Assembly: GCA_022564995.1 (NCBI GenBank)
Contig: JADFKK010000001.1
Location: forward strand, 30,786-94,785
DNA: 64,000 bases
Origin: Planctomycetota bacterium
GTDB lineage: Bacteria > Planctomycetota > Planctomycetia > Pirellulales > JADFKK01
Direction of reading: 5' to 3'
Shown: in pieces, positions 1 through 64,000 of the stretch
Position numbering within the stretch: the first letter of the stretch is position 1
Layout of the letters: each line of letters starts with the position of its first letter
Translations under genes and position numbers: made by a program
Notes under the pieces: model-generated
Seen by the model: the letters and a program-made list of their open reading frames with translations, nothing else
Databases searched by the model: none
Told to the model about the DNA's origin: nothing

Positions 1-1
1 T

Positions 2-3000
2 CCCCATTTCGTTGAAATCCAGTTCCTCGAGATGCTGGCCCAGCAGATCGAATGGATGAAGTATGAACAGGGCGCGAAGACAGAACTTCGCGACGACACG
101 CAGGAAGCCGTACTGCTGGCCGTGAAAGCGCGCAACTCGGCCGAGCGGGCAGCCGCGCCGGCTGACCAGCGGGCTCACTACTGGATTCAAAGCAAAGTCG
201 ACGAGGCTGACGCGGCAAGACGGCGGGCGGAAGACTGGCTTTACGTGGGAAGCGAAACGAAGATTAAAGACGCGCATGGTGCGTTGAAAACATTGTTGGA
301 TGAGACGTATCCGCAAGCCGCTCTGAGATCCAAGCAAGTCGCCGATGCCTACGATCTGCGCGATGAAGCCTGGAGGGACGCTCCGTACTTGGCGCAGCGA
401 ATGTTGGCCCACGCCTATCGGATGCTTGTCGTGCCCGACGACGAGGCCGCGCTGTCGGGAGTCGACGAGGCTGAAATGAAAAACGAGATGAGGAAGGAAA
501 TGAAAGCCGTCGGCGGGTTGCTGCTGGAAATGATAGGGGAAGCACATCGACTGGGCGAAAAACTGGATGCGGACCGTGTCGCTGCCGAGCTGCCCGATTC
601 AAAGCGCCTGGGGGATGCACTGACGGCGCTGCGGGAGCGCTATGATCCCTATATCGATAGCTATTCCCACGGACGCCGCAAAGTCGGCTTCACGACCATG
701 CGTGATGAGCTGCACAGCCCACGCTTCCTGTCGGACGACCGATCGGAACTGCGGAGCAATCTGCGCAAGAAATATCGGGAAGCGCTGTTTGGTCAGGACA
801 GCCTGCATCGGCTTAGCGACCCGACACCAGCCGACGACGTCGAGTATCTGCGATTGCTCGTCAAGCTTCGAGTGCATCCTGCGCTGGCGATTCTCGACCG
901 CCAGTGGGCACTGAAGATGCCCGCGGCGGACGATGATAAACGGCCGCCCGCTGGCAAGCCGGCGGATCGCCAGTCGCTGTTGAAACAGTTAGCCGAGATG
1001 GGTGGCCAGGTACGTTCCTCGCTGCGCCACGTGTGGGACGAACCGGCGCAAAGGAAATCGCAAGAACAAGTCGACAAGAACCTGAGAAAGCTGGAAGAAC
1101 TGGGCGCCGCAGGGCCGCGAGATCGCTCGAGGGCCATCCGCAGGCCGCTGGCCGCCGCCGATCACAGGCTGCGGGCGGCGATGCCGATACATCCCTGGAA
1201 ACAGACGGGCGACGGTCCAACGGCCCTGCTTCGATCGGTCGATCTTCACTTCCAATACCACTGGCACGCCCAGCGGATACTCGAAGATTTTTGGGGCAAG
1301 TCGGACGCGCGGGCAGCGCAGAATTACTTCGCCGCTGCTTCCCGGGGCTACCTCGATTCGGCACGGCGCCTGCCCGGCCTGCCATGGCACGACGAGCGCG
1401 AAGCCGCCGTGCTGAAAAAGCAGATCGAGCTGCTTGGCAAGGCGAAGTTTTCTATTTCCGGCATGTTGGATGCGTCCCGCAAACCGACGGACTTGAAAAA
1501 AGGAGAGCCCTATCGGCTCAAGCCGTCGGTCGAATTCGGCGTTCAGATCAGAGAATCGGGCGGGAAACAACTCGACGGCGAGGCAGCGATCTCTTTCGCG
1601 GACCAAAACAAAGAAGCACTAACAGTCAACTACGGCGAACAACTCGCTACGCGCATCCCCGCGTCGCTGGATTCCGAAACACAGGAATTCTCGATCAAGG
1701 AGCTGCCCGCTTCACTCACCGCCGCCCTTTGGTATCGAGGGCACCGCTGCGAAACGCTGATTCCACTCGCCTCGCCGCCCTTGTCCCCCAGGGTTATCGC
1801 GGTCCAGCATCCGGACAGATCAAAAACTAAAGTCACGATCGTCTCGGATCGACCGCCACGCGTTTACCTGGCAATTGTTTTGGACTGTTCGGGCTCGATG
1901 GAGAAGAGTGCGGGCTTGCCGCCGGTTCCGATTGATCCAGACGATCCAAGAAAGGGGGGGGCTGTGCCGAAGTTCGGCGATTCGAGATTCAATCATGTCA
2001 CGAACCGTCTGCTGAGAGTTTTGGACCAGTTGCCGAAAGAGAACTGCCATATCAACCTTTGGCTGTTCGGACACCGGGTCGGCCTGGTCAACAATGACGG
2101 CAGGGGTGGGCCTAAGTTTAAGGTGGTCAGAATACCAGGAGCGCCTGGTCCCGATAGAATCATGCCTGCAAACGACGTAGAGAATGTCCTAAAGAAATTT
2201 ACTCCGGCCGGCCCTGCCATCGTTGACATCAAAGCCAAGCTGATTGGCCTAAAGCGTGAGTTCCACGGAATCACCCCGCTTTACTTGTCCATGGGCAAGG
2301 CACTGGAGGCTCTGGAGAGAGAAAAAATAGGCTCCCAAGATTCACGCCAACTCCTCGTCATCACCGATGGCGTCGACGTGCAGATCAATGAGGACGGAGA
2401 AACCATTGCTGCTGCGTTCACGGCAGAGAGGCTGGCGACGATGGCTGCTGAATACTTCGCCAAAGACGGACGCATCGACGTTTATGGGATCGACTTGGAA
2501 GACGGCCTGGAGAAACTTAAGGCGCCGATCATGAAAAAGAAGGGCAGCCAGGGTCATTTCCAGATTCACAGCCATAAAGCGAAAAAAGCCATACTCGATC
2601 TGGAACGGAACCTGCGCAGTCTGATTCCTTCTCCCGAGTTCCGTGTCGTGCGACGAAGCAACGCGAACGCTGTCAAAACCGGCTGGCAGCCGTTGAGCAA
2701 CAATACCTTTGCCGTCAAGGACTTGGGGGGCGGACGAGAGAATTGCCAAGAGGATAAAGTGCCCAAGAAAGAAACGCTGCTGGTCGAAGTGCGCGGGATC
2801 AAGCATCCCCCAAAGCCCCTGCCCATCCGGCTGTATGGCGGAGAGAACGTGAAATTAAGCTTGAAATACGACTATAAAATTAAGAGATACGTTCTCAAGC
2901 ATGTATCGAGTAAGTCGGTTCGCCGGCCCGGAAAAACCAAGCAACCGCGACCCGAAAATGTGACGGGTAGCTCGCGAGAGTATTACATCATCCGTCACGA

Positions 3001-3712
3001 CCCTGAAATCGTGGCCAGCGCCCCTCAAGTCAACATCAGCCAAAGCAGGGACGTTATATTTCGCTTCTCCGTCCGCAACAAACGCGACGAGGACGACAAG
3101 GATAGCGGCGAATTTGTGCCTCGCCCCAGGTTTGTCTTGGCAAAGATCACGCCCGTCGCGCCAAACGCTCCCCCCGGCACGAATACGCACGAGTATCATT
3201 TCTACGAGCCGGTGTTCGACTCGTCTTATTCTTTTCCGTGCTTCACATTTCGGGCAAAAAATTGGCCTGGCAGGTCCGGCCCGGGGATTGCGGCCGCCAA
3301 CATCGAATTGTGGTACGTCATCGGCGACGTCGATTCCGATTTCACCGATTTGATGCCGCTGAAGGTCGACCGAGAAACACCGAAGAGACTCACCTATTTC
3401 AAGGACTTAGATTTGACGATCAAGCTCGAACGCTTCGGAGGTGACAATAAATGGAAAGTCACCGAGAAATATGGGCCTAACGCTGACAATCTGTTTAGCG
3501 TCGTGTTGGAAAGCAATCCACCAACCGACTACACGAAACGGACCTACTACCCTGAAAAAGATAAGATGCTAGTCTCACACGAGTTCCATTACGGGCCATC
3601 GGATATTCCCTGCATCCTCGTCCGTAAGAAGAGCGACATCAAGGAGTTCGCCGGTAAGAAGGTCGCCGGTCGGCGATTTTGGAGCGATGTCAGGATCGAA
3701 ATCGAGAAATAA
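2..3712 (+). CDS. large von Willebrand factor type A (vWA) domain protein, 5' end probably outside the window
   Basis: 1226-aa ORF from 32, and the frame stays open back to base 2. MIDAS-type DxSxS motif 'VLDCSGSM' near nt 1880. Lies directly upstream of hcp-vgrG-PAAR. Confidence 0.6.
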   Translation, partial: PHFVEIQFLEMLAQQIEWMKYEQGAKTELRDDTQEAVLLAVKARNSAERAAAPADQRAHYWIQSKVDEADAARRRAEDWLYVGSETKIKDAHGALKTLLDETYPQAALRSKQVADAYDLRDEAWRDAPYLAQRMLAHAYRMLVVPDDEAALSGVDEAEMKNEMRKEMKAVGGLLLEMIGEAHRLGEKLDADRVAAELPDSKRLGDALTALRERYDPYIDSYSHGRRKVGFTTMRDELHSPRFLSDDRSELRSNLRKKYREALFGQDSLHRLSDPTPADDVEYLRLLVKLRVHPALAILDRQWALKMPAADDDKRPPAGKPADRQSLLKQLAEMGGQVRSSLRHVWDEPAQRKSQEQVDKNLRKLEELGAAGPRDRSRAIRRPLAAADHRLRAAMPIHPWKQTGDGPTALLRSVDLHFQYHWHAQRILEDFWGKSDARAAQNYFAAASRGYLDSARRLPGLPWHDEREAAVLKKQIELLGKAKFSISGMLDASRKPTDLKKGEPYRLKPSVEFGVQIRESGGKQLDGEAAISFADQNKEALTVNYGEQLATRIPASLDSETQEFSIKELPASLTAALWYRGHRCETLIPLASPPLSPRVIAVQHPDRSKTKVTIVSDRPPRVYLAIVLDCSGSMEKSAGLPPVPIDPDDPRKGGAVPKFGDSRFNHVTNRLLRVLDQLPKENCHINLWLFGHRVGLVNNDGRGGPKFKVVRIPGAPGPDRIMPANDVENVLKKFTPAGPAIVDIKAKLIGLKREFHGITPLYLSMGKALEALEREKIGSQDSRQLLVITDGVDVQINEDGETIAAAFTAERLATMAAEYFAKDGRIDVYGIDLEDGLEKLKAPIMKKKGSQGHFQIHSHKAKKAILDLERNLRSLIPSPEFRVVRRSNANAVKTGWQPLSNNTFAVKDLGGGRENCQEDKVPKKETLLVEVRGIKHPPKPLPIRLYGGENVKLSLKYDYKIKRYVLKHVSSKSVRRPGKTKQPRPENVTGSSREYYIIRHDPEIVASAPQVNISQSRDVIFRFSVRNKRDEDDKDSGEFVPRPRFVLAKITPVAPNAPPGTNTHEYHFYEPVFDSSYSFPCFTFRAKNWPGRSGPGIAAANIELWYVIGDVDSDFTDLMPLKVDRETPKRLTYFKDLDLTIKLERFGGDNKWKVTEKYGPNADNLFSVVLESNPPTDYTKRTYYPEKDKMLVSHEFHYGPSDIPCILVRKKSDIKEFAGKKVAGRRFWSDVRIEIEK

Positions 3713-3881
3713 TCGGCTAAAATGCCGTCGATTTCGGCCCGCTGGAGTTTCTCGGAGAAAAAAGCAGATTGTAGGCAACTTTTCGGCTCAGCCTACGACA
3801 ACTTTAGCATCAGCCGCCGGGTTACAGCAGCGGCAAGCGTACAACCAACATCCTGTACTTTACTCTTGAAGGAGAAGGAAA

Positions 3882-4364
3882 ATGGCAGCTTACATCAAAT
3901 TTGACGGAATCAGTGGGGAATCAAAAGACAAGGATCACGCGGACTGGAGCGATTTGGCGTCGTTCGGTCAGGCTCTCCATCAGCCCGGCGGCGGGGCGAC
4001 CGGGGCGACGCGCCGAAGAGGGGACGTGATCCTCGACGATCTGACGTGCAGCAAGGAACTGGACAAGTCGAGCCCGAAGATCGCCGAGGCGGTTTGCAAC
4101 GGCAAGGTCTTTCCCAAAGTGGAGATTCACTTGACCGCCTCAATTACGGATGCCGGCCGAGTAACGTATTACGCCTACGAACTCACCAACGTCTGTGTCA
4201 CCAGCTACAACATCAGCGGTAGCGGCCAGAGTGACGACGTGCCGATGGAAGACTTCAGTTTGAACTACGAGGAAATCAAGGTCACGTATACCGAAAACGA
4301 CAGCAAGGGGAAGAAGAAAGGCAACGTCGAGTACACCTGGAAGGTCGAAGAGGGCGAGTCTTAG
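3882..4364 (+). CDS. hcp: type VI secretion tube protein Hcp (TssD)
   Basis: 160 aa. N-terminus 'MAAYIKFDGISGESKDKDH..W' and 'DKSSPKI' are typical Hcp1-family signatures. GGAGAAGGA Shine-Dalgarno sequence 6 nt upstream of the ATG. Confidence 0.85.
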   Translation: MAAYIKFDGISGESKDKDHADWSDLASFGQALHQPGGGATGATRRRGDVILDDLTCSKELDKSSPKIAEAVCNGKVFPKVEIHLTASITDAGRVTYYAYELTNVCVTSYNISGSGQSDDVPMEDFSLNYEEIKVTYTENDSKGKKKGNVEYTWKVEEGES

Positions 4365-4501
4365 GCCCCCCGCTCGAACTGGCTGCTTACCGACGCCGTG
4401 GAATCAGGGCAAGGCCTTGGTTCCACGGCGGTGTTTTGTCGTCGCCGCGCGCCGACGGTTGATTTCCGCGCGGCGCATGTTGTGGTCCGGAGGCTCGTGT
4501 T

Positions 4502-6718
4502 ATGGCAAATCTGCTAAACATCATTACGTCGCCGGTTGACGACCTGCTGCTGGGATCTTTCTCGGGATACGAAGAACTGTCCCGCTTGTTCAACTTCACG
4601 CTGCAGCTTACGTCGCGCGAGGATCACAACGTCTCACCGGACCAATTGGTCGGAAAACCGTTTGCCTTTAGCGTTAAATCCGATCTGGCCGACGCCGAGG
4701 GCGACGCCCGGCAGGAAGAGCGTTTCTTTCACGGATACGTCAATCGGTTTGTCGTCCACGGCAGCCAGGGCGGTCTCTGCCGTTACGAGATCGACGTCGT
4801 GCCCCGGATGTGGTTCCTCACCCGCACGTCCGATTGTCGTATTTTTTCCAAGAAGAAACTTCTCGACGTCGTCGAGTCGATTCTCCAAGAGCACGAAATC
4901 GATTTTGAATCGAGCAATTTGAACAAAGGCAGCTATCCCGATCGCGAATACTGCGTGCAGTATCGTGAAACCGATTTCAACTTCATCTCGCGATTGTTGG
5001 AGCAGGAAGGCGTCTATTATTACTTTCAGCACAGCCAGGACGGACACAAGCTGATCCTCTGCGACGCACCGAGCCATTACCGCGCGGACGATAACTGCCA
5101 GGAAGTCCCCTACGATGACAGCTTTCCGTTCACGCAGGCCAGCGTCACCCAATGGGTTCGGCAGTATCAGTTCGTGTCTGGTGGTTACGCCCAGACCGAT
5201 TACAACTACGAGGAAAATCCAGCTCGCGGCGATAAGACCCCTGCCGGGCTGCTAAAATCGCAGGCCAACATTGCTGGCCCTGCCGCGAATCTTACCGACG
5301 TGCAGAAATACGAAGTTTTCGACTACCCCGGCGAGTATGCCGACAAATCCGGTGGAGACCATTACACCGGGCGGAGGATGGAGGAAGAAGCGGCGGCCTA
5401 CGACGTTGCCAACGGCAGCAGCCTGCTCAGCCACTTCAGCGCGGGAGTGAAAATGAAGCTGGTTTTCCCGGCCGGGCCGCCGGCTCATCCACAAAAAGAA
5501 TCGCAGGACGGCGAGTATGCGATCCGTTCCGTTCAACACTCGGGAAGCAGCTCCGCCGACGGCACCGGTTCCGGCGCAGATTATTCAAATACCTTTACGG
5601 CGATTCCCGCCGACATGAAGTTTCGAACCCCGCGGATCACGCCTAAACCGCTCATCAGCGGCGTACAAACGGCCGTGGTGGTCGGCCCGCCCGGCAGCGA
5701 GATTCATACCGACGAATTGGGCCGGGTCCAACTCCAGTTTTTTTGGGACCGCTACGGCACTCGATCGCAAGGGGGTGACGAACAGGAGCCTATTTGGGTG
5801 CGGGTCGGTCAGATCAGCGCGGGTAAAAAATGGGGAGCGATGTTCATTCCGCGCGTCGGCCAAGAAGTGATCGTCACCTTTCTCGAGGGCGACCCCGATC
5901 GACCGCTGGTGACCGGCGGCGTTTACAACCGCGATCAGGAGCCCGCCTACAATCCGAAAGAAAACAAGACCAGGAGCGGCATCAAGACCTGCTCTTCGCC
6001 GGGGGCCGACGGCTTCAACGAACTGCGATTCGAAGACAAGAAGGGCGAAGAGCAAGTCTATATCCATGCCGAAAAGGACATGGAGGTGCGGGTCAAGAAC
6101 GACTCGAAGCTGCGAGTCTTCGGAAACCGGCATCAAATCGTGGGCACGGACGACGGCGGGAGCCTTTACGAGCAGGTCTATGAAGACAAGCACGTCGAAG
6201 TCAAGCAACACCTCATCCAACACATCGAAGGTAACTCCCAACTGACCGTGGGCAACGGCGACGCCTCGGACGGCGGCCATCTGGAAGTGGTGATCGAGAA
6301 GAAAGAAACGCGAAAAATCGGGCCCGATGGCTTACACCTAACGATTGAGGGCGACTACATCGAGAAAATCGGCGGTGGCCTGTCACAAGATATCGGCGGA
6401 GACCAGCAGACAAAAATTGGCGCGAATCTCGGGATCGAAGCCGGACAAGACATCCACATCAAGGGCGGAATGAACGTCGTCATCGAAGCCGGAATGCAAC
6501 TGTCGCTAAAGGTTGGTGGGAACTTCATCAGCATCGGGCCAGCCGGGATCGCCATTCAAGGCACCACCGTATTGATCAACAGCGGCGGCGCCGCCGGTAG
6601 CGGTAAAGGGGCCAAACCGGAAAATCCCAAGAAAGCGAAAGACGCCAAGCCAAAGGAACCCAAAGTCGCCGCCGAAAAGAACAAACACAAGGCGGGCCAG
6701 ATTTCCACGCCGTTTTAA
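4502..6718 (+). CDS. vgrG: VgrG (TssI) spike protein with Lys-rich C-terminal tail
   Basis: 738 aa. Contains 'FFHGYV' and 'RVGQISAGKKWGAMFIPRVGQEVIVTFLEGDPDRPLVTGGVYN', the gp27/gp5 core motifs of VgrG. Followed by beta-helix-like G-rich repeats. Confidence 0.9.
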   Translation: MANLLNIITSPVDDLLLGSFSGYEELSRLFNFTLQLTSREDHNVSPDQLVGKPFAFSVKSDLADAEGDARQEERFFHGYVNRFVVHGSQGGLCRYEIDVVPRMWFLTRTSDCRIFSKKKLLDVVESILQEHEIDFESSNLNKGSYPDREYCVQYRETDFNFISRLLEQEGVYYYFQHSQDGHKLILCDAPSHYRADDNCQEVPYDDSFPFTQASVTQWVRQYQFVSGGYAQTDYNYEENPARGDKTPAGLLKSQANIAGPAANLTDVQKYEVFDYPGEYADKSGGDHYTGRRMEEEAAAYDVANGSSLLSHFSAGVKMKLVFPAGPPAHPQKESQDGEYAIRSVQHSGSSSADGTGSGADYSNTFTAIPADMKFRTPRITPKPLISGVQTAVVVGPPGSEIHTDELGRVQLQFFWDRYGTRSQGGDEQEPIWVRVGQISAGKKWGAMFIPRVGQEVIVTFLEGDPDRPLVTGGVYNRDQEPAYNPKENKTRSGIKTCSSPGADGFNELRFEDKKGEEQVYIHAEKDMEVRVKNDSKLRVFGNRHQIVGTDDGGSLYEQVYEDKHVEVKQHLIQHIEGNSQLTVGNGDASDGGHLEVVIEKKETRKIGPDGLHLTIEGDYIEKIGGGLSQDIGGDQQTKIGANLGIEAGQDIHIKGGMNVVIEAGMQLSLKVGGNFISIGPAGIAIQGTTVLINSGGAAGSGKGAKPENPKKAKDAKPKEPKVAAEKNKHKAGQISTPF

Positions 6719-6792
6719 TACTTCAGCGCAACGTCGTCAGCGGCTTTCAAGGATGGAAAACGTGTCTGGAACGATCGGTTTCCGGAAAGCAA

Positions 6793-6950
6793 GGGACTGG
6801 AGATTGGGGGCTGGAGACTGGAGACTGGAGACTGGAGACTGGGGGCTGGAGACTGGGGGCTGGAGACTGGGGCGGGACGAGTCGGAAGCGAGGTTTCCCT
6901 AGTCCCCAGCACCTAGTCCCCAGTCTCTAGTCCCCAGCCCCCCAGTCCCC
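6793..6950. repeat. heptamer-phased imperfect palindrome (GACTGGA/GACTGGG/GGCTGGA units facing CTAGTCC/CCAGTCT units)
   Basis: About 11 tandem 7-nt units at 6793-6872. The loosely complementary C-rich units lie at 6897-6950, separated by a ~24-nt spacer. Confidence 0.8.
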
Positions 6951-7026
6951 AAACGCCCTACACAACATCGGCCTTCACAACCTAGCGCGGTCGTACTAAG
7001 TAAAAGACCAAAACAAAGGAGACGTC

Positions 7027-7311
7027 ATGCCACCCGCCGCGCGACTTGGTGATCTCCACGTCTGCCCGATGTTTGACGGACCGAAACCGCACGTCGGCGG
7101 ACCGATTGCGCTCGGCTGCTTTACCGTCATGATCGGCGGTCAGCCAGCGGCCCGCGTTGGCGACATGGCCGTTTGTGTCGGCCCTCCGGACGCCATCGCC
7201 ATGGGCTCCACGGGCGTCCTGATCGGCTATATGCCGGCCGCCCGCATGGGCGACACTACCGTCCACGGCGGCAAGATCGCCGTCGGCTTTCCCACCGTGA
7301 TGATTGGGTGA
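7027..7311 (+). CDS. PAAR domain protein (spike tip), no toxin extension
   Basis: 94 aa with three PAAR-type motifs (PAARLGD, PAARVGD, PAARMGD). AAGGAG Shine-Dalgarno sequence upstream. Confidence 0.85.
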   Translation: MPPAARLGDLHVCPMFDGPKPHVGGPIALGCFTVMIGGQPAARVGDMAVCVGPPDAIAMGSTGVLIGYMPAARMGDTTVHGGKIAVGFPTVMIG

Positions 7312-7401
7312 GCGGTCGTAAGAGCGACCGACAAAGAAGTCCGGAGCGTTCACTGTCACCAACCGTCCGCAAAAGCGTGAAAACTCTCGACAATACGTCA
7401 G

Positions 7402-7409
7402 CACCTTTG
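7402..7409. repeat. left copy of the 8-bp target-site duplication CACCTTTG of element E1
   Basis: The identical 8-mer abuts the other element end at 11535-11542. Confidence 0.75.
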
Positions 7410-7466
7410 GGCAGTGACACCGTTTCAGCCGTTGTCAGAGAGAAACGGTGGGAATGAGAAGAAAAG

Positions 7467-7751
7467 CTAAGGCAGAATCTCGCACTGCGGCGAATCCTGC
7501 TTGGGCGTTTCGAGGTCGTGCGGAAAAAATAGAATACAACGGTCGTGGTATGGATTCGGGCCAAAAAATCCGTTATGCTCACCGAAGCGTTTTTGCAACC
7601 ACGCCGCCGTCTCTTCTTTTTGCTTCTGTAGTGCCCGGTACTGCCTGTACTGAACCCAGCCGCCAAATGCGACGGTGGCCACCGTCATCACAATCATCAG
7701 CGTCTTCAGGCTGAACTGATACCAGCGACGTTTGTGCGGTGAGGCGTTCAT
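7467..7751 (-). CDS. small membrane-anchored protein (cargo of E1)
   Basis: 94 aa. N-terminus 'KRRWYQFSLKTLMIVMTVATVAFGGW' gives one predicted TM helix. No recognisable domain. Confidence 0.55.
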   Translation of the reverse strand: MNASPHKRRWYQFSLKTLMIVMTVATVAFGGWVQYRQYRALQKQKEETAAWLQKRFGEHNGFFGPNPYHDRCILFFPHDLETPKQDSPQCEILP

Positions 7752-7753
7752 AC

Positions 7754-7798
7754 GCCCATTATCCTGTCCGGGGAGGGGGAGGGGGAGGGGAAGGGCTA
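7754..7798. repeat. dispersed G-tract element, copy 1
   Basis: GCCCATTATCCTGTCCGGGGAGGGGGAGGGGGAGGGGAAGGGCTA. Shares a 19-mer with copy 2 (21096-) and a 17-mer with copy 3 (55472-). Confidence 0.8.
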
Positions 7799-8410
7799 TT
7801 CAATCGAATCCCAGAGATTGTCTGCTTTTACCCGCCGCGAAATCACCCCCGCTGACACCTCAAATGGCGACGCAATGTAAGACTCGACCATCTTCCTCAC
7901 CTCTTCGCTTGGTACTGCTGAAGAAATAGCGCCGACACTACGTGCCGCGTCAACCGCCGTAGAGAAGTGGTCGTGAAGCGGCTTCTCCTGGACGAGGATA
8001 AGGCCACCAAGGGAATACGCTTGAAATTCAATCCATCGAAGCTGGTCGTGTGGGATTCCTGCTACGACTGCCTTCCACTCAAACACTGATGAGAAATCTA
8101 GCTCGGCGATTATGTCCTTGTGAAGAACAATGTGGGCCAACTCATGGGCAAGGCTAAAGCGATACCTGTTTGGCCGGTTCTTATAAACGAATTCGTCGAT
8201 ATAAACCGTCTTCAAATCTTTACTCGGCGCTGACTCCATCTCCAAGTTGTTCTGGAGCCCCGGAATTGCCACAATGTCAAGGTCAAACTCGTATTCGGCG
8301 ATGCGTTCGATGGGCACTGGTAGAGTGCCTTCCGGGTGGTGTTCTGCGAGAAACGTGTCTGCGACTTCTCGAAGCTTATCATATGGGAGAAAAGGGGCTT
8401 TGATGGGCAC
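7796..8410 (-). CDS. ImmA/IrrE family metallopeptidase
   Basis: 204 aa with the HExxH motif 'AHELAHIVLH'. Sits immediately downstream of an XRE regulator, as in ImmR/ImmA modules. Confidence 0.8.
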   Translation of the reverse strand: MPIKAPFLPYDKLREVADTFLAEHHPEGTLPVPIERIAEYEFDLDIVAIPGLQNNLEMESAPSKDLKTVYIDEFVYKNRPNRYRFSLAHELAHIVLHKDIIAELDFSSVFEWKAVVAGIPHDQLRWIEFQAYSLGGLILVQEKPLHDHFSTAVDAARSVGAISSAVPSEEVRKMVESYIASPFEVSAGVISRRVKADNLWDSIE

Positions 8411-8414
8411 GGCT

Positions 8415-8786
8415 TCATGATCTCCGTATCATTTCCAGCAATTCGTCCAGCTTTTCTGATGGAAACGGGTGCCCGCGAAGGGTCCGAAACAGGGCCGGAA
8501 GCTTGTCGATGAGTTCCTCATCGGACAGCAAGTCCTTTGGAAATTCACCGCGAGCCGCCGCCGCTGCATCAAAAAATTCAATCCATGCGTCCGTGTCTCG
8601 CTGAATCTCTAGGGCAACGGCATATTTTTCGAGTAGCTGTTGTCCCTGCGGTGGTGACGCGCGGCCGCGCTCCAGGCGGCTGTAGTTGCCAGGGTCAATG
8701 TCGTTTTTGAGGCAAAACTCGCGGAGCGTGAGCCCCAATTTTTTGCGATGTGCCTTGAGCGTTCTGCCAAATATGTTTTCCGCCAT
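8415..8786 (-). CDS. XRE-family helix-turn-helix regulator
   Basis: 'LKAHRKKLGLTLREFCLKNDIDPGNYSRLERGR' HTH_XRE signature. Start chosen at the internal ATG (8786), which is preceded by GGAGGA; the ORF track extends to 8846. Confidence 0.8.
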   Translation of the reverse strand: MAENIFGRTLKAHRKKLGLTLREFCLKNDIDPGNYSRLERGRASPPQGQQLLEKYAVALEIQRDTDAWIEFFDAAAAARGEFPKDLLSDEELIDKLPALFRTLRGHPFPSEKLDELLEMIRRS

Positions 8787-8834
8787 GATGAGTCCTCCGC
8801 ATCGCGGACGTAAGTCGTTTTGGATATTGTACTT

Positions 8835-8862
8835 ATAATACAACACCGGCCGACCTAGTCAA
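8835..8862 (-). promoter_or_regulatory. candidate sigma70-type promoter of the E1 XRE gene, overlapped by the palindrome TTGTA-N7-TACAA (8827-8843)
   Basis: On the minus strand: TTGACT, 16-nt spacer, TATTAT. A second TACAA-N3-TTGTA lies near 8957-8969. Confidence 0.4.
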
Positions 8863-9060
8863 GTGATGTCTGGAAGATCATCGTCTTTGTCAGGTCATAT
8901 CTTAACGCCCTTTGGCGGAGTGTCAAGATGACGAGTCGCGTAAATCTCTGGAAATACAACAATTGTAGTCACGTCCGTTGGTCACCCGGGGGTCACTTAA
9001 GTGCCGTTCGTTTCACTGGACCCTCTTGAAAAAGATGAGAAGGATGACTAGACTTCGTGT

Positions 9061-9777
9061 ATGGACATTGAAAGCCAACTCGCGGCCTCCGATGCGTTCT
9101 CCCGACTTTGCGCGGACGCGATGCGGGTCAAGAGTCTACATGAGGCCGCTGAAATGGAACTGCCGCCGTCGCTCAGGCAGTTCTTCGGGATTCAAGAAAC
9201 AAATGGATCGGCACTCAGCCGCCCCCGTGTGTCGATTCCGCCGCCGCAATCACCCCCCGGTCCGTCGCACGCGAGTTCGGACTGGATTTGGGTTCCAATG
9301 GAGGACATGCACGCGACCGGAATCGTTTTGGCCATTCTTCGCCAAGCTGCTGGACCCGTTGAGCCGGCGACCGTAACGGAAAAGGTTCTTCAACATCAGC
9401 CTGACGTGAATCCCAGAAGTGTTCTGAATATCGGCCCGCGGCAAGAAGGCAAGCTTATTGAAAGAACGAATGAGGGTTGGGTGCTTCGCGGCGATAAAGA
9501 CCGAGCCCCCGTCCTGCACAAGGGACACGCATGGGGGCCGCCAACGGTTTTCGACAAACAAGAATTGGCCGCCCATCGCAGGATAATGCTGGCCCACCTG
9601 CTTGATGCAATGCCTGGCGGATTGCAGGTGGTTCAGATTGTTGAACAGTTGAAAAACCTACCGTACTGCCGCGCGCCAGTCAGCAAGGACTTGGTAAAGG
9701 CAGACTTGTCGGCAATGCAAGAGGTTGGCAAGGTGAAGCGTGTCGGCAACACCCGTAAATGGGTCTTGTCGAATTAA
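9061..9777 (+). CDS. hypothetical protein with two winged-helix-like segments (E1 cargo)
   Basis: 238-aa ORF divergent from the XRE gene. Two segments ending '...EGWVL' and '...RKWVL' resemble wHTH wings. No confident family. Confidence 0.5.
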   Translation: MDIESQLAASDAFSRLCADAMRVKSLHEAAEMELPPSLRQFFGIQETNGSALSRPRVSIPPPQSPPGPSHASSDWIWVPMEDMHATGIVLAILRQAAGPVEPATVTEKVLQHQPDVNPRSVLNIGPRQEGKLIERTNEGWVLRGDKDRAPVLHKGHAWGPPTVFDKQELAAHRRIMLAHLLDAMPGGLQVVQIVEQLKNLPYCRAPVSKDLVKADLSAMQEVGKVKRVGNTRKWVLSN

Positions 9778-9833
9778 GACGCTATCGTAACGGACTGACG
9801 GAAAGGCACGGTTTGCCTATGAACGAACAAAAC

Positions 9834-9876
9834 GACCTCGGCGAAAGTGCTAATTTCGCCGAGGTCTTTGTCGTTT
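9834..9876 (+). terminator. Rho-independent terminator after ORF 9061-9777
   Basis: 13-bp stem GACCTCGGCGAAA / TTTCGCCGAGGTC, 7-nt loop, followed by TTTGTCGTTT. Confidence 0.7.
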
Positions 9877-9888
9877 GAAGGATTGGAT

Positions 9889-9961
9889 GCCAGGGTAGCT
9901 CAGTGGAGAGAGCAGCCGACTGCTAATCGGCAAGTCGCGGGTTCGACCCCCGCCTCGGGTA
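9889..9961 (+). tRNA. class-I tRNA-like gene, anticodon loop CUGCUAA (anticodon GCU), weak acceptor stem
   Basis: Manual cloverleaf. D arm: TAGCTCAGTGGAGAGAGC. Anticodon stem: GCCGA/TCGGC. Variable loop: 5 nt. T arm: GCGGG-TTCGACC-CCCGC. The acceptor stem has one A.G mismatch and two G.U pairs. No encoded CCA. Confidence 0.55.
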
Positions 9962-9986
9962 TCTTTTTCCTTCGTCCCGTCGCTTC

Positions 9987-10051
9987 GGGCCTGCCAGGTG
10001 GTAACGGTGCTTTATAAGCATCGTGACCGGGTTCAACTCCCGGCAGGTCCA
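9987..10051 (+). ncRNA. D-arm-less tRNA-like element, anticodon-type loop UUUAUAA
   Basis: Acceptor GGGCCTG/CAGGTCC. T arm CCGGG-TTCAACT-CCCGG. 7-bp stem ACGGTGC/GCATCGT with a 7-nt loop. Only 10-12 nt where a D arm should be. Confidence 0.4.
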
Positions 10052-10200
10052 CTGAAAAACCGCAGCACGCGGCCACGGTCATTCTGCGCGCCACCCTAGC
10101 ACATACACGGAATGTCGTCAAACCCCTTTTTACGAAAGGAGTTATGTCGTGCCTTGGCTACCACGCGCAGAAATATCCAAAGGGGCCTTACGGCCCCCGA

Positions 10201-10392
10201 TTATTTGTTTCGGCGTTTTGCTGCCCTGAGCAAAATCTCTCTCGCCCACACGGCAACAGATTTGCCAGATTTAGCAGCCGCCTGCCGGATGATGTCCCAC
10301 TGCTCGTCCGGCCAGCGTCCGACCTGCCGAACGGGATTTATCTCTTTCACCGCCTTTGCAGGGCGTCCAGGGCCACGTTTCGTCTTACTCAT
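10201..10392 (-). CDS. ribbon-helix-helix (CopG/MobC-like) DNA-binding protein
   Basis: 63 aa. 'VRQVGRWPDEQWDIIRQAAAKSGKSVAVWAREILLRAA' fits the RHH beta-alpha-alpha pattern. Divergent from the transposase gene. Confidence 0.65.
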   Translation of the reverse strand: MSKTKRGPGRPAKAVKEINPVRQVGRWPDEQWDIIRQAAAKSGKSVAVWAREILLRAAKRRNK

Positions 10393-10455
10393 GCCCCAAG
10401 TCTATACCGCCATGGGTTTTGTGTCAATACATGATATTTTCATAAACTCCCTATT

Positions 10456-10490
10456 TCGTGTATTAACACGAAATTATATTCTGGTACAAT
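10456..10490 (+). promoter_or_regulatory. candidate transposase promoter of E1 with an overlapping palindrome
   Basis: TTAACA (10463-10468), 16 nt, TGgTACAAT (extended -10, 10482-10490). The palindrome TCGTGT-ATTA-ACACGA (10456-10471) covers the -35. AT-rich divergent region. Confidence 0.45.
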
Positions 10491-10622
10491 TGAGACAGTG
10501 AATGAAAAACCCCGACGCCTGCTGAAACAAGCACCGGGGCAACAACAATCGGGCTTTCGCCAGACTATTGTCTGTCAAACGCATTCTAGCGAGAGCCCCC
10601 AACGAAGGGAAGGTTTCTCGCT

Positions 10623-11495
10623 ATGGCCAACAGAATGAGCACCGAAAAGCGTAACACGATCTTGCGACTCATGGTCGAAGGAAACAGCATCCGCTCCATC
10701 ACCCGCCTTATGGGAACCAACATTCCATCGGTCATCCGCCAACTCACCTGGGCCGGCGACCACTGCGCCGCCCTGATGAATGAACGATTCCGACACCTGA
10801 CGCTCACCCATGTCGAGTGCGACGAAATCTGGACCTTCGTACAAAAGAAGCAATCCCGCCTCACGATGGAAGAGCGCGAGACCCGTGGCGACATTGGCGA
10901 CATCTACCTCTGGACCGCCCTGGACCAAGGCAATCGCCTGATTCCCAGCTTCGTCGTAGGCAAGCGCTCGGCCGACAATGCCCGCCGGTTGATGATGGAC
11001 CTGCGGAGCCGTATCACGATCCCACGGCCGCACGAAGCGGACGTGACGGGCGAGTACCGCAAGGTGCTGCAAATCTCGTCGGACGGATTCGCCGCGTATC
11101 CCGAAGCTGTCGATCTTGCCTTCGGCCCCTACGTCAAGTTCGGCACGATCATCAAAGACTATCGAAACGCCAACATGCCCTACACGCCCAGCGAGATGGT
11201 TGGCACTCAACGACGGGGCATCAAGGGCATACACGGCAGCGAAGAACGGACGATATGCACGTCGCACGTCGAGCGAAACAACCTCACGATCCGCACGTTT
11301 ATGAAGCGGTTCACCCGGCTCGCCCTGGGATTCAGCAAGAAACTCGAAAACCTGGAATCGGCCGTCAGCCTCCACATGGCCTATGACAACTTCTGCTGGC
11401 GTTCGGGCGAAATGAGGGTCACGCCGGCGATGGCCGCGAAGGTCACCAAGACGCTATGGAGTTTCGACGATCTGATGATGGGGACGGCGGCCTAG
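10623..11495 (+). CDS. IS1 family transposase (single fused ORF)
   Basis: 290 aa. N-terminal HTH, 'CDEIWTFV', 'YLWTALD', 'SSDGFAAY' and 'HVERNNLTIRTFMKR' match the IS1 DDE/ERxN pattern. Confidence 0.85.
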   Translation: MANRMSTEKRNTILRLMVEGNSIRSITRLMGTNIPSVIRQLTWAGDHCAALMNERFRHLTLTHVECDEIWTFVQKKQSRLTMEERETRGDIGDIYLWTALDQGNRLIPSFVVGKRSADNARRLMMDLRSRITIPRPHEADVTGEYRKVLQISSDGFAAYPEAVDLAFGPYVKFGTIIKDYRNANMPYTPSEMVGTQRRGIKGIHGSEERTICTSHVERNNLTIRTFMKRFTRLALGFSKKLENLESAVSLHMAYDNFCWRSGEMRVTPAMAAKVTKTLWSFDDLMMGTAA

Positions 11496-11534
11496 CGGGT
11501 TTTTCCTTACCTTTGGTCAAACGGTATCACTACC

Positions 11535-11542
11535 CACCTTTG
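11535..11542. repeat. right copy of the 8-bp target-site duplication CACCTTTG of E1
   Basis: Identical to 7402-7409 and directly abuts the right terminal inverted repeat (IRR). Confidence 0.75.
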
Positions 11543-11580
11543 AAGGGGTTTGACTTGTTGCCGGAAATCGCTAAGGTGTT

Positions 11581-11601
11581 GGTAGTGTTGTAGTTTCAGC
11601 A
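11581..11601. repeat. solo IS1-type left-end remnant
   Basis: GGTAGTGTTGTAGTTTCAGCA matches the E1 IRL GGCAGTGACACCGTTTCAGCC at 14/21 (GG.AGTG and GTTTCAGC blocks) and the E2 IRL at 12/15. No partner right end seen. Confidence 0.4.
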
Positions 11602-11714
11602 TCAGGCACCGGTATCATCGCCCTGAGGATAGGGGCGGCTCTGAAATCCCCAGTCCGCAGCGGCTTGGATCGGCGAGGACGTTCGTTCGCGCCGCACTCA
11701 TCCAGGATCTGGCC

Positions 11715-12896
11715 GTGATCAAGCGAAAACGCAGAACGACGATTCGCCGCGAAGGCTGGTACTATCTTTTTGTGCTGGCGTTTGTGCTGACTGGGGCGGT
11801 CTTGCGCGAGATCAATCTGCTGATGATCCTGGCCGGCATGATGATCGGGCCGCTGTTGGTCAACTGGCGGATGGCCGTGGCGGCGCTAAAAAACATCGAC
11901 GTCCGCCGCACGCTGCCCGAGGCCGTGCATGCCGGCGACGTGTTGGCCGTGCAGCTTGAGTTGACGAACAACAATCGTCGGCTCGGCGCTAGTGCCGTGT
12001 CGGTCGACGATGTGATCCGTGTTGGTCTCCCCGGCCAAGAGCGTCGCATCGGCGGAGGTGGCGCATTGTTCGCACATGTCGCCGCCAGAGAGTCGGCCGC
12101 GACCGTTTATCGTGGGCGGCCGATGCGCGGTCTGTGGCGATTTGGTCCCCTGAAGGTTTCCACCAGCTTTCCGTTGGGTTTCATCCGCCGCACGATCACC
12201 ATCAACGAAACCGCCGAGGTGATGGTCTACCCCCGGCTCGGCAGGCTCACCCGGAAATTCGGCGAGATGCAAAACCGAGTTTACAGCGAGGGATCCCGCT
12301 CGCAACAACGCCGCGGCTTGACCGAGGGCGATTTCTACGGGCTGCGCGACTGGCGCAGCGGAGACAGCCGGCGTTGGATTCATTGGCGCACCTCCGCCCG
12401 CACGGGAACGCTGGCGGTGCGGCAGTTCGAGCAGCGGCAGCACGACGATCTGGCGCTGCTTGTGGATTTGTGGTCGCCGGCCGCCCCCGACACGCAATTC
12501 ACCGAGCACGTCGAGCAGTTGATCAGCTTCGCCGCGACCATCGTTGCCGAGCGCTGTCGGCGCGGCGGCAGCCGGCTGCTGCTGGCGGTCGGTGGCACAC
12601 AGCCGGCGATCACTATCGGCACGGCCTCGCCAGCGCTGTTGCGCGAGGCACTGCATCATCTGGCCGTTAGCCAGCCCAGCAGCGATCAGCGGATCGACGA
12701 GCTACTGCGCGAGCCGCTCGCGCAGAGCCGCCGCTGGCAAAACGCGCTGCTGCTCAGCACCAGATCAAAGACGGTTGAAGAAGACTCGGATTTGACGCCG
12801 CTTTGGCACGATCCGCTGCTGGCCGACCGGCTGCAGCACCTGCGATGTCTGGATATTTCGGGCGGACAACTGTCGGAGTATTTCGATGCCGAATAA
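11715..12896 (+). CDS. DUF58 domain protein
   Basis: 'DFYGLRDWRSGDSRRWIHWRTSARTGTLAVRQFE' is the DUF58 core. N-terminal TM pair. GTG start. Confidence 0.85.
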   Translation: MIKRKRRTTIRREGWYYLFVLAFVLTGAVLREINLLMILAGMMIGPLLVNWRMAVAALKNIDVRRTLPEAVHAGDVLAVQLELTNNNRRLGASAVSVDDVIRVGLPGQERRIGGGGALFAHVAARESAATVYRGRPMRGLWRFGPLKVSTSFPLGFIRRTITINETAEVMVYPRLGRLTRKFGEMQNRVYSEGSRSQQRRGLTEGDFYGLRDWRSGDSRRWIHWRTSARTGTLAVRQFEQRQHDDLALLVDLWSPAAPDTQFTEHVEQLISFAATIVAERCRRGGSRLLLAVGGTQPAITIGTASPALLREALHHLAVSQPSSDQRIDELLREPLAQSRRWQNALLLSTRSKTVEEDSDLTPLWHDPLLADRLQHLRCLDISGGQLSEYFDAE

Positions 12897-15324
12897 TCCC
12901 GAGACCGCCGCGCCGGCCCGCCTCGAGCGACGACTCCAAGTGAGCGTCGTGGTGCTCTCGCTGCTCGGTACGTTGGTGTTGGGCATGGGGCAGATGAACT
13001 ACCGGCTGCCGCTGCTCGTGCTACTGACCGGCAGCACGAGTTTGTTGGTCACCGATTTTCGGCGGTGGATAGAGATCGGCACCTTCGTGGCCAACATCGC
13101 CGCGATAGCGGCGGTCGTCTTTTCGATAAGCGACTATCTGGTGTTTGACACAGAAACCCAACTGCTGGCGATCGCCAATCTGCTGGTCTATCTGCAGATC
13201 ATCTTGCAATTCCAGAAAAAAACGATCCGCATCTTCTGGCAACTCGTCGTGCTCAGCCTGCTGCAAGTGGTCGTCGCCTGCGCGCTGAATCTGGGGGTGA
13301 TGTTTGGCGGGCTGCTGATCGTCTATCTCTGCTGCGTGCTGCGAGTGTTGATGCTGATGTACGTCCAACGCGAAACAGAAAGCCACTCACATCGACAAGA
13401 AAGAGACGAGCCGGGCCGGCGGAATGTTTTCCGATCGATCAGCAGTGTCCCAACCGACAGCTTCCCGACCGACGGGCGCTGGTTTGGCGAGGCGGTCTCC
13501 GGCCAGTTAGGCGGCCCTGCGGTCAATCGCTCTATGTGGCGTTTGATCGCGCTGACTTCTGCGCTGACCATGGTGCTGACGGCAATGATCTTCAGCGCCG
13601 TGCCGCGATATCACCGCGAGGCGTGGGAAGGGATCGGTGATCGAACGATCCGCATCGTTGGCTTTTCAGATGAGGTAACCGTCGGAGACCTGGGGCCGGT
13701 CATCCAAGACCCGCAGGTCGTCATGCGCGTCCAACTGATCGATCCCGAAAGCCACAAGCCGTTTTCGCTGCTGGGGCGGGCTCTGTTTCGCGGGGCCGTG
13801 CTCACCGATTATCAGGGCGACGGAGTCTGGAAACGAAGATACAAACGACGGAATCGCCAACCGCTGCGCGATACGGTGAGCGGCGAAATCACCTCGGACG
13901 ACCACGTTGTGCGGCAGGAAATCACCATGCCTCACTCGAACATTGAAGTCATGTTCAGCATCTATCCGCCCGTCGGATCGCCGGACGGAGTATCCGACCG
14001 GCTGGTCAAATACGACCGCGCCCGCAATCAGCTTTTGCGGACCAATCACGACAGCCGTCGCAATACCAAGACGCAATACGTGGTTCACACCTTGGGCATT
14101 CGTGATGGCGCCATGGCGGCGATCGCCCCGACGCTGGTGGGCGACCGACAACGCTACGATCGACCCGACAGCGCGATCGACGTCACTCGGCTCAAGCGAA
14201 TGGGTCCGAAACGCTCACAGCTACCAGAATTGATCGCCTTGGCCGAGCGGGTCGACCGTGCGTCGGGGTTGGCCGAGGAAAACCGCATCGGCCGCGCGCG
14301 CGCGATCGCCCGACATCTCAGTGACTCGGGTGATTTCACTTACACGCTGCAGGCGCAGGAGCGAGACTCGAACCTTGATCCGATCGAAGATTTCATTTCC
14401 AACACTCGCCGCGGACACTGCGAGTATTACGCCAGCGCCTTGACCTTGATGCTTCGCAGCCGGGACATCCCCGCGCGGTTGGTGGTCGGTTTTGTCGGCG
14501 ACGAATGGAACGATTTCGGATCGTTCTATCAAGTCCGCCAGTTACACTCACACACGTGGGTCGAGGTTTACCTCCGCCGCGATCAACTGCCGGACGATCC
14601 GTATTACCGCAGCGAACATTTCGCCGCCGGCGGCTGGCTCACGCTCGACGCGACGCCCGCAGACACCGACGACGGAATGACCCTGTCTCATAACGATTGG
14701 CTGTCTCGCGCGCGAGAGCTGGCCGACTACGCGCAATTGCTATGGACCTCGTATGTCGTCGACATGACGCCCCGCAGGCAGGAGCGGGCGATTTACGAGC
14801 CGATTCGCAAGCGGTGGAAGGCGGCACTCGATGCGATCGATGTGATGCTTGGGGGCGACACCGCTGCGGAGACAACAGCGACTTCCGGCGTTTGGGTCGA
14901 CTGGGCGGGCGTGTTGGTTGGAATTGTCGGCGGAGCGGCCTTGCTGGCCGTGTTGATCGTGGTCTGCCGGCCGCTGCGAAATCGGCTGGCCCGCGTTTGC
15001 CGCTCACTTCTTCGCCGCCCGCCGCGAGAGACAGCCCCCGGGCAGCCCGACGTGCCGTTTTATAAATCGCTGGAAAAGATGCTCGCCCGCGAGGGCATCC
15101 ATCGTCAGGCATCTCAGACGCAGCGAGAATTCGCCTTCGCCGCCGGCGCGCAGCTCGCCGACCGGCCGACGCTCAGCTCCGTCGCTGGATTGCCCCGGCA
15201 GGTGGCCGACGCCTTCTATCGCGTCCGCTTCGGCGGCCACACCCTGGACAACACGCAGGCCCAAGCGGTAGAACAAGCTCTTTCGGAATTGGGCCGGGCG
15301 CTGGCAGCGAGCCGCAAAGGATAG
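12886..15324 (+). CDS. transglutaminase-like membrane protein (TgpA-like)
   Basis: 812 aa. Multi-TM N-terminus and transglutaminase Cys core 'RRGHCEYYASALTLMLRSRDIPARLVVGF'. Overlaps the DUF58 stop by 11 nt. Confidence 0.85.
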   Translation: MPNNPETAAPARLERRLQVSVVVLSLLGTLVLGMGQMNYRLPLLVLLTGSTSLLVTDFRRWIEIGTFVANIAAIAAVVFSISDYLVFDTETQLLAIANLLVYLQIILQFQKKTIRIFWQLVVLSLLQVVVACALNLGVMFGGLLIVYLCCVLRVLMLMYVQRETESHSHRQERDEPGRRNVFRSISSVPTDSFPTDGRWFGEAVSGQLGGPAVNRSMWRLIALTSALTMVLTAMIFSAVPRYHREAWEGIGDRTIRIVGFSDEVTVGDLGPVIQDPQVVMRVQLIDPESHKPFSLLGRALFRGAVLTDYQGDGVWKRRYKRRNRQPLRDTVSGEITSDDHVVRQEITMPHSNIEVMFSIYPPVGSPDGVSDRLVKYDRARNQLLRTNHDSRRNTKTQYVVHTLGIRDGAMAAIAPTLVGDRQRYDRPDSAIDVTRLKRMGPKRSQLPELIALAERVDRASGLAEENRIGRARAIARHLSDSGDFTYTLQAQERDSNLDPIEDFISNTRRGHCEYYASALTLMLRSRDIPARLVVGFVGDEWNDFGSFYQVRQLHSHTWVEVYLRRDQLPDDPYYRSEHFAAGGWLTLDATPADTDDGMTLSHNDWLSRARELADYAQLLWTSYVVDMTPRRQERAIYEPIRKRWKAALDAIDVMLGGDTAAETTATSGVWVDWAGVLVGIVGGAALLAVLIVVCRPLRNRLARVCRSLLRRPPRETAPGQPDVPFYKSLEKMLAREGIHRQASQTQREFAFAAGAQLADRPTLSSVAGLPRQVADAFYRVRFGGHTLDNTQAQAVEQALSELGRALAASRKG

Positions 15325-15426
15325 GCCCTGTCAGATCGCAACGGGTGGTTAAGCCCCAACGAAATCTGATCTGGCGCCGAGTAGGAGCCACGCATCACCC
15401 GTAACTGCGGAATAATTTATCATTCA

Positions 15427-15487
15427 TTATCCGTCATTGGTCATTGGTCATTTTTTCCGTCAATGACAAATGACCAATGACGGATAA
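15427..15487. repeat. 26-bp-stem hairpin built from TTGGTCA/TGACCAA heptamers
   Basis: TTATCCGTCATTGGTCATTGGTCATT, 9-nt loop, AATGACAAATGACCAATGACGGATAA (one mismatch). Confidence 0.8.
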
Positions 15488-15586
15488 CAAATGATGAATT
15501 CGTTCATTGAACTCGGCCAACCTCACCCGCCCCAGCTCGGCTCTCCGGAATCACACCCCAACAATCGCCACAAAAGGGCATCCCGC

Positions 15587-16615
15587 ATGAAAATCGGCAT
15601 CGTCGGATATCAAGGCTGCGGCAAAAGCACGCTGTTCGAGTGGCTTACCGGCACGGCATCCGATCCGGCCCAAGCACACACTTCGCAAAGCGCCATGGCG
15701 CCGCTGCCCGACCCTCGGGTTGCGCCGCTGTGCGAAATCTATCAGCCCAAGAAAATCACGCTGGCCTCGCTGGAGTTGGTCGACACGCCGGGGCTCGATC
15801 GTTCGCACGAGGGAAACGCCGCCCGGCTGGGTTTGCTGCGCGAGGCCGACTGCCTGCTGATGGTCGCCTCAAGCTTCGACGGCAGCGATCCGCTGGCCGA
15901 TCTGAATCGTTTTGACGAAGATCTCCTGCTGGCCGATTTAGAGATCGTCACCGGCCGGGTTGAACGCCTGCGAGAGACCGTCAAGAAGCCGCGGCCCGAC
16001 CGCAAAGAACAGCAAGAGGAGTTGGCGGCGCTGGAGCCCTTGCTGACCACGCTCGAAGAAGCCACGCCGCTTCGCGAGATCGAGCTGACCGACCCGCAGA
16101 TCAAGGCCACCCGCGCGTTTCGGCTGCTGAGCCGGCTGCCGCGGATTGCGGTGGTCAACGTGGCCGACGACGATGAAGACAAAGGCCGCTTCGAGGGTGC
16201 TGGGCCCGCGGGCGTTCCGCTGCTGGCCGTGCCGGTGGGGCTGGAATTGGAACTGTCGAGAATGAGCGACGAGGATCGCGCGGCGTTCGAGAGCGAGATG
16301 GGCCTGGAGGGCTTCGACCGCGACAGCCTGCTGCGAAAAATTCTCGCCGCCTCGGGCCAGATGATCTACTTCACCGCCGGCGAAAAAGAAGTTCGCACCT
16401 GGATTCTACCGGTCGGCGGAACGGCCGTCGAGGCCGCCGGCAACATCCACACCGACCTGGCCCGCGGCTTCATCCGCGCCGAGACCATGCGCAGCGAAGA
16501 CCTCATCCGCCTCGGCAGCGAGCGAGAAATCAAAGCCCAAAATCTAATGCGGCAAGAGCCGAAAGATTACGTCGTCCAAGACGGCGACGTTTTGATGATT
16601 CGCTTCAGCGTGTAG
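15587..16615 (+). CDS. ychF: YchF/Obg-family GTPase-ATPase
   Basis: Start chosen at 'MKIGIVGYQGCGKSTLF' (P-loop). C-terminal 'YFTAGEKEVRTWILPVGGTAVEAAGNIHTDLARGFIRAE' is the YchF TGS/DUF933 region. Confidence 0.8.
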   Translation: MKIGIVGYQGCGKSTLFEWLTGTASDPAQAHTSQSAMAPLPDPRVAPLCEIYQPKKITLASLELVDTPGLDRSHEGNAARLGLLREADCLLMVASSFDGSDPLADLNRFDEDLLLADLEIVTGRVERLRETVKKPRPDRKEQQEELAALEPLLTTLEEATPLREIELTDPQIKATRAFRLLSRLPRIAVVNVADDDEDKGRFEGAGPAGVPLLAVPVGLELELSRMSDEDRAAFESEMGLEGFDRDSLLRKILAASGQMIYFTAGEKEVRTWILPVGGTAVEAAGNIHTDLARGFIRAETMRSEDLIRLGSEREIKAQNLMRQEPKDYVVQDGDVLMIRFSV

Positions 16616-16637
16616 GCCGCCGGCTTGCCGCGGCGAT

Positions 16638-17109
16638 AGTGAGCCGCAAGGCGCTAGCCGCGGGTATCGTGCGGGAAAACGCAACCTGAACGGACCGGCG
16701 GCTAGCGCCTAGCCGCTCACGCGCGATCGATGTCGTAGGCCGCCGGCTTGCCGCGGCGCCGCCCCTGACAGATTGGCTGCCAAAACGGCAGGTTGATTTC
16801 GCTGCCGGCGCTGTTGATGGTCATTGTCGGCGTGAAGTTCCTCGGCGTAACTCGCTGGCTCATCAAGACTTGCGGCTTCTAAAACGCCACGGCCCCGCGA
16901 CTTGGCACGAGGGTTGCGTTATTGGGCCGGCGACATGATCGGAATCCGGCGGCGGCTGGTCGCTGGGGGCCGGGACACGAAAGCAGTCTGTCAATCAGCC
17001 GCGGGGCGCTAGCCCAATGGCACTTACTTTGAGCGGCACGGCGCTAGCCGCCGGTGACCTCGGGTTACGTTTTCCCGCACAAAACCCGCGGCTAGCGCCT
17101 TGCGGCTCA
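16638..17109. repeat. long-range nested inverted repeats (GCTAGC-centred family)
   Basis: 16638-16680 is the reverse complement of 17067-17109, with 3 mismatches (about 43 nt). 16691-16714 pairs with 17031-17054. The direct repeat GTAGGCCGCCGGCTTGCCGCGGCG occurs at 16611 and 16735. Confidence 0.75.
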
Positions 17110-17162
17110 CCTTGGCCGCGGCTGGTGAATAATTTGGACTAAGCAAATAAGGAGGGTGCATC

Positions 17163-17624
17163 ATGGTTTGTTCTTACGAGAAGAATCGCCTGCGCGGGAC
17201 GTTGGCCGGCTCGTTGGATTTAGTGCCGAGCCAGATGAGTCACTTGTTCGAGCAGCTCCTCGGCGGCTCGTCGCAGCAGCCGGAATCGCAGCCGGGATCG
17301 TGGAACGCTCCCGCGACGCTGTACGAGCAGAGCGACCACTACGCGATCGAGATCGACATGCCGGGCGTCAAACAAGACGATCTGCAAGTGACCTACGAGA
17401 AAGGCGTACTCAGCATCACGGCCCAGCGTAAAGCGGCCGAAGCCGATGATCGCAAAGTGTGGCAAGAAGAGCGCGGCTACGGCCAGGTCAGCCGACAGGT
17501 CAAGCTGCCCGATTTGGCCGACCCGGATTCGATCAATGCCCGCCTGCGCGACGGCGTGCTCAGTGTGACCGTTGCGAAGAAGCCCGAGGCTCAGCCGAAG
17601 AAGATCGAGATTAAGTCGGTGTAA
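17163..17624 (+). CDS. Hsp20/alpha-crystallin small heat-shock protein
   Basis: 'YAIEIDMPGVKQDDLQVTYEKGVLSITAQR ... ARLRDGVLSVTVAKK'. AAGGAGG Shine-Dalgarno sequence 8 nt upstream. Confidence 0.85.
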   Translation: MVCSYEKNRLRGTLAGSLDLVPSQMSHLFEQLLGGSSQQPESQPGSWNAPATLYEQSDHYAIEIDMPGVKQDDLQVTYEKGVLSITAQRKAAEADDRKVWQEERGYGQVSRQVKLPDLADPDSINARLRDGVLSVTVAKKPEAQPKKIEIKSV

Positions 17625-17661
17625 GGGGAAGCTGGTGAACGGCGCAACGCGTTTCGGCGAG

Positions 17662-17681
17662 CCCCGAGCGTTAGCTCGGGG
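17662..17681 (+). terminator. hairpin downstream of hsp20
   Basis: CCCCGAGC-GTTA-GCTCGGGG, 8-bp stem. No clear U-tract. Confidence 0.35.
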
Positions 17682-17772
17682 GTAATACGTCCGCATGTGG
17701 GGCGAGTGAAATCAAAGGACGTATCACCGACGGCCTCACGGCCGCCGCTCGCCGTGTGCGGAAGCGCGCTTA

Positions 17773-17982
17773 CTACCTTCTCCACGCCAGCCACTTCTTC
17801 ATCAGCCCCGCCACGCGCGGCGTTAGCTTGGTGCGGGAGTAGGCGTCGGCGATGCGCTTGAGCACTTCGACCTGCGTCGGGTAACAATGAATCGTGGCGG
17901 CCAGCGTGGCCAGGGTGTGGACCACGGCGAAGCCTTCGTCTTCGCCGTCGAGAATCGCCCGATCGACCTCTTTGACTGGCAC
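17773..17982 (-). pseudogene. C-terminal remnant of a pyridine nucleotide-disulfide oxidoreductase (dimerisation domain)
   Basis: The 69-aa ORF ends 'ATIHCYPTQVEVLKRIADAYSRTKLTPRVAGLMKKWLAWRR'. From memory this resembles the C-terminus of ~470-aa flavoprotein disulfide reductases. No upstream body is present. Confidence 0.45.
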
Positions 17983-18063
17983 AACGCGAACATCTTAGAA
18001 GTCGCGAATCCGCCCGGTCTGTGATCTGTCCGACGTTCAGGGTGGGAATTCCGACGCCCGCCG

Positions 18064-18552
18064 TTATTCGTCTGGATGGTTGTTCTCGTCAGGCTTGTCG
18101 CGGTCGACCACCCGGGCATCGATGATGACGTCGCGCGGCGTCTCGTCTTCACCGGCACCGGGCCCTGCATCGACGGTGAATCCGCGCAGGCGAAACCGCT
18201 GTTTGAACTTCCGCACGATGCGCCGCTTGATGATTCGCCGACAGCCGGGCACCAGCAGCGAAAAGCCGACCACGTCGGTCATGATTCCGGGCGTCACCAG
18301 CAGCACGCCGGCGATGAGAATCAGCAGCCCGTCGAGCAGCGAATCTCCCGGCATGTGGCCCTGAGCCAATTCCTGCTTAATTCGCTGCGAGGTTTTCCAG
18401 CCCTGCCGCCGCGCGAGCGTCGCCCCGATCAGGCCGGTCAGCAAAATGAGAGCCAGCGTAAATCCGTGTGACGTGTATTCATCGATGTAGAGCAGCAGCA
18501 CGACTTCCAGAAGTGGAACGACCGTGAACAGCAGAAACAGCTTGAACAACAC
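18064..18552 (-). CDS. fxsA: FxsA family membrane protein
   Basis: 'LFKLFLLFTVVPLLEVVLLLYI' plus a 'GIMTD..GF.LL.P' type core. GTG start at 18552 chosen (AGGA 10 nt upstream); the ORF track extends to 18627. Confidence 0.7.
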   Translation of the reverse strand: MLFKLFLLFTVVPLLEVVLLLYIDEYTSHGFTLALILLTGLIGATLARRQGWKTSQRIKQELAQGHMPGDSLLDGLLILIAGVLLVTPGIMTDVVGFSLLVPGCRRIIKRRIVRKFKQRFRLRGFTVDAGPGAGEDETPRDVIIDARVVDRDKPDENNHPDE

Positions 18553-18574
18553 GGCGAGGCAGTCCTGTGGGGCG

Positions 18575-18634
18575 GATCGTCGTTGTTCGCTCCGCGAACG
18601 AAATGTTTGGTTCGCGGAGCGAACCACAACGATC
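18575..18634 (-). terminator. 25-bp-stem hairpin directly after the TPR gene stop
   Basis: GATCGTCGTTGTTCGCTCCGCGAAC, 10-nt loop, GTTCGCGGAGCGAACCACAACGATC (3 mismatches). No U-tract. Confidence 0.35.
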
Positions 18635-18636
18635 CA

Positions 18637-20853
18637 CTATCGCTGCTTCGGGGCATCCGTCACTTTCACCTGGCGGGCCAATTGGAGATAATTGTCTGCT
18701 GGGCTCTTCTGCCCCAGTCCGCGGTGCATGAAGGACAAGTTGGCGTAGGGAATGCCCAGCGACGCGCGTTCCAACAGCCCGGCAGCGACGGCGATTTCCA
18801 TCAGTTCGCGTCCCTGATCGGTCAGCCGCAGCGCTTTTTGCTGCTGGCCGGTTTTCCAATACGACACACCGACGCTAACCAGGATCTCTCCGCGCGCTGC
18901 CGCGTCGACATTGGCGCTCTGGGGAACTTGCCCTTCCAGAAGCGAGATCGCCCGCTCGTACCACTTCACGGCCTGTGCGTGATCGTTTCGTCCGACCGCG
19001 TAAACCAGGCCGATGCGGTAGTGTAGCCGGCCTTCGGCCTGCAACAACTGGGGCGTCGGTTTTCGCCCAGCTGTGCCTTTCTCGAATTGTTCGACGGCCA
19101 GACTGCCGAGTTGAAGCGCCTGGTCGTATTTTCCCTGCGCGTGGGCGATCCGCACGGCTTCGTGCAGCATGTTGGCCAGCAGCCATTGGATTCGTTGGCG
19201 ATGCAGCGGATCGGTGGCGTCGGCGATCATTTTTCGACTCACCGCCAGCGCGTCGCCGGTCCAGGGGCTCGGATCGAACTGGGCTTTGGTCGCCACGCAG
19301 GCCGACAGCGCCGTCTGCATCACGGCCAGCCGCAACTGTTCGTCGCCCTGATCTTTTTCGATCAGGTTTTCCACGTAGGCCGAGGCCCGATTGAGCCATT
19401 TCGGCACGACACGCTGTTTTTCCTTCCAATCGCCCCAGGCGATGTCTCGGGCAACACCCAGATGGGCCTCGACCAAGACCCGCTTGCCGATGCGGCGAAT
19501 CTTGATTTGCTGGCTCTGGGCCAAAGGCTGGGCGGTTTTGATAGCTTCGAGATGGTTCTTGATGGCTGCGGCGAAATCGCCACGCGGCGTGCGGGCGAGC
19601 AAATCACCCTGGCGGCACAAGGCCTGTGCCTTGAGCGGCGCCGGAAAATTTGCCACGGCGAGCAACGATTCGATGGCCTTGCCGGCCTGCTGGAATTGGC
19701 CGGCTTCCTGCATGACTTTGGCCCGGCTGAGTTGGTATTCGAAGTTATCCGGGGTGATTCGCAGCGCCTCGTCGATCGCGGCACGAGCCTCGTCAAGGCG
19801 ACCGATGGCGAGCAAGACGCTGGCTCGCAGGGCATGCGCGCTGGCCAGCCGAGGGTCCATCCGCAGTGCGAAATCGAGGTCGGCCAACGACGCGGAATAC
19901 TGACCGCTACGACGTCCGCGAGCCCGGGTGAAGAACGCAACGGCAGTCGGCGTTTCGACGATCACTTGGGCGACCGAGTGTTTCTCTACTCCGGCCGGCG
20001 CGAACAAGAACAACACGCCATGTTCGGGAAAGGCCTGTCCGAGCGGCTGACCCCGGTCATCGGTGACCAAGGCGGCGCCAGTCGCATCGTAATTGAGTTG
20101 TCCGGCGAGCACGGCGGCGGCGGTCGGCTTTTTGAGCGTGACCACGATCGATACAACGGTGTCTCCCTTGAGCGACACGTCGACCTGCTTGAACGGCTCG
20201 AATTGGTAGGTATTAAAGGTCGTGCCGTTTTCGGTGACTCCTTTGATCGGAGCACCCCAGGTCTTGGCCAGATCGGCAAGTGTCGACTTGCCGGGCTGAA
20301 TTCCCTTGAAATTCGCCGGGTCGAGCTCGATATGTTTCTCGTCGGCGGCTTGGGGAACCGGCGCGATGGCCGGCTCCTCCGGCGGCGCGTCGGCCCGTGT
20401 TGGATTGGCCCGTGTTGGATTAGCCCGTGTTGGATTAGCCCGTGTTGGATCAAACGGTTGAGCCGGACGGACGATCGATCGCAATTCACCCGAATCAGCC
20501 GCTGGCATCGGCACGTCGCTTGGAACCGGCACGGGCATCGGCGCCGCCTGAATCGGCGCCGCCTGAATCGGCGCCGCCTGAATCGGCTCCAGCGGAGTGG
20601 GACGCTCAGCCGCCGGAACCGGTCCCAGCGGCAGCGGCGGCTCATTGGCCGGCGCCCTCACGGCCGGCTGTGGGGCAGCCTCGTCAGTGGCCACCGCCGG
20701 TTCGCCGGCCGGCTCAACGGGTGCTTGCCACGCCGCGATGTTCCCCGCGACCAAGACCGCCGCGATCACCGCAACCAGTAGTAAAGCGCCTCTTCGTCGG
20801 GCGCCGGAAGTCTCGATCATTGCAATTCGCATTTGCGTGTTCCTCCTGAACAC
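18637..20853 (-). CDS. membrane-anchored TPR repeat protein with Pro-rich linker
   Basis: 738 aa. N-terminal TM, (IQAAP)x3 and (PTRAN)x4 pentapeptide repeats. TPR-like helical repeats in the C-terminal 450 aa. Confidence 0.75.
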   Translation of the reverse strand: MFRRNTQMRIAMIETSGARRRGALLLVAVIAAVLVAGNIAAWQAPVEPAGEPAVATDEAAPQPAVRAPANEPPLPLGPVPAAERPTPLEPIQAAPIQAAPIQAAPMPVPVPSDVPMPAADSGELRSIVRPAQPFDPTRANPTRANPTRANPTRADAPPEEPAIAPVPQAADEKHIELDPANFKGIQPGKSTLADLAKTWGAPIKGVTENGTTFNTYQFEPFKQVDVSLKGDTVVSIVVTLKKPTAAAVLAGQLNYDATGAALVTDDRGQPLGQAFPEHGVLFLFAPAGVEKHSVAQVIVETPTAVAFFTRARGRRSGQYSASLADLDFALRMDPRLASAHALRASVLLAIGRLDEARAAIDEALRITPDNFEYQLSRAKVMQEAGQFQQAGKAIESLLAVANFPAPLKAQALCRQGDLLARTPRGDFAAAIKNHLEAIKTAQPLAQSQQIKIRRIGKRVLVEAHLGVARDIAWGDWKEKQRVVPKWLNRASAYVENLIEKDQGDEQLRLAVMQTALSACVATKAQFDPSPWTGDALAVSRKMIADATDPLHRQRIQWLLANMLHEAVRIAHAQGKYDQALQLGSLAVEQFEKGTAGRKPTPQLLQAEGRLHYRIGLVYAVGRNDHAQAVKWYERAISLLEGQVPQSANVDAAARGEILVSVGVSYWKTGQQQKALRLTDQGRELMEIAVAAGLLERASLGIPYANLSFMHRGLGQKSPADNYLQLARQVKVTDAPKQR

Positions 20854-21095
20854 AACGGTCTGTCCCGAGAATTAGCGGCGAAGTATAGCAATCCGCCGAA
20901 ACGGGTCCAGCCGAGATTGGGGGAGATTGCGAAAAAAGTGATCAAGCTAGCGATCGCCGCCTGCGCTAACCTGCCTCAGCCGCCACCTCATCCGCGTCGT
21001 TTCAGCGCGATGCCGCCAACTTCAATCGTATGCCAGCCTTTTTTCGCGAGTGCCATTTTCGGTTCCGCGAATGTCTGGGTTACGCTTCCCGGCCA

Positions 21096-21146
21096 GCCCC
21101 ATTATCCTGTCCGGGGCGGGAGAGGGAAAGCGGGAAGGGGAATGGG
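21096..21146. repeat. dispersed G-tract element, copy 2
   Basis: GCCCCATTATCCTGTCCGGGGCGGGAGAGGGAAAGCGGGAAGGGGAATGGGG. The 19-mer CCCATTATCCTGTCCGGGG is identical to copy 1. Confidence 0.7.
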
Positions 21147-21195
21147 GCGGTGTCCTAATAGTGTGTTGCTGGACAGAAAACGCCGGCGATATTCC

Positions 21196-21816
21196 TTACA
21201 GCGTCCATTTGAGAAGAACCTGAACCCAGCCTATAGTTACATAACCGCCTCTTGAATAGAGAATCCTAACGTCTTCATTAAAGGGCTGCTTTCCCCCTTT
21301 CCACTGGATATAGCCGACCACGTTCAGGGTAAAGTCTTGCCTCTCATCGATACAGTGAGGGATGCTAATTCGGGCCGCGTAGAATTCCCTATTCTCTCGC
21401 TGATCTGACGGAAAAACTTCAAGTTCAGAAAGAATGCCAGCTCTTGGATTTTCCTTGCGAACGAACTTGCCGCTTTGTCCATCTTCGTAAGTAATTGTGA
21501 CTTCTTCGATGACGACGTGCCCCCCCTTGTGCTTCTGATCCGTTGTCAGAAAGAGGTCGACCGAAGCGGGCATTGCCCCGCCGCTGTAGGTAAAGAGAAA
21601 AGGGATACCGACTTGATAGCGAGGAACTTCCATCGACGCACTCAAGTAAAGGCTCCGCTTCTCGTCGAGAAACTCTTCCCAGAAATCTACGTCTTTGGTT
21701 CCACCGACGGGAATACCGCTGGGCATTGCTCCGAAATGTATACCCAGAGTCGCGGCCCAAATGAGCAGCATGCAAACGGCGACGCGCGTCAGGATTTTTC
21801 GTTTTTCCGTCATCAT
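21196..21816 (-). CDS. hypothetical membrane-anchored/secreted protein, low-GC orphan
   Basis: 206 aa with an N-terminal hydrophobic segment. Visibly AT-richer than its neighbours. No recognisable domain. Confidence 0.55.
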   Translation of the reverse strand: MMTEKRKILTRVAVCMLLIWAATLGIHFGAMPSGIPVGGTKDVDFWEEFLDEKRSLYLSASMEVPRYQVGIPFLFTYSGGAMPASVDLFLTTDQKHKGGHVVIEEVTITYEDGQSGKFVRKENPRAGILSELEVFPSDQRENREFYAARISIPHCIDERQDFTLNVVGYIQWKGGKQPFNEDVRILYSRGGYVTIGWVQVLLKWTL

Positions 21817-21884
21817 GTGTCCATGGGTTCGGACCGTAATTAGTGCGGGGGCGCGACCAGTGGTCTCTACATTCGCTCGGGGCG

Positions 21885-23723
21885 CTACAATTCTATCTCG
21901 ATGGTCTTTGACGTATCCGTTCCCTGCGATGAGATGCCCTTGAGTGTCTTGACTCGTTTGCCCTCGCCGACTTTGACGGTGTACTTGCCGGGTTTGAAGA
22001 CCTTGGGGCGGAACTTGCGGCCGTTGATTCGCAGGGTGTAGACGATCTCGCCGCTCGATTCGTCGATGACCTGTACGACCGGATTGCTCTGGCCGGTGAC
22101 GCGAATGGTCGGCAAATAGGCCACCGCCTTGCGGCCGTAGTTATCCTCTTGATCGATGACGATCGGCCAGCCGGGATACTGCTTGGCGCCCTCCGCGGTC
22201 ACGTCGACGCCCCGCGGCCAACATTCCATCGTGATCTTGCGGGTCCGCTTGTTGAAACGAATCAACCCGTAGCCGGCGGCGCGGCGGTTCTTGTCGGTGG
22301 GATTGGCGTAAGCGTGCATCGTGACTTTGTTGTCGAAACCGTCCTTGAACTCGCCGGTGTACTTGAGCGGCCCCTTGATCGGGTTCTTCCCCAGCTTCTC
22401 CGGCAGCCACCAGCGGTTGTAGAAGTTGATGATCGAGGGCACGCAGAACGAATAGCCGGCGTCGTTCCAATCGTCGATGCCGTGATGAATCACGGTGGCC
22501 AAATGCTGATCGCCGCCGATCATCAGGGCGTAGCCCTTGCGAATTTCGGCCAGCGCCTTGTTTCGCCCGGTCTGCGGCCAGCCGTTCGAGTCGAGGTCGG
22601 CGTGCAGGCGATAGTTGAATCGCCCGTGCAAGTGGGCGGCGTTGGCGAAGACGGTCTGCGACAGCACGGCCTTCATCTCGGCCCCCTGCCAGTCGGTCGC
22701 CCAATGACGCAGAAACTTGAGCTGCCGCTCGCCGAGCAGCTTGGCCCCTTTCACGTCGACCGATTTGGGGTCGTAATTGGGGTCGGTGATGTGATCGGGC
22801 CGCGGGCCTTGTTTGGGCACCAAACCCGACGGGCCGCTCTTGAACTTGCGGTCTTCGATAATCGCCAGGCTGATTCCGCCCACGGTCATCGACGTGTAAT
22901 AAACGCCGATGCCGCGTTGGATCGGCGTCGGATCGTACGGATCGGGCAGGTGACTGGTCTGCGCCCGTTCGACTTCCTTGACGAACTCGACCGGATAGAA
23001 GTAACCGCCGTCGTGTCCGGCGCCGGTGTTCGACTTGCGTCCGCCGGCGCCCCACAGATTAGCTTGCCCAACGTCGTGATCGTCGGGAATGGTGATCGTC
23101 GGGTGGTTGCGAATGATCTCGCCGAATTGCCGGCCGAAGACGAGCCAAGACGCATAGTGGCGGCCGTGGTCGTAAACCTGATCGCCGGAAAAAAACAGCA
23201 GGTCGACGTCTTGGGCCTTGATGTTCGCGATGATATCGGGCCGCGGGCCGCGATTGCGATTGGAGTTACCGGTGAAGGCCGCGATGCGAATCTCGTTTTT
23301 GTCCACCGGGTCTTTGCGAATCAGGCCGGTGTAATAAGCAGTCTTGCCGTGGGCCACGCGATACTCGATGTGCTTGGTCGAGTCCCATTTCTCAACCCGA
23401 AACGGCGCGGTCCAGCCCCGCTCGATGATCTTCGCGGTGGCAATCTGTTTCCACTGGCCGTTCTGTTTGATTTCCAGTCGGCAGACCTTCGGGTCGCTCG
23501 CCTCGAGCGGATAAAGCTGCGCGGTCAGTTTGAGGATGTTGTTGTGGACCGTGTACAGGGCAAAACAGATCACCTCGTCTTTGCCGACCTTGGGAATCAC
23601 CAGCGCCGGGCGTTTCGGTCGCGGCTGCTTTTTCTTCTTGGCCTGGGCCGCCAAGGGCGAGGTCAGCAAGGCCGCGAAAATCAACGTGACGAGGGTCACA
23701 GCGCCGAAATGTTTGAGCCGCAT
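21885..23723 (-). CDS. secreted PhoD-like / calcineurin-like metallophosphoesterase
   Basis: Signal peptide 'LIFAALLTSPLAAQA'. 'LLFFSGDQVYDHG' and 'IPDDHDVG' metallophosphatase motifs. Confidence 0.55.
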   Translation of the reverse strand: MRLKHFGAVTLVTLIFAALLTSPLAAQAKKKKQPRPKRPALVIPKVGKDEVICFALYTVHNNILKLTAQLYPLEASDPKVCRLEIKQNGQWKQIATAKIIERGWTAPFRVEKWDSTKHIEYRVAHGKTAYYTGLIRKDPVDKNEIRIAAFTGNSNRNRGPRPDIIANIKAQDVDLLFFSGDQVYDHGRHYASWLVFGRQFGEIIRNHPTITIPDDHDVGQANLWGAGGRKSNTGAGHDGGYFYPVEFVKEVERAQTSHLPDPYDPTPIQRGIGVYYTSMTVGGISLAIIEDRKFKSGPSGLVPKQGPRPDHITDPNYDPKSVDVKGAKLLGERQLKFLRHWATDWQGAEMKAVLSQTVFANAAHLHGRFNYRLHADLDSNGWPQTGRNKALAEIRKGYALMIGGDQHLATVIHHGIDDWNDAGYSFCVPSIINFYNRWWLPEKLGKNPIKGPLKYTGEFKDGFDNKVTMHAYANPTDKNRRAAGYGLIRFNKRTRKITMECWPRGVDVTAEGAKQYPGWPIVIDQEDNYGRKAVAYLPTIRVTGQSNPVVQVIDESSGEIVYTLRINGRKFRPKVFKPGKYTVKVGEGKRVKTLKGISSQGTDTSKTIEIEL

Positions 23724-23805
23724 GGTGTGCCTTTCGAGGAAACAAGAAGTGTAGCAGGGCGGACGGGGATGGCTGACGGTCGGCTGAGACGCTCCGAGAC
23801 AACGT

Positions 23806-26800
23806 CTATACTATAGCCCGTGCGCCGTGGCTCTCAACTGCCGCGGATTTTCGTGCGCCACACGCCGAAATGCAGTGCATCTCGGTTGCCAGCAGGGCGT
23901 CGAGCTGCTCTTTCGGCGGCAGTTCGAGGAATACTTCGCCGCCTGAGACCTTGACGGGAAAGACCTTCAGGGAGAAGTTCTCGCCCGACAGAGACTCGCC
24001 CGTCTTTAGCGAGAATGGTTTCTTGTGCAGCGGGCAGGCGACCTTCGGAACATTGTCGGCGCTGCCGATGATCCCCCGCGAAAGCACAAAGGCGTTCTTG
24101 TGTGGGCACATATTCTGGCAGGCGTACCACTCGCCGCGGCTGGTGAAGTTGTACACGGCGATTTGCACCTGCCCATATTTGATCGCGGCGCCGCCGTTTT
24201 CAGGGAATTCGCTGACGTAACCGACTTGGACCCACTGTTTTTTCAAGCGGCCCGTGTCTTTCGGTCGGTCGCCGCGAGCATGTCCGTTGCCGTTGGCCGC
24301 CGCTTGACCGTTCGTAGCGGTGGCATGGCCGTTTCGCTTGCTGGCGGAAGCATCGCCTGCCGCGAGAACACCGCCTCTGGGCAGATCAATTTGCACGAGC
24401 GGCACGTCGTCTTTGGGCGGAATGTTGTCCCTGGGCCAATCGGCCGGCCGCCGCTGGCCGCGCTCGTCGATGATCTCGATGCCCGCCTGGGTTTCGTCCG
24501 TGTTGACGAATTGTCGAAACGCGCGGCGTTTCTCCGGGTCGTTCACCACTTCTTTCCATTCGCACTTGTAGGTATCGACCAAATGTTGCATGCGCCGCTC
24601 CAACTCGTCGCAGATGCCGAGCTTGTCGTGGAGCACAACGTCCTTCAAGTGTTCCAGGCCGCCTTCCATATTCTCCAGCCAGGTAGCGGTGCGAGTTAGC
24701 TTCTCGGCGGTGAAGATGTAATACATCAAGAAGCGGTCGATGGTGCGAATGGCGGCCTGTTCATCAACATCGGTGATCAACAGGTCGGCGTGCCTCGGCT
24801 TGGCTCCGCCGTTTCCGCATACGAAAACATTGTAGCCGTTCTCTGTTGCGATCAGACCGACGTCTTTGCATTGGGCTTCGGCGCATTCGCGCGCGCAGCC
24901 GCTGACCGCCAACTTGATCTTGTGCGGCGCGCGAATGCCTCGATAGCGCTGTTCGATGCGAATGGCGAAGGCCACGCTATCTTGCACGCCATAGCGACAC
25001 CAAGTCGAGCCGACGCAGCTCTTGACGGTGCGGACTGCTTTTCCGTAGGCGTGGCCGCTCTCGAAGCCCTCGTCGATCAGCTCCTCCCAGATGTCCGGCA
25101 GTTGATGGAGCTGCGCGCCAAACAGATCGACCCGCTGCGCGCCGGTGATCTTGGTGTAGAGCCCGTATTTCTTTCCGACGCGGCCCAACGCCATCAGCTT
25201 GTCCGGCGTGATTTCGCCGCCGGGAATGCGCGGCACGATGCTGTACAGGCCGCCTCGCTGTGTGTTGGCGAGGAACCGGTCGTTGGTGTCTTGCAGCGTC
25301 TGGTGCTGCGATTCGACGATGGTCTCGTTCCACAGGCTGGCGAGGATGGACGAAACGGTCGGTTTGCAAACTTCACATCCGCTGCCGTTGCCGTGCGAGG
25401 CAAGCAGGGCGTCGAACGTCTTGATCTGCTTTATCTTGACAATGTCGAACAATTCCTGCCGCGAATGGGCGAAGTGTTCGCAGAGGTGATTGTTGAGTGT
25501 AACTCCCGCTTTGGCCATTTCAGCGCGAAAGATGTCGGTTACCAACGGCAGGCAGCCGCCACAGCCGGCGCCGGCCTTGGTGCATGATTTGACTTCGCCG
25601 AGCGACGTTAGGTTCTGCTCGTCGATGGCGGCGCGGATGGCGCCTTTGCTGACGTTGTTGCAAGAGCAAACTTGGGCATCGTCGCTCATCGTATCGGCGC
25701 CGAGCGACGCACCCGCATCGCCGCCAAAGCCCATCAACTCGCCCGGCGGACATGGCAACGGGTCGCCGCTTGTGGCGAGGTGCAAGAGCGCGCCGTAATC
25801 GGCCGCATCGCCCACCAGGATTCCGCCCAACAACCGCTTGCCATCGCGGTCGAAAAGCAGCTTCTTGTAAACCCCGGCAAAAGCATCCTCAAAAACCAGC
25901 GGCACCGCGACGTCGGGCTCGGCCTCGTGCTGGCCGAAGCTGGCGACGTCGACCCCCAACAGCTTGAGCTTCGTCGACAGGTCGCTGCCCGTGAATGCGC
26001 GCAAAAAGGGACCGGAAGTCTTTGTTTGAGGCTCCGTTGATTCACAAAAACGACTCCCGGACCCTTTTTCATCACACAGATTCGCGGCGAGGGTTTCGGC
26101 CATCTCGTAGCCGGGAGCGACCAGCCCGTAAATCATGCCGTCGTGCAGAGCCACTTCGCCGATGGCGAAGATGCTGGGATCGGATGTTTGCAGGTGGTCG
26201 TTGACGACGACGCCTCCCCGCTCTCCGACATCCAGCTTGCAGTTTCGGGCCAGCTCATCGCGGGGCCGGATGCCGGCCGAGACGATAATCATTTCAACGT
26301 CGAGCGAATCGCCGTCGGCAAACCTCATCCCCTCGACGCAGCCATCGCCGGTGACTTCCTTCGTGGCTTTGTTCAGATGCACGCGGACGCCCAGCTCCTC
26401 GATCTTCTGGACGAGGATGCGCGAGCCGGCGTCGTCCAATTGGCGTGGCATCAGACGCGGAGCGAACTCGATGACGTGCGTTTTCAGCCCGAGACCGTGC
26501 GCCGCCTTGGCTGCTTCCAGGCCGAGCAGCCCGCCGCCGATCACGGCGCAGCGTTTGACCGACTGGCCGTACTCGATGATCTTTTCCAGGTCGCCGATCG
26601 TGCGATAGACGAACACGCCACGTTTCTGGATTCCCTCGACAGGCGGCACAAAAGGATACGAACCGGTGGCGAGCACCACGGTGTCGTACTTAATCGAGAC
26701 GCCCCGGTCGGACGTGACGATGCGCTTCTTTCGGTTGATCTTGTCGGCCCGATCGCCAATGTGAATCTCGATTCCATGCTCGCGATACCAATCGAGCCGG

Positions 26801-27000
26801 GCGATCATCAGTTTTTCGGCATCGCGATGGGCAAAGAACGACGTCAGTCCGACGCGATCGTAAGCGGCCCGCGGTTCTTCGCAAAAGGTGACGATGTTGT
26901 ATCGCTTGATGCCGTCGAATTCGACTAGCTTTTCGACAAAGCGGTGGCCCACCATGCCGTTGCCGATGACGACGATGTTTTTCTTTGTTGATTCAGTCAT
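23806..27000 (-). CDS. nirB: NAD(P)H nitrite reductase large subunit fused to a NirD-like Rieske domain
   Basis: 'NIVVIGNGMVGHRF' FAD/NAD fold, BFD-like [2Fe-2S] cysteines, sirohaem/FeS nitrite reductase core, and a C-terminal 'CPH...CPLH' Rieske motif after an Asn/Gly/Ala-rich linker. Confidence 0.85.
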   Translation of the reverse strand: MTESTKKNIVVIGNGMVGHRFVEKLVEFDGIKRYNIVTFCEEPRAAYDRVGLTSFFAHRDAEKLMIARLDWYREHGIEIHIGDRADKINRKKRIVTSDRGVSIKYDTVVLATGSYPFVPPVEGIQKRGVFVYRTIGDLEKIIEYGQSVKRCAVIGGGLLGLEAAKAAHGLGLKTHVIEFAPRLMPRQLDDAGSRILVQKIEELGVRVHLNKATKEVTGDGCVEGMRFADGDSLDVEMIIVSAGIRPRDELARNCKLDVGERGGVVVNDHLQTSDPSIFAIGEVALHDGMIYGLVAPGYEMAETLAANLCDEKGSGSRFCESTEPQTKTSGPFLRAFTGSDLSTKLKLLGVDVASFGQHEAEPDVAVPLVFEDAFAGVYKKLLFDRDGKRLLGGILVGDAADYGALLHLATSGDPLPCPPGELMGFGGDAGASLGADTMSDDAQVCSCNNVSKGAIRAAIDEQNLTSLGEVKSCTKAGAGCGGCLPLVTDIFRAEMAKAGVTLNNHLCEHFAHSRQELFDIVKIKQIKTFDALLASHGNGSGCEVCKPTVSSILASLWNETIVESQHQTLQDTNDRFLANTQRGGLYSIVPRIPGGEITPDKLMALGRVGKKYGLYTKITGAQRVDLFGAQLHQLPDIWEELIDEGFESGHAYGKAVRTVKSCVGSTWCRYGVQDSVAFAIRIEQRYRGIRAPHKIKLAVSGCARECAEAQCKDVGLIATENGYNVFVCGNGGAKPRHADLLITDVDEQAAIRTIDRFLMYYIFTAEKLTRTATWLENMEGGLEHLKDVVLHDKLGICDELERRMQHLVDTYKCEWKEVVNDPEKRRAFRQFVNTDETQAGIEIIDERGQRRPADWPRDNIPPKDDVPLVQIDLPRGGVLAAGDASASKRNGHATATNGQAAANGNGHARGDRPKDTGRLKKQWVQVGYVSEFPENGGAAIKYGQVQIAVYNFTSRGEWYACQNMCPHKNAFVLSRGIIGSADNVPKVACPLHKKPFSLKTGESLSGENFSLKVFPVKVSGGEVFLELPPKEQLDALLATEMHCISACGARKSAAVESHGARAIV

Positions 27001-27012
27001 GCGTTGTGTACC

Positions 27013-29346
27013 TTAAACATCGTCCCAAGGCTCGACACGGCGCACGCGCACGGCGCAGTCTTTGTACGAGGGTTGTTTTGAGTAGGGATCGAAATGGGCG
27101 TGAGTAAGTTGGTTGGTCGTGTGATAGTGCATGGGAATAAAGACTTGGCCCGGCTGAACGGTCGGTGTGACGAATGCCTTAGCGCGAATGCGGCCTCGCT
27201 GTGATTCGACGATGACGTCTTGGCTGGGCACAATGCCTTCGCGCCGGGCGTCGTGCGGATTGATCTCGACGTAAACTCCCGGCGGCCCTAAGCGGCGCAG
27301 CACGCTGCTCTTGGCGGTCCGCGTCTGGGTGTGCCACTGGGCAGCCGTTCCGCGGCCGGTGAGCAGCAGATACGGATAGCGCTCGTTGGGCGGCTCGGGC
27401 ATTTCGCGGGGAAGCTCAAAGAGGAATCTGGCGCGGCCGTCGGCGTGGTAGAAACGGCCGTCCTCGAAGAGGCGACGGTGTTGGGAGGAAGGGAGGGAGG
27501 GAGGGAGGGAGGGAGGGGGAGATGAGGAGAATGAAACTTGCTCCCCCTTTCTCTCCCTCTCTCCCCCTCTCCCACTCTCTCCTTCCCTCCCTCCCGCTTT
27601 CCCTCCCGCTTTCTCACAAAACGGCCACTGAATGCCGCCATGCTCTGCGATCATCCGGTAATCGCGAATGCCGGTGAAATCGCACGGCTGCCCTCGCGAG
27701 AGTGATTTCAATTTTTCAAAGACGACCTGCGGCGAAGTCCAGTCGGCGAACATCGCGCCGCAGCCCCAGGAGTCGGCAATCAGACGGAATATGGAAAAGT
27801 CGGCCAGCGCCTGCCCGGGCGCCTTGGCAACCTTTTTGATCAGACCGATGCGTCGTTCGGAGTTGATCAGCGTGCCGTCTTTTTCGCCCCAGCCGGCGGC
27901 CGGCAAGACGAGATCGGCCCGCTGTGCCGTCTCGGTCGTTGTGTACATGTCTTGAACGACGAGAAAATCGAGCCGGTCGAGAATCTCGTGGCACGTGTTC
28001 TGGTTGATCCACGAATGGGCCGTGTTGGTGCCGATGATCCACAGCCCCTTGATCTTCTCGCGGAGGATGCCTTCGATGATTTCGTTGTAAGACCAACTCG
28101 GCTGCGAAGGGATGCGCTGGACGTCGATGTTCAGAACGTCGGCCACGGCTTGTCGGTGATCGGGATTTTGGAAGTCACGGCCGCCCAGCAGGTTGGTCGT
28201 GTTGCTGAACAGCCGCGAGCCCATCGCGTTACATTGGCCGGTGATCGAATTGGGCCCCGTGCCGGGCCGGCCGATGTTACCGGTCATCAGCGCCAGGTTG
28301 ATGATGGCCTGCGCCGTGCGAACGCCCTGGTAACTTTGGTTGACGCCCATCGTCCACCAGAACGAGACCCGGCGGCCTTCGTGAATAGTTTTGGCAACCT
28401 CGAATAACTGTTGTGCATCAATGTTGGTGAGCGAGGCAACATGCGAAGGATTAAACGGCTCGACGTGTTTGCGGAAGTCCTCGAATTCCAACGTGTGTGC
28501 GTTAATGTAGCGGCGGTCGATCCAACCCTCCTCGATCAGAATGTGCGCCAGTCCGTAGAACAACGCCAAGTCCGACTTCGGCGCCAGCGGCAAATGTTGC
28601 GTCGCCGCCATCGCGGTCTCCGTCCGTCGCGGGTCGATCACGATGATCTCCGGCTGATGCGGATTGCGCAGCACCCGCTGCCACATGATCGGATGGGCGA
28701 TGCACAGGTTCGCGCCGACCAACACAATTACGTCCGACTCTTCAAAGTCGGTGTAGGTGTACGGCGGCGCATCGAAGCCGAACGCCTCTTGGTAGGCGAC
28801 CACGGACGTGGCCATGCACTGGCGTGTGTTCCCGTCGCCGTGAATCATGCCGATGCCGAATTTCGCCAATGCGCCGAGAAAAGCCATCTCTTCGCTGGCG
28901 ATTTGCCCCGTGCTCAAGAAGGCGATCGACTCGGCGCCGTGTCGGCTCTGAATCTGTTTTAGCCGACTGCAAAACATTTCCATCGCCTGCCGCCAATTGA
29001 CCGGACGCAGCTTGCCGTGCTTGTCTCGCAGCAGCGGCGTCGTGGCACGGTCGGGTGAGTTCAACACCGAAAGCGCCTCCCAGCCCTTGGGACAGGCCAT
29101 GCCGAGATTGACCGGGTAATCGGCCGAGGGCGTGAGATTGATCGGCTCGCCGCCTTTGAGGTGGACGTCGAGCCCGCAGCCGGTTGCGCAGAATCCGCAG
29201 ACCATCTGCACGGTAGCGTCGGGTTGGAGTCGGCGCGGAACGAGACCCAAACCGAATTTTCCCGGCTCCAGAACCAACGCTTCCGTGAGCGGGCCGTTGG
29301 AAGCTCTCCATAGCGTGTCTTTCTGTTGGGGCAAGATCGTGCTCAT
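27013..29346 (-). CDS. nasA: assimilatory nitrate reductase catalytic subunit (molybdopterin oxidoreductase) with a 45-aa low-complexity insertion
   Basis: Start at 'MSTILPQQ' (ATGA overlap with the upstream gene). '[10 protein letters not shown]' FeS motif. MopB and C-terminal molybdopterin-binding domains. Confidence 0.85.
27483..27610. repeat. polypurine/polypyrimidine mirror-inverted repeat including (GGGA)6, inside nasA
   Basis: GGGAGGAAGGGAGGGAGGGAGGGAGGGAGGGAGGGGGAG ... CTCCCCCTTTCTCTCCCTCTCTCCCCCTCTCCC... The (GGGA)6 run is at 27491-27514. Confidence 0.8.
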
Positions 29347-31076
29347 GTGGCGGCGCTCCCCGGCATTTTCGGGGCCACCGAAGCGGCGAAAAACAAATAT
29401 CGCTCGTGTAACTCGCCCACGATTGACAGACCGAGCACCAACAGCGTGATGATCCCAATGAATAGCGGCTGGTAACTTTCCGCGGTGATGGCCGTCTCCG
29501 CCAACAACACGACCGGCAGGATCACTCCGCCGACGATGCCGAAGAACAATCGACGCATCGCCGTCATGCTCAACTCTCCGATCATCAGCATCGCGCTGCG
29601 CTTCTGCGGCGTGTGTTGTCGGCGCCGCAGATGTGCTAGCAGGCTCAATTCCAACAGCAGCTTCGTCGTAACCAGCGCCACCAACGCCCAGCACAAGTCT
29701 CGCCCGTACTGCGTCATGACGGTCGACGAGGTCAGTCCGTCGGTGAGCGCCGCAGCCATGAGCGAGACGAGCAGGGCCGTGGGAATGCCGAGAATCAAGC
29801 AGGTCAGCAGAAATTTCGCGGCGGTGGGAATCAGGGTCCAGCATGGCCGGCGGGTGTCAACATAGACCATCACCGAGCAAAACACGGCCAGCAATCCGGC
29901 GGCCGAGGCGCAAGTGCCCAGGACTGCCTGCCAGAAGTCGGAGATTCCCGCACCGGCGTAATCGAGACAAGCCGCGGCGACGTAAAGCGATGAAACGGCG
30001 GCGAAAATGCCGAACGCCACGATCTCTCGGCTGAGCCACGAAGTCCGCAGACCCAGCACGGCCCGAAACGCATACAACGGGCGGCCCAAGTGAAACACCG
30101 ATGCGGCCAATCCCAACATCCCCAGCAGTAGCGCCGCGCACAAATGCAGCGGGCGGATCGAGCGGGCGATCTCTTCGCGAAACAGCGATGAGTAGGAGAA
30201 AATCAATTGCTCGACGAGAAAGGCGCCCACCGACATCTGCGTCAGCACCAGCATGAACACCAGCGGCAGATGGCTATGCGCCCGACCGACGGAATAATAA
30301 TCGGCCGGCAGCAGGTTACGCGGCAGCGAACGCTTCGTCGTGTAGGTGGTTGTCGGAACCGTGTAGCCCGGCTCGGGAGAAGCCGGCAGCAGCGCACTGG
30401 CCTCGCACTCATCGAGCACCGCGGCCACGTCGACCGTGCGAATTTTGATCGCCCGGCTCGGGCAAGCCTGCACACAGGCCGGAGCTTCGCCGACCGCCAA
30501 ACGCTGGCTGCACATGTCGCACTTGCGGACGATGCCCTTGGCACGGCTATAAACCGGCACGTCATACGGACACTTGAGCACGCAATACTGACAGCCGATA
30601 CACTGGTCGTCCAAGTGACGCACGATGCCCGTGTCGACGTCTTTTTCGTAGGCCCCGACCGGACAGCCCGACAGGCAGGCCGGCTCGATGCAGTGATGAC
30701 AGGCGGTGGTCACGTGCTGGATGACGGGCAATTCATTCGATCCGCCGATCAACTGGCCCACGTTTCGCCACAGTTCGTCGTCTTCCAAGCCATTGAGCGC
30801 ATGGCAGGCGGTCACGCAGGCCTTGCATCCGGAGCAGGCGTCGAGATCGACTTCAAACGCATATTGCTGGCCGCTGGCTGGGGCAGTGGCGGGGATCAGG
30901 TCGCGGTAGGTGTTCGATTGGGCCGCCGTGCCGGCGCGGGCGTGACTCTGCGCGAAACGATCGACCGCCGAGAGCGACTGCTGTTCTTGGAGCAGCGCCG
31001 CGACGAGATCGAGCGGCGTTGTTAGCGCCGGCAACGTCTCGTTCTGTGTTGGTGTTTCAGGAGATTGCAGTTGCAT
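29343..31076 (-). CDS. 4Fe-4S ferredoxin (DmsB/NrfC-like) fused to a DmsC-like polytopic membrane domain
   Basis: Four CxxCxxCxxxCP-type clusters, then about 8 TM helices. Start chosen at 'MQLQSPE' (31076), because the first 30 codons of the track ORF are encoded by a repeat element. Confidence 0.75.
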
Positions 31077-31096
31077 GGTGTCTTCGTCTTCTTCTT

Positions 31097-31289
31097 CGTT
31101 TAACGGCAAGCCGCAGGCGGCTGTGTTTCTAGTTCTTTGTCGAAGCCATTTTTCGGGTGGTCGCAATCAGCCGCGGGGCGTTAGCCCCCGGTTATCGTCG
31201 AATCAACCGGAGGCTAACGCCCCGCGGCTAATCCTAAAATTAAGCCGGTCGTCATTCAAAACACTGCCGCCTGCGGCTTGCCGTTAAAC
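31097..31289. repeat. palindromic MITE-like element (type 1) carrying a nested type-2 palindromic element
   Basis: Arms are CGTTTAACGGCAAGCCGCAGGCGGCTG (31097-) and CTGCCGCCTGCGGCTTGCCGTTAAAC (-31289). The inner palindrome AGCCGCGGGGCGTTAGCCCCCGG ... CCGGAGGCTAACGCCCCGCGGCT lies at about 31165-31232. Confidence 0.75.
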
Positions 31290-31315
31290 AATGAAACAAT
31301 TCACAACATCACTTC

Positions 31316-32692
31316 CTACGCGGTCTGAAGCTGCAGCACGTCTTCGCGCTCTCGATTCTTAGCCAAGGCCATCTCCCGGCGGGCGTCCGACTCAGCTTGC
31401 GGCGAGAACGTCACGGCGAAGGCGCAAAACGAACAGGCGGTGACGATGCCGCCGAGGATCAACAGGGCGCTGGGCCAGGCGATGGCGCCCTTGAACAGAA
31501 AGCCGGCCGCCACGGCGCCCATGTTTCCGCCGGCACCGACGATGCCGGCCACGGGGCCGAAGGACTTCTTGTTGACAAACGGCACCACCGAAAAGGTCGC
31601 TCCGGCCGACATCTTGACCAACAGGCTGAACACGATCAGCGCTGGAATCGCCAGCACCAACACGCTCATTTGCGAGAACAGCATCAAGGCCAGCCCCTCG
31701 CAAAACAACACCATGAACAGCCAGGTCACCCGGCCTTGCAGCCCCCAGCGCGAGCCGAAAGCGTCGCTAAAGGCGCCGCCGACCGTGCGGGCGAACAGAT
31801 TCATCAGCCCAAACAAGCTGGCGATGAGTCCGGCCGTTTTGATCGCGGTCACGGCATCCATCTCCTGGAAGTCGCTGAAGGTTTCCATGAAGTAGAGCAC
31901 CGCTACATTGTTGATCGTCAGTTCGATGCCGAAACAAGCCCCGTAGATCACAAACAGAGCCCACACGCGACGGTCGCGGCAGGTTTTAAGGAATGCACCG
32001 TTTGGAGCCTTTTTGTCCGCCGAGCCGCCCCCGGAGCGAAGGTCTTTGAAGTTTCCCTCGGGCGTATCTTGCGTGACGAAATAGTAAGCGATGCCGGTCA
32101 GCAAACAGACCACGCCGACGGCGATCATGCACATCCGCCAACCCAACGCCGTGCTGAACCCGAACACCGAAACGAACAGCGTCAGCAAGAGCGGCATCAC
32201 CAGTTGCGTCGCGCCGCCGCCCATGTTGCCCCAGCCGGCAGTGGTTGCACTGGCCGTGCCGACGACATTGGGTGCGAACATCAGACTGGTGTGATATTGC
32301 GTGATGACAAACGACGCTCCGATCACGCCGATCATCAAGCGACAAAAAATGAACGTCCACGGGCCGCTGGACAGTCCGATCAGCATCACCGGAATCGAGC
32401 CGATCACCAGCAGCCACGTATAGGCCCGTCGCGGACCGATGCGGTCGCAGAGCCAGCCGACGAACAGTCGGGCGACGACCGTCATCGACACCGAGGCGAT
32501 GATCGCCCAGCCGATGTGACTGCGGGTCATGCCGAGCTCGTCGCGCACGACCGTCATCAGCGGCGCGACGCCAAACCAGGCAAAGAAACAGAGAAAAAAC
32601 GCGAACCACGTCATGTGGAACGTGCGAATCTGCGGCATGTCGAGTCGAAAAAAGTTCCCCCACAGTGACGTGGCCTTGTTCTGAATCTCCAC
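31316..32692 (-). CDS. narK: nitrate/nitrite transporter NarK (MFS)
   Basis: 'RTFHMTWFAFFLCFFAWFG' NarK N-terminal signature and 12 TM helices. GTG start at 32692 (AAGGA upstream) preferred over the TTG at 32785. Confidence 0.8.
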   Translation of the reverse strand: MEIQNKATSLWGNFFRLDMPQIRTFHMTWFAFFLCFFAWFGVAPLMTVVRDELGMTRSHIGWAIIASVSMTVVARLFVGWLCDRIGPRRAYTWLLVIGSIPVMLIGLSSGPWTFIFCRLMIGVIGASFVITQYHTSLMFAPNVVGTASATTAGWGNMGGGATQLVMPLLLTLFVSVFGFSTALGWRMCMIAVGVVCLLTGIAYYFVTQDTPEGNFKDLRSGGGSADKKAPNGAFLKTCRDRRVWALFVIYGACFGIELTINNVAVLYFMETFSDFQEMDAVTAIKTAGLIASLFGLMNLFARTVGGAFSDAFGSRWGLQGRVTWLFMVLFCEGLALMLFSQMSVLVLAIPALIVFSLLVKMSAGATFSVVPFVNKKSFGPVAGIVGAGGNMGAVAAGFLFKGAIAWPSALLILGGIVTACSFCAFAVTFSPQAESDARREMALAKNREREDVLQLQTA

Positions 32693-33226
32693 TGGTTTCG
32701 TTCCTTGAATGGCTAGGTTGGTGCGCACCTTTATCCCAGGTTCCGTCCGCCCGTTGGCGCGCTGACCAATGCGGCTGTGTGCCAAAGCCGCCGTGAGGGA
32801 ATCGACCAGATCCGGTGAAGAAAAACCGGAGGGAATGAGGCCGCGCCCATTGGAGCGCCGCCGTCGGTCGCCTCGTCTTTAGCAAATACGTTTCGCGTTG
32901 CAATGCGAACGTGGTAGACTGGTTATGCAAGGAGCGTGCCAATGAGGCGGTCGTGCGGCAGGATGACAAGCGCTTGCAGCGTAACTTGCCATGTTGTCAC
33001 GAGTTAGCAGAACATCCGATGGTCAAAAAAATTCGACAGGCTAAGTCTCCGTGCTCACAAACCAAGCAGCGATTGCTCATCGGCGCGTCACTCGACCGGG
33101 CGCGGAGAATTTTGCAGTACCACGATAGTGCAGGTTTCTGCCAAAGTAAGCGGCATTGGGCCAGCACCCCGCGACTGATGAATCATTTGGAATAACGGTG
33201 CCGTAGCACACGAAAGGCCTCGGGCT

Positions 33227-33529
33227 GTGATTGATTTGGTTGAGCACGCGGAGGGAATTGTACTGGCGGTTCGCGCTCATGCGGCGGCGCGGCGCAGCGG
33301 CGTCGAGGGCATCCACGACGGCATGCTCAAAGTGTCGGTTACGCAAGCGGCCGAAAAAGGCAAGGCCAACAAGGCCCTCATCGCGGTGTTGAGTCGGCAA
33401 CTCGGCTTGCGCAAAACGCAGATCGAACTGCTTGCCGGCCACACATCGCCGCAAAAACGCTTCTTGATTCGCGACATCGACGCCGCGGAGCTACGTGGTC
33501 GGATCGACGCCTACGTGTCTCACGAATGA
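33227..33529 (+). CDS. DUF167 (YggU-like) family protein
   Basis: 'LKVSVTQAAEKGKANKALIAVLSRQLGLRKTQIELLAGHTSPQKRF' matches the DUF167 pattern. Confidence 0.7.
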   Translation: MIDLVEHAEGIVLAVRAHAAARRSGVEGIHDGMLKVSVTQAAEKGKANKALIAVLSRQLGLRKTQIELLAGHTSPQKRFLIRDIDAAELRGRIDAYVSHE

Positions 33530-33544
33530 AAATGACACGTTTAT

Positions 33545-33627
33545 CGTTTAACGGCAAGCCGCAGGCGACTGTGTTTCTAATCCAAGCGTCCATTCAAAAC
33601 TCAGCCGCCTGCGGCTTGCCGTTAAAC
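33545..33627. repeat. palindromic MITE-like element (type 1), compact copy
   Basis: Same arms as 31097-31289, with only a 29-nt centre. Confidence 0.8.
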
Positions 33628-33782
33628 GAGCGTGCAAACAATGCCCCACTTATGCCCCGCACGAGGCTCCACTTGAAAAGCCCCGGGCCGGCAACTAAAG
33701 TACAAACAGGAACAGAACAAACCGTAACCCGGCGCCGCATTCGGGCAGCATTGCGTCGGAGGCTTTTTGCGGCGGTCGGGCT

Positions 33783-35219
33783 ATGTATCGTGCGACGGGA
33801 CGGATGATCGGACTGGTGCTGGTCACGCTCTGCGCGCTGGCGGTGATGATCACCTTCGGCGCCGGTCGCTGGTTTGGAAATACTCCGACGGATTCAAGCG
33901 GAAAGGCTTTACCCGAGACCCCCGCTTCGGTCATCGTCATGGCCGTGCGTCGCGAGCCGCTGGAGATCGTCGATCGTTACTCCGGCACGATCGAGGCTTT
34001 GGAGAAGTTCTCATTGGGATTCCAAATCGCCGGCCGCTTGGAATTGCTCGGCGAGGACGCCTTGGGCCAGCCGCTCGACGCGGGTGACGAGATCATTTGC
34101 CGGCCGGCCCCGCCTGCGGCAACTGCGTCTCCGGCAACTGCGTCTCCGGCAACTGCGGTAGATGATCGCCGCGCTCAGATCCTCAAAGACCTCACGCCCG
34201 CGTTAGCGCCCAAGGGTTTCTTGGTCAGTCCGCTGCTGGCCCGTCTCGATTTGGAGTTGCTGCGCGCGCAGCGCGACGAATTGATGGTGCAGCTCGAACA
34301 GGCACATTACGATCGAGAAAAAGCCCAGTCCTTGTGGCAGCGCAAGGCCATCACCGACGCGGAACTTCGCTCGCGGCGAACCGACTTCTCCGCGGCCAGC
34401 TTTCGATATCGGGCCGCCGACCGAAGATTGCGCGACGGCCAATTGCGGCTGGTCGTTCCGGCCCACTTTGCATTGGATCGTGGTGGCGATACACAAAGCG
34501 ATCTGCGGCGGCGGTTTGTCATTTCCAAGCGACTGGCCATTCCCGGCGAGACGCTCAGTGCCCATCAAACCGTTTTCGAGTTGGTCGAAGTCGATCAAGT
34601 CAAGCTGGTGGTCGGGGTGCCCGAGTCGCGGGTGCGAGAACTCGATCGGCGGATGAAGGAAGTTGAGGACCATCGCCGCCGCGCAAGGGCCGGAGCGTTC
34701 GTCGAACCTGAGGATTTGCAGATTCTCGTCCACATCCGACTGCTCGGCAAGCAGCGGTTTGGCGACGAGTGGCCGGCGCTAGAGGGATATGTCTTCCAGG
34801 TGAGTGAAACGGCCGGCGACCACGGCTTGTTTGACGTGGAGATTATCATCGACAACCCCGACGGCGCGCTCAAGCCGGGTCTGTTTGCCATGGCCGACAT
34901 TGTGCTGGAGAAGATCGATGGCTTTCGCCTGCCGCGCTCGGCGATCCGCTACGACGAAGATGGGACTGCGTATTTGTTTTCGGTCAACCGACACGCCAGC
35001 GGCGGCGAGAGCAGCGCCGGGGGCAGCGATAAGAACCGTGGCGAGATTGCCAAGGCGACGCGCTACAATTTGGGTCGTAGCGTTGCCCAGGGGAGCCACG
35101 TCATCGTCCGCGACTTGCCGGTGCAGCACCAAACGGTGGTCGTCCGCGGGCAACATCGCCTGACGCCCGGACGGACGGTGAAGATTGTCGAAGATGAAAA
35201 CGCGACGGCCGCGCCATGA
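33783..35219 (+). CDS. RND efflux periplasmic adaptor (HlyD/MFP family)
   Basis: N-terminal TM, coiled-coil hairpin and beta-barrel regions. Stop overlaps the RND pump start. Contains a (ATASP) repeat. Confidence 0.8.
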   Translation: MYRATGRMIGLVLVTLCALAVMITFGAGRWFGNTPTDSSGKALPETPASVIVMAVRREPLEIVDRYSGTIEALEKFSLGFQIAGRLELLGEDALGQPLDAGDEIICRPAPPAATASPATASPATAVDDRRAQILKDLTPALAPKGFLVSPLLARLDLELLRAQRDELMVQLEQAHYDREKAQSLWQRKAITDAELRSRRTDFSAASFRYRAADRRLRDGQLRLVVPAHFALDRGGDTQSDLRRRFVISKRLAIPGETLSAHQTVFELVEVDQVKLVVGVPESRVRELDRRMKEVEDHRRRARAGAFVEPEDLQILVHIRLLGKQRFGDEWPALEGYVFQVSETAGDHGLFDVEIIIDNPDGALKPGLFAMADIVLEKIDGFRLPRSAIRYDEDGTAYLFSVNRHASGGESSAGGSDKNRGEIAKATRYNLGRSVAQGSHVIVRDLPVQHQTVVVRGQHRLTPGRTVKIVEDENATAAP

Positions 35220-38200
35220 AAATCAGCAACGCAGCGATCGATCGACCTCGGGTGGTGCTGGTGATCACGGCGATGGTAATTTTCGCGGCGATCTTTGCCG
35301 TCATGAACATCGCCGTGCAGCGCACGCCCGGCATCACCAAGGCGGTAGTGATCGTGGCGGTTCCCTACCCCGGCGCGAATCCCACCGAAGTCGAGGAGCA
35401 GATCGTTCGCAAGATCGAGGAGGCGTTGCAAACGCTCGACAAAGTCGACTTTATCGCCTCGACAAGCATGCGCGGATCCGGGGTCATTCAGGTGATCTTC
35501 CTCGACGGCGTCGACCCGACGCAGGCTCGCGACGATGTCAAGCATAAGGTCGATCAGATCACCAGCCAGTTGCCCCGCGTGCGCGAGGTGCAGCCGGTGA
35601 TCACGCGGATCGATTTCGAAAACGCGCCGATCATGCTGGTCAACATCACGGCGCCCGAGGGCTTCGACGAGGGTGCGCTCAAGCAGATTGCCGAAGACGC
35701 CAAGGAAGAAATCGACAGGGTCGCCGGCGTGGCTAACACACAACTGTTCGGCGGCCGAGAGCGGGAGATTCACGTCGACATCAACCCGTATTTAACGGCG
35801 GAGTATGGGCTGACGCTGGGTGACGTGCGCCGGGCGATCACGCAATCGCACGCCGAGACGCCCGGCGGGTCGCAGAACACAGGCAAGTTCGACGCCCAGG
35901 TTGTCAGCGCGACCAAGTTCCGCGATCTGGCCGACATCCGCGAGGTGGTCGTCAGCCGGGGCGGCGGCCGGCGGTTGCAACTGCAGGACATCGCCCGCAT
36001 CAGCGACACGTATCGACGGCGCAAGAGCCTGGCCCAACTCGACGGCCGCTCCAGCGCCACAATCATCGTCAATAAAGACCCCAACATCAACACGCTGGGC
36101 GCGGCCAAGGCGGTCAAAGCGCAAGTCGCCAAATTGCAGCAGCAGTTTCCGCACGTGAGGTTTTCGACGACGCGCGACACGACTGAGGAAATCTCGGTGA
36201 TGTTCCGCGTGCTCGGCTCCAGCGCCCTGTTCGGCGCGATGTTGGTGCTGATTATCCTCGTCTGGTCGATGGGCTTTCGCGTGTCGATTATGGTGCTGAT
36301 GGCGATTCCCTTTTCGACCGCCGTGGCGCTGGTGTTCTTGTTCGCCGCCGGCATTCCGATCTCGAACATGGTCATCTTCAGCTTCATCTTGGTGCTGGGA
36401 ATGGTCGTCGACGGGGCGATCATCGTCGCCGAAAACATTCACCGGCACATCGAGCGTGGCGAAGACCCGGTGACCGCCGCCAAGACCGGCATCGAAGAGG
36501 TGGGCCGGCCGGTGATCGCCGCCGACTTGACCACCGTGGCCGCCTTCGTGCCGATGTTGCTGATGCCGGGCATCATGGGCGATTTTATGGGCGTGATGCC
36601 CAAGGTGGTCAGCGTGGCGTTGTTGGGCTCGGTGCTGGTCGATCACTTTTTGATTCCCGTCGTGGCCAGCTTGTGGTATCGCAAGCGGCAGCTGAACACG
36701 TCCGCCAGCGCGCAGGATGCGGCCCAGACGTCCGGTGAAAAACAGGGCGATGAAGCGCCGCCGCTTAGCAAGACGCGGCCCAACCTGGGCATCTTTACCC
36801 GCAGTTATCTGGCCGTGCTGCGCTATTCGCTCGATCATCGTTGGGTGGTGGTCAGTTGCTGCGCGCTGGCGATTGTTTGGGCTTTCTTGATTTATGGCAA
36901 GGTCGATCACACGTTCTTTCCGCCCAGCGACCGTGGGCAGTTCGAGGTGAAGTTTGAACTACCGCTCGGATACAGCATCGAAGAGACAATCGCCGCGGCT
37001 CGATCGATTACCGATCCGCTCGAGGAAATGAAGCAGGAATACGGTGAAATCGTCCATTTCGTCAGCGCTATCGGCTCTTCCGGCGGGCTGTCGAGCCGGT
37101 TGGAGAACGACCCGGCCACCGGCCCGGAATTCGGCACGGTCATGGTGCAGCTTTATTCGCCGCTCGATCGTCCGATCCACAAGCGACTCGGTGTGGTGCG
37201 ACACGAGGATGAGATCATCAAGGAGCTGCGCGGCCGCATCAAAGCGATCCCCGGCGTGAAGATCACCTTTGAGCGGGTCCAAGAAGGGCCGCCCGGCGGA
37301 TCGAAGGTCGCCGTGCGGCTGACCGGCAAGGAACTGGAGCGGCTGGGCGATCTCTCCCAGCGAATCACCGAGCGGTTGAAGAGCGTCAAAGGAACCATCG
37401 ACGTAGTCTCCGATTACCGGCCGCATAGCCCCGAAATCCGCATCAACCCGCGGGCCGACGTCGTCGGGCATTACGACATGACCGAGGCCCAGGTTGCCAC
37501 CGCGATTCAAACGGCCGTGCTGGGCGATTCGACGATCGAGCTGAGTCTCGAAGAAGAAGACGTCACGCTGCGGATTCAGGTCGATCCGGACATGATGCAG
37601 AACATCGACGACATCGGGCGACTGATGCTCACCAGCCCCAACGGACGCCGGGCGACGATCGGCCAATTGGCCGAGCTACAACACAGCGTCGGGCTCTACG
37701 GCGTAAACCACTACGATCGCCGGCGGGCGGTGATGGCTCGCTGTGATCTAATCGGCAAGACGACGCCCGACGCGGTGTTCGCCGTTTTGCGAGCCGACAT
37801 TTTGCCCGAATTGGGATTCCAGCCGATGGATCCGCCCGAGGGTTCGAGCATCGTCAATTGGTTCAAAACGCGGGTTATGAAACTGATCGGTCGCGAGCCC
37901 TCGAAGGCCGACGCGGTTACGTTTCTTGGCAAGCCTAACACGCCGGCCGAAGGCGTGCGGGCCACGTTCACCGGCGAGAACGAAGAGCGCGACAAAAACT
38001 TCGGTTACCTGCTCAACTGCATGATCATCGCCGTGTTGGGCATTTTCGCCATCCTGGTAATGCAGTTCAACAGCTTCCGCCAGACGATGGTCGTGCTCGT
38101 GACCGTACCGCTGAGCTTCATCGGCGTCATGGCGGGCATGTGGATGTGCGGGTTCCCCTTCAGCCTGGCCACATATATCGGGTTGGTCAGCTTGACCGGC

Positions 38201-38509
38201 ATCGTGGTCAACGACGCCATTGTGCTGGTCGACTTCACCAATCGGGCTCGCCGCCGCGGCATGAACATTCGCGACGCGCTGTTGGAATCCGGCGCCAATC
38301 GTCTGCGGCCGGTGATCTTGACCACGGTGACCACCATCGGCGGTCTGCTGCCGCTGCTCTTGAATCTCTCCGGCGGCGCCGAATTCTGGCAACCGCTCAC
38401 CGGCGCCGTCGTCTTCGGATTAGCCTGCGCCACCGTGCTGACGCTGGTCGTGATCCCGGTCGCGTATAGCGTTGCCTACAACCGGACGTTTCTCGCGGCT
38501 GGTGAATGA
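35216..38509 (+). CDS. RND efflux transporter (AcrB/CzcA family)
   Basis: 1097 aa with the typical 12-TM / two large periplasmic loop layout. 'VIFLDG' and 'GLVSLTGIVVNDAIVLVDF' motifs. Confidence 0.9.
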   Translation: MKISNAAIDRPRVVLVITAMVIFAAIFAVMNIAVQRTPGITKAVVIVAVPYPGANPTEVEEQIVRKIEEALQTLDKVDFIASTSMRGSGVIQVIFLDGVDPTQARDDVKHKVDQITSQLPRVREVQPVITRIDFENAPIMLVNITAPEGFDEGALKQIAEDAKEEIDRVAGVANTQLFGGREREIHVDINPYLTAEYGLTLGDVRRAITQSHAETPGGSQNTGKFDAQVVSATKFRDLADIREVVVSRGGGRRLQLQDIARISDTYRRRKSLAQLDGRSSATIIVNKDPNINTLGAAKAVKAQVAKLQQQFPHVRFSTTRDTTEEISVMFRVLGSSALFGAMLVLIILVWSMGFRVSIMVLMAIPFSTAVALVFLFAAGIPISNMVIFSFILVLGMVVDGAIIVAENIHRHIERGEDPVTAAKTGIEEVGRPVIAADLTTVAAFVPMLLMPGIMGDFMGVMPKVVSVALLGSVLVDHFLIPVVASLWYRKRQLNTSASAQDAAQTSGEKQGDEAPPLSKTRPNLGIFTRSYLAVLRYSLDHRWVVVSCCALAIVWAFLIYGKVDHTFFPPSDRGQFEVKFELPLGYSIEETIAAARSITDPLEEMKQEYGEIVHFVSAIGSSGGLSSRLENDPATGPEFGTVMVQLYSPLDRPIHKRLGVVRHEDEIIKELRGRIKAIPGVKITFERVQEGPPGGSKVAVRLTGKELERLGDLSQRITERLKSVKGTIDVVSDYRPHSPEIRINPRADVVGHYDMTEAQVATAIQTAVLGDSTIELSLEEEDVTLRIQVDPDMMQNIDDIGRLMLTSPNGRRATIGQLAELQHSVGLYGVNHYDRRRAVMARCDLIGKTTPDAVFAVLRADILPELGFQPMDPPEGSSIVNWFKTRVMKLIGREPSKADAVTFLGKPNTPAEGVRATFTGENEERDKNFGYLLNCMIIAVLGIFAILVMQFNSFRQTMVVLVTVPLSFIGVMAGMWMCGFPFSLATYIGLVSLTGIVVNDAIVLVDFTNRARRRGMNIRDALLESGANRLRPVILTTVTTIGGLLPLLLNLSGGAEFWQPLTGAVVFGLACATVLTLVVIPVAYSVAYNRTFLAAGE

Positions 38510-38515
38510 TCTGGG

Positions 38516-38866
38516 CTATTCGCCGCCCGGTGCTTTCGCCCTGCCGCAGGCGCCGATCAACCGCAAGACGCTGCGTTTGATTTCCAGGACGTTGGCTTCC
38601 GCATCGCCGGGCTTGTCCATCTCGTCGCAGACCCGGCGGGCACGCTCGCCGATGGCCTCGTAGCCATAGTTGTTGCTGTTGCGGGCAAGGTGATCGCTCA
38701 GACGGCGCACCTCCTGCCAGTCTTCAGCCATGGTCGCATCGACCAGCCGGTCGACGCGCGTCGAGAGCGTCTCGACGTACTGAGAAACGCGGGCCGTGTT
38801 GGCCGCTAATTGCGAATTCAGCCCAGCCAGATCGGGCGTCGAGGCCTGTTGAGTTTGGTTCTGCAT
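38516..38866 (-). CDS. Hpt-like (histidine phosphotransfer) domain protein
   Basis: Start chosen at 'MQNQTQQ'. 'RRLSDHLARNSNNYGYEAIGERA' resembles the H-x-x-K/R-G-S motif helix of Hpt domains. Confidence 0.5.
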   Translation of the reverse strand: MQNQTQQASTPDLAGLNSQLAANTARVSQYVETLSTRVDRLVDATMAEDWQEVRRLSDHLARNSNNYGYEAIGERARRVCDEMDKPGDAEANVLEIKRSVLRLIGACGRAKAPGGE

Positions 38867-38995
38867 GGAAACACCCTTTGACGGTGAGCGTGAGCGCGGG
38901 AGAGAACTTACGACGGGTCGTGTCGTGAAAGGATAGGCCACGGCAATACGGCAGGCCGGCGACATTCTCCCGCAAGATCGCTGCCAGCCGGATAA

Positions 38996-39331
38996 TTAGG
39001 CCGCCTTGCGCACGGAACCTCCGCGGCGACGGCCGTTGAGCATCTCGCGAATCACCTGCGATACGACCACTTCGCCAGCCAGCCGCTGAAGCGTCTCGGC
39101 GTCGTGGCGAGACAAGCAAGCGTCGGCCGCGGTGGCCCGATCGACTTCGAGGACGATCACCGCCGCGGATCGTGCCCGAATGTAACCGCGGGCCTCGGCC
39201 AGCCCCATCGATCCGGCCCGGTGGGCGACCCGCTGCCAGACGCCCTCATGGCTGGCGGCGGCAATTCGGGCGGCGGCGGCGGGCAAGTCCTTGTGGGGAC
39301 GACGTAGCGGCAAAAGCTGGTTCAGTTGCAT
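38996..39331 (-). CDS. hypothetical protein
   Basis: 111-aa ORF just upstream of, and co-oriented with, the Hpt-like gene. No recognisable domain. Confidence 0.4.
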   Translation of the reverse strand: MQLNQLLPLRRPHKDLPAAAARIAAASHEGVWQRVAHRAGSMGLAEARGYIRARSAAVIVLEVDRATAADACLSRHDAETLQRLAGEVVVSQVIREMLNGRRRGGSVRKAA

Positions 39332-39826
39332 GGAGGTGTTCCTATTTTATTCTTCGGTTTATCTTCTTCGGTGAATTCGTCGGGGCAAAGATAACAATCG
39401 AACAGCCGCGCGGCCAATCTTCAAACGATTCGCCATCACCCGTCCGCCTCGCCAAGACAGGGCGGTCTGTAACGTCTGCGGTTACTCTGCGGCCTAACTC
39501 AAGAGGCGTCGGCCTCATTTCCGTGACGAAGATCCTCCAACCGCGATCTTTGCGGGCAGCGGCCAGCGCGGCGGCACTTCTTGACCAATCCGCACTGTTT
39601 TCCCAGGTTCCGCTCGTGTGAGAGCCTTCGCGTTAGAGTCAAATTCGAATCAATAATGCAATTCCTCGTGGCGTGGTAGCTACGCTCGCCAGAGCGTGGA
39701 GGTTTGCCGTCTGGCGACGGCAGCTACAACGAAGGTGAACACTTATTTCACGAACGATGCTTAGATGGGCATCGAGGGTAAATGGCGAGTGGTGGTTGCC
39801 AGCCTTGTAAACGCGACGGCCGGGCA

Positions 39827-39835
39827 TGGTATAAT
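39827..39835 (+). promoter_or_regulatory. extended -10 promoter element (TGGTATAAT) for the giant repeat gene
   Basis: TGnTATAAT consensus about 80 nt upstream of the ATG at 39914, in a locally AT-rich leader. Confidence 0.45.
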
Positions 39836-39913
39836 GATTACTTGCCACAAGAAACCACCAACGAAGCGGATATCCTCTCCGCGTCGATGCGATAATGTTG
39901 GATCAACAATCCC

Positions 39914-42900
39914 ATGGCAAAGAAAAAGGAAACGACCGGTAAACTCAGTCGAAGGTTCCGCCCGTTCAAGAAGGCCCGAGACTTTGTCCGCGGTCTTGAT
40001 TTGAAGAATGGCACTGAATGGACGCTGTACTGCAAGGGGGATCTGCCCGGCAAACCGTCGAAACCGGACGACATTCCGGCGTGTCCGCTCGGAATCTATA
40101 AGGACCACGGCTGGAAGGGAATGGGCGACTGGTTGGGGACCGGGACGATTGCGTACCACGTCCGTACCTACCGCCCGTTCAGAAAAGCCCGCAGCTTTGT
40201 CCACCGACTTGAGTTGAAGAGTGGCGCTGAGTGGAGGCGGTACTGCAAGGGGGAGCTGCCCAAGAAACCGCCGAAACCGGACGACGTTCCGGCGAGCCCG
40301 CAAGGAACCTATCAGGACCAAGGCTGGCAGGGATATGGCGACTGGCTGGGGACCGGGACGATTGCCCCCTTTCTCCGAAAGTTCCGCCCGTACAATAAAG
40401 CCCGTGAGTTTGCCCACGCACTCGAGTTGAAGAACAAAAGGGAGTGGCTACAGTACTGCAGAGGAGAGCTGCCCGACAAGCCGCCCAGACCGGACGATAT
40501 TCCGGCGGCCCCGAATGAAGCCTACGAAGACCGGGGCTGGAAGGGATATGGCGACTGGCTGGGGACCGGGAGGATTTCCGCCCATTTCCGTAAGTTCCGC
40601 CCGTTCAAGAAAGCCCGCGACTTTGCCCGCGCGCTTGATTTGAAGGATTACGTGGAGTGGAGGCAGTACTGCAAAGAAGGGCTGCTGGGCAAGCCGCCCA
40701 AACCGTTCGATATTCCCAGCACTCCGCACGAAATTTACAAACAGCAAGGCTGGTGCGGACTGGTCGACTGGCTGGGAACCCGAACAGAAGACGGATTTCT
40801 TCGTAAATACCGGCGGTTCAAGCAGGCCCGAGAGTTTGTCCAGGCGCTTGAGTTGAAGGATCGAGACGAGTGGCTCCAGTATTGCGGAGGAGAGTTGCCC
40901 GGCCAACTTCCGAAACCGGACGACATTCCGACGAAGCCAAGCCATGCTTACAAAGATGAAGGTTGGAAGAGCTTGGGCGATTGGCTGGGGACCGGCAGGT
41001 TCCACCAGATAAATCTACGCCCGTTCAGGAAAGCCCGCGCCTTCGTCCGGTCGCTTAAGTTGCAGAGCGTCGCTGAGTGGAAGCGTTACTGCAAGGGCGA
41101 GATGCCCGACAAACGGCCCAAACCGGTCGATATTCCGGCCTCCCCACAACCGGTTTACCAACATCAAGGCTGGGCGGGAATGGGCGACTGGCTGGGGACC
41201 GGAACCATCGCGCCGCAACTCCGCACCTACCGCCCGTTCAAGGAAGCCCGAGATTCTGTCCACACGCTTAAGCTGAAGACTCTAGCCGAGTGGAAGCAGT
41301 ACTGCAAAGGAGAGCTAACGGACAAGCCGCGCAAAACGGACGATATTCCGAGTCGCCCGCAGCGAGTTTACCAAGACAAGGGCTGGAAGGGAATTCGCGA
41401 CTGGCTGGGGACCGGGTCGATCGCGCACCGCCGCGCGTTCCAGAAGGCCCGCGTCTTTGTCCACGCTCTTGAGTTGAAGAGTCTCGGCGAGTGGATGCAG
41501 TACTGCCAAGGAACGCTGCCCGGCCAACGGCCCAAACCGGACGATATTCCGGCGTTCCCGATGAAAATCTACAAAGACAAAGGCTGGAAGGGATACGTCG
41601 ATTGGCTGGGAATCGACAAGAAACGCCGGACGAAGGCCCGTCCGTTCAAGGAGGCCCGTCACTTTGCACTCGCCCTTGGGTTGAAGAATAGCACTGAGTG
41701 GAAGCGATACTGCAAAGGAGAGCTGCCCGGCCAACAGCCCAAACCGGACGATATTCCAAACGACCCGCGACAAGCTTACCAAGCCAAAGGCTGGCAGGGA
41801 TATGGCGATTGGCTGGGAACCGGGGCGACGGCTACCTTTCTCCGCAAATACCGTTCGTACAAGAAAGCCCGCGCCTTCGTCCGGACACTTGAGTTGAAGA
41901 ATCTCGCCGAGTGGGCGCAATACTGCAAAGGAGAGCTGCCCGACCAACAGCCCAAACCGGACAATATTCCGGCCACGCCGCAGATGGTCTACAAAGACAC
42001 CGGCTGGACCGGAGTGGGTGACTGGCTGGGGACCGCCAGATGCAGCCGGACGAACTTACGCCCGTTCAAGAAAGCCCGCGCCTTTGTCCGCTCTCTAAAG
42101 TTGAAGAATCTCGCCGAGTGGACGCAGTATTGTCAAGGAAAGCTGCCCGACCAACGGCCCAAACCCAACGATATTCCGGCCACGCCGCAAAGTGTCTACA
42201 AAGACACCGGCTGGACCGGAGCGGGTGACTGGCTGGGGAATGGGACAATTCCCCCTTTTGCGGGTAAGCGCCGCCCGTTCAAGAAAGCCCGCGCCTTTGT
42301 CCGCTCTCTCAAGTTGAAGAATCTCGCCGAGTGGACGGAGTATTGTCAAGGAACGCTGCCCGGCCAACGGCCCAAACCGGACGATATTCCAGCGTGCCCG
42401 AGGATCATCTACAAAGACAGAGGCTGGAAGGGATCTGTCGACTGGCTGGGAACCGGCAAGTCCAGCCGGAAGAGACCACATCCGTTTGAGGAAGCCCGCA
42501 GATTTGCCCGCTCGCTTGAGTTGCAAAATGGCGCCGAGTGGAGGGAATACTGCAAAGGAAACTTACCCGAAAAGCCGCGCAAGCCGGACGGTGTTCCAAC
42601 ATACCCAGGCATCGCATATAAAGACCAAGGTTGGAAGGGACTGGGCGACTGGTTGGGGATCGACAAGATCGTCCGGAAGAGATTTCGTTCGTTCAAGGTA
42701 GCCCGCCGCTTCGTACACAGGCTCGGGTTGAAGGATGTCGCTGAGTGGGAGCGGTACTGCAATGGAAATCTTCCCGGCCGCCGGACGAAACCGGACAACA
42801 TACCGGCGTTCCCAAGGGGGATCTACCAAGACGACGGCTGGAAGGGAATGGACGACTGGCTGGGAACCGACGATGACAGCCGGAAGAATCTACGTCCGCT

Positions 42901-45900
42901 CAAGGAAGCCCGCCAGTCCGCACGAAGGCTTGGGTTGAAGAATCAAGCGCCCGTCAGACCGCCCAAATCGGTCGACATCGCGGCGAACTCGAGTCGAATC
43001 CAACCAGGCCAAGGCCGGAAGGGGCTGGGCATCTCGCCGGGAACCGGGTCGACCGCGAACCGCGTCCGTGCATACCGCCCGTTCAAGAAGGCCCGCGACT
43101 TTGTCCACGCTCTTGAGTTGAAGGGTCTCGGCGAGTGGACGGAGTATTGTCAAGGAACGCTGGCGGGCCAACGGCCCAGACCGGACGATATTCCGGCGTT
43201 CCCAAGGGGTATCTACAAAGACCAAGGCTGGACGGGATACGACGACTGGTTGGGGACCGCACGTCCGTTCGAGGAAGCCCGTGATTTTGTCCACGCACTT
43301 GAGTTGGAGACTCAAGCGGAGTGGACGCGGTACTGTAAAGGAGAGTTGCCCGACAAACGGCCGAAACCGTGCGATATACCCGTGCGCCCGAATCGAACCT
43401 ACCAAGGCAAAGGCTGGAAGGGGTGGCGTGACTGGCTGCGGACCGGGACGATTGCGTACCAACTCCGTAAATACGGCCCTGAAGACCGCCGTGAGCGCCG
43501 CCGTGCGCACCGCCCGTTCTGGGGAGCCCGCGCGTTTGTCCACACACTTGAGCTAAAGAGTGGAAGTGAGTGGAGGCGGTACTGCACAGGAGATCTGCCC
43601 GACCAGGAGCCCAAACCGGACGATATTCCGTCCGCCTCACACATGGTTTACAAAGGGAAGGGCTGGACGAGTTGGGGTGACTGGCTGGGGACGGGGACCA
43701 TTGCGAGTTCCCTCCGCAAGTACCGCCCGTTCAAGAAAGCCCGCGCCTTGGTCCACACGCTTGAGCTAAAGAATGAAGCGGAGTGGAGGCAGTACCGCAA
43801 AGGAGAGCTTCCCGACAAGCCGCCCAAACCGGACGATATTCCGGCGTGCCCAATTCGAGTCTACAAAAACAAAGGCTGGAAGGGAATTGGCGACTGGCTG
43901 GGGACCGGGAACATTGCGCCCCGTCTCCGTAAATTCCGCCCGCTTAAGAAAGCCCGCGGCTTTGTCCACGCGCTTAAGTTGAAGAATCAATTGGAGTGGC
44001 AGGCGTACTGCAGGGGAGAACTGCCCGACAAGCCGCCCAAACCGGACGATATTCCAAGCGTGCCGAACCAAGTTTACGAGGACAAAGGCTGGATGGGACT
44101 TAGCGACTGGCTGGGGACCGACAAGTTCAGCCGGTATAAGATACGTCCGTTCAAGAAAGCCCGCGACTTCGTCCGCGCACTTGAGCTGAAGAGTGGAGAT
44201 CAGTGGCGTCGGTACTACAAAGGAGAACTGCCCAACAAACCGCCCAAACCGGTGGATATTCCGGCGGCCGCAAGTCGCATCTACAAAAACCAAGGCTGGC
44301 AGGGAATGGGCGACTGGCTGGGGACCGGGACGATTGCCCCCCATCTCCGTAAGTACCGCTCGTTCAAGAAAGCCCGTGACTTTGTCCACGCGCTTGGGTT
44401 GAAGAATCAAGATGAGTGGAGGCAGTACTGTCAAGGAGAGCTGCCCGACAAACCGCCCAAACCGGACGATATCCCGACCTCCCCGGAGGCGGTTTACAAA
44501 CACAAAGGCTGGAAGCGGACGGGCGACTGGCTGGGGACCGGGATGATTGCCACCGGACGCCGTAAATACCGACCCATCAAGAAGGCCCGCGACTTCGTCC
44601 GCGCACTTGAATTGAAGAGCGACGCTGAATGGAAACGGTATTGCAAGGGAGAGTTGCCCGACAAACCGCCCAGACCGGACGATATTCCAGCCTGCCCGGA
44701 TCGAACCTACCGAGGCAAAGGCTGGCAGGGATTGGGCGACTGGCTGGGGACCGGGGCCATTGCGCACCGTCTCCGTAAATACCGCGCGTTTAAGAAAGCC
44801 CGTAACTTTGTCCGCGCGCTTGAGTTGAAGAATCACACGGAGTGGAAGCAGTACTGCAAAGGAGAGCTGCCCGACAAACCGCCCAAACCGGACGATGTTC
44901 CGACCGCCGCGGATCGAGTTTACAAGCACCGAGGCTGGCAGGGATGGGGTGACTGGCAGGGGACCGGGGCGATTGCCCCGTTTCTCGGTAAGTACCGCCC
45001 GTTCAAGAAAGCCCGCGCCTTTGTCCGCACGCTTAAGTTGAAGAATCAAGCGGAATGGAAGCAGTACTGCAAAGGAGAGCTGCCCGACAAACGTCCCAAA
45101 CCGGTCGATATTCCAAACAACCCGAACCGAACTTACCAAGACAAGGGCTGGAAGGGAGTTGGCGACTGGCTGGGGACCAGGGCGATTTCCTCCCGTCTTC
45201 GTAAGTACCTCCCGTTCAAGAAAGCCCGCAAATTTGTCCGCGCGCTGGAGTTGAAAAATGGCGCCGAGTGGAGGGAGTACTGCAAAGGAAATCTGCCCGA
45301 CAAGCCACCCAAACCGAACGATATTCCAAGGGAGCCGAACGAAATCTACAAGGACAAAGGCTGGAAGGGACTGGGCGACTGGATAGGGACCGCGACGGTC
45401 GCCACCTATCCCCGTGATTACCGGCGGTTTAGGAAAGCCCGCGACTTTGTCCACACGCTTGGGTTGAAGAGTCAGGCCGAGTGGACGCGGTACTGTAAAG
45501 GAGAGTTTCCCGACAAGCCGCCCAAACCGGACGATATCCCGGCCTCTCCGGAAACGGTTTACAAACACAAAGGCTGGAAGCGAGCGGGCGACTGGCTGGG
45601 GACCGGGACGATTGCCACGCAACAGCGCAGATACCTCACCTTCAAGAAAGCCCGCGCCTTGGTCCACACACTTGAGCTGAAGAATCGAGTTGAGTGGATG
45701 CAGTACAGCGAAGGAACGCTGCCCGGCAAACCGCCCAAACCGGACGACCTTCCGAAGGCCCCAGAGATGGTTTACAAGGACAAAGGCTGGAAAGGATGGG
45801 GCGATTGGCTGGGGACTGGGAGGACTGCTACCTTTCGCCGCAAATACCGCCCCTTCAAGAAAGCCCGCGAGTTTGTACACACACTTGCGTTGAAAAATAA

Positions 45901-46249
45901 TAACGAATGGACGCGGTACGCCAAAGGCGAGTTGCCCGGCAAGCCTCCCAAACCGTATGATGTTCCGGCCTCCCCGCATGTTGTTTACAAAGACAAGGGC
46001 TGGAAGGGACGGGGCGACTGGCTGGGAACCGGGGCGATTTCCTCCCGTCTTCGTAAGTACCGCCCGTTCAACAAAGCCCGCGCCTTTGTCCACAGGCTTG
46101 AGTTGAAGAATCACGCGGAGTGGAAGCAGTATTGCAAAGGAGAGTTTCCCGACAAGCCGCCCCGGCCGGACGATATTCCGATTAGCCCGCTATATGTTTA
46201 CCAAGACAAAGGCTGGAAGGGAGTTGCCGACTGGCTGGGGAGATCGTGA
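39914..46249 (+). CDS. giant tandem-repeat protein: about 30 copies of one ~70-aa basic module, no other domain
   Basis: Uninterrupted 6.3-kb ORF with ~210-nt periodicity. Consensus: [FY]RPFKKAR.FV..L.LK...EW..YCKGELP.KPPKPDDIP..P...YK.KGW.G.GDWLGTG.IA..LRK. Confidence 0.85.
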   Translation: MAKKKETTGKLSRRFRPFKKARDFVRGLDLKNGTEWTLYCKGDLPGKPSKPDDIPACPLGIYKDHGWKGMGDWLGTGTIAYHVRTYRPFRKARSFVHRLELKSGAEWRRYCKGELPKKPPKPDDVPASPQGTYQDQGWQGYGDWLGTGTIAPFLRKFRPYNKAREFAHALELKNKREWLQYCRGELPDKPPRPDDIPAAPNEAYEDRGWKGYGDWLGTGRISAHFRKFRPFKKARDFARALDLKDYVEWRQYCKEGLLGKPPKPFDIPSTPHEIYKQQGWCGLVDWLGTRTEDGFLRKYRRFKQAREFVQALELKDRDEWLQYCGGELPGQLPKPDDIPTKPSHAYKDEGWKSLGDWLGTGRFHQINLRPFRKARAFVRSLKLQSVAEWKRYCKGEMPDKRPKPVDIPASPQPVYQHQGWAGMGDWLGTGTIAPQLRTYRPFKEARDSVHTLKLKTLAEWKQYCKGELTDKPRKTDDIPSRPQRVYQDKGWKGIRDWLGTGSIAHRRAFQKARVFVHALELKSLGEWMQYCQGTLPGQRPKPDDIPAFPMKIYKDKGWKGYVDWLGIDKKRRTKARPFKEARHFALALGLKNSTEWKRYCKGELPGQQPKPDDIPNDPRQAYQAKGWQGYGDWLGTGATATFLRKYRSYKKARAFVRTLELKNLAEWAQYCKGELPDQQPKPDNIPATPQMVYKDTGWTGVGDWLGTARCSRTNLRPFKKARAFVRSLKLKNLAEWTQYCQGKLPDQRPKPNDIPATPQSVYKDTGWTGAGDWLGNGTIPPFAGKRRPFKKARAFVRSLKLKNLAEWTEYCQGTLPGQRPKPDDIPACPRIIYKDRGWKGSVDWLGTGKSSRKRPHPFEEARRFARSLELQNGAEWREYCKGNLPEKPRKPDGVPTYPGIAYKDQGWKGLGDWLGIDKIVRKRFRSFKVARRFVHRLGLKDVAEWERYCNGNLPGRRTKPDNIPAFPRGIYQDDGWKGMDDWLGTDDDSRKNLRPLKEARQSARRLGLKNQAPVRPPKSVDIAANSSRIQPGQGRKGLGISPGTGSTANRVRAYRPFKKARDFVHALELKGLGEWTEYCQGTLAGQRPRPDDIPAFPRGIYKDQGWTGYDDWLGTARPFEEARDFVHALELETQAEWTRYCKGELPDKRPKPCDIPVRPNRTYQGKGWKGWRDWLRTGTIAYQLRKYGPEDRRERRRAHRPFWGARAFVHTLELKSGSEWRRYCTGDLPDQEPKPDDIPSASHMVYKGKGWTSWGDWLGTGTIASSLRKYRPFKKARALVHTLELKNEAEWRQYRKGELPDKPPKPDDIPACPIRVYKNKGWKGIGDWLGTGNIAPRLRKFRPLKKARGFVHALKLKNQLEWQAYCRGELPDKPPKPDDIPSVPNQVYEDKGWMGLSDWLGTDKFSRYKIRPFKKARDFVRALELKSGDQWRRYYKGELPNKPPKPVDIPAAASRIYKNQGWQGMGDWLGTGTIAPHLRKYRSFKKARDFVHALGLKNQDEWRQYCQGELPDKPPKPDDIPTSPEAVYKHKGWKRTGDWLGTGMIATGRRKYRPIKKARDFVRALELKSDAEWKRYCKGELPDKPPRPDDIPACPDRTYRGKGWQGLGDWLGTGAIAHRLRKYRAFKKARNFVRALELKNHTEWKQYCKGELPDKPPKPDDVPTAADRVYKHRGWQGWGDWQGTGAIAPFLGKYRPFKKARAFVRTLKLKNQAEWKQYCKGELPDKRPKPVDIPNNPNRTYQDKGWKGVGDWLGTRAISSRLRKYLPFKKARKFVRALELKNGAEWREYCKGNLPDKPPKPNDIPREPNEIYKDKGWKGLGDWIGTATVATYPRDYRRFRKARDFVHTLGLKSQAEWTRYCKGEFPDKPPKPDDIPASPETVYKHKGWKRAGDWLGTGTIATQQRRYLTFKKARALVHTLELKNRVEWMQYSEGTLPGKPPKPDDLPKAPEMVYKDKGWKGWGDWLGTGRTATFRRKYRPFKKAREFVHTLALKNNNEWTRYAKGELPGKPPKPYDVPASPHVVYKDKGWKGRGDWLGTGAISSRLRKYRPFNKARAFVHRLELKNHAEWKQYCKGEFPDKPPRPDDIPISPLYVYQDKGWKGVADWLGRS

Positions 46250-46277
46250 AGGTGAGTCTGGCCTGTTTAGAGGGAGC

Positions 46278-48092
46278 CTATTTGATTTCCACTCGATACG
46301 GCAGCATCAGCACGGACGGCTCGGCGAACAGCCGGCGGATGGTTTCGATGTCGCCGAGTTGCCGGTGCAATTCGGGCGAGAGCTTGCGGATTTCGGCGCC
46401 TAACTCAGAGGTGACGGCCGAACGCGCCTCCGCGCCGCCGCCGAGCAATTGCTCGAAGAAGCTGGTCGGCTTGGGCAGCACCAAGATCTCCACCTCGTCG
46501 TCGGCCTTAATGCCGGCCGCTTTCTTGGCGGCGGCGATGGCGTCTTGCAGCGTGCCGACTCGATCGACCAACCCATTCTTGGCGGCCATCCGACCGGTCC
46601 AGACGCGGCCCTGGGCCAGCGTTTCCATCTTCTTGCGGGTCATCTTGCGGCCCTTGGCGGCCTTGCCGGCGAACTGGTTGTAGGTTTCGACCATCATCTC
46701 GCGCCACATCTTTCGCTCGGAGTCGGTGAATTTGGTCGTCGAAGAAAACGCGCCCGCGTGCTTGCCGCGGCTGATCGTTTCGGTGGTGATGCCGAGCTTC
46801 GCGTACAGCCCGCCCAGCACTAACTTGCCACCCACGACGCCGATCGAGCCGGTCAGCGTGCCGGGCTCGGCGATGATCTGATCGCAGCCCATCGAGATGT
46901 AATAGCCGCCGCTGGCCGCCGTGTTGCCCATGCTGGCGATGACCGGCTTCTTGATCCTTTCGATCTCGCGCCAGATCAAATCGCTGGCCAGCGCCGAACC
47001 GCCGGGGCTATCGACCCGCAACACGATGGCCCGCACGGTTTTGTCTTTATTGGCCTTGCGCAGGGCGCTGATGATCGTGCTGGAGCCAAGCGTCTGCTCG
47101 CCGAATATGCTTGTTGAACTGCGGCCGGACGTAATGATGCCGACCGCGTAAACGATGGCCACCTTCGGCTTGCTGCTGGCCCGCTTGGCCGGCTTGCCGC
47201 CCATGATCAGCTCCATCATCTTCATCATGCCGGCCAGCCCGGAGAAATCGGTATCGACCTTTTTCTTGCCGTAGTTTTGCACCAAGGCCACCTCGTCGAC
47301 CTGGAGTTTTTTCTTAAGCTGGGTGAAGAATTCGTCCTGATACATGACGTGATCGATCAGGCCGGCCTTCTTGGCCCGCTTCGCGCTGAACAGCCCGCGG
47401 TCGATCAATTCCTTAACCTTCTTGGGGTGCAGCAGGCGGGCGTCGGCGATGCTCGCGACCATCTGCTCGTAATAGTCGTCGATGACCGCTTCGTATTGCG
47501 AACGAAACTCCTTGCTCATGCCGGTGCGGGTTTGCGGCTCGGCGGCGCCTTTGTACTTGCCGATTTGCAACATGTCGGCCTCGATGCCGAGCTTGTCGAA
47601 CAGGCCTTTGTAAAACGTGATTTCCACCGACAGGCCGGGAATCATCAGCGAGCCGGAGGGCGGCATGATGATTTCGTCGCAGGCGCAGGCCAACTGATAC
47701 TGCGACCCGGTGGCCGAATCAACCAAGGCGTAAACCTTCTTGCCCTTGGCTCGGATGCGAGCGACGGCCGACTTCAGTTCGTTAAGCTTGCCGAAGCCGA
47801 GCGAGGCGTCGCGGATGCTGAGCACAACGCCGCTGATCTTCTCGTCGTTGGCGACGTTGTGCAATCGTACGACCAGGTCGCGCAAGCCGGTCGAGGTTTC
47901 GCCGAACAGCCCGCCTCCGCCAGCCGATTCAGGAAATCCGCCGGCAATCGAGATCGAGGCCAGGGTCGTGCGTTTGGGAGATTTCTTGGCGGCGGCCTCT
48001 TTTTTCGCCTTTTCGGCCGCCATCAGTCCGCTGGAGGAAACGAGACAGATCGCGGCCAAAGCCACGCCGAGAATTTGCGTTGTTCGCTGCAT
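46278..48092 (-). CDS. sppA: signal peptide peptidase SppA, 67K type
   Basis: 604 aa with a signal anchor and two S49 peptidase halves ('GNTAASGGYYISMGCD', 'VACASGGYY-like' first half). Confidence 0.85.
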   Translation of the reverse strand: MQRTTQILGVALAAICLVSSSGLMAAEKAKKEAAAKKSPKRTTLASISIAGGFPESAGGGGLFGETSTGLRDLVVRLHNVANDEKISGVVLSIRDASLGFGKLNELKSAVARIRAKGKKVYALVDSATGSQYQLACACDEIIMPPSGSLMIPGLSVEITFYKGLFDKLGIEADMLQIGKYKGAAEPQTRTGMSKEFRSQYEAVIDDYYEQMVASIADARLLHPKKVKELIDRGLFSAKRAKKAGLIDHVMYQDEFFTQLKKKLQVDEVALVQNYGKKKVDTDFSGLAGMMKMMELIMGGKPAKRASSKPKVAIVYAVGIITSGRSSTSIFGEQTLGSSTIISALRKANKDKTVRAIVLRVDSPGGSALASDLIWREIERIKKPVIASMGNTAASGGYYISMGCDQIIAEPGTLTGSIGVVGGKLVLGGLYAKLGITTETISRGKHAGAFSSTTKFTDSERKMWREMMVETYNQFAGKAAKGRKMTRKKMETLAQGRVWTGRMAAKNGLVDRVGTLQDAIAAAKKAAGIKADDEVEILVLPKPTSFFEQLLGGGAEARSAVTSELGAEIRKLSPELHRQLGDIETIRRLFAEPSVLMLPYRVEIK

Positions 48093-48392
48093 GATAATGA
48101 CTCCCGAGTGAATGAATGACGAATGACCAATGACAAATAACGAGTATAACCGGCCCCCTGCCCATTGTAGAAGAGCCTGTCCGCCCTACTTTCTCTCTTC
48201 CCCGTAGCCTCCGTCGCTATTTCAAGCCTGCGAAGCCGTGCAAACCTTGCGATCCGTACACTTTACGTCCGACGGACATTTTACTTGACCGGAACCCCGC
48301 CACTCGGTTGCGTACCCCGTACTGGGTGATATGATGAAGGCTGGCAAACGTCGCGAATCAACAACAAACGTCTAACCAGGGAGTAATTTCTG

Positions 48393-48827
48393 ATGGCCAA
48401 TAAGGAAGAAAAAGCGGACGCCCCCGCCCCCGAGGAAAAGCCCGCCACCGAGGAAAAGCCCGCCACCGACCAACCGGCCGCTGGGCAGCCCGCCGCCGAG
48501 GAAAAGCAGCAGCAACAGCAGCGTCAGCAGATCCAGTTGGACGACACGGGAATCACCGCCCGCTACGCCAATTTCTGCCGCGTCAACGGCACGCCGGAGG
48601 AGTTGATTATCGATTTTGGTCTGAACGCCCAGCCGTTCGGCGCGCCGACCGAAACGCTCAGGGTGAATCAGCGTCTGGTGATCAACTACTACACGGCCAA
48701 GCGTCTGTTGGCCGCGCTGTCGATGTCGGTGCAGCGTCACGAAGCCGCCTTCGGTGTGCTCGAGACCGATGTGCAGAAGCGTGTCCTGCCCGGCGCCATG
48801 CGTCAGGCTCCGACCCAACAGAGCTAG
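48393..48827 (+). CDS. DUF3467 domain protein
   Basis: 'ARYANFCRVNGTPEELIIDFGLN' core after an Ala/Glu/Pro/Gln-rich N-terminus. Confidence 0.7.
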   Translation: MANKEEKADAPAPEEKPATEEKPATDQPAAGQPAAEEKQQQQQRQQIQLDDTGITARYANFCRVNGTPEELIIDFGLNAQPFGAPTETLRVNQRLVINYYTAKRLLAALSMSVQRHEAAFGVLETDVQKRVLPGAMRQAPTQQS

Positions 48828-49032
48828 ATCGCCAAGAGGCGATTCGCCTGGAAAATCAGTCCAACCCAATCAACGCCCGGCGGGCCGCCTCGCCGGGCGT
48901 TTTTTGTTGGGCGAGTTGGAAGACACCTCTTCTCTTGCCTCGGGCACCCTCGGCCGAATACTATAGTAGTTTGAGTGTGCCGTGGTAATTTGAATCGCCC
49001 GAGGGTTCGCCGCTCACGCAGCGAGATCAACC

Positions 49033-50433
49033 GTGCAAGACCGCTTCGATCCTCACCTGCAATGGTTGGATCTCCAACCGGCCGGGCATCCGCTCGACCA
49101 CTACCAGTTGTTGCAGCTCGATCGCTTTGAGAGCGACGCCGAAGTGATTGCGCTCGCGGCCGATCGCTCCATGGCCCAGGTGCGCGGGCAACGACCGGGC
49201 GAGCACGTGGCTCAGTGGCAAATGTTGCTGGACGAACTAGCCGCGGCCAAAGCGTGCTTGACCGACGCCGCCAGGAAAGTCGCGTACGACGAACGGCTGA
49301 TTGCTGGGCCTGTTTCACATCCGAGGCCGGCGCCGGTGCTTGAAAGTTCTCCGCCATCACTCAGCCCGGCGGCCCCGGAAAAGCGATCTCGGCATGTGAT
49401 CGGTTTTGCTGCCGTGTTGGTGGGCAGTTTGCTGGTTGCCGCCACGGCGGCCCTGATCATGTCCAAGTTCAAGGCCGGCGCAGATCAAACCGTCGCCGAA
49501 CATTCGATCGACAAGAACAGCGGCCCACAGGCCGAGCGAAAGGCCGTGAGCGCGGTTCCTTCGCCATCGTCACCGCCGACAAAAACGGCCGAATCGAAGG
49601 CTCAACCGACTGGGCCAACCGCGACACCGATTCCAAAACAGCCTGATCTTCCAAAACAGCCGAGCATCGCTTCGACACCGTCGACCGTGACACCGCCTAA
49701 CGCGCCGCCAGATCGCCCGACGACTGGGCCGACGACTGGGCCGACTCCCGTGCGACCCTCGCAAGACGTGCCGCCGCCGTCCAGTGTTACGCCCGGAACA
49801 AAACCGCCGCCCGCGACTCCCACACCGCCGAAAATCGATCCGCGCCCCACCGCGCGGCAGATCGCGACGTTCGACGAGGCGGTAAAAAAAACCATCGCAG
49901 CAATGCAGCGCCGCGACTCGGCCGTGGCCCATCGGAACCTGCGTGTGGCGGAGAAAAACGCGATTTCGCAAGATCAGCAAGACCGCCTGGAGCGCGTGCG
50001 GCAATTACAGCAATACGTCGGCGAGTTTTTCAAGGCCGTCAGAGCCGGTTATGATGCCCTCCAAGGCAGCGAGGAGTTTGTCATCGGCGGCCAAACCATG
50101 GTCGTCGTCGATTGCACACCCCAGGAAATCACCATTCGCCGGCTCGGCCGCAATCAGTCTTTTCCGGCCGACGCCATGCCCGACTCCTTATCGCTGACTC
50201 TTGCCAGGCGTTGGTTCGATTCGACCAATTCGACCAATAAGGTGTTCATCGGAGCCTTCCAAGCGCTGCGCGGCAAGGTCGACGTGGCCCGTGAATTGTG
50301 GCAGCAGGCCCGAGCAGACGGGGTCGAACAGGTCGATTTTCTCTTGCCGGTGCTCGATGAGATTCCACCCGAGGGCCGTTCCAAAATACGCCAGCAAGGC
50401 GATAGGTCAGGACGGTTGACGAATGACGAATGA
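49033..50433 (+). CDS. hypothetical membrane protein with J-domain-like N-terminus and Pro/Thr-rich linker
   Basis: GTG start. 'DHYQLLQLDRFESDAEVI..A' J-like helix, one TM, a long PT-rich region and a conserved-looking C-terminal domain. Confidence 0.6.
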   Translation: MQDRFDPHLQWLDLQPAGHPLDHYQLLQLDRFESDAEVIALAADRSMAQVRGQRPGEHVAQWQMLLDELAAAKACLTDAARKVAYDERLIAGPVSHPRPAPVLESSPPSLSPAAPEKRSRHVIGFAAVLVGSLLVAATAALIMSKFKAGADQTVAEHSIDKNSGPQAERKAVSAVPSPSSPPTKTAESKAQPTGPTATPIPKQPDLPKQPSIASTPSTVTPPNAPPDRPTTGPTTGPTPVRPSQDVPPPSSVTPGTKPPPATPTPPKIDPRPTARQIATFDEAVKKTIAAMQRRDSAVAHRNLRVAEKNAISQDQQDRLERVRQLQQYVGEFFKAVRAGYDALQGSEEFVIGGQTMVVVDCTPQEITIRRLGRNQSFPADAMPDSLSLTLARRWFDSTNSTNKVFIGAFQALRGKVDVARELWQQARADGVEQVDFLLPVLDEIPPEGRSKIRQQGDRSGRLTNDE

Positions 50434-50581
50434 CGAATGACGAATGACGAATGTCTAATGTCTAATGTCTAATGTCTAATGTCTAATGTCTAATGTCTAA
50501 TGTCTAATGTCTAATGTCTAATGTCTAATGTCTAATGTCTAATGTCTAATGTCTAATGTCTAATGTCTAATGTCTAATGAC
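50417..50581. repeat. heptanucleotide microsatellite: (GAATGAC)4 GAATGTC (TAATGTC)17 TAATGAC
   Basis: About 23 perfect head-to-tail 7-nt units. Overlaps the stop of ORF 49033-50433 and ends 54 nt before the cyclase start. Confidence 0.9.
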
Positions 50582-50634
50582 GAAACCCGCGCCCAAAGAA
50601 GTGGCGCTGTCCAAGCGAAGGGTCGACGAAAAAC

Positions 50635-52362
50635 ATGGCTGTGTTGAAACCCGTCGGAGACGATGACGCGGACCTATGTCCGCTGGACCGGGACACCGTC
50701 TCTATTGGTCGTGGCGCAAACAACTCGCTGGTTTTGCGCGACATGGCCTCCTCGTCGCGCCATGCCCAGTTGGTCAAGGACGAAGATGGCTGGCGCCTGG
50801 AAGATTTGGGCAGCTCCAACGGCACGTTCGTCAACGGCTGGCGGATCGAGACGGTGCGGCTCAACAGCGGCGATCGCATTCAGATCGGAGCCTCGGAGTT
50901 CATCTTTGAAGACGGCCCGCAGATCAGACCGACCGCAAAGGCACGTCTTTCCGATACCGACGCGTCGAAATCATTCTTGCAGTCATTCATCCAGGAAGAT
51001 GACGACGCGCCCGGCGAGACGACCAGCCCGCTGCTACACTCGCTGCTGATTGATGAAAACGACGACGATGACGGGCTCACGCTAAGATCCAGCGTCGAGA
51101 TGCTGCACGTCGACGAGGGACGGGGCGAGAACATCAAACGCACCTTGCTGTTGGATGTTGACGTCCCGGCCGCGGCCACGGACCAAGGCGCCGGTCTTGT
51201 TCGTCAGCCGGGCGAGACGTTGGCCGAGGCGAAACTTCGGCTGATTCAGCGGGTCGGCGAAAAGCTGGTCCGTATTTTCGATCCCAAGCAATTAATCGAA
51301 GAGATCATGTCGATCGTGCTGCAACAAACGCGTGCCGATCGCGGGATTCTCTGCCTGCTCGACGAACAGCGCAATCCCGTGCCGGTCGTCACCCGCGGAC
51401 TGGGCGAAGACGAACACTTGCGAGTCAGTCGCACCGTCTTGCGGCGGCTGCTCGACGAACGATCGGCTGTGTTGATTAATCAGACGGGGGCTTCCGAAGA
51501 CGCGCTGCAGTCGCTGGCCGAGATGAGCGTGGTTTCGACCATGTGTGTGCCGCTGTGGACCGGCGAAAACATCATCGGCCTGATGTCGCTCGACTCGACG
51601 ACACCTGGCAAGCAGTTTTGCGAAGAGGATCTGGAGCTGCTGGTGGCCGTGGCCCATCAGGCGGCCATCGGCATCGAGCGCGGTCGGATGAGTCAATTGT
51701 TCGATAAGGAACGACAGATGCGAGCCGACTTGAGCAAGTATCTGGACCACGGCATCGTCGAGCAAATCACCCAGCACGGAGCCGACGAAAACCCGTTGGA
51801 ACCGGCAGAGCGAGAAATCACCATCTTGTTTTCCGACATCGTGTCGTTCACCAAGATGAGCGAGCGGCTCAAGCCGGCCGAGTTGGCCGAGTTTATTCGC
51901 CGCTATCTCACCGCGATGACCGACATCATATTTGCCCACGGCGGCACGATCGACAAGTACATCGGCGACGCGGTGATGGCGCTGTTCGGGGCGCCCATCG
52001 CCAGCCCCCACAGCGCCGCCTCGGCCGTCAGTGCGGCCCTGGAGATGCGCGACCGGTTGGCCGATTTTCGACTGCCGGGAGGTCAGGCCGGACAGTTGCG
52101 ATCGCGGTTCGGCATCAACACGGGCCTGGCCGTGGTGGGCAATCTGGGATCGCAGCGGCGGATGGAATACACCGCGCTGGGCGACACGGTCAACGTCGCC
52201 TCGCGGTTGGAAACCTTCGCCCGGCCCAACGAAATCTGCATCGACCAGACCACCTATCAGCAGACGGGCGAGCAGTTCGAGGTCGAGGAAATCGGCTGGA
52301 TCGACGTCAAGAACCGCGTCGAATCGGTCGCGGTCTATAAAGTCCTGCGGAAAAAATCGTAA
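50635..52362 (+). CDS. FHA - GAF - class III adenylate/guanylate cyclase
   Basis: FHA: 'VSIGRG..NSLVL.D...SR.HAQL......W.LEDLGS.NGTFVNG'. GAF segment. Cyclase motifs 'ITILFSDIVSFT' and 'KYIGDAVMALFGAP'. Confidence 0.85.
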   Translation: MAVLKPVGDDDADLCPLDRDTVSIGRGANNSLVLRDMASSSRHAQLVKDEDGWRLEDLGSSNGTFVNGWRIETVRLNSGDRIQIGASEFIFEDGPQIRPTAKARLSDTDASKSFLQSFIQEDDDAPGETTSPLLHSLLIDENDDDDGLTLRSSVEMLHVDEGRGENIKRTLLLDVDVPAAATDQGAGLVRQPGETLAEAKLRLIQRVGEKLVRIFDPKQLIEEIMSIVLQQTRADRGILCLLDEQRNPVPVVTRGLGEDEHLRVSRTVLRRLLDERSAVLINQTGASEDALQSLAEMSVVSTMCVPLWTGENIIGLMSLDSTTPGKQFCEEDLELLVAVAHQAAIGIERGRMSQLFDKERQMRADLSKYLDHGIVEQITQHGADENPLEPAEREITILFSDIVSFTKMSERLKPAELAEFIRRYLTAMTDIIFAHGGTIDKYIGDAVMALFGAPIASPHSAASAVSAALEMRDRLADFRLPGGQAGQLRSRFGINTGLAVVGNLGSQRRMEYTALGDTVNVASRLETFARPNEICIDQTTYQQTGEQFEVEEIGWIDVKNRVESVAVYKVLRKKS

Positions 52363-52383
52363 GTGGTCGCCCCGCCTCGGTAG

Positions 52384-52461
52384 GTTATGCTTCAGCATAA
52401 CGACAAATAGGATCTGCTCGCCTCATGCTGCCGAGGACGGATTGTTATGCTAAAGCATAAC
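52384..52461. terminator. pair of identical-stem hairpins between convergent genes
   Basis: GTTATGC-TTCA-GCATAAC (52384-52401) and GTTATGC-TAAA-GCATAAC (52444-52461). Confidence 0.45.
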
Positions 52462-53503
52462 CTACGCGCCTTCGCCGCCGGCGCCGAACGAAACCCGCCA
52501 GGGCGATCGAGCCGGCCAGCGCCAGGCCCAGCGAACCGGGCTCGGGAACCACGGTGAGCGTGAGATTTCCATCGCCGGGTTCCATCTCCAGCCGGACGAC
52601 AAACGAGCCGCCGCCGAACGCCAATTGGTCGAAGTTGGTGCCCATGTATTGAGTAAAGATCTGTTGATCCGCCGCCTGCGTTGCCGGGTCGATCAACGCG
52701 TCGGGATCGCCCATCGTCATCCGCAGATCCATCACCAGATCGAACGGGACGCCGGCTTCGACTTGGAACGTCGGAGTGCGAAATTCCGTTAGAATGGCTT
52801 TTCCCGATGGCACGCCCGCCACATCGTCGATTTCGACCGCAGCGAAGCTGCCCCGGGTTTGAAGAGAGCCATCGCGCTGGAGCGTCGCGTCGCCGGAAAA
52901 CAGGCTGATGTCCACGTCGCCCAAGGTTCCCTTTTGGGTGACGCTCGCGTCCAGACTCACCGAGACGTCGAAAAACGCCGCGTCGCGACCTGCGCTTTCG
53001 GTGAAGAACAATTGGGCAGGTTGGTCGCCGACGGGGAATGGCGGATCTGGCAGGGTGGCCGGACGCAGATTGTCGGGGCCGTCATTGATCGCGGGCAGTA
53101 CGAGCGAAAAACTGACCGGTGTGCCGACCGGCGCGCCGGTGACCATCAGCTCGGTCCCGCTGGCGAAGGAACTCCACACGAAGTATTCCGACGGGTTGAC
53201 TCCGTCGACCCAGCCATAACCGCCGGTGGTCTTGACAAGGGAGTTGCCAACCAACTTGGCCGAAGCCCACGACTGGGCATGACCGGTTGGTTGCGGAAAC
53301 GGCGTGAATGCACTGGAGACGGCCGTGGTCAACCCCGACGCGTCGTGGGGCAGAAATTCATAAGAATTCACGTTGTCCCAGCCAAACGCATAGCCGGAAG
53401 TTTCCACGGCCAAGGCGGGACGATCCGCAGCGGCCAGCGCGAGAAGATAGGCGGAAAAAAGGGCTCCGCGAGAGAAGAACCGGTAAACTCGTGATCTCTT
53501 CAT
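52445..53503 (-). CDS. PEP-CTERM sorting domain protein
   Basis: Signal peptide. C-terminal 'VPEPGSLGLALAGSIALAGFVRRRRRR'. Confidence 0.8.
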   Translation of the reverse strand: MKRSRVYRFFSRGALFSAYLLALAAADRPALAVETSGYAFGWDNVNSYEFLPHDASGLTTAVSSAFTPFPQPTGHAQSWASAKLVGNSLVKTTGGYGWVDGVNPSEYFVWSSFASGTELMVTGAPVGTPVSFSLVLPAINDGPDNLRPATLPDPPFPVGDQPAQLFFTESAGRDAAFFDVSVSLDASVTQKGTLGDVDISLFSGDATLQRDGSLQTRGSFAAVEIDDVAGVPSGKAILTEFRTPTFQVEAGVPFDLVMDLRMTMGDPDALIDPATQAADQQIFTQYMGTNFDQLAFGGGSFVVRLEMEPGDGNLTLTVVPEPGSLGLALAGSIALAGFVRRRRRRRVGYALA

Positions 53504-53641
53504 TAGACATTCTCCCCCAAACGAACAGCTATTCCAATTGCAGCCAAAACGGGTAACCTATCTCTGTTCTAACTGCCCGCTGCGGCCAACGCAAGAAAAA
53601 TCGTGTCGACGAAGCCAACATGGTAGTTTCTGGGGGGTAAG

Positions 53642-54229
53642 ATGGCCGATTTCTCGCCAGACGAGCAACTTATTTCCGCCTACCGCGGCGGAGACGATGA
53701 GGCCGCCACCGAGCTCTTCGAGCGGTATTACGGCCGGCTTATCGAGCTGATTCGCCGCCAGATGGGTTGGCGGCTCAAACAGGTCGAGGGCTCGGTCGAC
53801 GTCGCCCAAAGCGTATTGCGCAGCTTTTTCAAACAGCTTCGCGACAAGCAGGTAACGGTCGGTCCGGACGACGATCTGTGGCCGCTGCTGGTCACGGTCG
53901 CGCTGAACAAAATCCGCAACCGCGGAAAATTCTGGAGCCGTCAGCGGCGCGATCCACGGCGTCAATCGCCGCTGGTCGAAGGGCTCGACCCGCTCGAGCG
54001 CGAACCCTCGCCCGACGACGCGGCGGTGGTTCAAGATCTGATCGAACAACTTCTCGCGCCGTTCTCTGGCCGGCGGCGGCAAATCATCGAACTCATCCTG
54101 CAAGGCGAACCGGTCAAATCAATCGCCGAGCAAGTCGGCACCACCGAGCGGACCATCTACAACACCCGAATGGCTGCCGCTTCCACCCTCGAAAAACTGC
54201 TGGCCACGGAGCCGCCAGAGGAGGAGTAG
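53642..54229 (+). CDS. ECF-type RNA polymerase sigma factor
   Basis: Sigma-70 region 2 ('DVAQSVLRSFF') and region 4 HTH ('VKSIAEQVGTTERTIYNTR'). Confidence 0.8.
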   Translation: MADFSPDEQLISAYRGGDDEAATELFERYYGRLIELIRRQMGWRLKQVEGSVDVAQSVLRSFFKQLRDKQVTVGPDDDLWPLLVTVALNKIRNRGKFWSRQRRDPRRQSPLVEGLDPLEREPSPDDAAVVQDLIEQLLAPFSGRRRQIIELILQGEPVKSIAEQVGTTERTIYNTRMAAASTLEKLLATEPPEEE

Positions 54230-54233
54230 CGCG

Positions 54234-54289
54234 GAGGATCGAGGATCGAGGATTGGGGAGCGAGGGACGAGGAGTTAGGAGCTAGGGAC
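54234..54289. repeat. heptamer-phased purine-rich tract (GAGGATC-type units)
   Basis: GAGGATC GAGGATC GAGGATT GGGGAGC GAGGGAC GAGGAGT TAGGAGC TAGGGAC. Confidence 0.6.
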
Positions 54290-54336
54290 TGTGGAAGTCG
54301 GAGTCACTCTGCCCGATTTGGCACGCCGCCACGCTC

Positions 54337-54344
54337 AGCATGCT
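54337..54344. repeat. left flanking 8-mer AGCATGCT of element E2 (probable target-site duplication)
   Basis: The same 8-mer abuts the other end at 57875-57882. The 8-mer is itself palindromic, so it could instead extend the inverted repeat. Confidence 0.6.
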
Positions 54345-54433
54345 GGTAGTGTCCTAATTCGAATCGGCGTCAGAAAGAAACGGTGGAAAGTTAGAAAAGA
54401 CAAGCGGCCTGAAACCGTTTCACTTCGGTGCAG

Positions 54434-55399
54434 CTATTTGCCTGATAGCAGGGACGTAAGTCCCAAAGCGATTGCTGAACCAAGGACCAACATCACGATC
54501 GCCAAAATGATGTTTGCCAGCATAGATCCCGTACCGAATCGGATTCCGAGCGATGTCAGTTTCGCGTCCTGTTCGGTCGTTTTTGCTACCAACATATTCA
54601 CACTCGCCAAGACTTGGCTAGCGCTGCGCGTATTATCGTCAGCGAGGGCTCTTACGGCATCAACATCTTTTGCTGTCCGCCGCAATTCCTGGGTAAGCTG
54701 GCGAACATCGTTGGTCACGTTATCGACGTTACTAGTAAGTCTCTGAATGGGTTCAATAACGTCGCCGTACTGTTGCTTAAGGTCCAGTACGTCTTTTGCC
54801 AGTTGTTGTATCCGTTTGACTTCATCACTGATTTCCGCCCACGGCATAACGTCCATGTTTGCCATGCTGGTGAGAAAATCGCCAGGAAATTCTCCGACCA
54901 GGAGGTCAGGGTCTGACCCAACAGGCTTTTGATCGGAGTCCAACTTCTCAAAGATGAGTGTACAGATTTTACCAGACATCCGCAGAACACGTTTCGCCGA
55001 GGAAGCATTGTAAAGGCCAAACAAAAGATGGCCTTCATACCCTGGATCGACGACGGACCCGGTAAGAAGGATCAACCCCTCGTAAGAAAACTTACGTTTG
55101 GAGCCGATACGAGCGAGCACGTTGTTTGGGAGTTTTAGGCGTTCAAGTGAAATGACCCCAGCGTATGAACCCGGACCGATTGTCAGGCGATCCTTTGTCA
55201 TGTCGATGTCATTGCCATGGCCACCAGAGATTGCCTTCTTGCCGATTCGTACATCGTAGGAAGTTGACTGCAAGCAAGCGCCGTCAAATGTTTCCTCACT
55301 GATTAGCTGTCCATTTTTCACGAAACGGCGAATCTCTTTCTCCGTGAGGATAATACTCCCCTGCGGATCGCTCGGTAGGCGTTGCTGTTCGTCTGCCAT
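54434..55399 (-). CDS. dCTP deaminase/dUTPase-fold N-domain fused to a coiled-coil and a C-terminal TM anchor
   Basis: The N-terminal 160 aa align by eye to Dcd ('ILTEKEI...G.L.I....QS.SYDVRIG', 'VVDPGYEGHLLFGLYN'). Residues 190-290 are heptad-rich. The C-terminus 'MLANIILAIVMLVLGSAIALGLTSLL' is a TM helix. Confidence 0.65.
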   Translation of the reverse strand: MADEQQRLPSDPQGSIILTEKEIRRFVKNGQLISEETFDGACLQSTSYDVRIGKKAISGGHGNDIDMTKDRLTIGPGSYAGVISLERLKLPNNVLARIGSKRKFSYEGLILLTGSVVDPGYEGHLLFGLYNASSAKRVLRMSGKICTLIFEKLDSDQKPVGSDPDLLVGEFPGDFLTSMANMDVMPWAEISDEVKRIQQLAKDVLDLKQQYGDVIEPIQRLTSNVDNVTNDVRQLTQELRRTAKDVDAVRALADDNTRSASQVLASVNMLVAKTTEQDAKLTSLGIRFGTGSMLANIILAIVMLVLGSAIALGLTSLLSGK

Positions 55400-55471
55400 G
55401 ATATTCCCACCCCATCAAAGAAATGCAACAACCAACAACGCCAGTAATTGCCCCAAATGAAACCGAGCCCC

Positions 55472-55510
55472 GCCCATTATTTCGTCCCGCGATGGGGAGG
55501 GGAAGGGCTA
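55472..55510. repeat. dispersed G-tract element, copy 3
   Basis: GCCCATTATTTCGTCCCGCGATGGGGAGGGGAAGGGCTA. Its terminal 17-mer GGGGAGGGGAAGGGCTA is identical to copy 1. Confidence 0.8.
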
Positions 55511-55521
55511 GAAGCCCACGA

Positions 55522-55740
55522 TCACAACAAGTTCTTGATGTCTACTTTGATGGCCTGCGCAAAGCGATAGAGCATACTCAGCCTGGGGTCTCTTGTGCGG
55601 TGGATGAACTGCCACGCGGATTTGCGGGCCGAATTCGCCGGATAGCCCATTTTTCGGCCAAGTTCATCGAGGCTCATGCCAGAGTCCTCGAAAATCTCGG
55701 CGACGCGGGCCATCACGTTTGGTGCGGTCTTCTTGACCAT
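55522..55740 (-). CDS. small XRE/Cro-like HTH regulator
   Basis: 72 aa. 'MSLDELGRKMGYPANSARKSAWQFI' helix-turn-helix. Divergent from ORF 55908. Confidence 0.7.
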   Translation of the reverse strand: MVKKTAPNVMARVAEIFEDSGMSLDELGRKMGYPANSARKSAWQFIHRTRDPRLSMLYRFAQAIKVDIKNLL

Positions 55741-55748
55741 GCCCGGAA

Positions 55749-55766
55749 GTCTATATTGTCATAGAC
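55749..55766. promoter_or_regulatory. operator-like palindrome GTCTAT-N6-ATAGAC in the XRE promoter region
   Basis: GTCTATATTGTCATAGAC. The same arms recur at 56798-56815. A minus-strand TTGACA lies at 55771-55776. Confidence 0.55.
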
Positions 55767-55907
55767 GTTTTGTCAAGTGCGGATTCCGAGTGTGTACCTT
55801 TGACCAGCGAAATTAACTCAGCGCAGGTCACCTGTGTGTTAGTGATTGACATTCATCCTAGATGCAATACAATGAGTTCGTATCGTAACTCACGAAAGGA
55901 TATCACG

Positions 55908-56363
55908 ATGGATGAACAACAAGCGTTGAAAACAGCCGAGCAATTGGCGAAACACCGCGAATTTCTGGATGAAATCCGGGAAAAGCGACTCGCACTCAAA
56001 CATAAACTTGAAAACCTGACAACAGTGGAGAAATACCACGCCGATGAGGTTCTGCGCCTTGAGGGGCCGCTAGCGACCGTCAATCTGGCGCCCGAAGTGC
56101 AGACAGAGACGAGCGATCATGCGGCCCAAAATGGATTTTCTATATCTGAGTCTGCCACCAAACACGAAGCGTGTCGACTCGCCCTAAGAGCAATGGGTCG
56201 CCGCAGCAAGACACCGGAAATTGCGGATTGGCTTGTTGCACACGGCTACGGACGGAACCTCCGAACCAAAATTCTTCGCAACGCCTGTTTTACCGCAATG
56301 GCAAGGAAGGAAGAGATTTTCGATAAGATCGACGGCAAATGGGGGCTAATCGAAGCCGAGTAG
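55908..56363 (+). CDS. hypothetical coiled-coil plus winged-helix-like protein (E2 cargo)
   Basis: Start at 'MDEQQALK' with AAGGA 8 nt upstream. The C-terminal '...TPEIADWLVAHGYG...KIDGKWGLIE' is wHTH-like. Positional counterpart of E1 ORF 9061-9777. Confidence 0.55.
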   Translation: MDEQQALKTAEQLAKHREFLDEIREKRLALKHKLENLTTVEKYHADEVLRLEGPLATVNLAPEVQTETSDHAAQNGFSISESATKHEACRLALRAMGRRSKTPEIADWLVAHGYGRNLRTKILRNACFTAMARKEEIFDKIDGKWGLIEAE

Positions 56364-56619
56364 CAAAGTCTCAGCGGCCCCGGGGGGACCGCTGAGACCT
56401 CGTGTAGATGTCCCCCCGCAATCGCCGGCTCGGCGGGTGTTTGGTTTCGAGGCCACGCCCGTCGTTCCGGCCCAACGCATGGAGGGCCGAGTCCCATGAG
56501 CAACCCGTTAAGGATGCTCGGTGCGATACGTTTATCGCGTGATAAATCCGGCTGACCTCACGGTCAACCAAGTGTCCAGGTCGCGGTCCAACGGGCCGCG
56601 ATCCTGGGCACCCCTTTTT

Positions 56620-56723
56620 GGCACGGTGGCCGAGCAGGTTAAAGCGCCCGGTTTATACCCGGTGGCCTGGGCAAGGATAGCTAGCTCCGACGCCCAGCAT
56701 GGGTTCGATCCCCATCCGTGCCG
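56620..56723 (+). tRNA. class-II (long variable arm) tRNA-like gene, anticodon loop UUUAUAC (UAU), discriminator G
   Basis: Acceptor GGCACGG/CCGTGCC is perfect. T arm ATGGG-TTCGATC-CCCAT. Ser-tRNA-like 'TGGCCGAGCAGGTTAAAG' D region with a weak stem. 35-nt variable region with a 6-bp stem. 104 nt in total. Confidence 0.5.
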
Positions 56724-56777
56724 CTCTGGGGATCGCTGACATTCTATACAAATCGGCTCCCCGCGTCAATTTCTTCA

Positions 56778-56815
56778 TTGACAATCATTGATTGTGTGTC
56801 TATAATGACATAGAC
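56778..56815 (+). promoter_or_regulatory. consensus sigma70 promoter of the E2 transposase with an overlapping operator
   Basis: TTGACA (56778-56783), 17 nt, TATAAT (56801-56806). The palindrome GTCTAT-AATGAC-ATAGAC (56798-56815) covers the -10. Confidence 0.65.
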
Positions 56816-56941
56816 AAGCATGGGATACAAAACCCCGACAACGGCTGTAACCGCTGCCGGGGCGAACCACAACCGGCTTTCGCTGATTGCAGCCTCAACA
56901 CCTCAATCATAGCGAAGCCCAAGAAAAAAGGAACCTTCGCT

Positions 56942-57838
56942 ATGGCTATTCGCCTCCCCCGAGAAAAGCAGCTTGCTTGCCTACAGCACTTGGTCGAGGG
57001 CAACACGATCCGCAGTACCGAAAGGTTGCTGGGCGTCCACCGGGACACCGTCATGCGCCTCATGGTCCGATTCGGAACCGCCTGTCAAACCATGATGGAT
57101 CAGCGGATTCGTGGGCTCACGGTGGACAAGATCGAGATTGATGAGACGTGGACATTCTGCGGTCGAAAGAATCGCACCTTGAGCCCGAATGAGAAGCTTG
57201 AGCGGTACGATCTGGGTGACCAGTACCTCTGGGTCGCGCTTGAAGCCGACAGCAAATTGGTTATCTCGCACGTCGTCGGGAAGCGCAGCGGCGACAACGC
57301 CCGCAGGCTGATTCGAGACTTGTCAGAACGGCTCGTGTTCCCAACTCCCCACGAAGCGGACCTGCACGGCTACCGGCCAATCTGTCAGATTACGACCGAC
57401 ATGTACATCGTCTATCCCGAAGCGATCGACCAGTTTTTCGGACCCTACGTCAAGTACGGGCAGATCAAGAAAGACTACCGCTCGCACGACATGCCCGGCC
57501 GCTACACGCCGGCCGAGATAGTGGCCACGCAGCGGAAAGGGATATTCAACATAGAGGGCGACGAATTGTACGGTCTGAGCACGAGCTACGTCGAACGATT
57601 CAACCTCACGAACCGGGTTTTGCAAAAGCGATTTACCCGATTGTCGCTCGGCTTTTCCAAGAAACTCGACAACCTGAAAGCGGCTTGCTCGATGTTCATG
57701 GGATATTACAATTTCGTTTGGCGGACCCGGCGGCCCGGCAAGAGCGGTCGCTATCGTCCGCCGGCTGCGATGATGGCTGGCGTGACGAGCCGGCTGTGGT
57801 CGTTTGAAGATTTGTACGATGAGGCGATGGCGGCGTAG
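56942..57838 (+). CDS. IS1 family transposase (single fused ORF)
   Basis: Start at 'MAIRLPREKQ'. 'IDETWTFC', 'YLWVALE', 'TTDMYIVY' and 'YVERFNLTNRVLQKR' motifs. Clearly related to, but far from identical with, 10623-11495. Confidence 0.85.
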   Translation: MAIRLPREKQLACLQHLVEGNTIRSTERLLGVHRDTVMRLMVRFGTACQTMMDQRIRGLTVDKIEIDETWTFCGRKNRTLSPNEKLERYDLGDQYLWVALEADSKLVISHVVGKRSGDNARRLIRDLSERLVFPTPHEADLHGYRPICQITTDMYIVYPEAIDQFFGPYVKYGQIKKDYRSHDMPGRYTPAEIVATQRKGIFNIEGDELYGLSTSYVERFNLTNRVLQKRFTRLSLGFSKKLDNLKAACSMFMGYYNFVWRTRRPGKSGRYRPPAAMMAGVTSRLWSFEDLYDEAMAA

Positions 57839-57874
57839 TTTTTCCTTGACGGCAGGTCAAATTAGGACACTACC

Positions 57875-57882
57875 AGCATGCT
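57875..57882. repeat. right flanking 8-mer AGCATGCT of E2
   Basis: Identical to 54337-54344. Confidence 0.6.
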
Positions 57883-57957
57883 CTCTGATTTGCCAACCGG
57901 CAGGCCTAGGAGTAGGATGTGCGGGGCGTCTCGCTGAAATCACAGGAGGAATCCGTC

Positions 57958-59913
57958 ATGCGATTGCTGTCGCCAGGCCTAGTGGTTGCGGTACTTCTGT
58001 TGGCACCTGCGCCGGCCTCGGCCGAGCACGGACGTAGTATCGCGGGAACGGTCTGGCTCTGGGAAACCGAGACGGGCAAGAAGCTGCAACGCTTCGACGG
58101 CCACGAGCGGCAGGTGGTTTGCGTCGACGTTTCGGCAGATGGCCGGCAGGTTCTCTCGGGCAGCCGCGACGGAACGGTCCGGCTGTGGGACGCAAAAACG
58201 GGCAAGGAACTTAAGAAGTACGACACGGGTACGACGCGCGTCGGCATCGTCAAATTCACGCCCGATCAGAAGTCCGCGCTGTTGACCACGCCCGACGGGA
58301 TCATCCATCGATGGAATCTCCGCACAGGCAAGATCGAACATCGTTATCGGCCTAGTCTCGAGATCGACTACAAGTATTACTTCAACGATCATTTGATCGA
58401 TCTGGCTTTCAGTAAAGACGGAACCCGCTTCACTTGCTGTAGTCGGAAAGACGGCATCGGCACGTGGGACTTGAAACGGGGTGAGCCGATCGGACGAGTC
58501 ACCCGATGTGAAGTCGCTGAGAGTGTTGATCTGCGCGGCGATTCGCGGCGTTTAGTCATCGCTCGACGCCGCGGCAGCAGCGACGGGCGGCTGGGAGTGG
58601 TCGACGTGGCAACCCACGACATTCGCTGGTTCAGCGTCCTACCGATCGCTAAGTACGACGGGGGCAGAAGGGCCCGATACGATCTGATTACGTCGGTGGC
58701 CTTCTCACCAAACGGCAAAGTTGTACTTTCGGGCAGCGAGCGGGGCGCCGTGCGCCTCTGGGGGGCAATGAGCGGGAAGCAGCTTCGTCAATTCGACGGG
58801 CACGAGGGGCCCGTGACCTGTGTGCAGTTTTCACCGGACGGAAAATTCGGCCTCTCAGGCAGTCGTGATGGAAGGGTGATGCTGTGGGATGTGCTGCAAA
58901 AGGCGGCCGTGCGACGCTTCATTGGCAATAACGACGAGGTAACCTGTCTCGCGTTTTCCCATGACGGCAAGCGGTTTGCGTCGGCCGGCGGTCGCACGTC
59001 GCCCAGCAAAGCCGTCAAGGCGAAGGCCCCCGAGAAACCTCTCGCGGCGGCGAAACCACGGCGTGCGGTCGATGGACTTGAACAGCCCCTGAACATCGTG
59101 GTCGATTCCAAGGATGAAAAAGTCTATTGGTGTACGAAGTCGGGTATCTATCGGGCCAATGTCGATGGATCGCAGATCGAAGAGGTACACATCGGTGTAA
59201 AAAGACCAACTGACCTCGTCATCGATGAGCGTGCCCGCCGATTGTTCTGGCTGGAACGCGATAACTTTCCACCCGCGATCCATCATTCACGACTGGACGG
59301 TTCCGACCGCAAGTCGATTGACATGAAGGATCGCAAGAAACCGCGTGGAATCATGGCCTTTGCTCTACAGCCCCAAAGCAAGAAAATCTATCTTGTCACG
59401 TCGTATTACGACCGGCGAATCCGCCGTTGCAGCTACGACGGGACGCACCTCGAAGATATTGTGTTGGCGGGGCTGGGAAACGTCCGAACGATTGCCGTCG
59501 ATCCGGTCGAGGGCAAGGTATATTGGACGGATATCCATCTTGGCAAGATCAAACGGGCAAACCTCGACGGCACGAACGTGGAGACGATTCACACCGAAAA
59601 CCCCCCGGGGCAGTCCTTGCGGAATCTCGTCGTCGATCCAACCTCCCGCAAGGTCTTCTGGCGAACGAGTTCGCATGGCGGCGGGCCAGACGCCATTCGT
59701 CGGTCTAATCTCGACGGCTCGAATGTGGTCGACTTGCTGGTCGTGAACCACGGGAAAGGTGGACCCCAGGGAAAAATACACACTTTTCGTGACAAGTCTG
59801 CTAGTAATAGCATCTATGTCTTCAGCGTAGACACCCGAAACGGCTGGCTATACTGGACTCCGAGCCGAAGTGACAAAATCATGAGGATTCGCATGGCCGG
59901 CAAGTCACGCTGA
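57958..59913 (+). CDS. secreted WD40 repeat plus YWTD (LDL-receptor class B) beta-propeller protein
   Basis: Start at 'MRLLSPGLVVAVLLLAPAPASA' (AGGAGG upstream). WD40 units ('SGSRDGTVRLWD'). C-terminal 'KVYWTD...ANLDG' repeats. Confidence 0.8.
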   Translation: MRLLSPGLVVAVLLLAPAPASAEHGRSIAGTVWLWETETGKKLQRFDGHERQVVCVDVSADGRQVLSGSRDGTVRLWDAKTGKELKKYDTGTTRVGIVKFTPDQKSALLTTPDGIIHRWNLRTGKIEHRYRPSLEIDYKYYFNDHLIDLAFSKDGTRFTCCSRKDGIGTWDLKRGEPIGRVTRCEVAESVDLRGDSRRLVIARRRGSSDGRLGVVDVATHDIRWFSVLPIAKYDGGRRARYDLITSVAFSPNGKVVLSGSERGAVRLWGAMSGKQLRQFDGHEGPVTCVQFSPDGKFGLSGSRDGRVMLWDVLQKAAVRRFIGNNDEVTCLAFSHDGKRFASAGGRTSPSKAVKAKAPEKPLAAAKPRRAVDGLEQPLNIVVDSKDEKVYWCTKSGIYRANVDGSQIEEVHIGVKRPTDLVIDERARRLFWLERDNFPPAIHHSRLDGSDRKSIDMKDRKKPRGIMAFALQPQSKKIYLVTSYYDRRIRRCSYDGTHLEDIVLAGLGNVRTIAVDPVEGKVYWTDIHLGKIKRANLDGTNVETIHTENPPGQSLRNLVVDPTSRKVFWRTSSHGGGPDAIRRSNLDGSNVVDLLVVNHGKGGPQGKIHTFRDKSASNSIYVFSVDTRNGWLYWTPSRSDKIMRIRMAGKSR

Positions 59914-59935
59914 GCGATGCGATGATTGGAGGCAA

Positions 59936-61288
59936 ATGATGACCCGTTTTCGATTCGCTCTCGGTTTGCTGTTGTTAGTGTCTTGCTTCGCCGCCGCCGC
60001 ACAGGCCGCGGAGCCAGAGCGCCCCAACTTCGTGATTATCTTCACCGACGATCAGGGTTACGGCGATTTGAGTTGCTTCGGATCGAAGACGATCCGTTCG
60101 CCGCGGCTCGACCGGCTGGCCGCCGAGGGCACGCGATTCACCAACTTTTATGCCCAGGTCGTCTGCGGGCCGTCGCGGTCGGCATTGCTAACGGGCCGCT
60201 ATCCGATTCGCAGCCGCGGTTGGAGCATGCCGGCCAGCGAAATCACCATCGCCGAGCTTTTGAAAACGGCCGGCTACACGACCGGCTGCATCGGCAAGTG
60301 GGACGTGTCGAACCGCCGGCCGTTCATCGAGCGGATGCCCAACGCCCAAGGTTTCGACTATTTCTGGGGCACGCTGGGGGCCAACGACGGCGGCGGCGTG
60401 CGGTTTCATCACAACAACAAGCCGGACGGCGCGACCCGCGACATGGCCAGCCTCACCAAGACGTACACCGACAAGGGCATTGAGTTTCTCAAAGCCAACA
60501 AGGACAAACCGTTCTTTCTCTATTTGGCCCACACGATGGTGCATTCGGTGATCGATGCCTCGCCGCAATTCAAAGGCAAATCGAAAGGCGGGCTGTACAG
60601 CGATACGGTCGAGGAGTTGGACTTTCATACCGGCCGCCTGCTCGACGCGATCGACGAACTTGGGCTGCGCGACAATACGATCGTCATCTTCACCAGCGAC
60701 AACGGCGCCTGGAACAACATGCAGGGGCCCTTGCGCAAGAAACACAACGGGGCGATCGCTTGGGGATCGTCGGGGCCGCTGCGCGAAGGCAAAGGCTCGA
60801 CCTACGAGGGCGGGCTACGCGTGCCGTGCATCGTCCGCTGGCCGGGCCACGTGCCGGCGGGACGCACGAGCGACGCCATCTTTGCTACGATTGATTTCAT
60901 GCCGACTTTCGCCCATCTGGCCGGTTACAAGCTGCCCAAGGATCGCATCATCGACGGAGTCGATCAGACCGACTTGCTGTTGGGAAAGAGCAAAGACGGC
61001 GCCCGCGATCATTACTATTACTTCTGCCGCAACGAAATGCACGCCGTGCGCAAGGGCAAATGGAAACTGCGGCTGCCGGGGCTGAAGAGCCACTATGGCT
61101 ACGTCAAAGACAAGGGGTCCGGAAAGATCGAACTTTACGACCTGACGGCCGATATCGGCGAGAAGAAGAACCTCGCCAAGGACCAGCCGGAGGTCGTCGC
61201 TGAGTTGCTCGGTTTGGCCAAGGCTTTCAAGCCGCCCAAGGAATTGGGCGATCCGGGGATTCGGGCAAAGCCGCAAGCGGAGAAATGA
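59936..61288 (+). CDS. sulfatase (formylglycine-dependent arylsulfatase family)
   Basis: Signal peptide. 'CGPSRSALLTGRY' C-x-P-x-R motif. 'FTSDNG'. Confidence 0.9.
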   Translation: MMTRFRFALGLLLLVSCFAAAAQAAEPERPNFVIIFTDDQGYGDLSCFGSKTIRSPRLDRLAAEGTRFTNFYAQVVCGPSRSALLTGRYPIRSRGWSMPASEITIAELLKTAGYTTGCIGKWDVSNRRPFIERMPNAQGFDYFWGTLGANDGGGVRFHHNNKPDGATRDMASLTKTYTDKGIEFLKANKDKPFFLYLAHTMVHSVIDASPQFKGKSKGGLYSDTVEELDFHTGRLLDAIDELGLRDNTIVIFTSDNGAWNNMQGPLRKKHNGAIAWGSSGPLREGKGSTYEGGLRVPCIVRWPGHVPAGRTSDAIFATIDFMPTFAHLAGYKLPKDRIIDGVDQTDLLLGKSKDGARDHYYYFCRNEMHAVRKGKWKLRLPGLKSHYGYVKDKGSGKIELYDLTADIGEKKNLAKDQPEVVAELLGLAKAFKPPKELGDPGIRAKPQAEK

Positions 61289-61384
61289 GGCCGGCAGCGG
61301 CTGAGCGTCTGCTATAATGGGCGATTTGACCCTGGCGTGGATTTTCCTCCCGCTGGACCAACTCGCTGCGACCGCAGGACGACA

Positions 61385-62851
61385 ATGACGCCTTGCCGAA
61401 CTCTCACGCTGCTTTGTTTAATCGCCGCGCTGCAATGCCCGACGGCTGCCGCCGCCACGGGCGATTGGCCGCAATTTCGTGGGCCGAGGGCTTCGGGAAT
61501 CGGCGAAGGGCGCGCGACGCCGGCGATGTGGAACACCGAGACGGGCAAGAACATCCGCTGGAAAACGCCGATTCCGGGGCTCGGTCATGCCTGCCCGGTT
61601 GTTAGCGGAGAGCGCGTTTTCATCGTCACCGCCACGAGCAACAACGATGACCCAGAACTGCGGCCCGGGCTTTACGGTGACATCAAGTCGGTCGAGGGCG
61701 AAACCGAACACGCCTGGCAGGTTTATTGCCTGTCGAGAAACACAGGCGAGGTTCTCTGGCGGCGGACGATCCATCGGGGGCAGCCCACAATCAAACGCCA
61801 CACCAAGGCGTCGCACGCCAACTCGACGCCGGCCACCGACGGGTCGCACCTAGTCGTTTTCCTTGGCTCCGAGGGTCTGTACTGTTACGACCTGTGTGGC
61901 AATCTGTTGTGGAAGCGCGACCTGGGCCGGCTCGACTCGGGCTATTACCGCGCGCCGGCGGCGCAGTGGGGCTTCGGTTCCTCGCCGATCATCTACGGCG
62001 ACCGTGTGTTTGTGCAGTGCGACGTGCAGAAAAACTCGTTCATCGCCGCCTTCGATATTCATAGCGGCCGGCTGATCTGGCGGACCGCACGCGACGATGT
62101 GCCGAGTTGGGGCACGCCGACGATTCACGAAGGGCCGGCTGGTGCGCAGTTGATCGTCAACGGCTATCGGCACGCCGGCGGGTATGATCCGCAGACGGGC
62201 CAGGAGATTTGGCGGCTCGGCCGCGGCGGCGACATCCCGGTGCCGACGCCGATTGTGGCCCACGATTTGATTTTCCTCAGCAGCGCCCACGGTTCAAACC
62301 GGCCGCTCTGCGCCGTGCGACTCGATGCGACCGGTGACATCACGCCGCCGGGCAACGCGACCTCGAGCGAGCATCTTGCCTGGCACAAGCGACGCGACGG
62401 GATTTACATGCAGACGCCGCTGGCCCTTGGCGATCATCTGTATGCCTGCCGCGGCAACGGCGTGCTGTCGTGTTACGTGGCCAAGACGGGAAAACTGCTC
62501 TATCGCGAGCGGCTGGGCGGCAGCAGCTTCACCGCATCGCCCGTCGCCTCCGGCGGCAAGCTGTACTTCACCAGCGAACTCGGCCGAGTCTACGTCGTCC
62601 AAGCCGGCCCGACGTACAAGTTGCTGGCGATCAACTCCATGAACGACATCTGCATGGCGACCCCCGCGATCTCCGACGGACTGCTGATCGTGCGCACGAA
62701 GCGCCACGTTTACGCGATTGGCGAGCCGGCGGCCGAGGTTGTAGGGTCGCGGGAACGATTCGCGGGAAGAATCTGTTTCATGCGCCGGCGCTGTGGCGTT
62801 TTTCGACCGCTTGTGAGGAAACTACTCGACGGGCTTCGCGTGCGGCGTTGA
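61385..62851 (+). CDS. PQQ-like / BamB-like beta-propeller protein
   Basis: Start at 'MTPCRTLTLLCLIAALQ' (signal peptide). 'DWPQFRG' and repeated 'G..lW' blades. Confidence 0.75.
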   Translation: MTPCRTLTLLCLIAALQCPTAAAATGDWPQFRGPRASGIGEGRATPAMWNTETGKNIRWKTPIPGLGHACPVVSGERVFIVTATSNNDDPELRPGLYGDIKSVEGETEHAWQVYCLSRNTGEVLWRRTIHRGQPTIKRHTKASHANSTPATDGSHLVVFLGSEGLYCYDLCGNLLWKRDLGRLDSGYYRAPAAQWGFGSSPIIYGDRVFVQCDVQKNSFIAAFDIHSGRLIWRTARDDVPSWGTPTIHEGPAGAQLIVNGYRHAGGYDPQTGQEIWRLGRGGDIPVPTPIVAHDLIFLSSAHGSNRPLCAVRLDATGDITPPGNATSSEHLAWHKRRDGIYMQTPLALGDHLYACRGNGVLSCYVAKTGKLLYRERLGGSSFTASPVASGGKLYFTSELGRVYVVQAGPTYKLLAINSMNDICMATPAISDGLLIVRTKRHVYAIGEPAAEVVGSRERFAGRICFMRRRCGVFRPLVRKLLDGLRVRR

Positions 62852-62945
62852 ACATCGAACCGTCCAAAATCGAACGGCTCGATCGCTAACGGCTGTTCGC
62901 TAACAGCTAACCGCTTTGTCGTCGTCGGAGACGCCTCCTACATGG

Positions 62946-63998
62946 CTAGCGGCGGACTTGATGGAAGACGTACACGCCTTTTTTGTTCGAGGTGATGATG
63001 TCTAGCAGGCCGTCGCCGTTGAGATCGGCCACCTCGAATTGGGTGCCGATGCCGCTGTCGGTGTCGATGAGGTGCCGCTTCCAACTGGGGCGGCCGTCTT
63101 TGCGAGACATCTCGTACCAATACAGCACGGCCGGCTCTTTGCCGCCCGGGTCGTTGCCGCCGTGGGCATACCAGCGTTTGCCGGTCACGAAGTCGGGCAA
63201 TCCGTCGCCGTTGATGTCGGCCAGCCAGAGGGCGTGGGTCTGCGAAAAGCTCTTGTCGATCAGGTGGGTTTTCCACTTGCCGTCCTTCAGTTGCTCGTGC
63301 CACCAGATGCCGTGGGCGTGGGCGCTGCTGCTGAGCACGTCGGCGTCGCCGTCGCCGTCGAAGTCGTAAATCCGCATGTCGGCGGCGGCCTGACCGAGCG
63401 GAGCCGCGTGAAATTTCCATTCCCCTTTGGCGCCCTTGGCCGGCGATTCCCACCAGCCCTGCGGAATGACGACGTCGTTGCGCCCGTCGCCGTTGATATC
63501 GCCGACGCCCAGCCCGTGTGAATAACGGGTCGTATTGGGCGCCGCCTTGACGGAGATCGGCCGGATTTTCCACAAGGCCGCGGCATTTTTCGATCGCGAA
63601 ATGATCGCCATTCGCCGGTTCGGTCCGTCGCTGTTGGCTGGGTCGGGCGAAAAAGCACACACCAGTTCTCGCCGTCCATCGCCGTCGATGTCGATTAGTT
63701 GGGGGCTCTCGGTGTTGGTGACCGTCGTGATCACGTGCGGCTTCCACGAACCACCCGAGGTGCCGGGATTCTCAAACCACAGCGTCCTCTTACCCGGCCA
63801 CTCGACCGCCAGCAAGTCGGGCCATTTATCTCCGTTGATGTCCTCGGCCCAGTTATTAAAGGCGTTGGAGTAACCCTTGGGTTGAAACTCCCGAGGCTTT
63901 TCGAGGATCGAGTGCATCTTCCACGAAGGCGCCTCGTACCACACACTGCCGGCGGCCACATCGAGCTTGCCGTCGCGGTTGAAGTCGGCCACCGCCAC
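62946..63998 (-). CDS. FG-GAP/VCBS repeat protein (ASPIC-like); N-terminus may lie beyond the window
   Basis: Repeated 'DINGDG..D', 'DFDGDGD.D' and 'D.NGDG..D' FG-GAP calcium-binding motifs. The ORF reaches the right edge. Confidence 0.75.
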   Translation of the reverse strand: MAVADFNRDGKLDVAAGSVWYEAPSWKMHSILEKPREFQPKGYSNAFNNWAEDINGDKWPDLLAVEWPGKRTLWFENPGTSGGSWKPHVITTVTNTESPQLIDIDGDGRRELVCAFSPDPANSDGPNRRMAIISRSKNAAALWKIRPISVKAAPNTTRYSHGLGVGDINGDGRNDVVIPQGWWESPAKGAKGEWKFHAAPLGQAAADMRIYDFDGDGDADVLSSSAHAHGIWWHEQLKDGKWKTHLIDKSFSQTHALWLADINGDGLPDFVTGKRWYAHGGNDPGGKEPAVLYWYEMSRKDGRPSWKRHLIDTDSGIGTQFEVADLNGDGLLDIITSNKKGVYVFHQVRR

Positions 63999-64000
63999 GC

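Follow-up and report, generated by a model that had tools for sequence, protein, structure and literature searches.

A UAU tRNA-like gene enclosed in an IS1-family transposon

The stretch of DNA analysed here, 64 kb in length and referred to as the window, contains a complete IS1-family transposon of 3,530 bp (E2, 54345-57874) that encloses a tRNA-like gene, and a sister element, E1, with a UAU tRNA-like gene of its own (Table 1). An earlier note on this DNA had listed the sequence features of the E2 gene, and every one of them was confirmed, including the class-II Ser-type scaffold (long variable arm, G73, G1-C72, G2-C71) and the weak D stem. The D region, GGCCGAGCAGGUUAAAGC, contains G18G19, and its stem has just two good pairs and a C12·A23 mismatch; the anticodon stem consists of four pairs and a C27·U43 mismatch. 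The variable region is presumably longer than that of bacterial tRNA-Ser.

Table 1. Features of elements E2 and E1, with positions in the window
Feature	Position	Strand	Basis
E2 target-site duplication, left copy, 8 bp, AGCATGCT	54337-54344	.	same octamer directly outside both inverted repeats
E2 left terminal inverted repeat, GGTAGTGTCCTAATT..., 15/15 identical to right end	54345-54364	+	end comparison
E2 cargo: dCTP-deaminase-like protein, C-terminal coiled-coil/membrane tail	54434-55399	-	Pfam DCD, 57 bits
G+C-rich hairpin, then T run ending one base before tRNA-like gene	56578-56619	+	read from sequence
E2 tRNA-like gene: class II, 7/5, 104 nt, G73, no encoded CCA	56620-56723	+	Rfam, own covariance model, covariation
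Acceptor stem GGCACGG/CCGTGCC, 7 perfect pairs	56620-26 / 56716-22		
Anticodon UAU in 7-nt loop UUUAUAC (loop 56652-56658)	56654-56656	+	sequence, Rfam alignment, relatives' loops
35-nt variable region, stem CUGGGC/GCCCAG at 56667-72 / 56692-97	56664-56698	+	sequence, folding, covariation
T arm AUGGG-UUCGAUC-CCCAU	56699-56715		
Discriminator G (G73)	56723		
Consensus sigma-70 promoter TTGACA-17-TATAAT of transposase gene, downstream of tRNA-like gene	56778-56806	+	12/12 match
Conserved 5'-leader hairpin AAAACCCCGAC...CCGGGGC	56832-56863	+	also in E1, L026, L063
Leader helix ATAGCGAAG/CTTCGCTAT sequestering start codon	56909-56943	+	read from sequence
IS1-family DDE transposase of E2, 298 aa	56942-57838	+	PF03400; 905 homologues
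Three AUA codons of E2 transposase, aa 193, 201, 204	57518-20, 57542-44, 57551-53	+	sequence, family conservation
E2 right terminal inverted repeat	57855-57874	-	end comparison
E2 target-site duplication, right copy, AGCATGCT	57875-57882	.	octamer match
Sister element E1, including target-site duplications	7402-11542	+	end and duplication mapping
E1 8-bp target-site duplication CACCTTTG	7402-09 and 11535-42		sequence match
E1 inverted repeats, 16/20 identical	7410-29 / 11515-34		end comparison
E1 CapP/CapH-like gene pair	7796-8846	-	
E1 ORF	9061-9777		
E1 tRNA(GCU)	9889-9961		
E1 D-armless UAU tRNA-like gene, loop UUUAUAA	9987-10051		
E1 RHH ORF	10204-10392	-	
E1 transposase, ATA at 11229-31 and 11253-55	10623-11495		

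The Rfam tRNA model RF00005 aligned to the E2 gene over its full length (model positions 1-71) and scored 46.6 bits where the gathering threshold is 29, corresponding to an E-value of 8e-07 with the whole 64-kb window as search space, and our own covariance model scored it at 94 bits. As checks on the gene, the earlier note had proposed detection by ARAGORN and covariation of the stems. ARAGORN, run on the window, made no tRNA call at 56620-56723, a miss that we ascribe to the oversized variable arm, and the folding energy of the RNA was by itself unremarkable (z -1.9). The stems do covary: among six relatives with the E2 scaffold (class A), 97.8% of cells were paired and 14 of 26 pairs showed compensatory changes, distributed over all five helices, with the variable-arm stem (helix 4) paired in 100% of cases and compensatory at four of its six pairs. 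None of 500 shuffles reached the observed level, and slid controls were 36-56% paired. The real support for the predicted fold of the E2 RNA comes from this comparison. The alignments show that the tRNA fold has been maintained, and the decoding loop is canonical (U33, UAU, A37). Promoter prediction around the tRNA-like gene found none for the gene itself. A terminator-like hairpin adjoins its 5′ end, and a similar hairpin also precedes the tRNA pair of E1.

Both elements have ends of the IS1 type, with inverted repeats and target-site duplications of 8 bp, a length in the 8-9-bp range of the family. Termini beginning GGTAGTG, like those of E2, bound 11 other delimited elements, and perfect 8-bp duplications were found in 10 further elements of the family. 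Generic inverted-repeat scans missed these ends and a flank-against-flank scan returned mostly noise; the terminus was first seen in another complete element, L063, and was then used to locate those of E2 and E1. A pair of 100%-identical loci, L026 and L030, was rejected as a definition of the unit, the comparison being confounded by IS256 copies flanking L030 and by an extra insertion. The E2 transposase matched PF03400 with 27.1 bits (cut-off 24.1) and NCBIfam NF033558 with 56 (cut-off 100), and it is therefore a distant IS1-family member; the motifs DE-W-F, TDG and SHVER-N are invariant in the family. A single-protein search of the genome contigs with the transposase gave no relatives, which were retrieved only after searching with an alignment, and when PDB chains were searched by sequence with a profile of the transposase, no relative of known structure was found. 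The cargo protein of E2 also matched TIGR02274, with 73.5 bits, under its cut-off. In the transposase leader, the conserved hairpin reads as an intrinsic terminator on the minus strand, and the helix around the start codon recurs in compensatory versions in E1 (TAGCGAGA/TCTCGCTA) and L026 (GCAAAGT/ACTTTGC).

The earlier note had also pointed to a second tRNA-like gene with the same type of loop in E1, and this gene proved real: its RNA is without a D arm, and folding of 9987-10054 gave an MFE z-score of -5.9. A tmRNA-like reading of this E1 gene was rejected, as RF00023 reached 26.7 bits against a threshold of 47 with only the tRNA-like domain aligned, and no tag frame was present; ARAGORN found no tmRNA in the window. 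A small RHH gene adjoins the tRNA-like gene in E1 and in L026.

Scaffolds and identity elements of the UAU tRNA-like genes

Homologues near related transposases, which the earlier note had suggested looking for, were found in number: among 104 unique related transposase loci for which 750 nt or more of sequence upstream was available, 59 (~57%) carry a UAU tRNA-like gene 350-730 nt upstream of the transposase. About 43% have none in cis, and searches of the ATA-bearing loci among them with ARAGORN and permissive Rfam settings yielded nothing more. Four loci have the tRNA-like gene in inverted orientation, and it is therefore an independent gene. Wherever other delimited elements have such a gene, the inverted repeats enclose it as well.

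The 64 distinct tRNA-like sequences fall into three main scaffolds: a 7/5 Ser-like form, a 9/3 allo-tRNA, and a D-armless form with G3·U70/A73. The scaffolds have only the loop Y-U-UAU-A-M in common, and their stems covary, in the 9/3 and D-armless sister forms as well as in that of E2. The scaffolds are heterogeneous, some with destabilised stems. The loop occurs as CUUAUAA (30 sequences), UUUAUAA (16), UUUAUAC (9) and others, with U33 in 62 of the 64 sequences and A37 in 63; such conservation of the UAU loop among element copies argues against random decay.

In its body the E2 RNA resembles bacterial tRNA-Ser, with which it shares a 7/5 cloverleaf with a long variable arm as well as G73, G1-C72 and G2-C71, the identity set used here for comparison (PMC9976931). 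Its anticodon is UAU rather than NGA or GCU, and the anticodon is no identity element for SerRS (PMC9976931). Serine is the amino acid predicted for the E2 RNA. Identity elements are likewise conserved in the sister scaffolds while adjacent pairs covary: G1-C72, G2-C71, A3-U70 and G73 are present in 42/42 of the 9/3 sequences (class C), and G3·U70 and A73 in 10/10 of the D-armless ones (class B).

A minor tRNA-Ile(UAU) occurs in bacteria lacking TilS, such as Mycoplasma mobile. Like it, the E2 RNA presents UAU in a standard 7-nt loop with U33 and A37 that would read AUA. The tRNA-Ile(UAU), however, is a class-I tRNA with A73 that is charged by IleRS, whereas the E2 RNA belongs to class II, with a 35-nt variable region and G73; A73 is a strong IleRS determinant (PMC9976931).

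The likeness to allo-tRNAs that the earlier note had raised was apt. The published allo-tRNA(UAU) (Mukai et al. 2017, PMC5389517) likewise has the anticodon UAU, which is not one for Ser, on a body with a long variable arm, G73 and an acceptor stem of the Ser type, and its subgroup was linked to transposable elements. Allo-tRNAs are defined by a 12-bp acceptor branch split 8/4 or 9/3, whereas the E2 RNA has a 7/5 geometry, in which an eighth pair would mismatch, and a 35-nt variable region; E2 itself therefore falls outside the definition. True 9/3 allo-tRNA(UAU) genes occupy the same place in 42 sister elements. The hosts also differ, the genetic loci of that paper being attributed to Acidobacteria (PMC5389517) and the hosts here being Planctomycetota MAGs. 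When six allo-tRNA(UAU) species were recoded to CUA, no Ser insertion was seen in E. coli (PMC5389517). The papers that we found on allo-tRNAs do not name an IS1-family carrier or report matching AUA codons in a transposase, and literature searches returned nothing that had previously connected IS1 transposases with AUA codons and tRNA-like genes. The E2 family is related to the published allo-tRNA(UAU), and we found no description of the 7/5 scaffold or of the codon coupling.

AUA codons at fixed sites of the transposase

Across 141 unique transposase genes, the strongest codon-specific enrichment was that of ATA at alignment position 212 (112 of 137 Ile codons, p 1e-55), followed by ATA at alignment position 204 (89 of 99, p 7e-52), the binomial and Fisher p-values for ATA being uncorrected for phylogeny; the next best codon-specific enrichment anywhere in the gene was 2e-25. 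ATA is fixed at two to four sites just upstream of the catalytic Glu of the DDE triad, and the N-terminal DNA-binding half is without fixed AUA: ATA accounts for 335 of 641 Ile codons (52%) in aa 171-215 versus 18 of 1061 (1.7%) in aa 1-170. In E2, the three AUA codons stand 14-25 codons ahead of this Glu (E218). In an AlphaFold model the sites lie in a β-hairpin and a short helix, adjoining a low-confidence stretch, which makes any role of theirs in catalysis conjectural. Transposase relatives without ATA have Ile, Met, Leu or Val at these sites, never Ser; a Ser inserted there would therefore be a mis-sense residue rather than the one intended.

The pattern persists among 70%-identity clusters. 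A nucleotide-level motif as its cause was ruled out, as fixation is confined to the ATA triplet and the synonymous sites around it are free to vary. General A+T drift, as expected of mobile DNA, was ruled out as well: GC3 of the transposase genes is 0.75-0.79, host-like and at least equal to that of the host, with ATA at 1.7% in the N-terminal 170 codons.

Presence of the codon and of the tRNA-like gene is associated at position 204, where ATA was found in 49 of 57 loci with the gene in cis versus 20 of 39 without (Fisher 4e-4, again uncorrected for phylogeny). Many loci without the gene in cis nevertheless retain ATA, most of all at position 212 (30/43). In L063, a complete element, both ATA at these sites and the tRNA-like gene are missing, and outgroup IS1 transposases (35% identical) were likewise free of ATA at these sites, with no tRNA in their neighbourhood.

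The link to AUA codons that the earlier note had drawn from the anticodon is real, and stronger than could be seen there, as AUA is retained at set positions of the element's own transposase. Host genes in the window use ATA for 5 of 249 Ile codons (2%) and 5 of 5067 codons overall. Because AUA makes up only about 0.1% of host codons, proteome-wide recoding of AUA to Ser is not likely to be the point of the tRNA; from the sequence comparisons, its target appears to be the transposase.

A proposed role in transposon self-regulation

We lean, with moderate confidence, towards a reading in which the E2 RNA is a trans-acting, element-encoded tRNA dedicated to the AUA codons of its own transposase. 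The RNA would be transcribed separately, matured and given its CCA end. Host SerRS would charge it by way of the long variable arm, G73, G1-C72 and G2-C71, and AlaRS would charge the D-armless sister class through G3·U70/A73. On the ribosome, the charged tRNA would compete with the scarce host tRNA-Ile2 for AUA codons, and this competition would set both the speed of the ribosome through the AUA cluster and the residue inserted.

Within this reading, the sub-model that we favour is programmed mistranslation near the catalytic Glu, with Ser, or Ala on the D-armless scaffold, as a copy-number control of the transposon; we put it forward tentatively, as a possible but still doubtful step. More copies of the element would supply more Ser-tRNA(UAU), and the share of transposase bearing Ser at sites that are Ile, Met, Leu or Val in relatives would rise. 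Such proteins would bind the element ends while being catalytically impaired, and as inactive competitors would bring about copy-number-dependent self-limitation. Alternatively, the tRNA may relieve or tune a programmed pause during which the DNA-binding domain of the nascent protein can attach to the element in cis, or it may be charged with Ile through its anticodon and act as a positive gate similar to bldA. A single synonymous change from ATA to ATC would escape the inhibition, yet ATA is strongly conserved, and a direct benefit through a pause or gate therefore fits at least as well.

A dedicated tRNA for the transposase has to be weighed against other explanations. An RNA that is merely tRNA-shaped and never decodes on the ribosome could be an RNase P/Z processing or insulator signal, a cofactor or decoy of the transposase, or the partner of an RHH/toxin-antitoxin-like module. 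This is an unlikely account in our judgement: the heterogeneity of the scaffolds, some with destabilised stems, the terminator-like hairpin directly ahead of the gene and the small RHH gene beside it in E1 and L026 would suit it, but all scaffolds share the canonical decoding loop (U33 in 62/64, A37 in 63/64, UAU), this anticodon pairs with the most conserved single codon of the neighbouring gene, and synthetase identity elements are invariant where adjacent pairs covary. The four inverted genes speak against a processing role in cis in particular.

Cargo for general codon supply or mistranslation, which like phage tRNAs would aid translation of the element's A+T-richer cargo genes where the host scarcely uses AUA, or a hitch-hiker, with the transposase codons incidental, seems to us quite unlikely. 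tRNA cargo is common on mobile DNA, and the cargo genes of E1 and E2 have a lower GC3 (0.49-0.62) and contain ATA, with three ATA in the 114 codons of orf113. The cargo nevertheless varies between elements while the pairing of tRNA and transposase is constant, the transposase genes with their host-like GC3 avoid ATA save at the fixed sites (18/1061 versus 335/641), and a tRNA with the identity of Ser or Ala would spoil Ile positions instead of serving them.

That a tRNA-Ser gene was once captured and is now in decay, with a drifted anticodon and no present function, is very improbable, even though the E2 copy has two stem mismatches, no ARAGORN call and a folding z of -1.9, and an allo-tRNA(UAU) pseudogene has been described in Edaphobacter (Mukai et al., PMC5389517). 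Compensatory changes affect every helix, the same anticodon sits on independent scaffolds in 64 sequences, and the element is intact, with perfect inverted repeats, a target-site duplication, a promoter that matches the consensus and an uninterrupted reading frame for the transposase. Insertion of the IS beside pre-existing tRNA-like genes, as by integrases, for which tRNA genes are classic integration sites, would match the fairly constant distance to the transposase but deserves almost no credence, being refuted by the mapped ends: in E1, E2 and other complete carriers, the inverted repeats and duplications are well outside the gene, which is 1.5-2.5 kb from the left end, and the duplications are unrelated 8-mers.

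The proposed pairing of a dedicated tRNA with transposase codons resembles several known systems. In Streptomyces, the bldA tRNA-Leu(UAA) gates translation of regulators with rare TTA codons. The transposons show the same kind of pair, in that a codon which the high-G+C genome hardly uses is retained at particular sites and a cognate UAU tRNA-like gene that would read it is present in cis (59/104 loci). bldA, however, is a faithful chromosomal Leu tRNA, whereas the E2 tRNA sits on the mobile element that it would regulate and has a body that predicts Ser or Ala, not the normal amino acid of the codon. Zahn and Landy reportedly described in 1996 rare Arg codons in lambda int, with the argU tRNA located next to prophage DLP12. 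There, too, rare codons restrict the synthesis of a recombinase of mobile DNA, and the level of a rare tRNA that is itself linked to mobile DNA modulates it, but argU encodes a normal host-type tRNA-Arg outside any transposon, and positional conservation comparable to that of the AUA sites is not known there.

Insertion sequences limit themselves by devices such as InsA of IS1, Inh of Tn5 and RNA-OUT of IS10, trans-acting element products whose amounts rise with copy number and which lower the level of active transposase, as would the E2 tRNA. The IS1 inhibitor retains the DNA-binding N-terminus and lacks the catalytic part, a division that parallels the regions without and with AUA in the transposase here. 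These devices employ frameshifting, alternative starts or antisense pairing, whereas a tRNA would act through codon choice.

Allo-tRNAs have been known since 2017, with the UAU type as their largest group, for which there was no function and only a loosely suspected tie to mobile DNA. The carrier can now be named as a large IS1-family clade in Planctomycetota with mapped ends and target duplications, in which several unrelated tRNA scaffolds have been recruited for one anticodon and the likely target is a set of AUA codons fixed at few sites of the element's own transposase. If the proposed role is correct, it would represent a new kind of transposon self-regulation, and the compact orthogonal tRNA scaffolds would come with a built-in biological read-out. 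Should the programmed-mistranslation reading hold, a mobile element would carry a mis-sense tRNA aimed at its own gene, which might be the first natural case of targeted mistranslation by a mobile element.

UAU tRNA-like genes inside two complete transposons

The window comes from a Planctomycetes MAG, and its two UAU RNAs are both encoded upstream of IS1-family DDE transposases, which are 51% identical to each other. E1 and E2 are complete transposons, and because the mapped inverted repeats (IRs) and target-site duplications (TSDs) enclose the tRNA-like genes, these genes are internal to the elements, neither neighbours nor targets.

Features of E1, E2 and related loci (window positions unless a locus, L, from a database contig is named)
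Feature	Position	Strand	Size	Details
E2	54345-57874		3,530 bp	termini GGTAGTGTCCTAATT, 15/15 bases identical; perfect 8-bp TSD AGCATGCT
E2 cargo	54434-55399	-		dCTP-deaminase-like domain (Pfam DCD; TIGR02274 below cut-off) fused to coiled-coil and hydrophobic tail
E2 UAU tRNA-like gene	56620-56723	+
E2 promoter-like site	56769-56741	-		points into tRNA-like gene
E1	7410-11534		4,125 bp	ends match 16/20 bases; TSD CACCTTTG
E1 cargo	7796-8846	-		M78 peptidase and XRE HTH pair; PADLOC match to CapP/CapH regulators of defence systems
E1 unannotated ORF	9061-9777		238 aa	after CapP/CapH-like pair
E1 tRNA(GCU)	9889-9961	+	73 nt	class I, without long variable arm; Ser codon reader
E1 UAU RNA	9987-10051		65 nt	D-armless; loop UUUAUAA
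RHH-like ORF	10204-10392; L026/L030 2445-2639	-	63-64 aa	antisense, between tRNA-like gene and transposase promoter
Transposase leader	56832-56943; 10497-10625; L026 2750-2875; L063 2760-2875		~110 nt	conserved across family
Left-end-like repeat	11578-11601	+		GGTAGTGTTGTAG...; solo, 47 nt past E1 right end
VgrG gene	4502-7311	+		Phage_GPD, gp5 C-terminal; immediately left of E1 insertion site
Partner in L003	2306-2388			class-II body with CUA, amber-suppressor-like
Partner in L002	2352-2456			E2-type body with UAC
IS256-family transposase genes	L030 383-1672; 4000-5205			flank tRNA-like/transposase unit
tRNA array	L014 5428-6810			at least 12 closely spaced, partly aberrant genes
L113 tRNA	14-86		73 nt	class I, anticodon UAU, G37, A73; at -493 of transposase

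Every part of the E2 RNA listed in the earlier note was recovered: an acceptor stem of 7 bp with no mismatch, a T stem of 5 bp with loop UUCGAUC, a Ser/Leu-type D loop with G18G19 on a weak D stem (C12·A23), an anticodon stem of 4 bp plus C27·U43 with loop UUUAUAC, a 35-nt variable region with a 6-bp stem, and the discriminator G. CCA is not encoded. The Rfam tRNA model spans the RNA end to end (46.6 bits; gathering score 29; E 8e-07 in the window), ARAGORN, which that note had suggested, made no call for it, and in folding energy it surpasses shuffles by just 1.9 sd. Similarity in sequence plus structure thus supports a tRNA, whereas thermodynamics alone does not. The companion RNA previously noticed in E1 was confirmed as a tRNA-like hairpin set (z -5.9 when folded as 9987-10054), and the tRNA(GCU) of this element sits 25 nt upstream of it. 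Partners at the same position in other elements carry the anticodons UCC (L008, L037), UGC (L086), ACC (L111) and AGC (L083), besides those of L003 and L002.

E2 is ordered as a dCTP-deaminase-like gene with small ORFs, a T-run hairpin, the tRNA-like gene, a promoter matching the sigma-70 consensus at 12/12 positions, a structured leader and the transposase, whose start codon is sequestered by the final leader helix. This helix shows compensatory changes between elements, and the 5′ hairpin of the leader (AAAACCCCGAC...CCGGGGC) resembles an intrinsic terminator when read on the opposite strand; the leader seems to add another level of translational control. The E2 cargo region has a low local G+C of 52%, and its gene, carried by the transposon, may act in defence by nucleotide depletion. 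The RHH-like ORF of E1 and L026/L030, which is missing from E2, has its own divergent promoter and no match among Pfam, NCBIfam and PADLOC models. Outside E1, the left-end-like repeat may be a remnant of another family element, and a small ORF after the VgrG gene, ending ...GDTTVHGGKIAVGFPTVMIG, looks PAAR-like; E1 thus inserted next to an apparent spike locus of a type VI secretion system.

Different scaffolds with a shared anticodon

An alignment-based search retrieved 177 relatives from one-genome-per-species contigs and at least 494 from metagenomes. We retained 160 loci, almost all of them in Planctomycetota MAGs (every sequence used is of MAG or metagenome origin), and detected tRNA-like genes with Rfam and ARAGORN, with a script that matches stems, and with a covariance model from E2-type sequences. 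The earlier note had proposed looking for homologues beside related transposases: among the 104 unique loci with at least 750 nt of upstream sequence, 59 have a tRNA-like gene 350-730 nt upstream of the transposase start, mostly on the same strand (inverted in four), and about 43% have none in cis. IR candidates of the GGTAGTG type were found at 12 further loci, with perfect 8-bp TSDs in ten, and wherever a delimited element has a tRNA-like gene, the gene lies inside it. A 1,979-bp repeat, 100% identical between L026 and L030, was rejected as an element boundary; since two nearly identical IS256-family transposase genes bracket the L030 unit, it does not mark true IS1 ends. The L014 transposase lacks a tRNA-like gene on its upstream side; the array downstream of it contains a 90-nt tRNA(UAU), a 121-nt tRNA-like RNA and loops whose 'anticodons' have 2 or 4 bases.

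The RNAs fell into three main classes. Class A (E2 type, n=7) comprises 99-105 nt RNAs with a Ser-type D loop, a very long variable arm, G73 and the 7/5 geometry previously read in E2. Class A helices, in which covariation had been proposed as a check, are paired in 97.8% of cells, and 14/26 pairs changed on both sides, with compensatory changes in all five; controls gave 0/500 for shuffles and 36-56% paired when slid. Class C (42 distinct) has a 9/3 allo-tRNA form with a 5-bp D stem and invariant G1-C72, G2-C71, A3-U70 and G73, and 14/20 predicted pairs are compensatory. Class B (E1 type, n=10) is about 65 nt long and has no D arm, carries G3·U70 and A73 in 10/10, covaries at pairs 4-6 and is usually preceded by another odd tRNA. 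The L113 tRNA may represent a fourth scaffold, the sole one whose discriminator is Ile-like. In the 64 distinct sequences, the anticodon loop is kept as Y32-U33-UAU-A37-A/C38 with almost no exceptions. The nearest relative of the E2 transposase (L081, 72% identical) carries a class C RNA, indicating that scaffolds were exchanged while the anticodon was kept.

By the classic AlaRS rule, G3·U70, class B looks like an AlaRS substrate. A long variable arm, G73, G1-C72 and G2-C71 form an anticodon-independent Ser identity set (PMC9976931), by which both class A and class C resemble SerRS substrates. Published allo-tRNA(UAU) have slightly deviant cloverleaves; their CUA variants were inactive in E. 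coli, 2/6 were toxic, and one pseudogene, in Edaphobacter, overlaps with a transposon-related ORF (Mukai et al. 2017, PMC5389517). Class C RNAs of the sister elements match this group. The likeness drawn earlier between the E2 RNA and allo-tRNAs holds for its predicted working but not for the defining 8/4 or 9/3 geometry, so we set it beside allo-tRNA(UAU) as a 7/5 form rather than a member.

Conserved AUA codons in the transposase

Host genes in the window use ATA for 5/249 Ile codons (5/5,067 codons overall), against 3/15 in the E2 and 2/18 in the E1 transposase, whose GC3 is host-like (0.75-0.79). When 141 unique transposase genes were aligned by codon, ATA gave both top codon-specific enrichments of the whole gene: position 212 (E2 numbering; T-I-CTSHVER; 112/137 Ile codons, binomial p 1e-55) and position 204 (89/99, p 7e-52), with related sequences treated as independent; the next-best enrichment was 2e-25. 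Further ATA sites are 201, 193/194 and 175/176. The ATA share of Ile codons is 335/641 in residues 171-215, 18/1061 in residues 1-170 (host level) and 8/160 past residue 215, and the pattern also holds across 70%-identity clusters. Synonymous sites beside ATA vary freely (ACG/TCG/ACA before, ACC/ACG/ACA after), which indicates selection for the codon itself rather than for an extended nucleotide motif. SHVER-N, the counterpart of the IS1 IERHN motif, holds the catalytic Glu (E218) in an invariant column. The AUA sites thus precede this Glu by 6-25 codons, and the AlphaFold model (pLDDT 79.9) puts them in a β-hairpin (170-180 / 192-202) and a short helix (206-211). Genes without ATA at these sites use ATG (24), ATT/ATC or a Leu codon at 204, and ATT/ATC or a Val or Leu codon at 212; Ser or Ala was never found there in these transposases.

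ATA at 204 occurred in 49/57 loci with a cis tRNA-like gene and 20/39 without (Fisher 4e-4), and at 212 in 53/59 and 30/43 (p 0.019), neither test being phylogeny-corrected. The complete 1,872-bp element L063 has neither a tRNA-like gene nor any ATA codon, and L049 and L029, without the gene, lack ATA at both positions. In four outgroup transposases of the IS1 family (35% identical), encoded on alphaproteobacterial plasmids, the homologous codons are ATC or GTT, ATA occurs 0-1 times in total, and ARAGORN detects no tRNA within 2 kb. Both the cluster-level and the outgroup checks agree in direction with the ATA/tRNA statistics.

A putative element-encoded partner for AUA

The decoding loop alone is common to all scaffolds, and AUA, nearly unused by the host, is the most conserved codon of the adjacent gene. 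For these reasons we lean towards translational coupling, in which the E2 RNA would be a tRNA that the element encodes for the AUA codons of its own transposase, a private rare-codon/tRNA pair. Its logic would be analogous to that of two known rare-codon/tRNA pairs, bldA/TTA in Streptomyces and argU with the rare Arg codons of lambda int. Our literature search found no paper naming an IS1-family carrier, several scaffolds with one anticodon, or conserved transposase AUA codons.

A tRNA-shaped RNA with a non-translational role would suit the reported lack of activity in E. coli and the hairpin abutting the tRNA-like gene, but we consider it improbable given the conserved decoding loop, identity elements and codon match. 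Cargo supplying codons generally, for which the A+T-richer cargo genes speak, is slightly less probable, as it fits poorly with a positional ATA pattern in a G+C-rich transposase gene and with cargo that changes between elements. That the E2 RNA is a decaying tRNA-Ser relic, as its two mismatches might imply, is very unlikely in view of the covariation and the intact element. A tRNA-like gene serving as insertion target was excluded by IR/TSD mapping.

If the element-encoded tRNA reads AUA, its identity elements predict delivery of Ser or Ala, that is, mis-sense at positions otherwise Ile, Met, Leu or Val. The DNA-binding half lacks AUA, and the codons cluster ahead of the catalytic Glu; together with the mis-sense, this suggests a product that would bind ends but be impaired, leading to copy-number-dependent self-limitation resembling IS1 InsA and Tn5 Inh. 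We hold this version only tentatively: a synonymous change would escape such control, yet ATA is strongly conserved, which a direct benefit would explain no less well. The benefit may be a programmed pause, tuned by the tRNA, during which the nascent N-terminal domain could bind in cis. Another would be a positive gate, should the RNA be charged by IleRS via its anticodon; such charging would account for both the loop-only sharing among scaffolds and the inactive UAU-to-CUA variants of Mukai et al.
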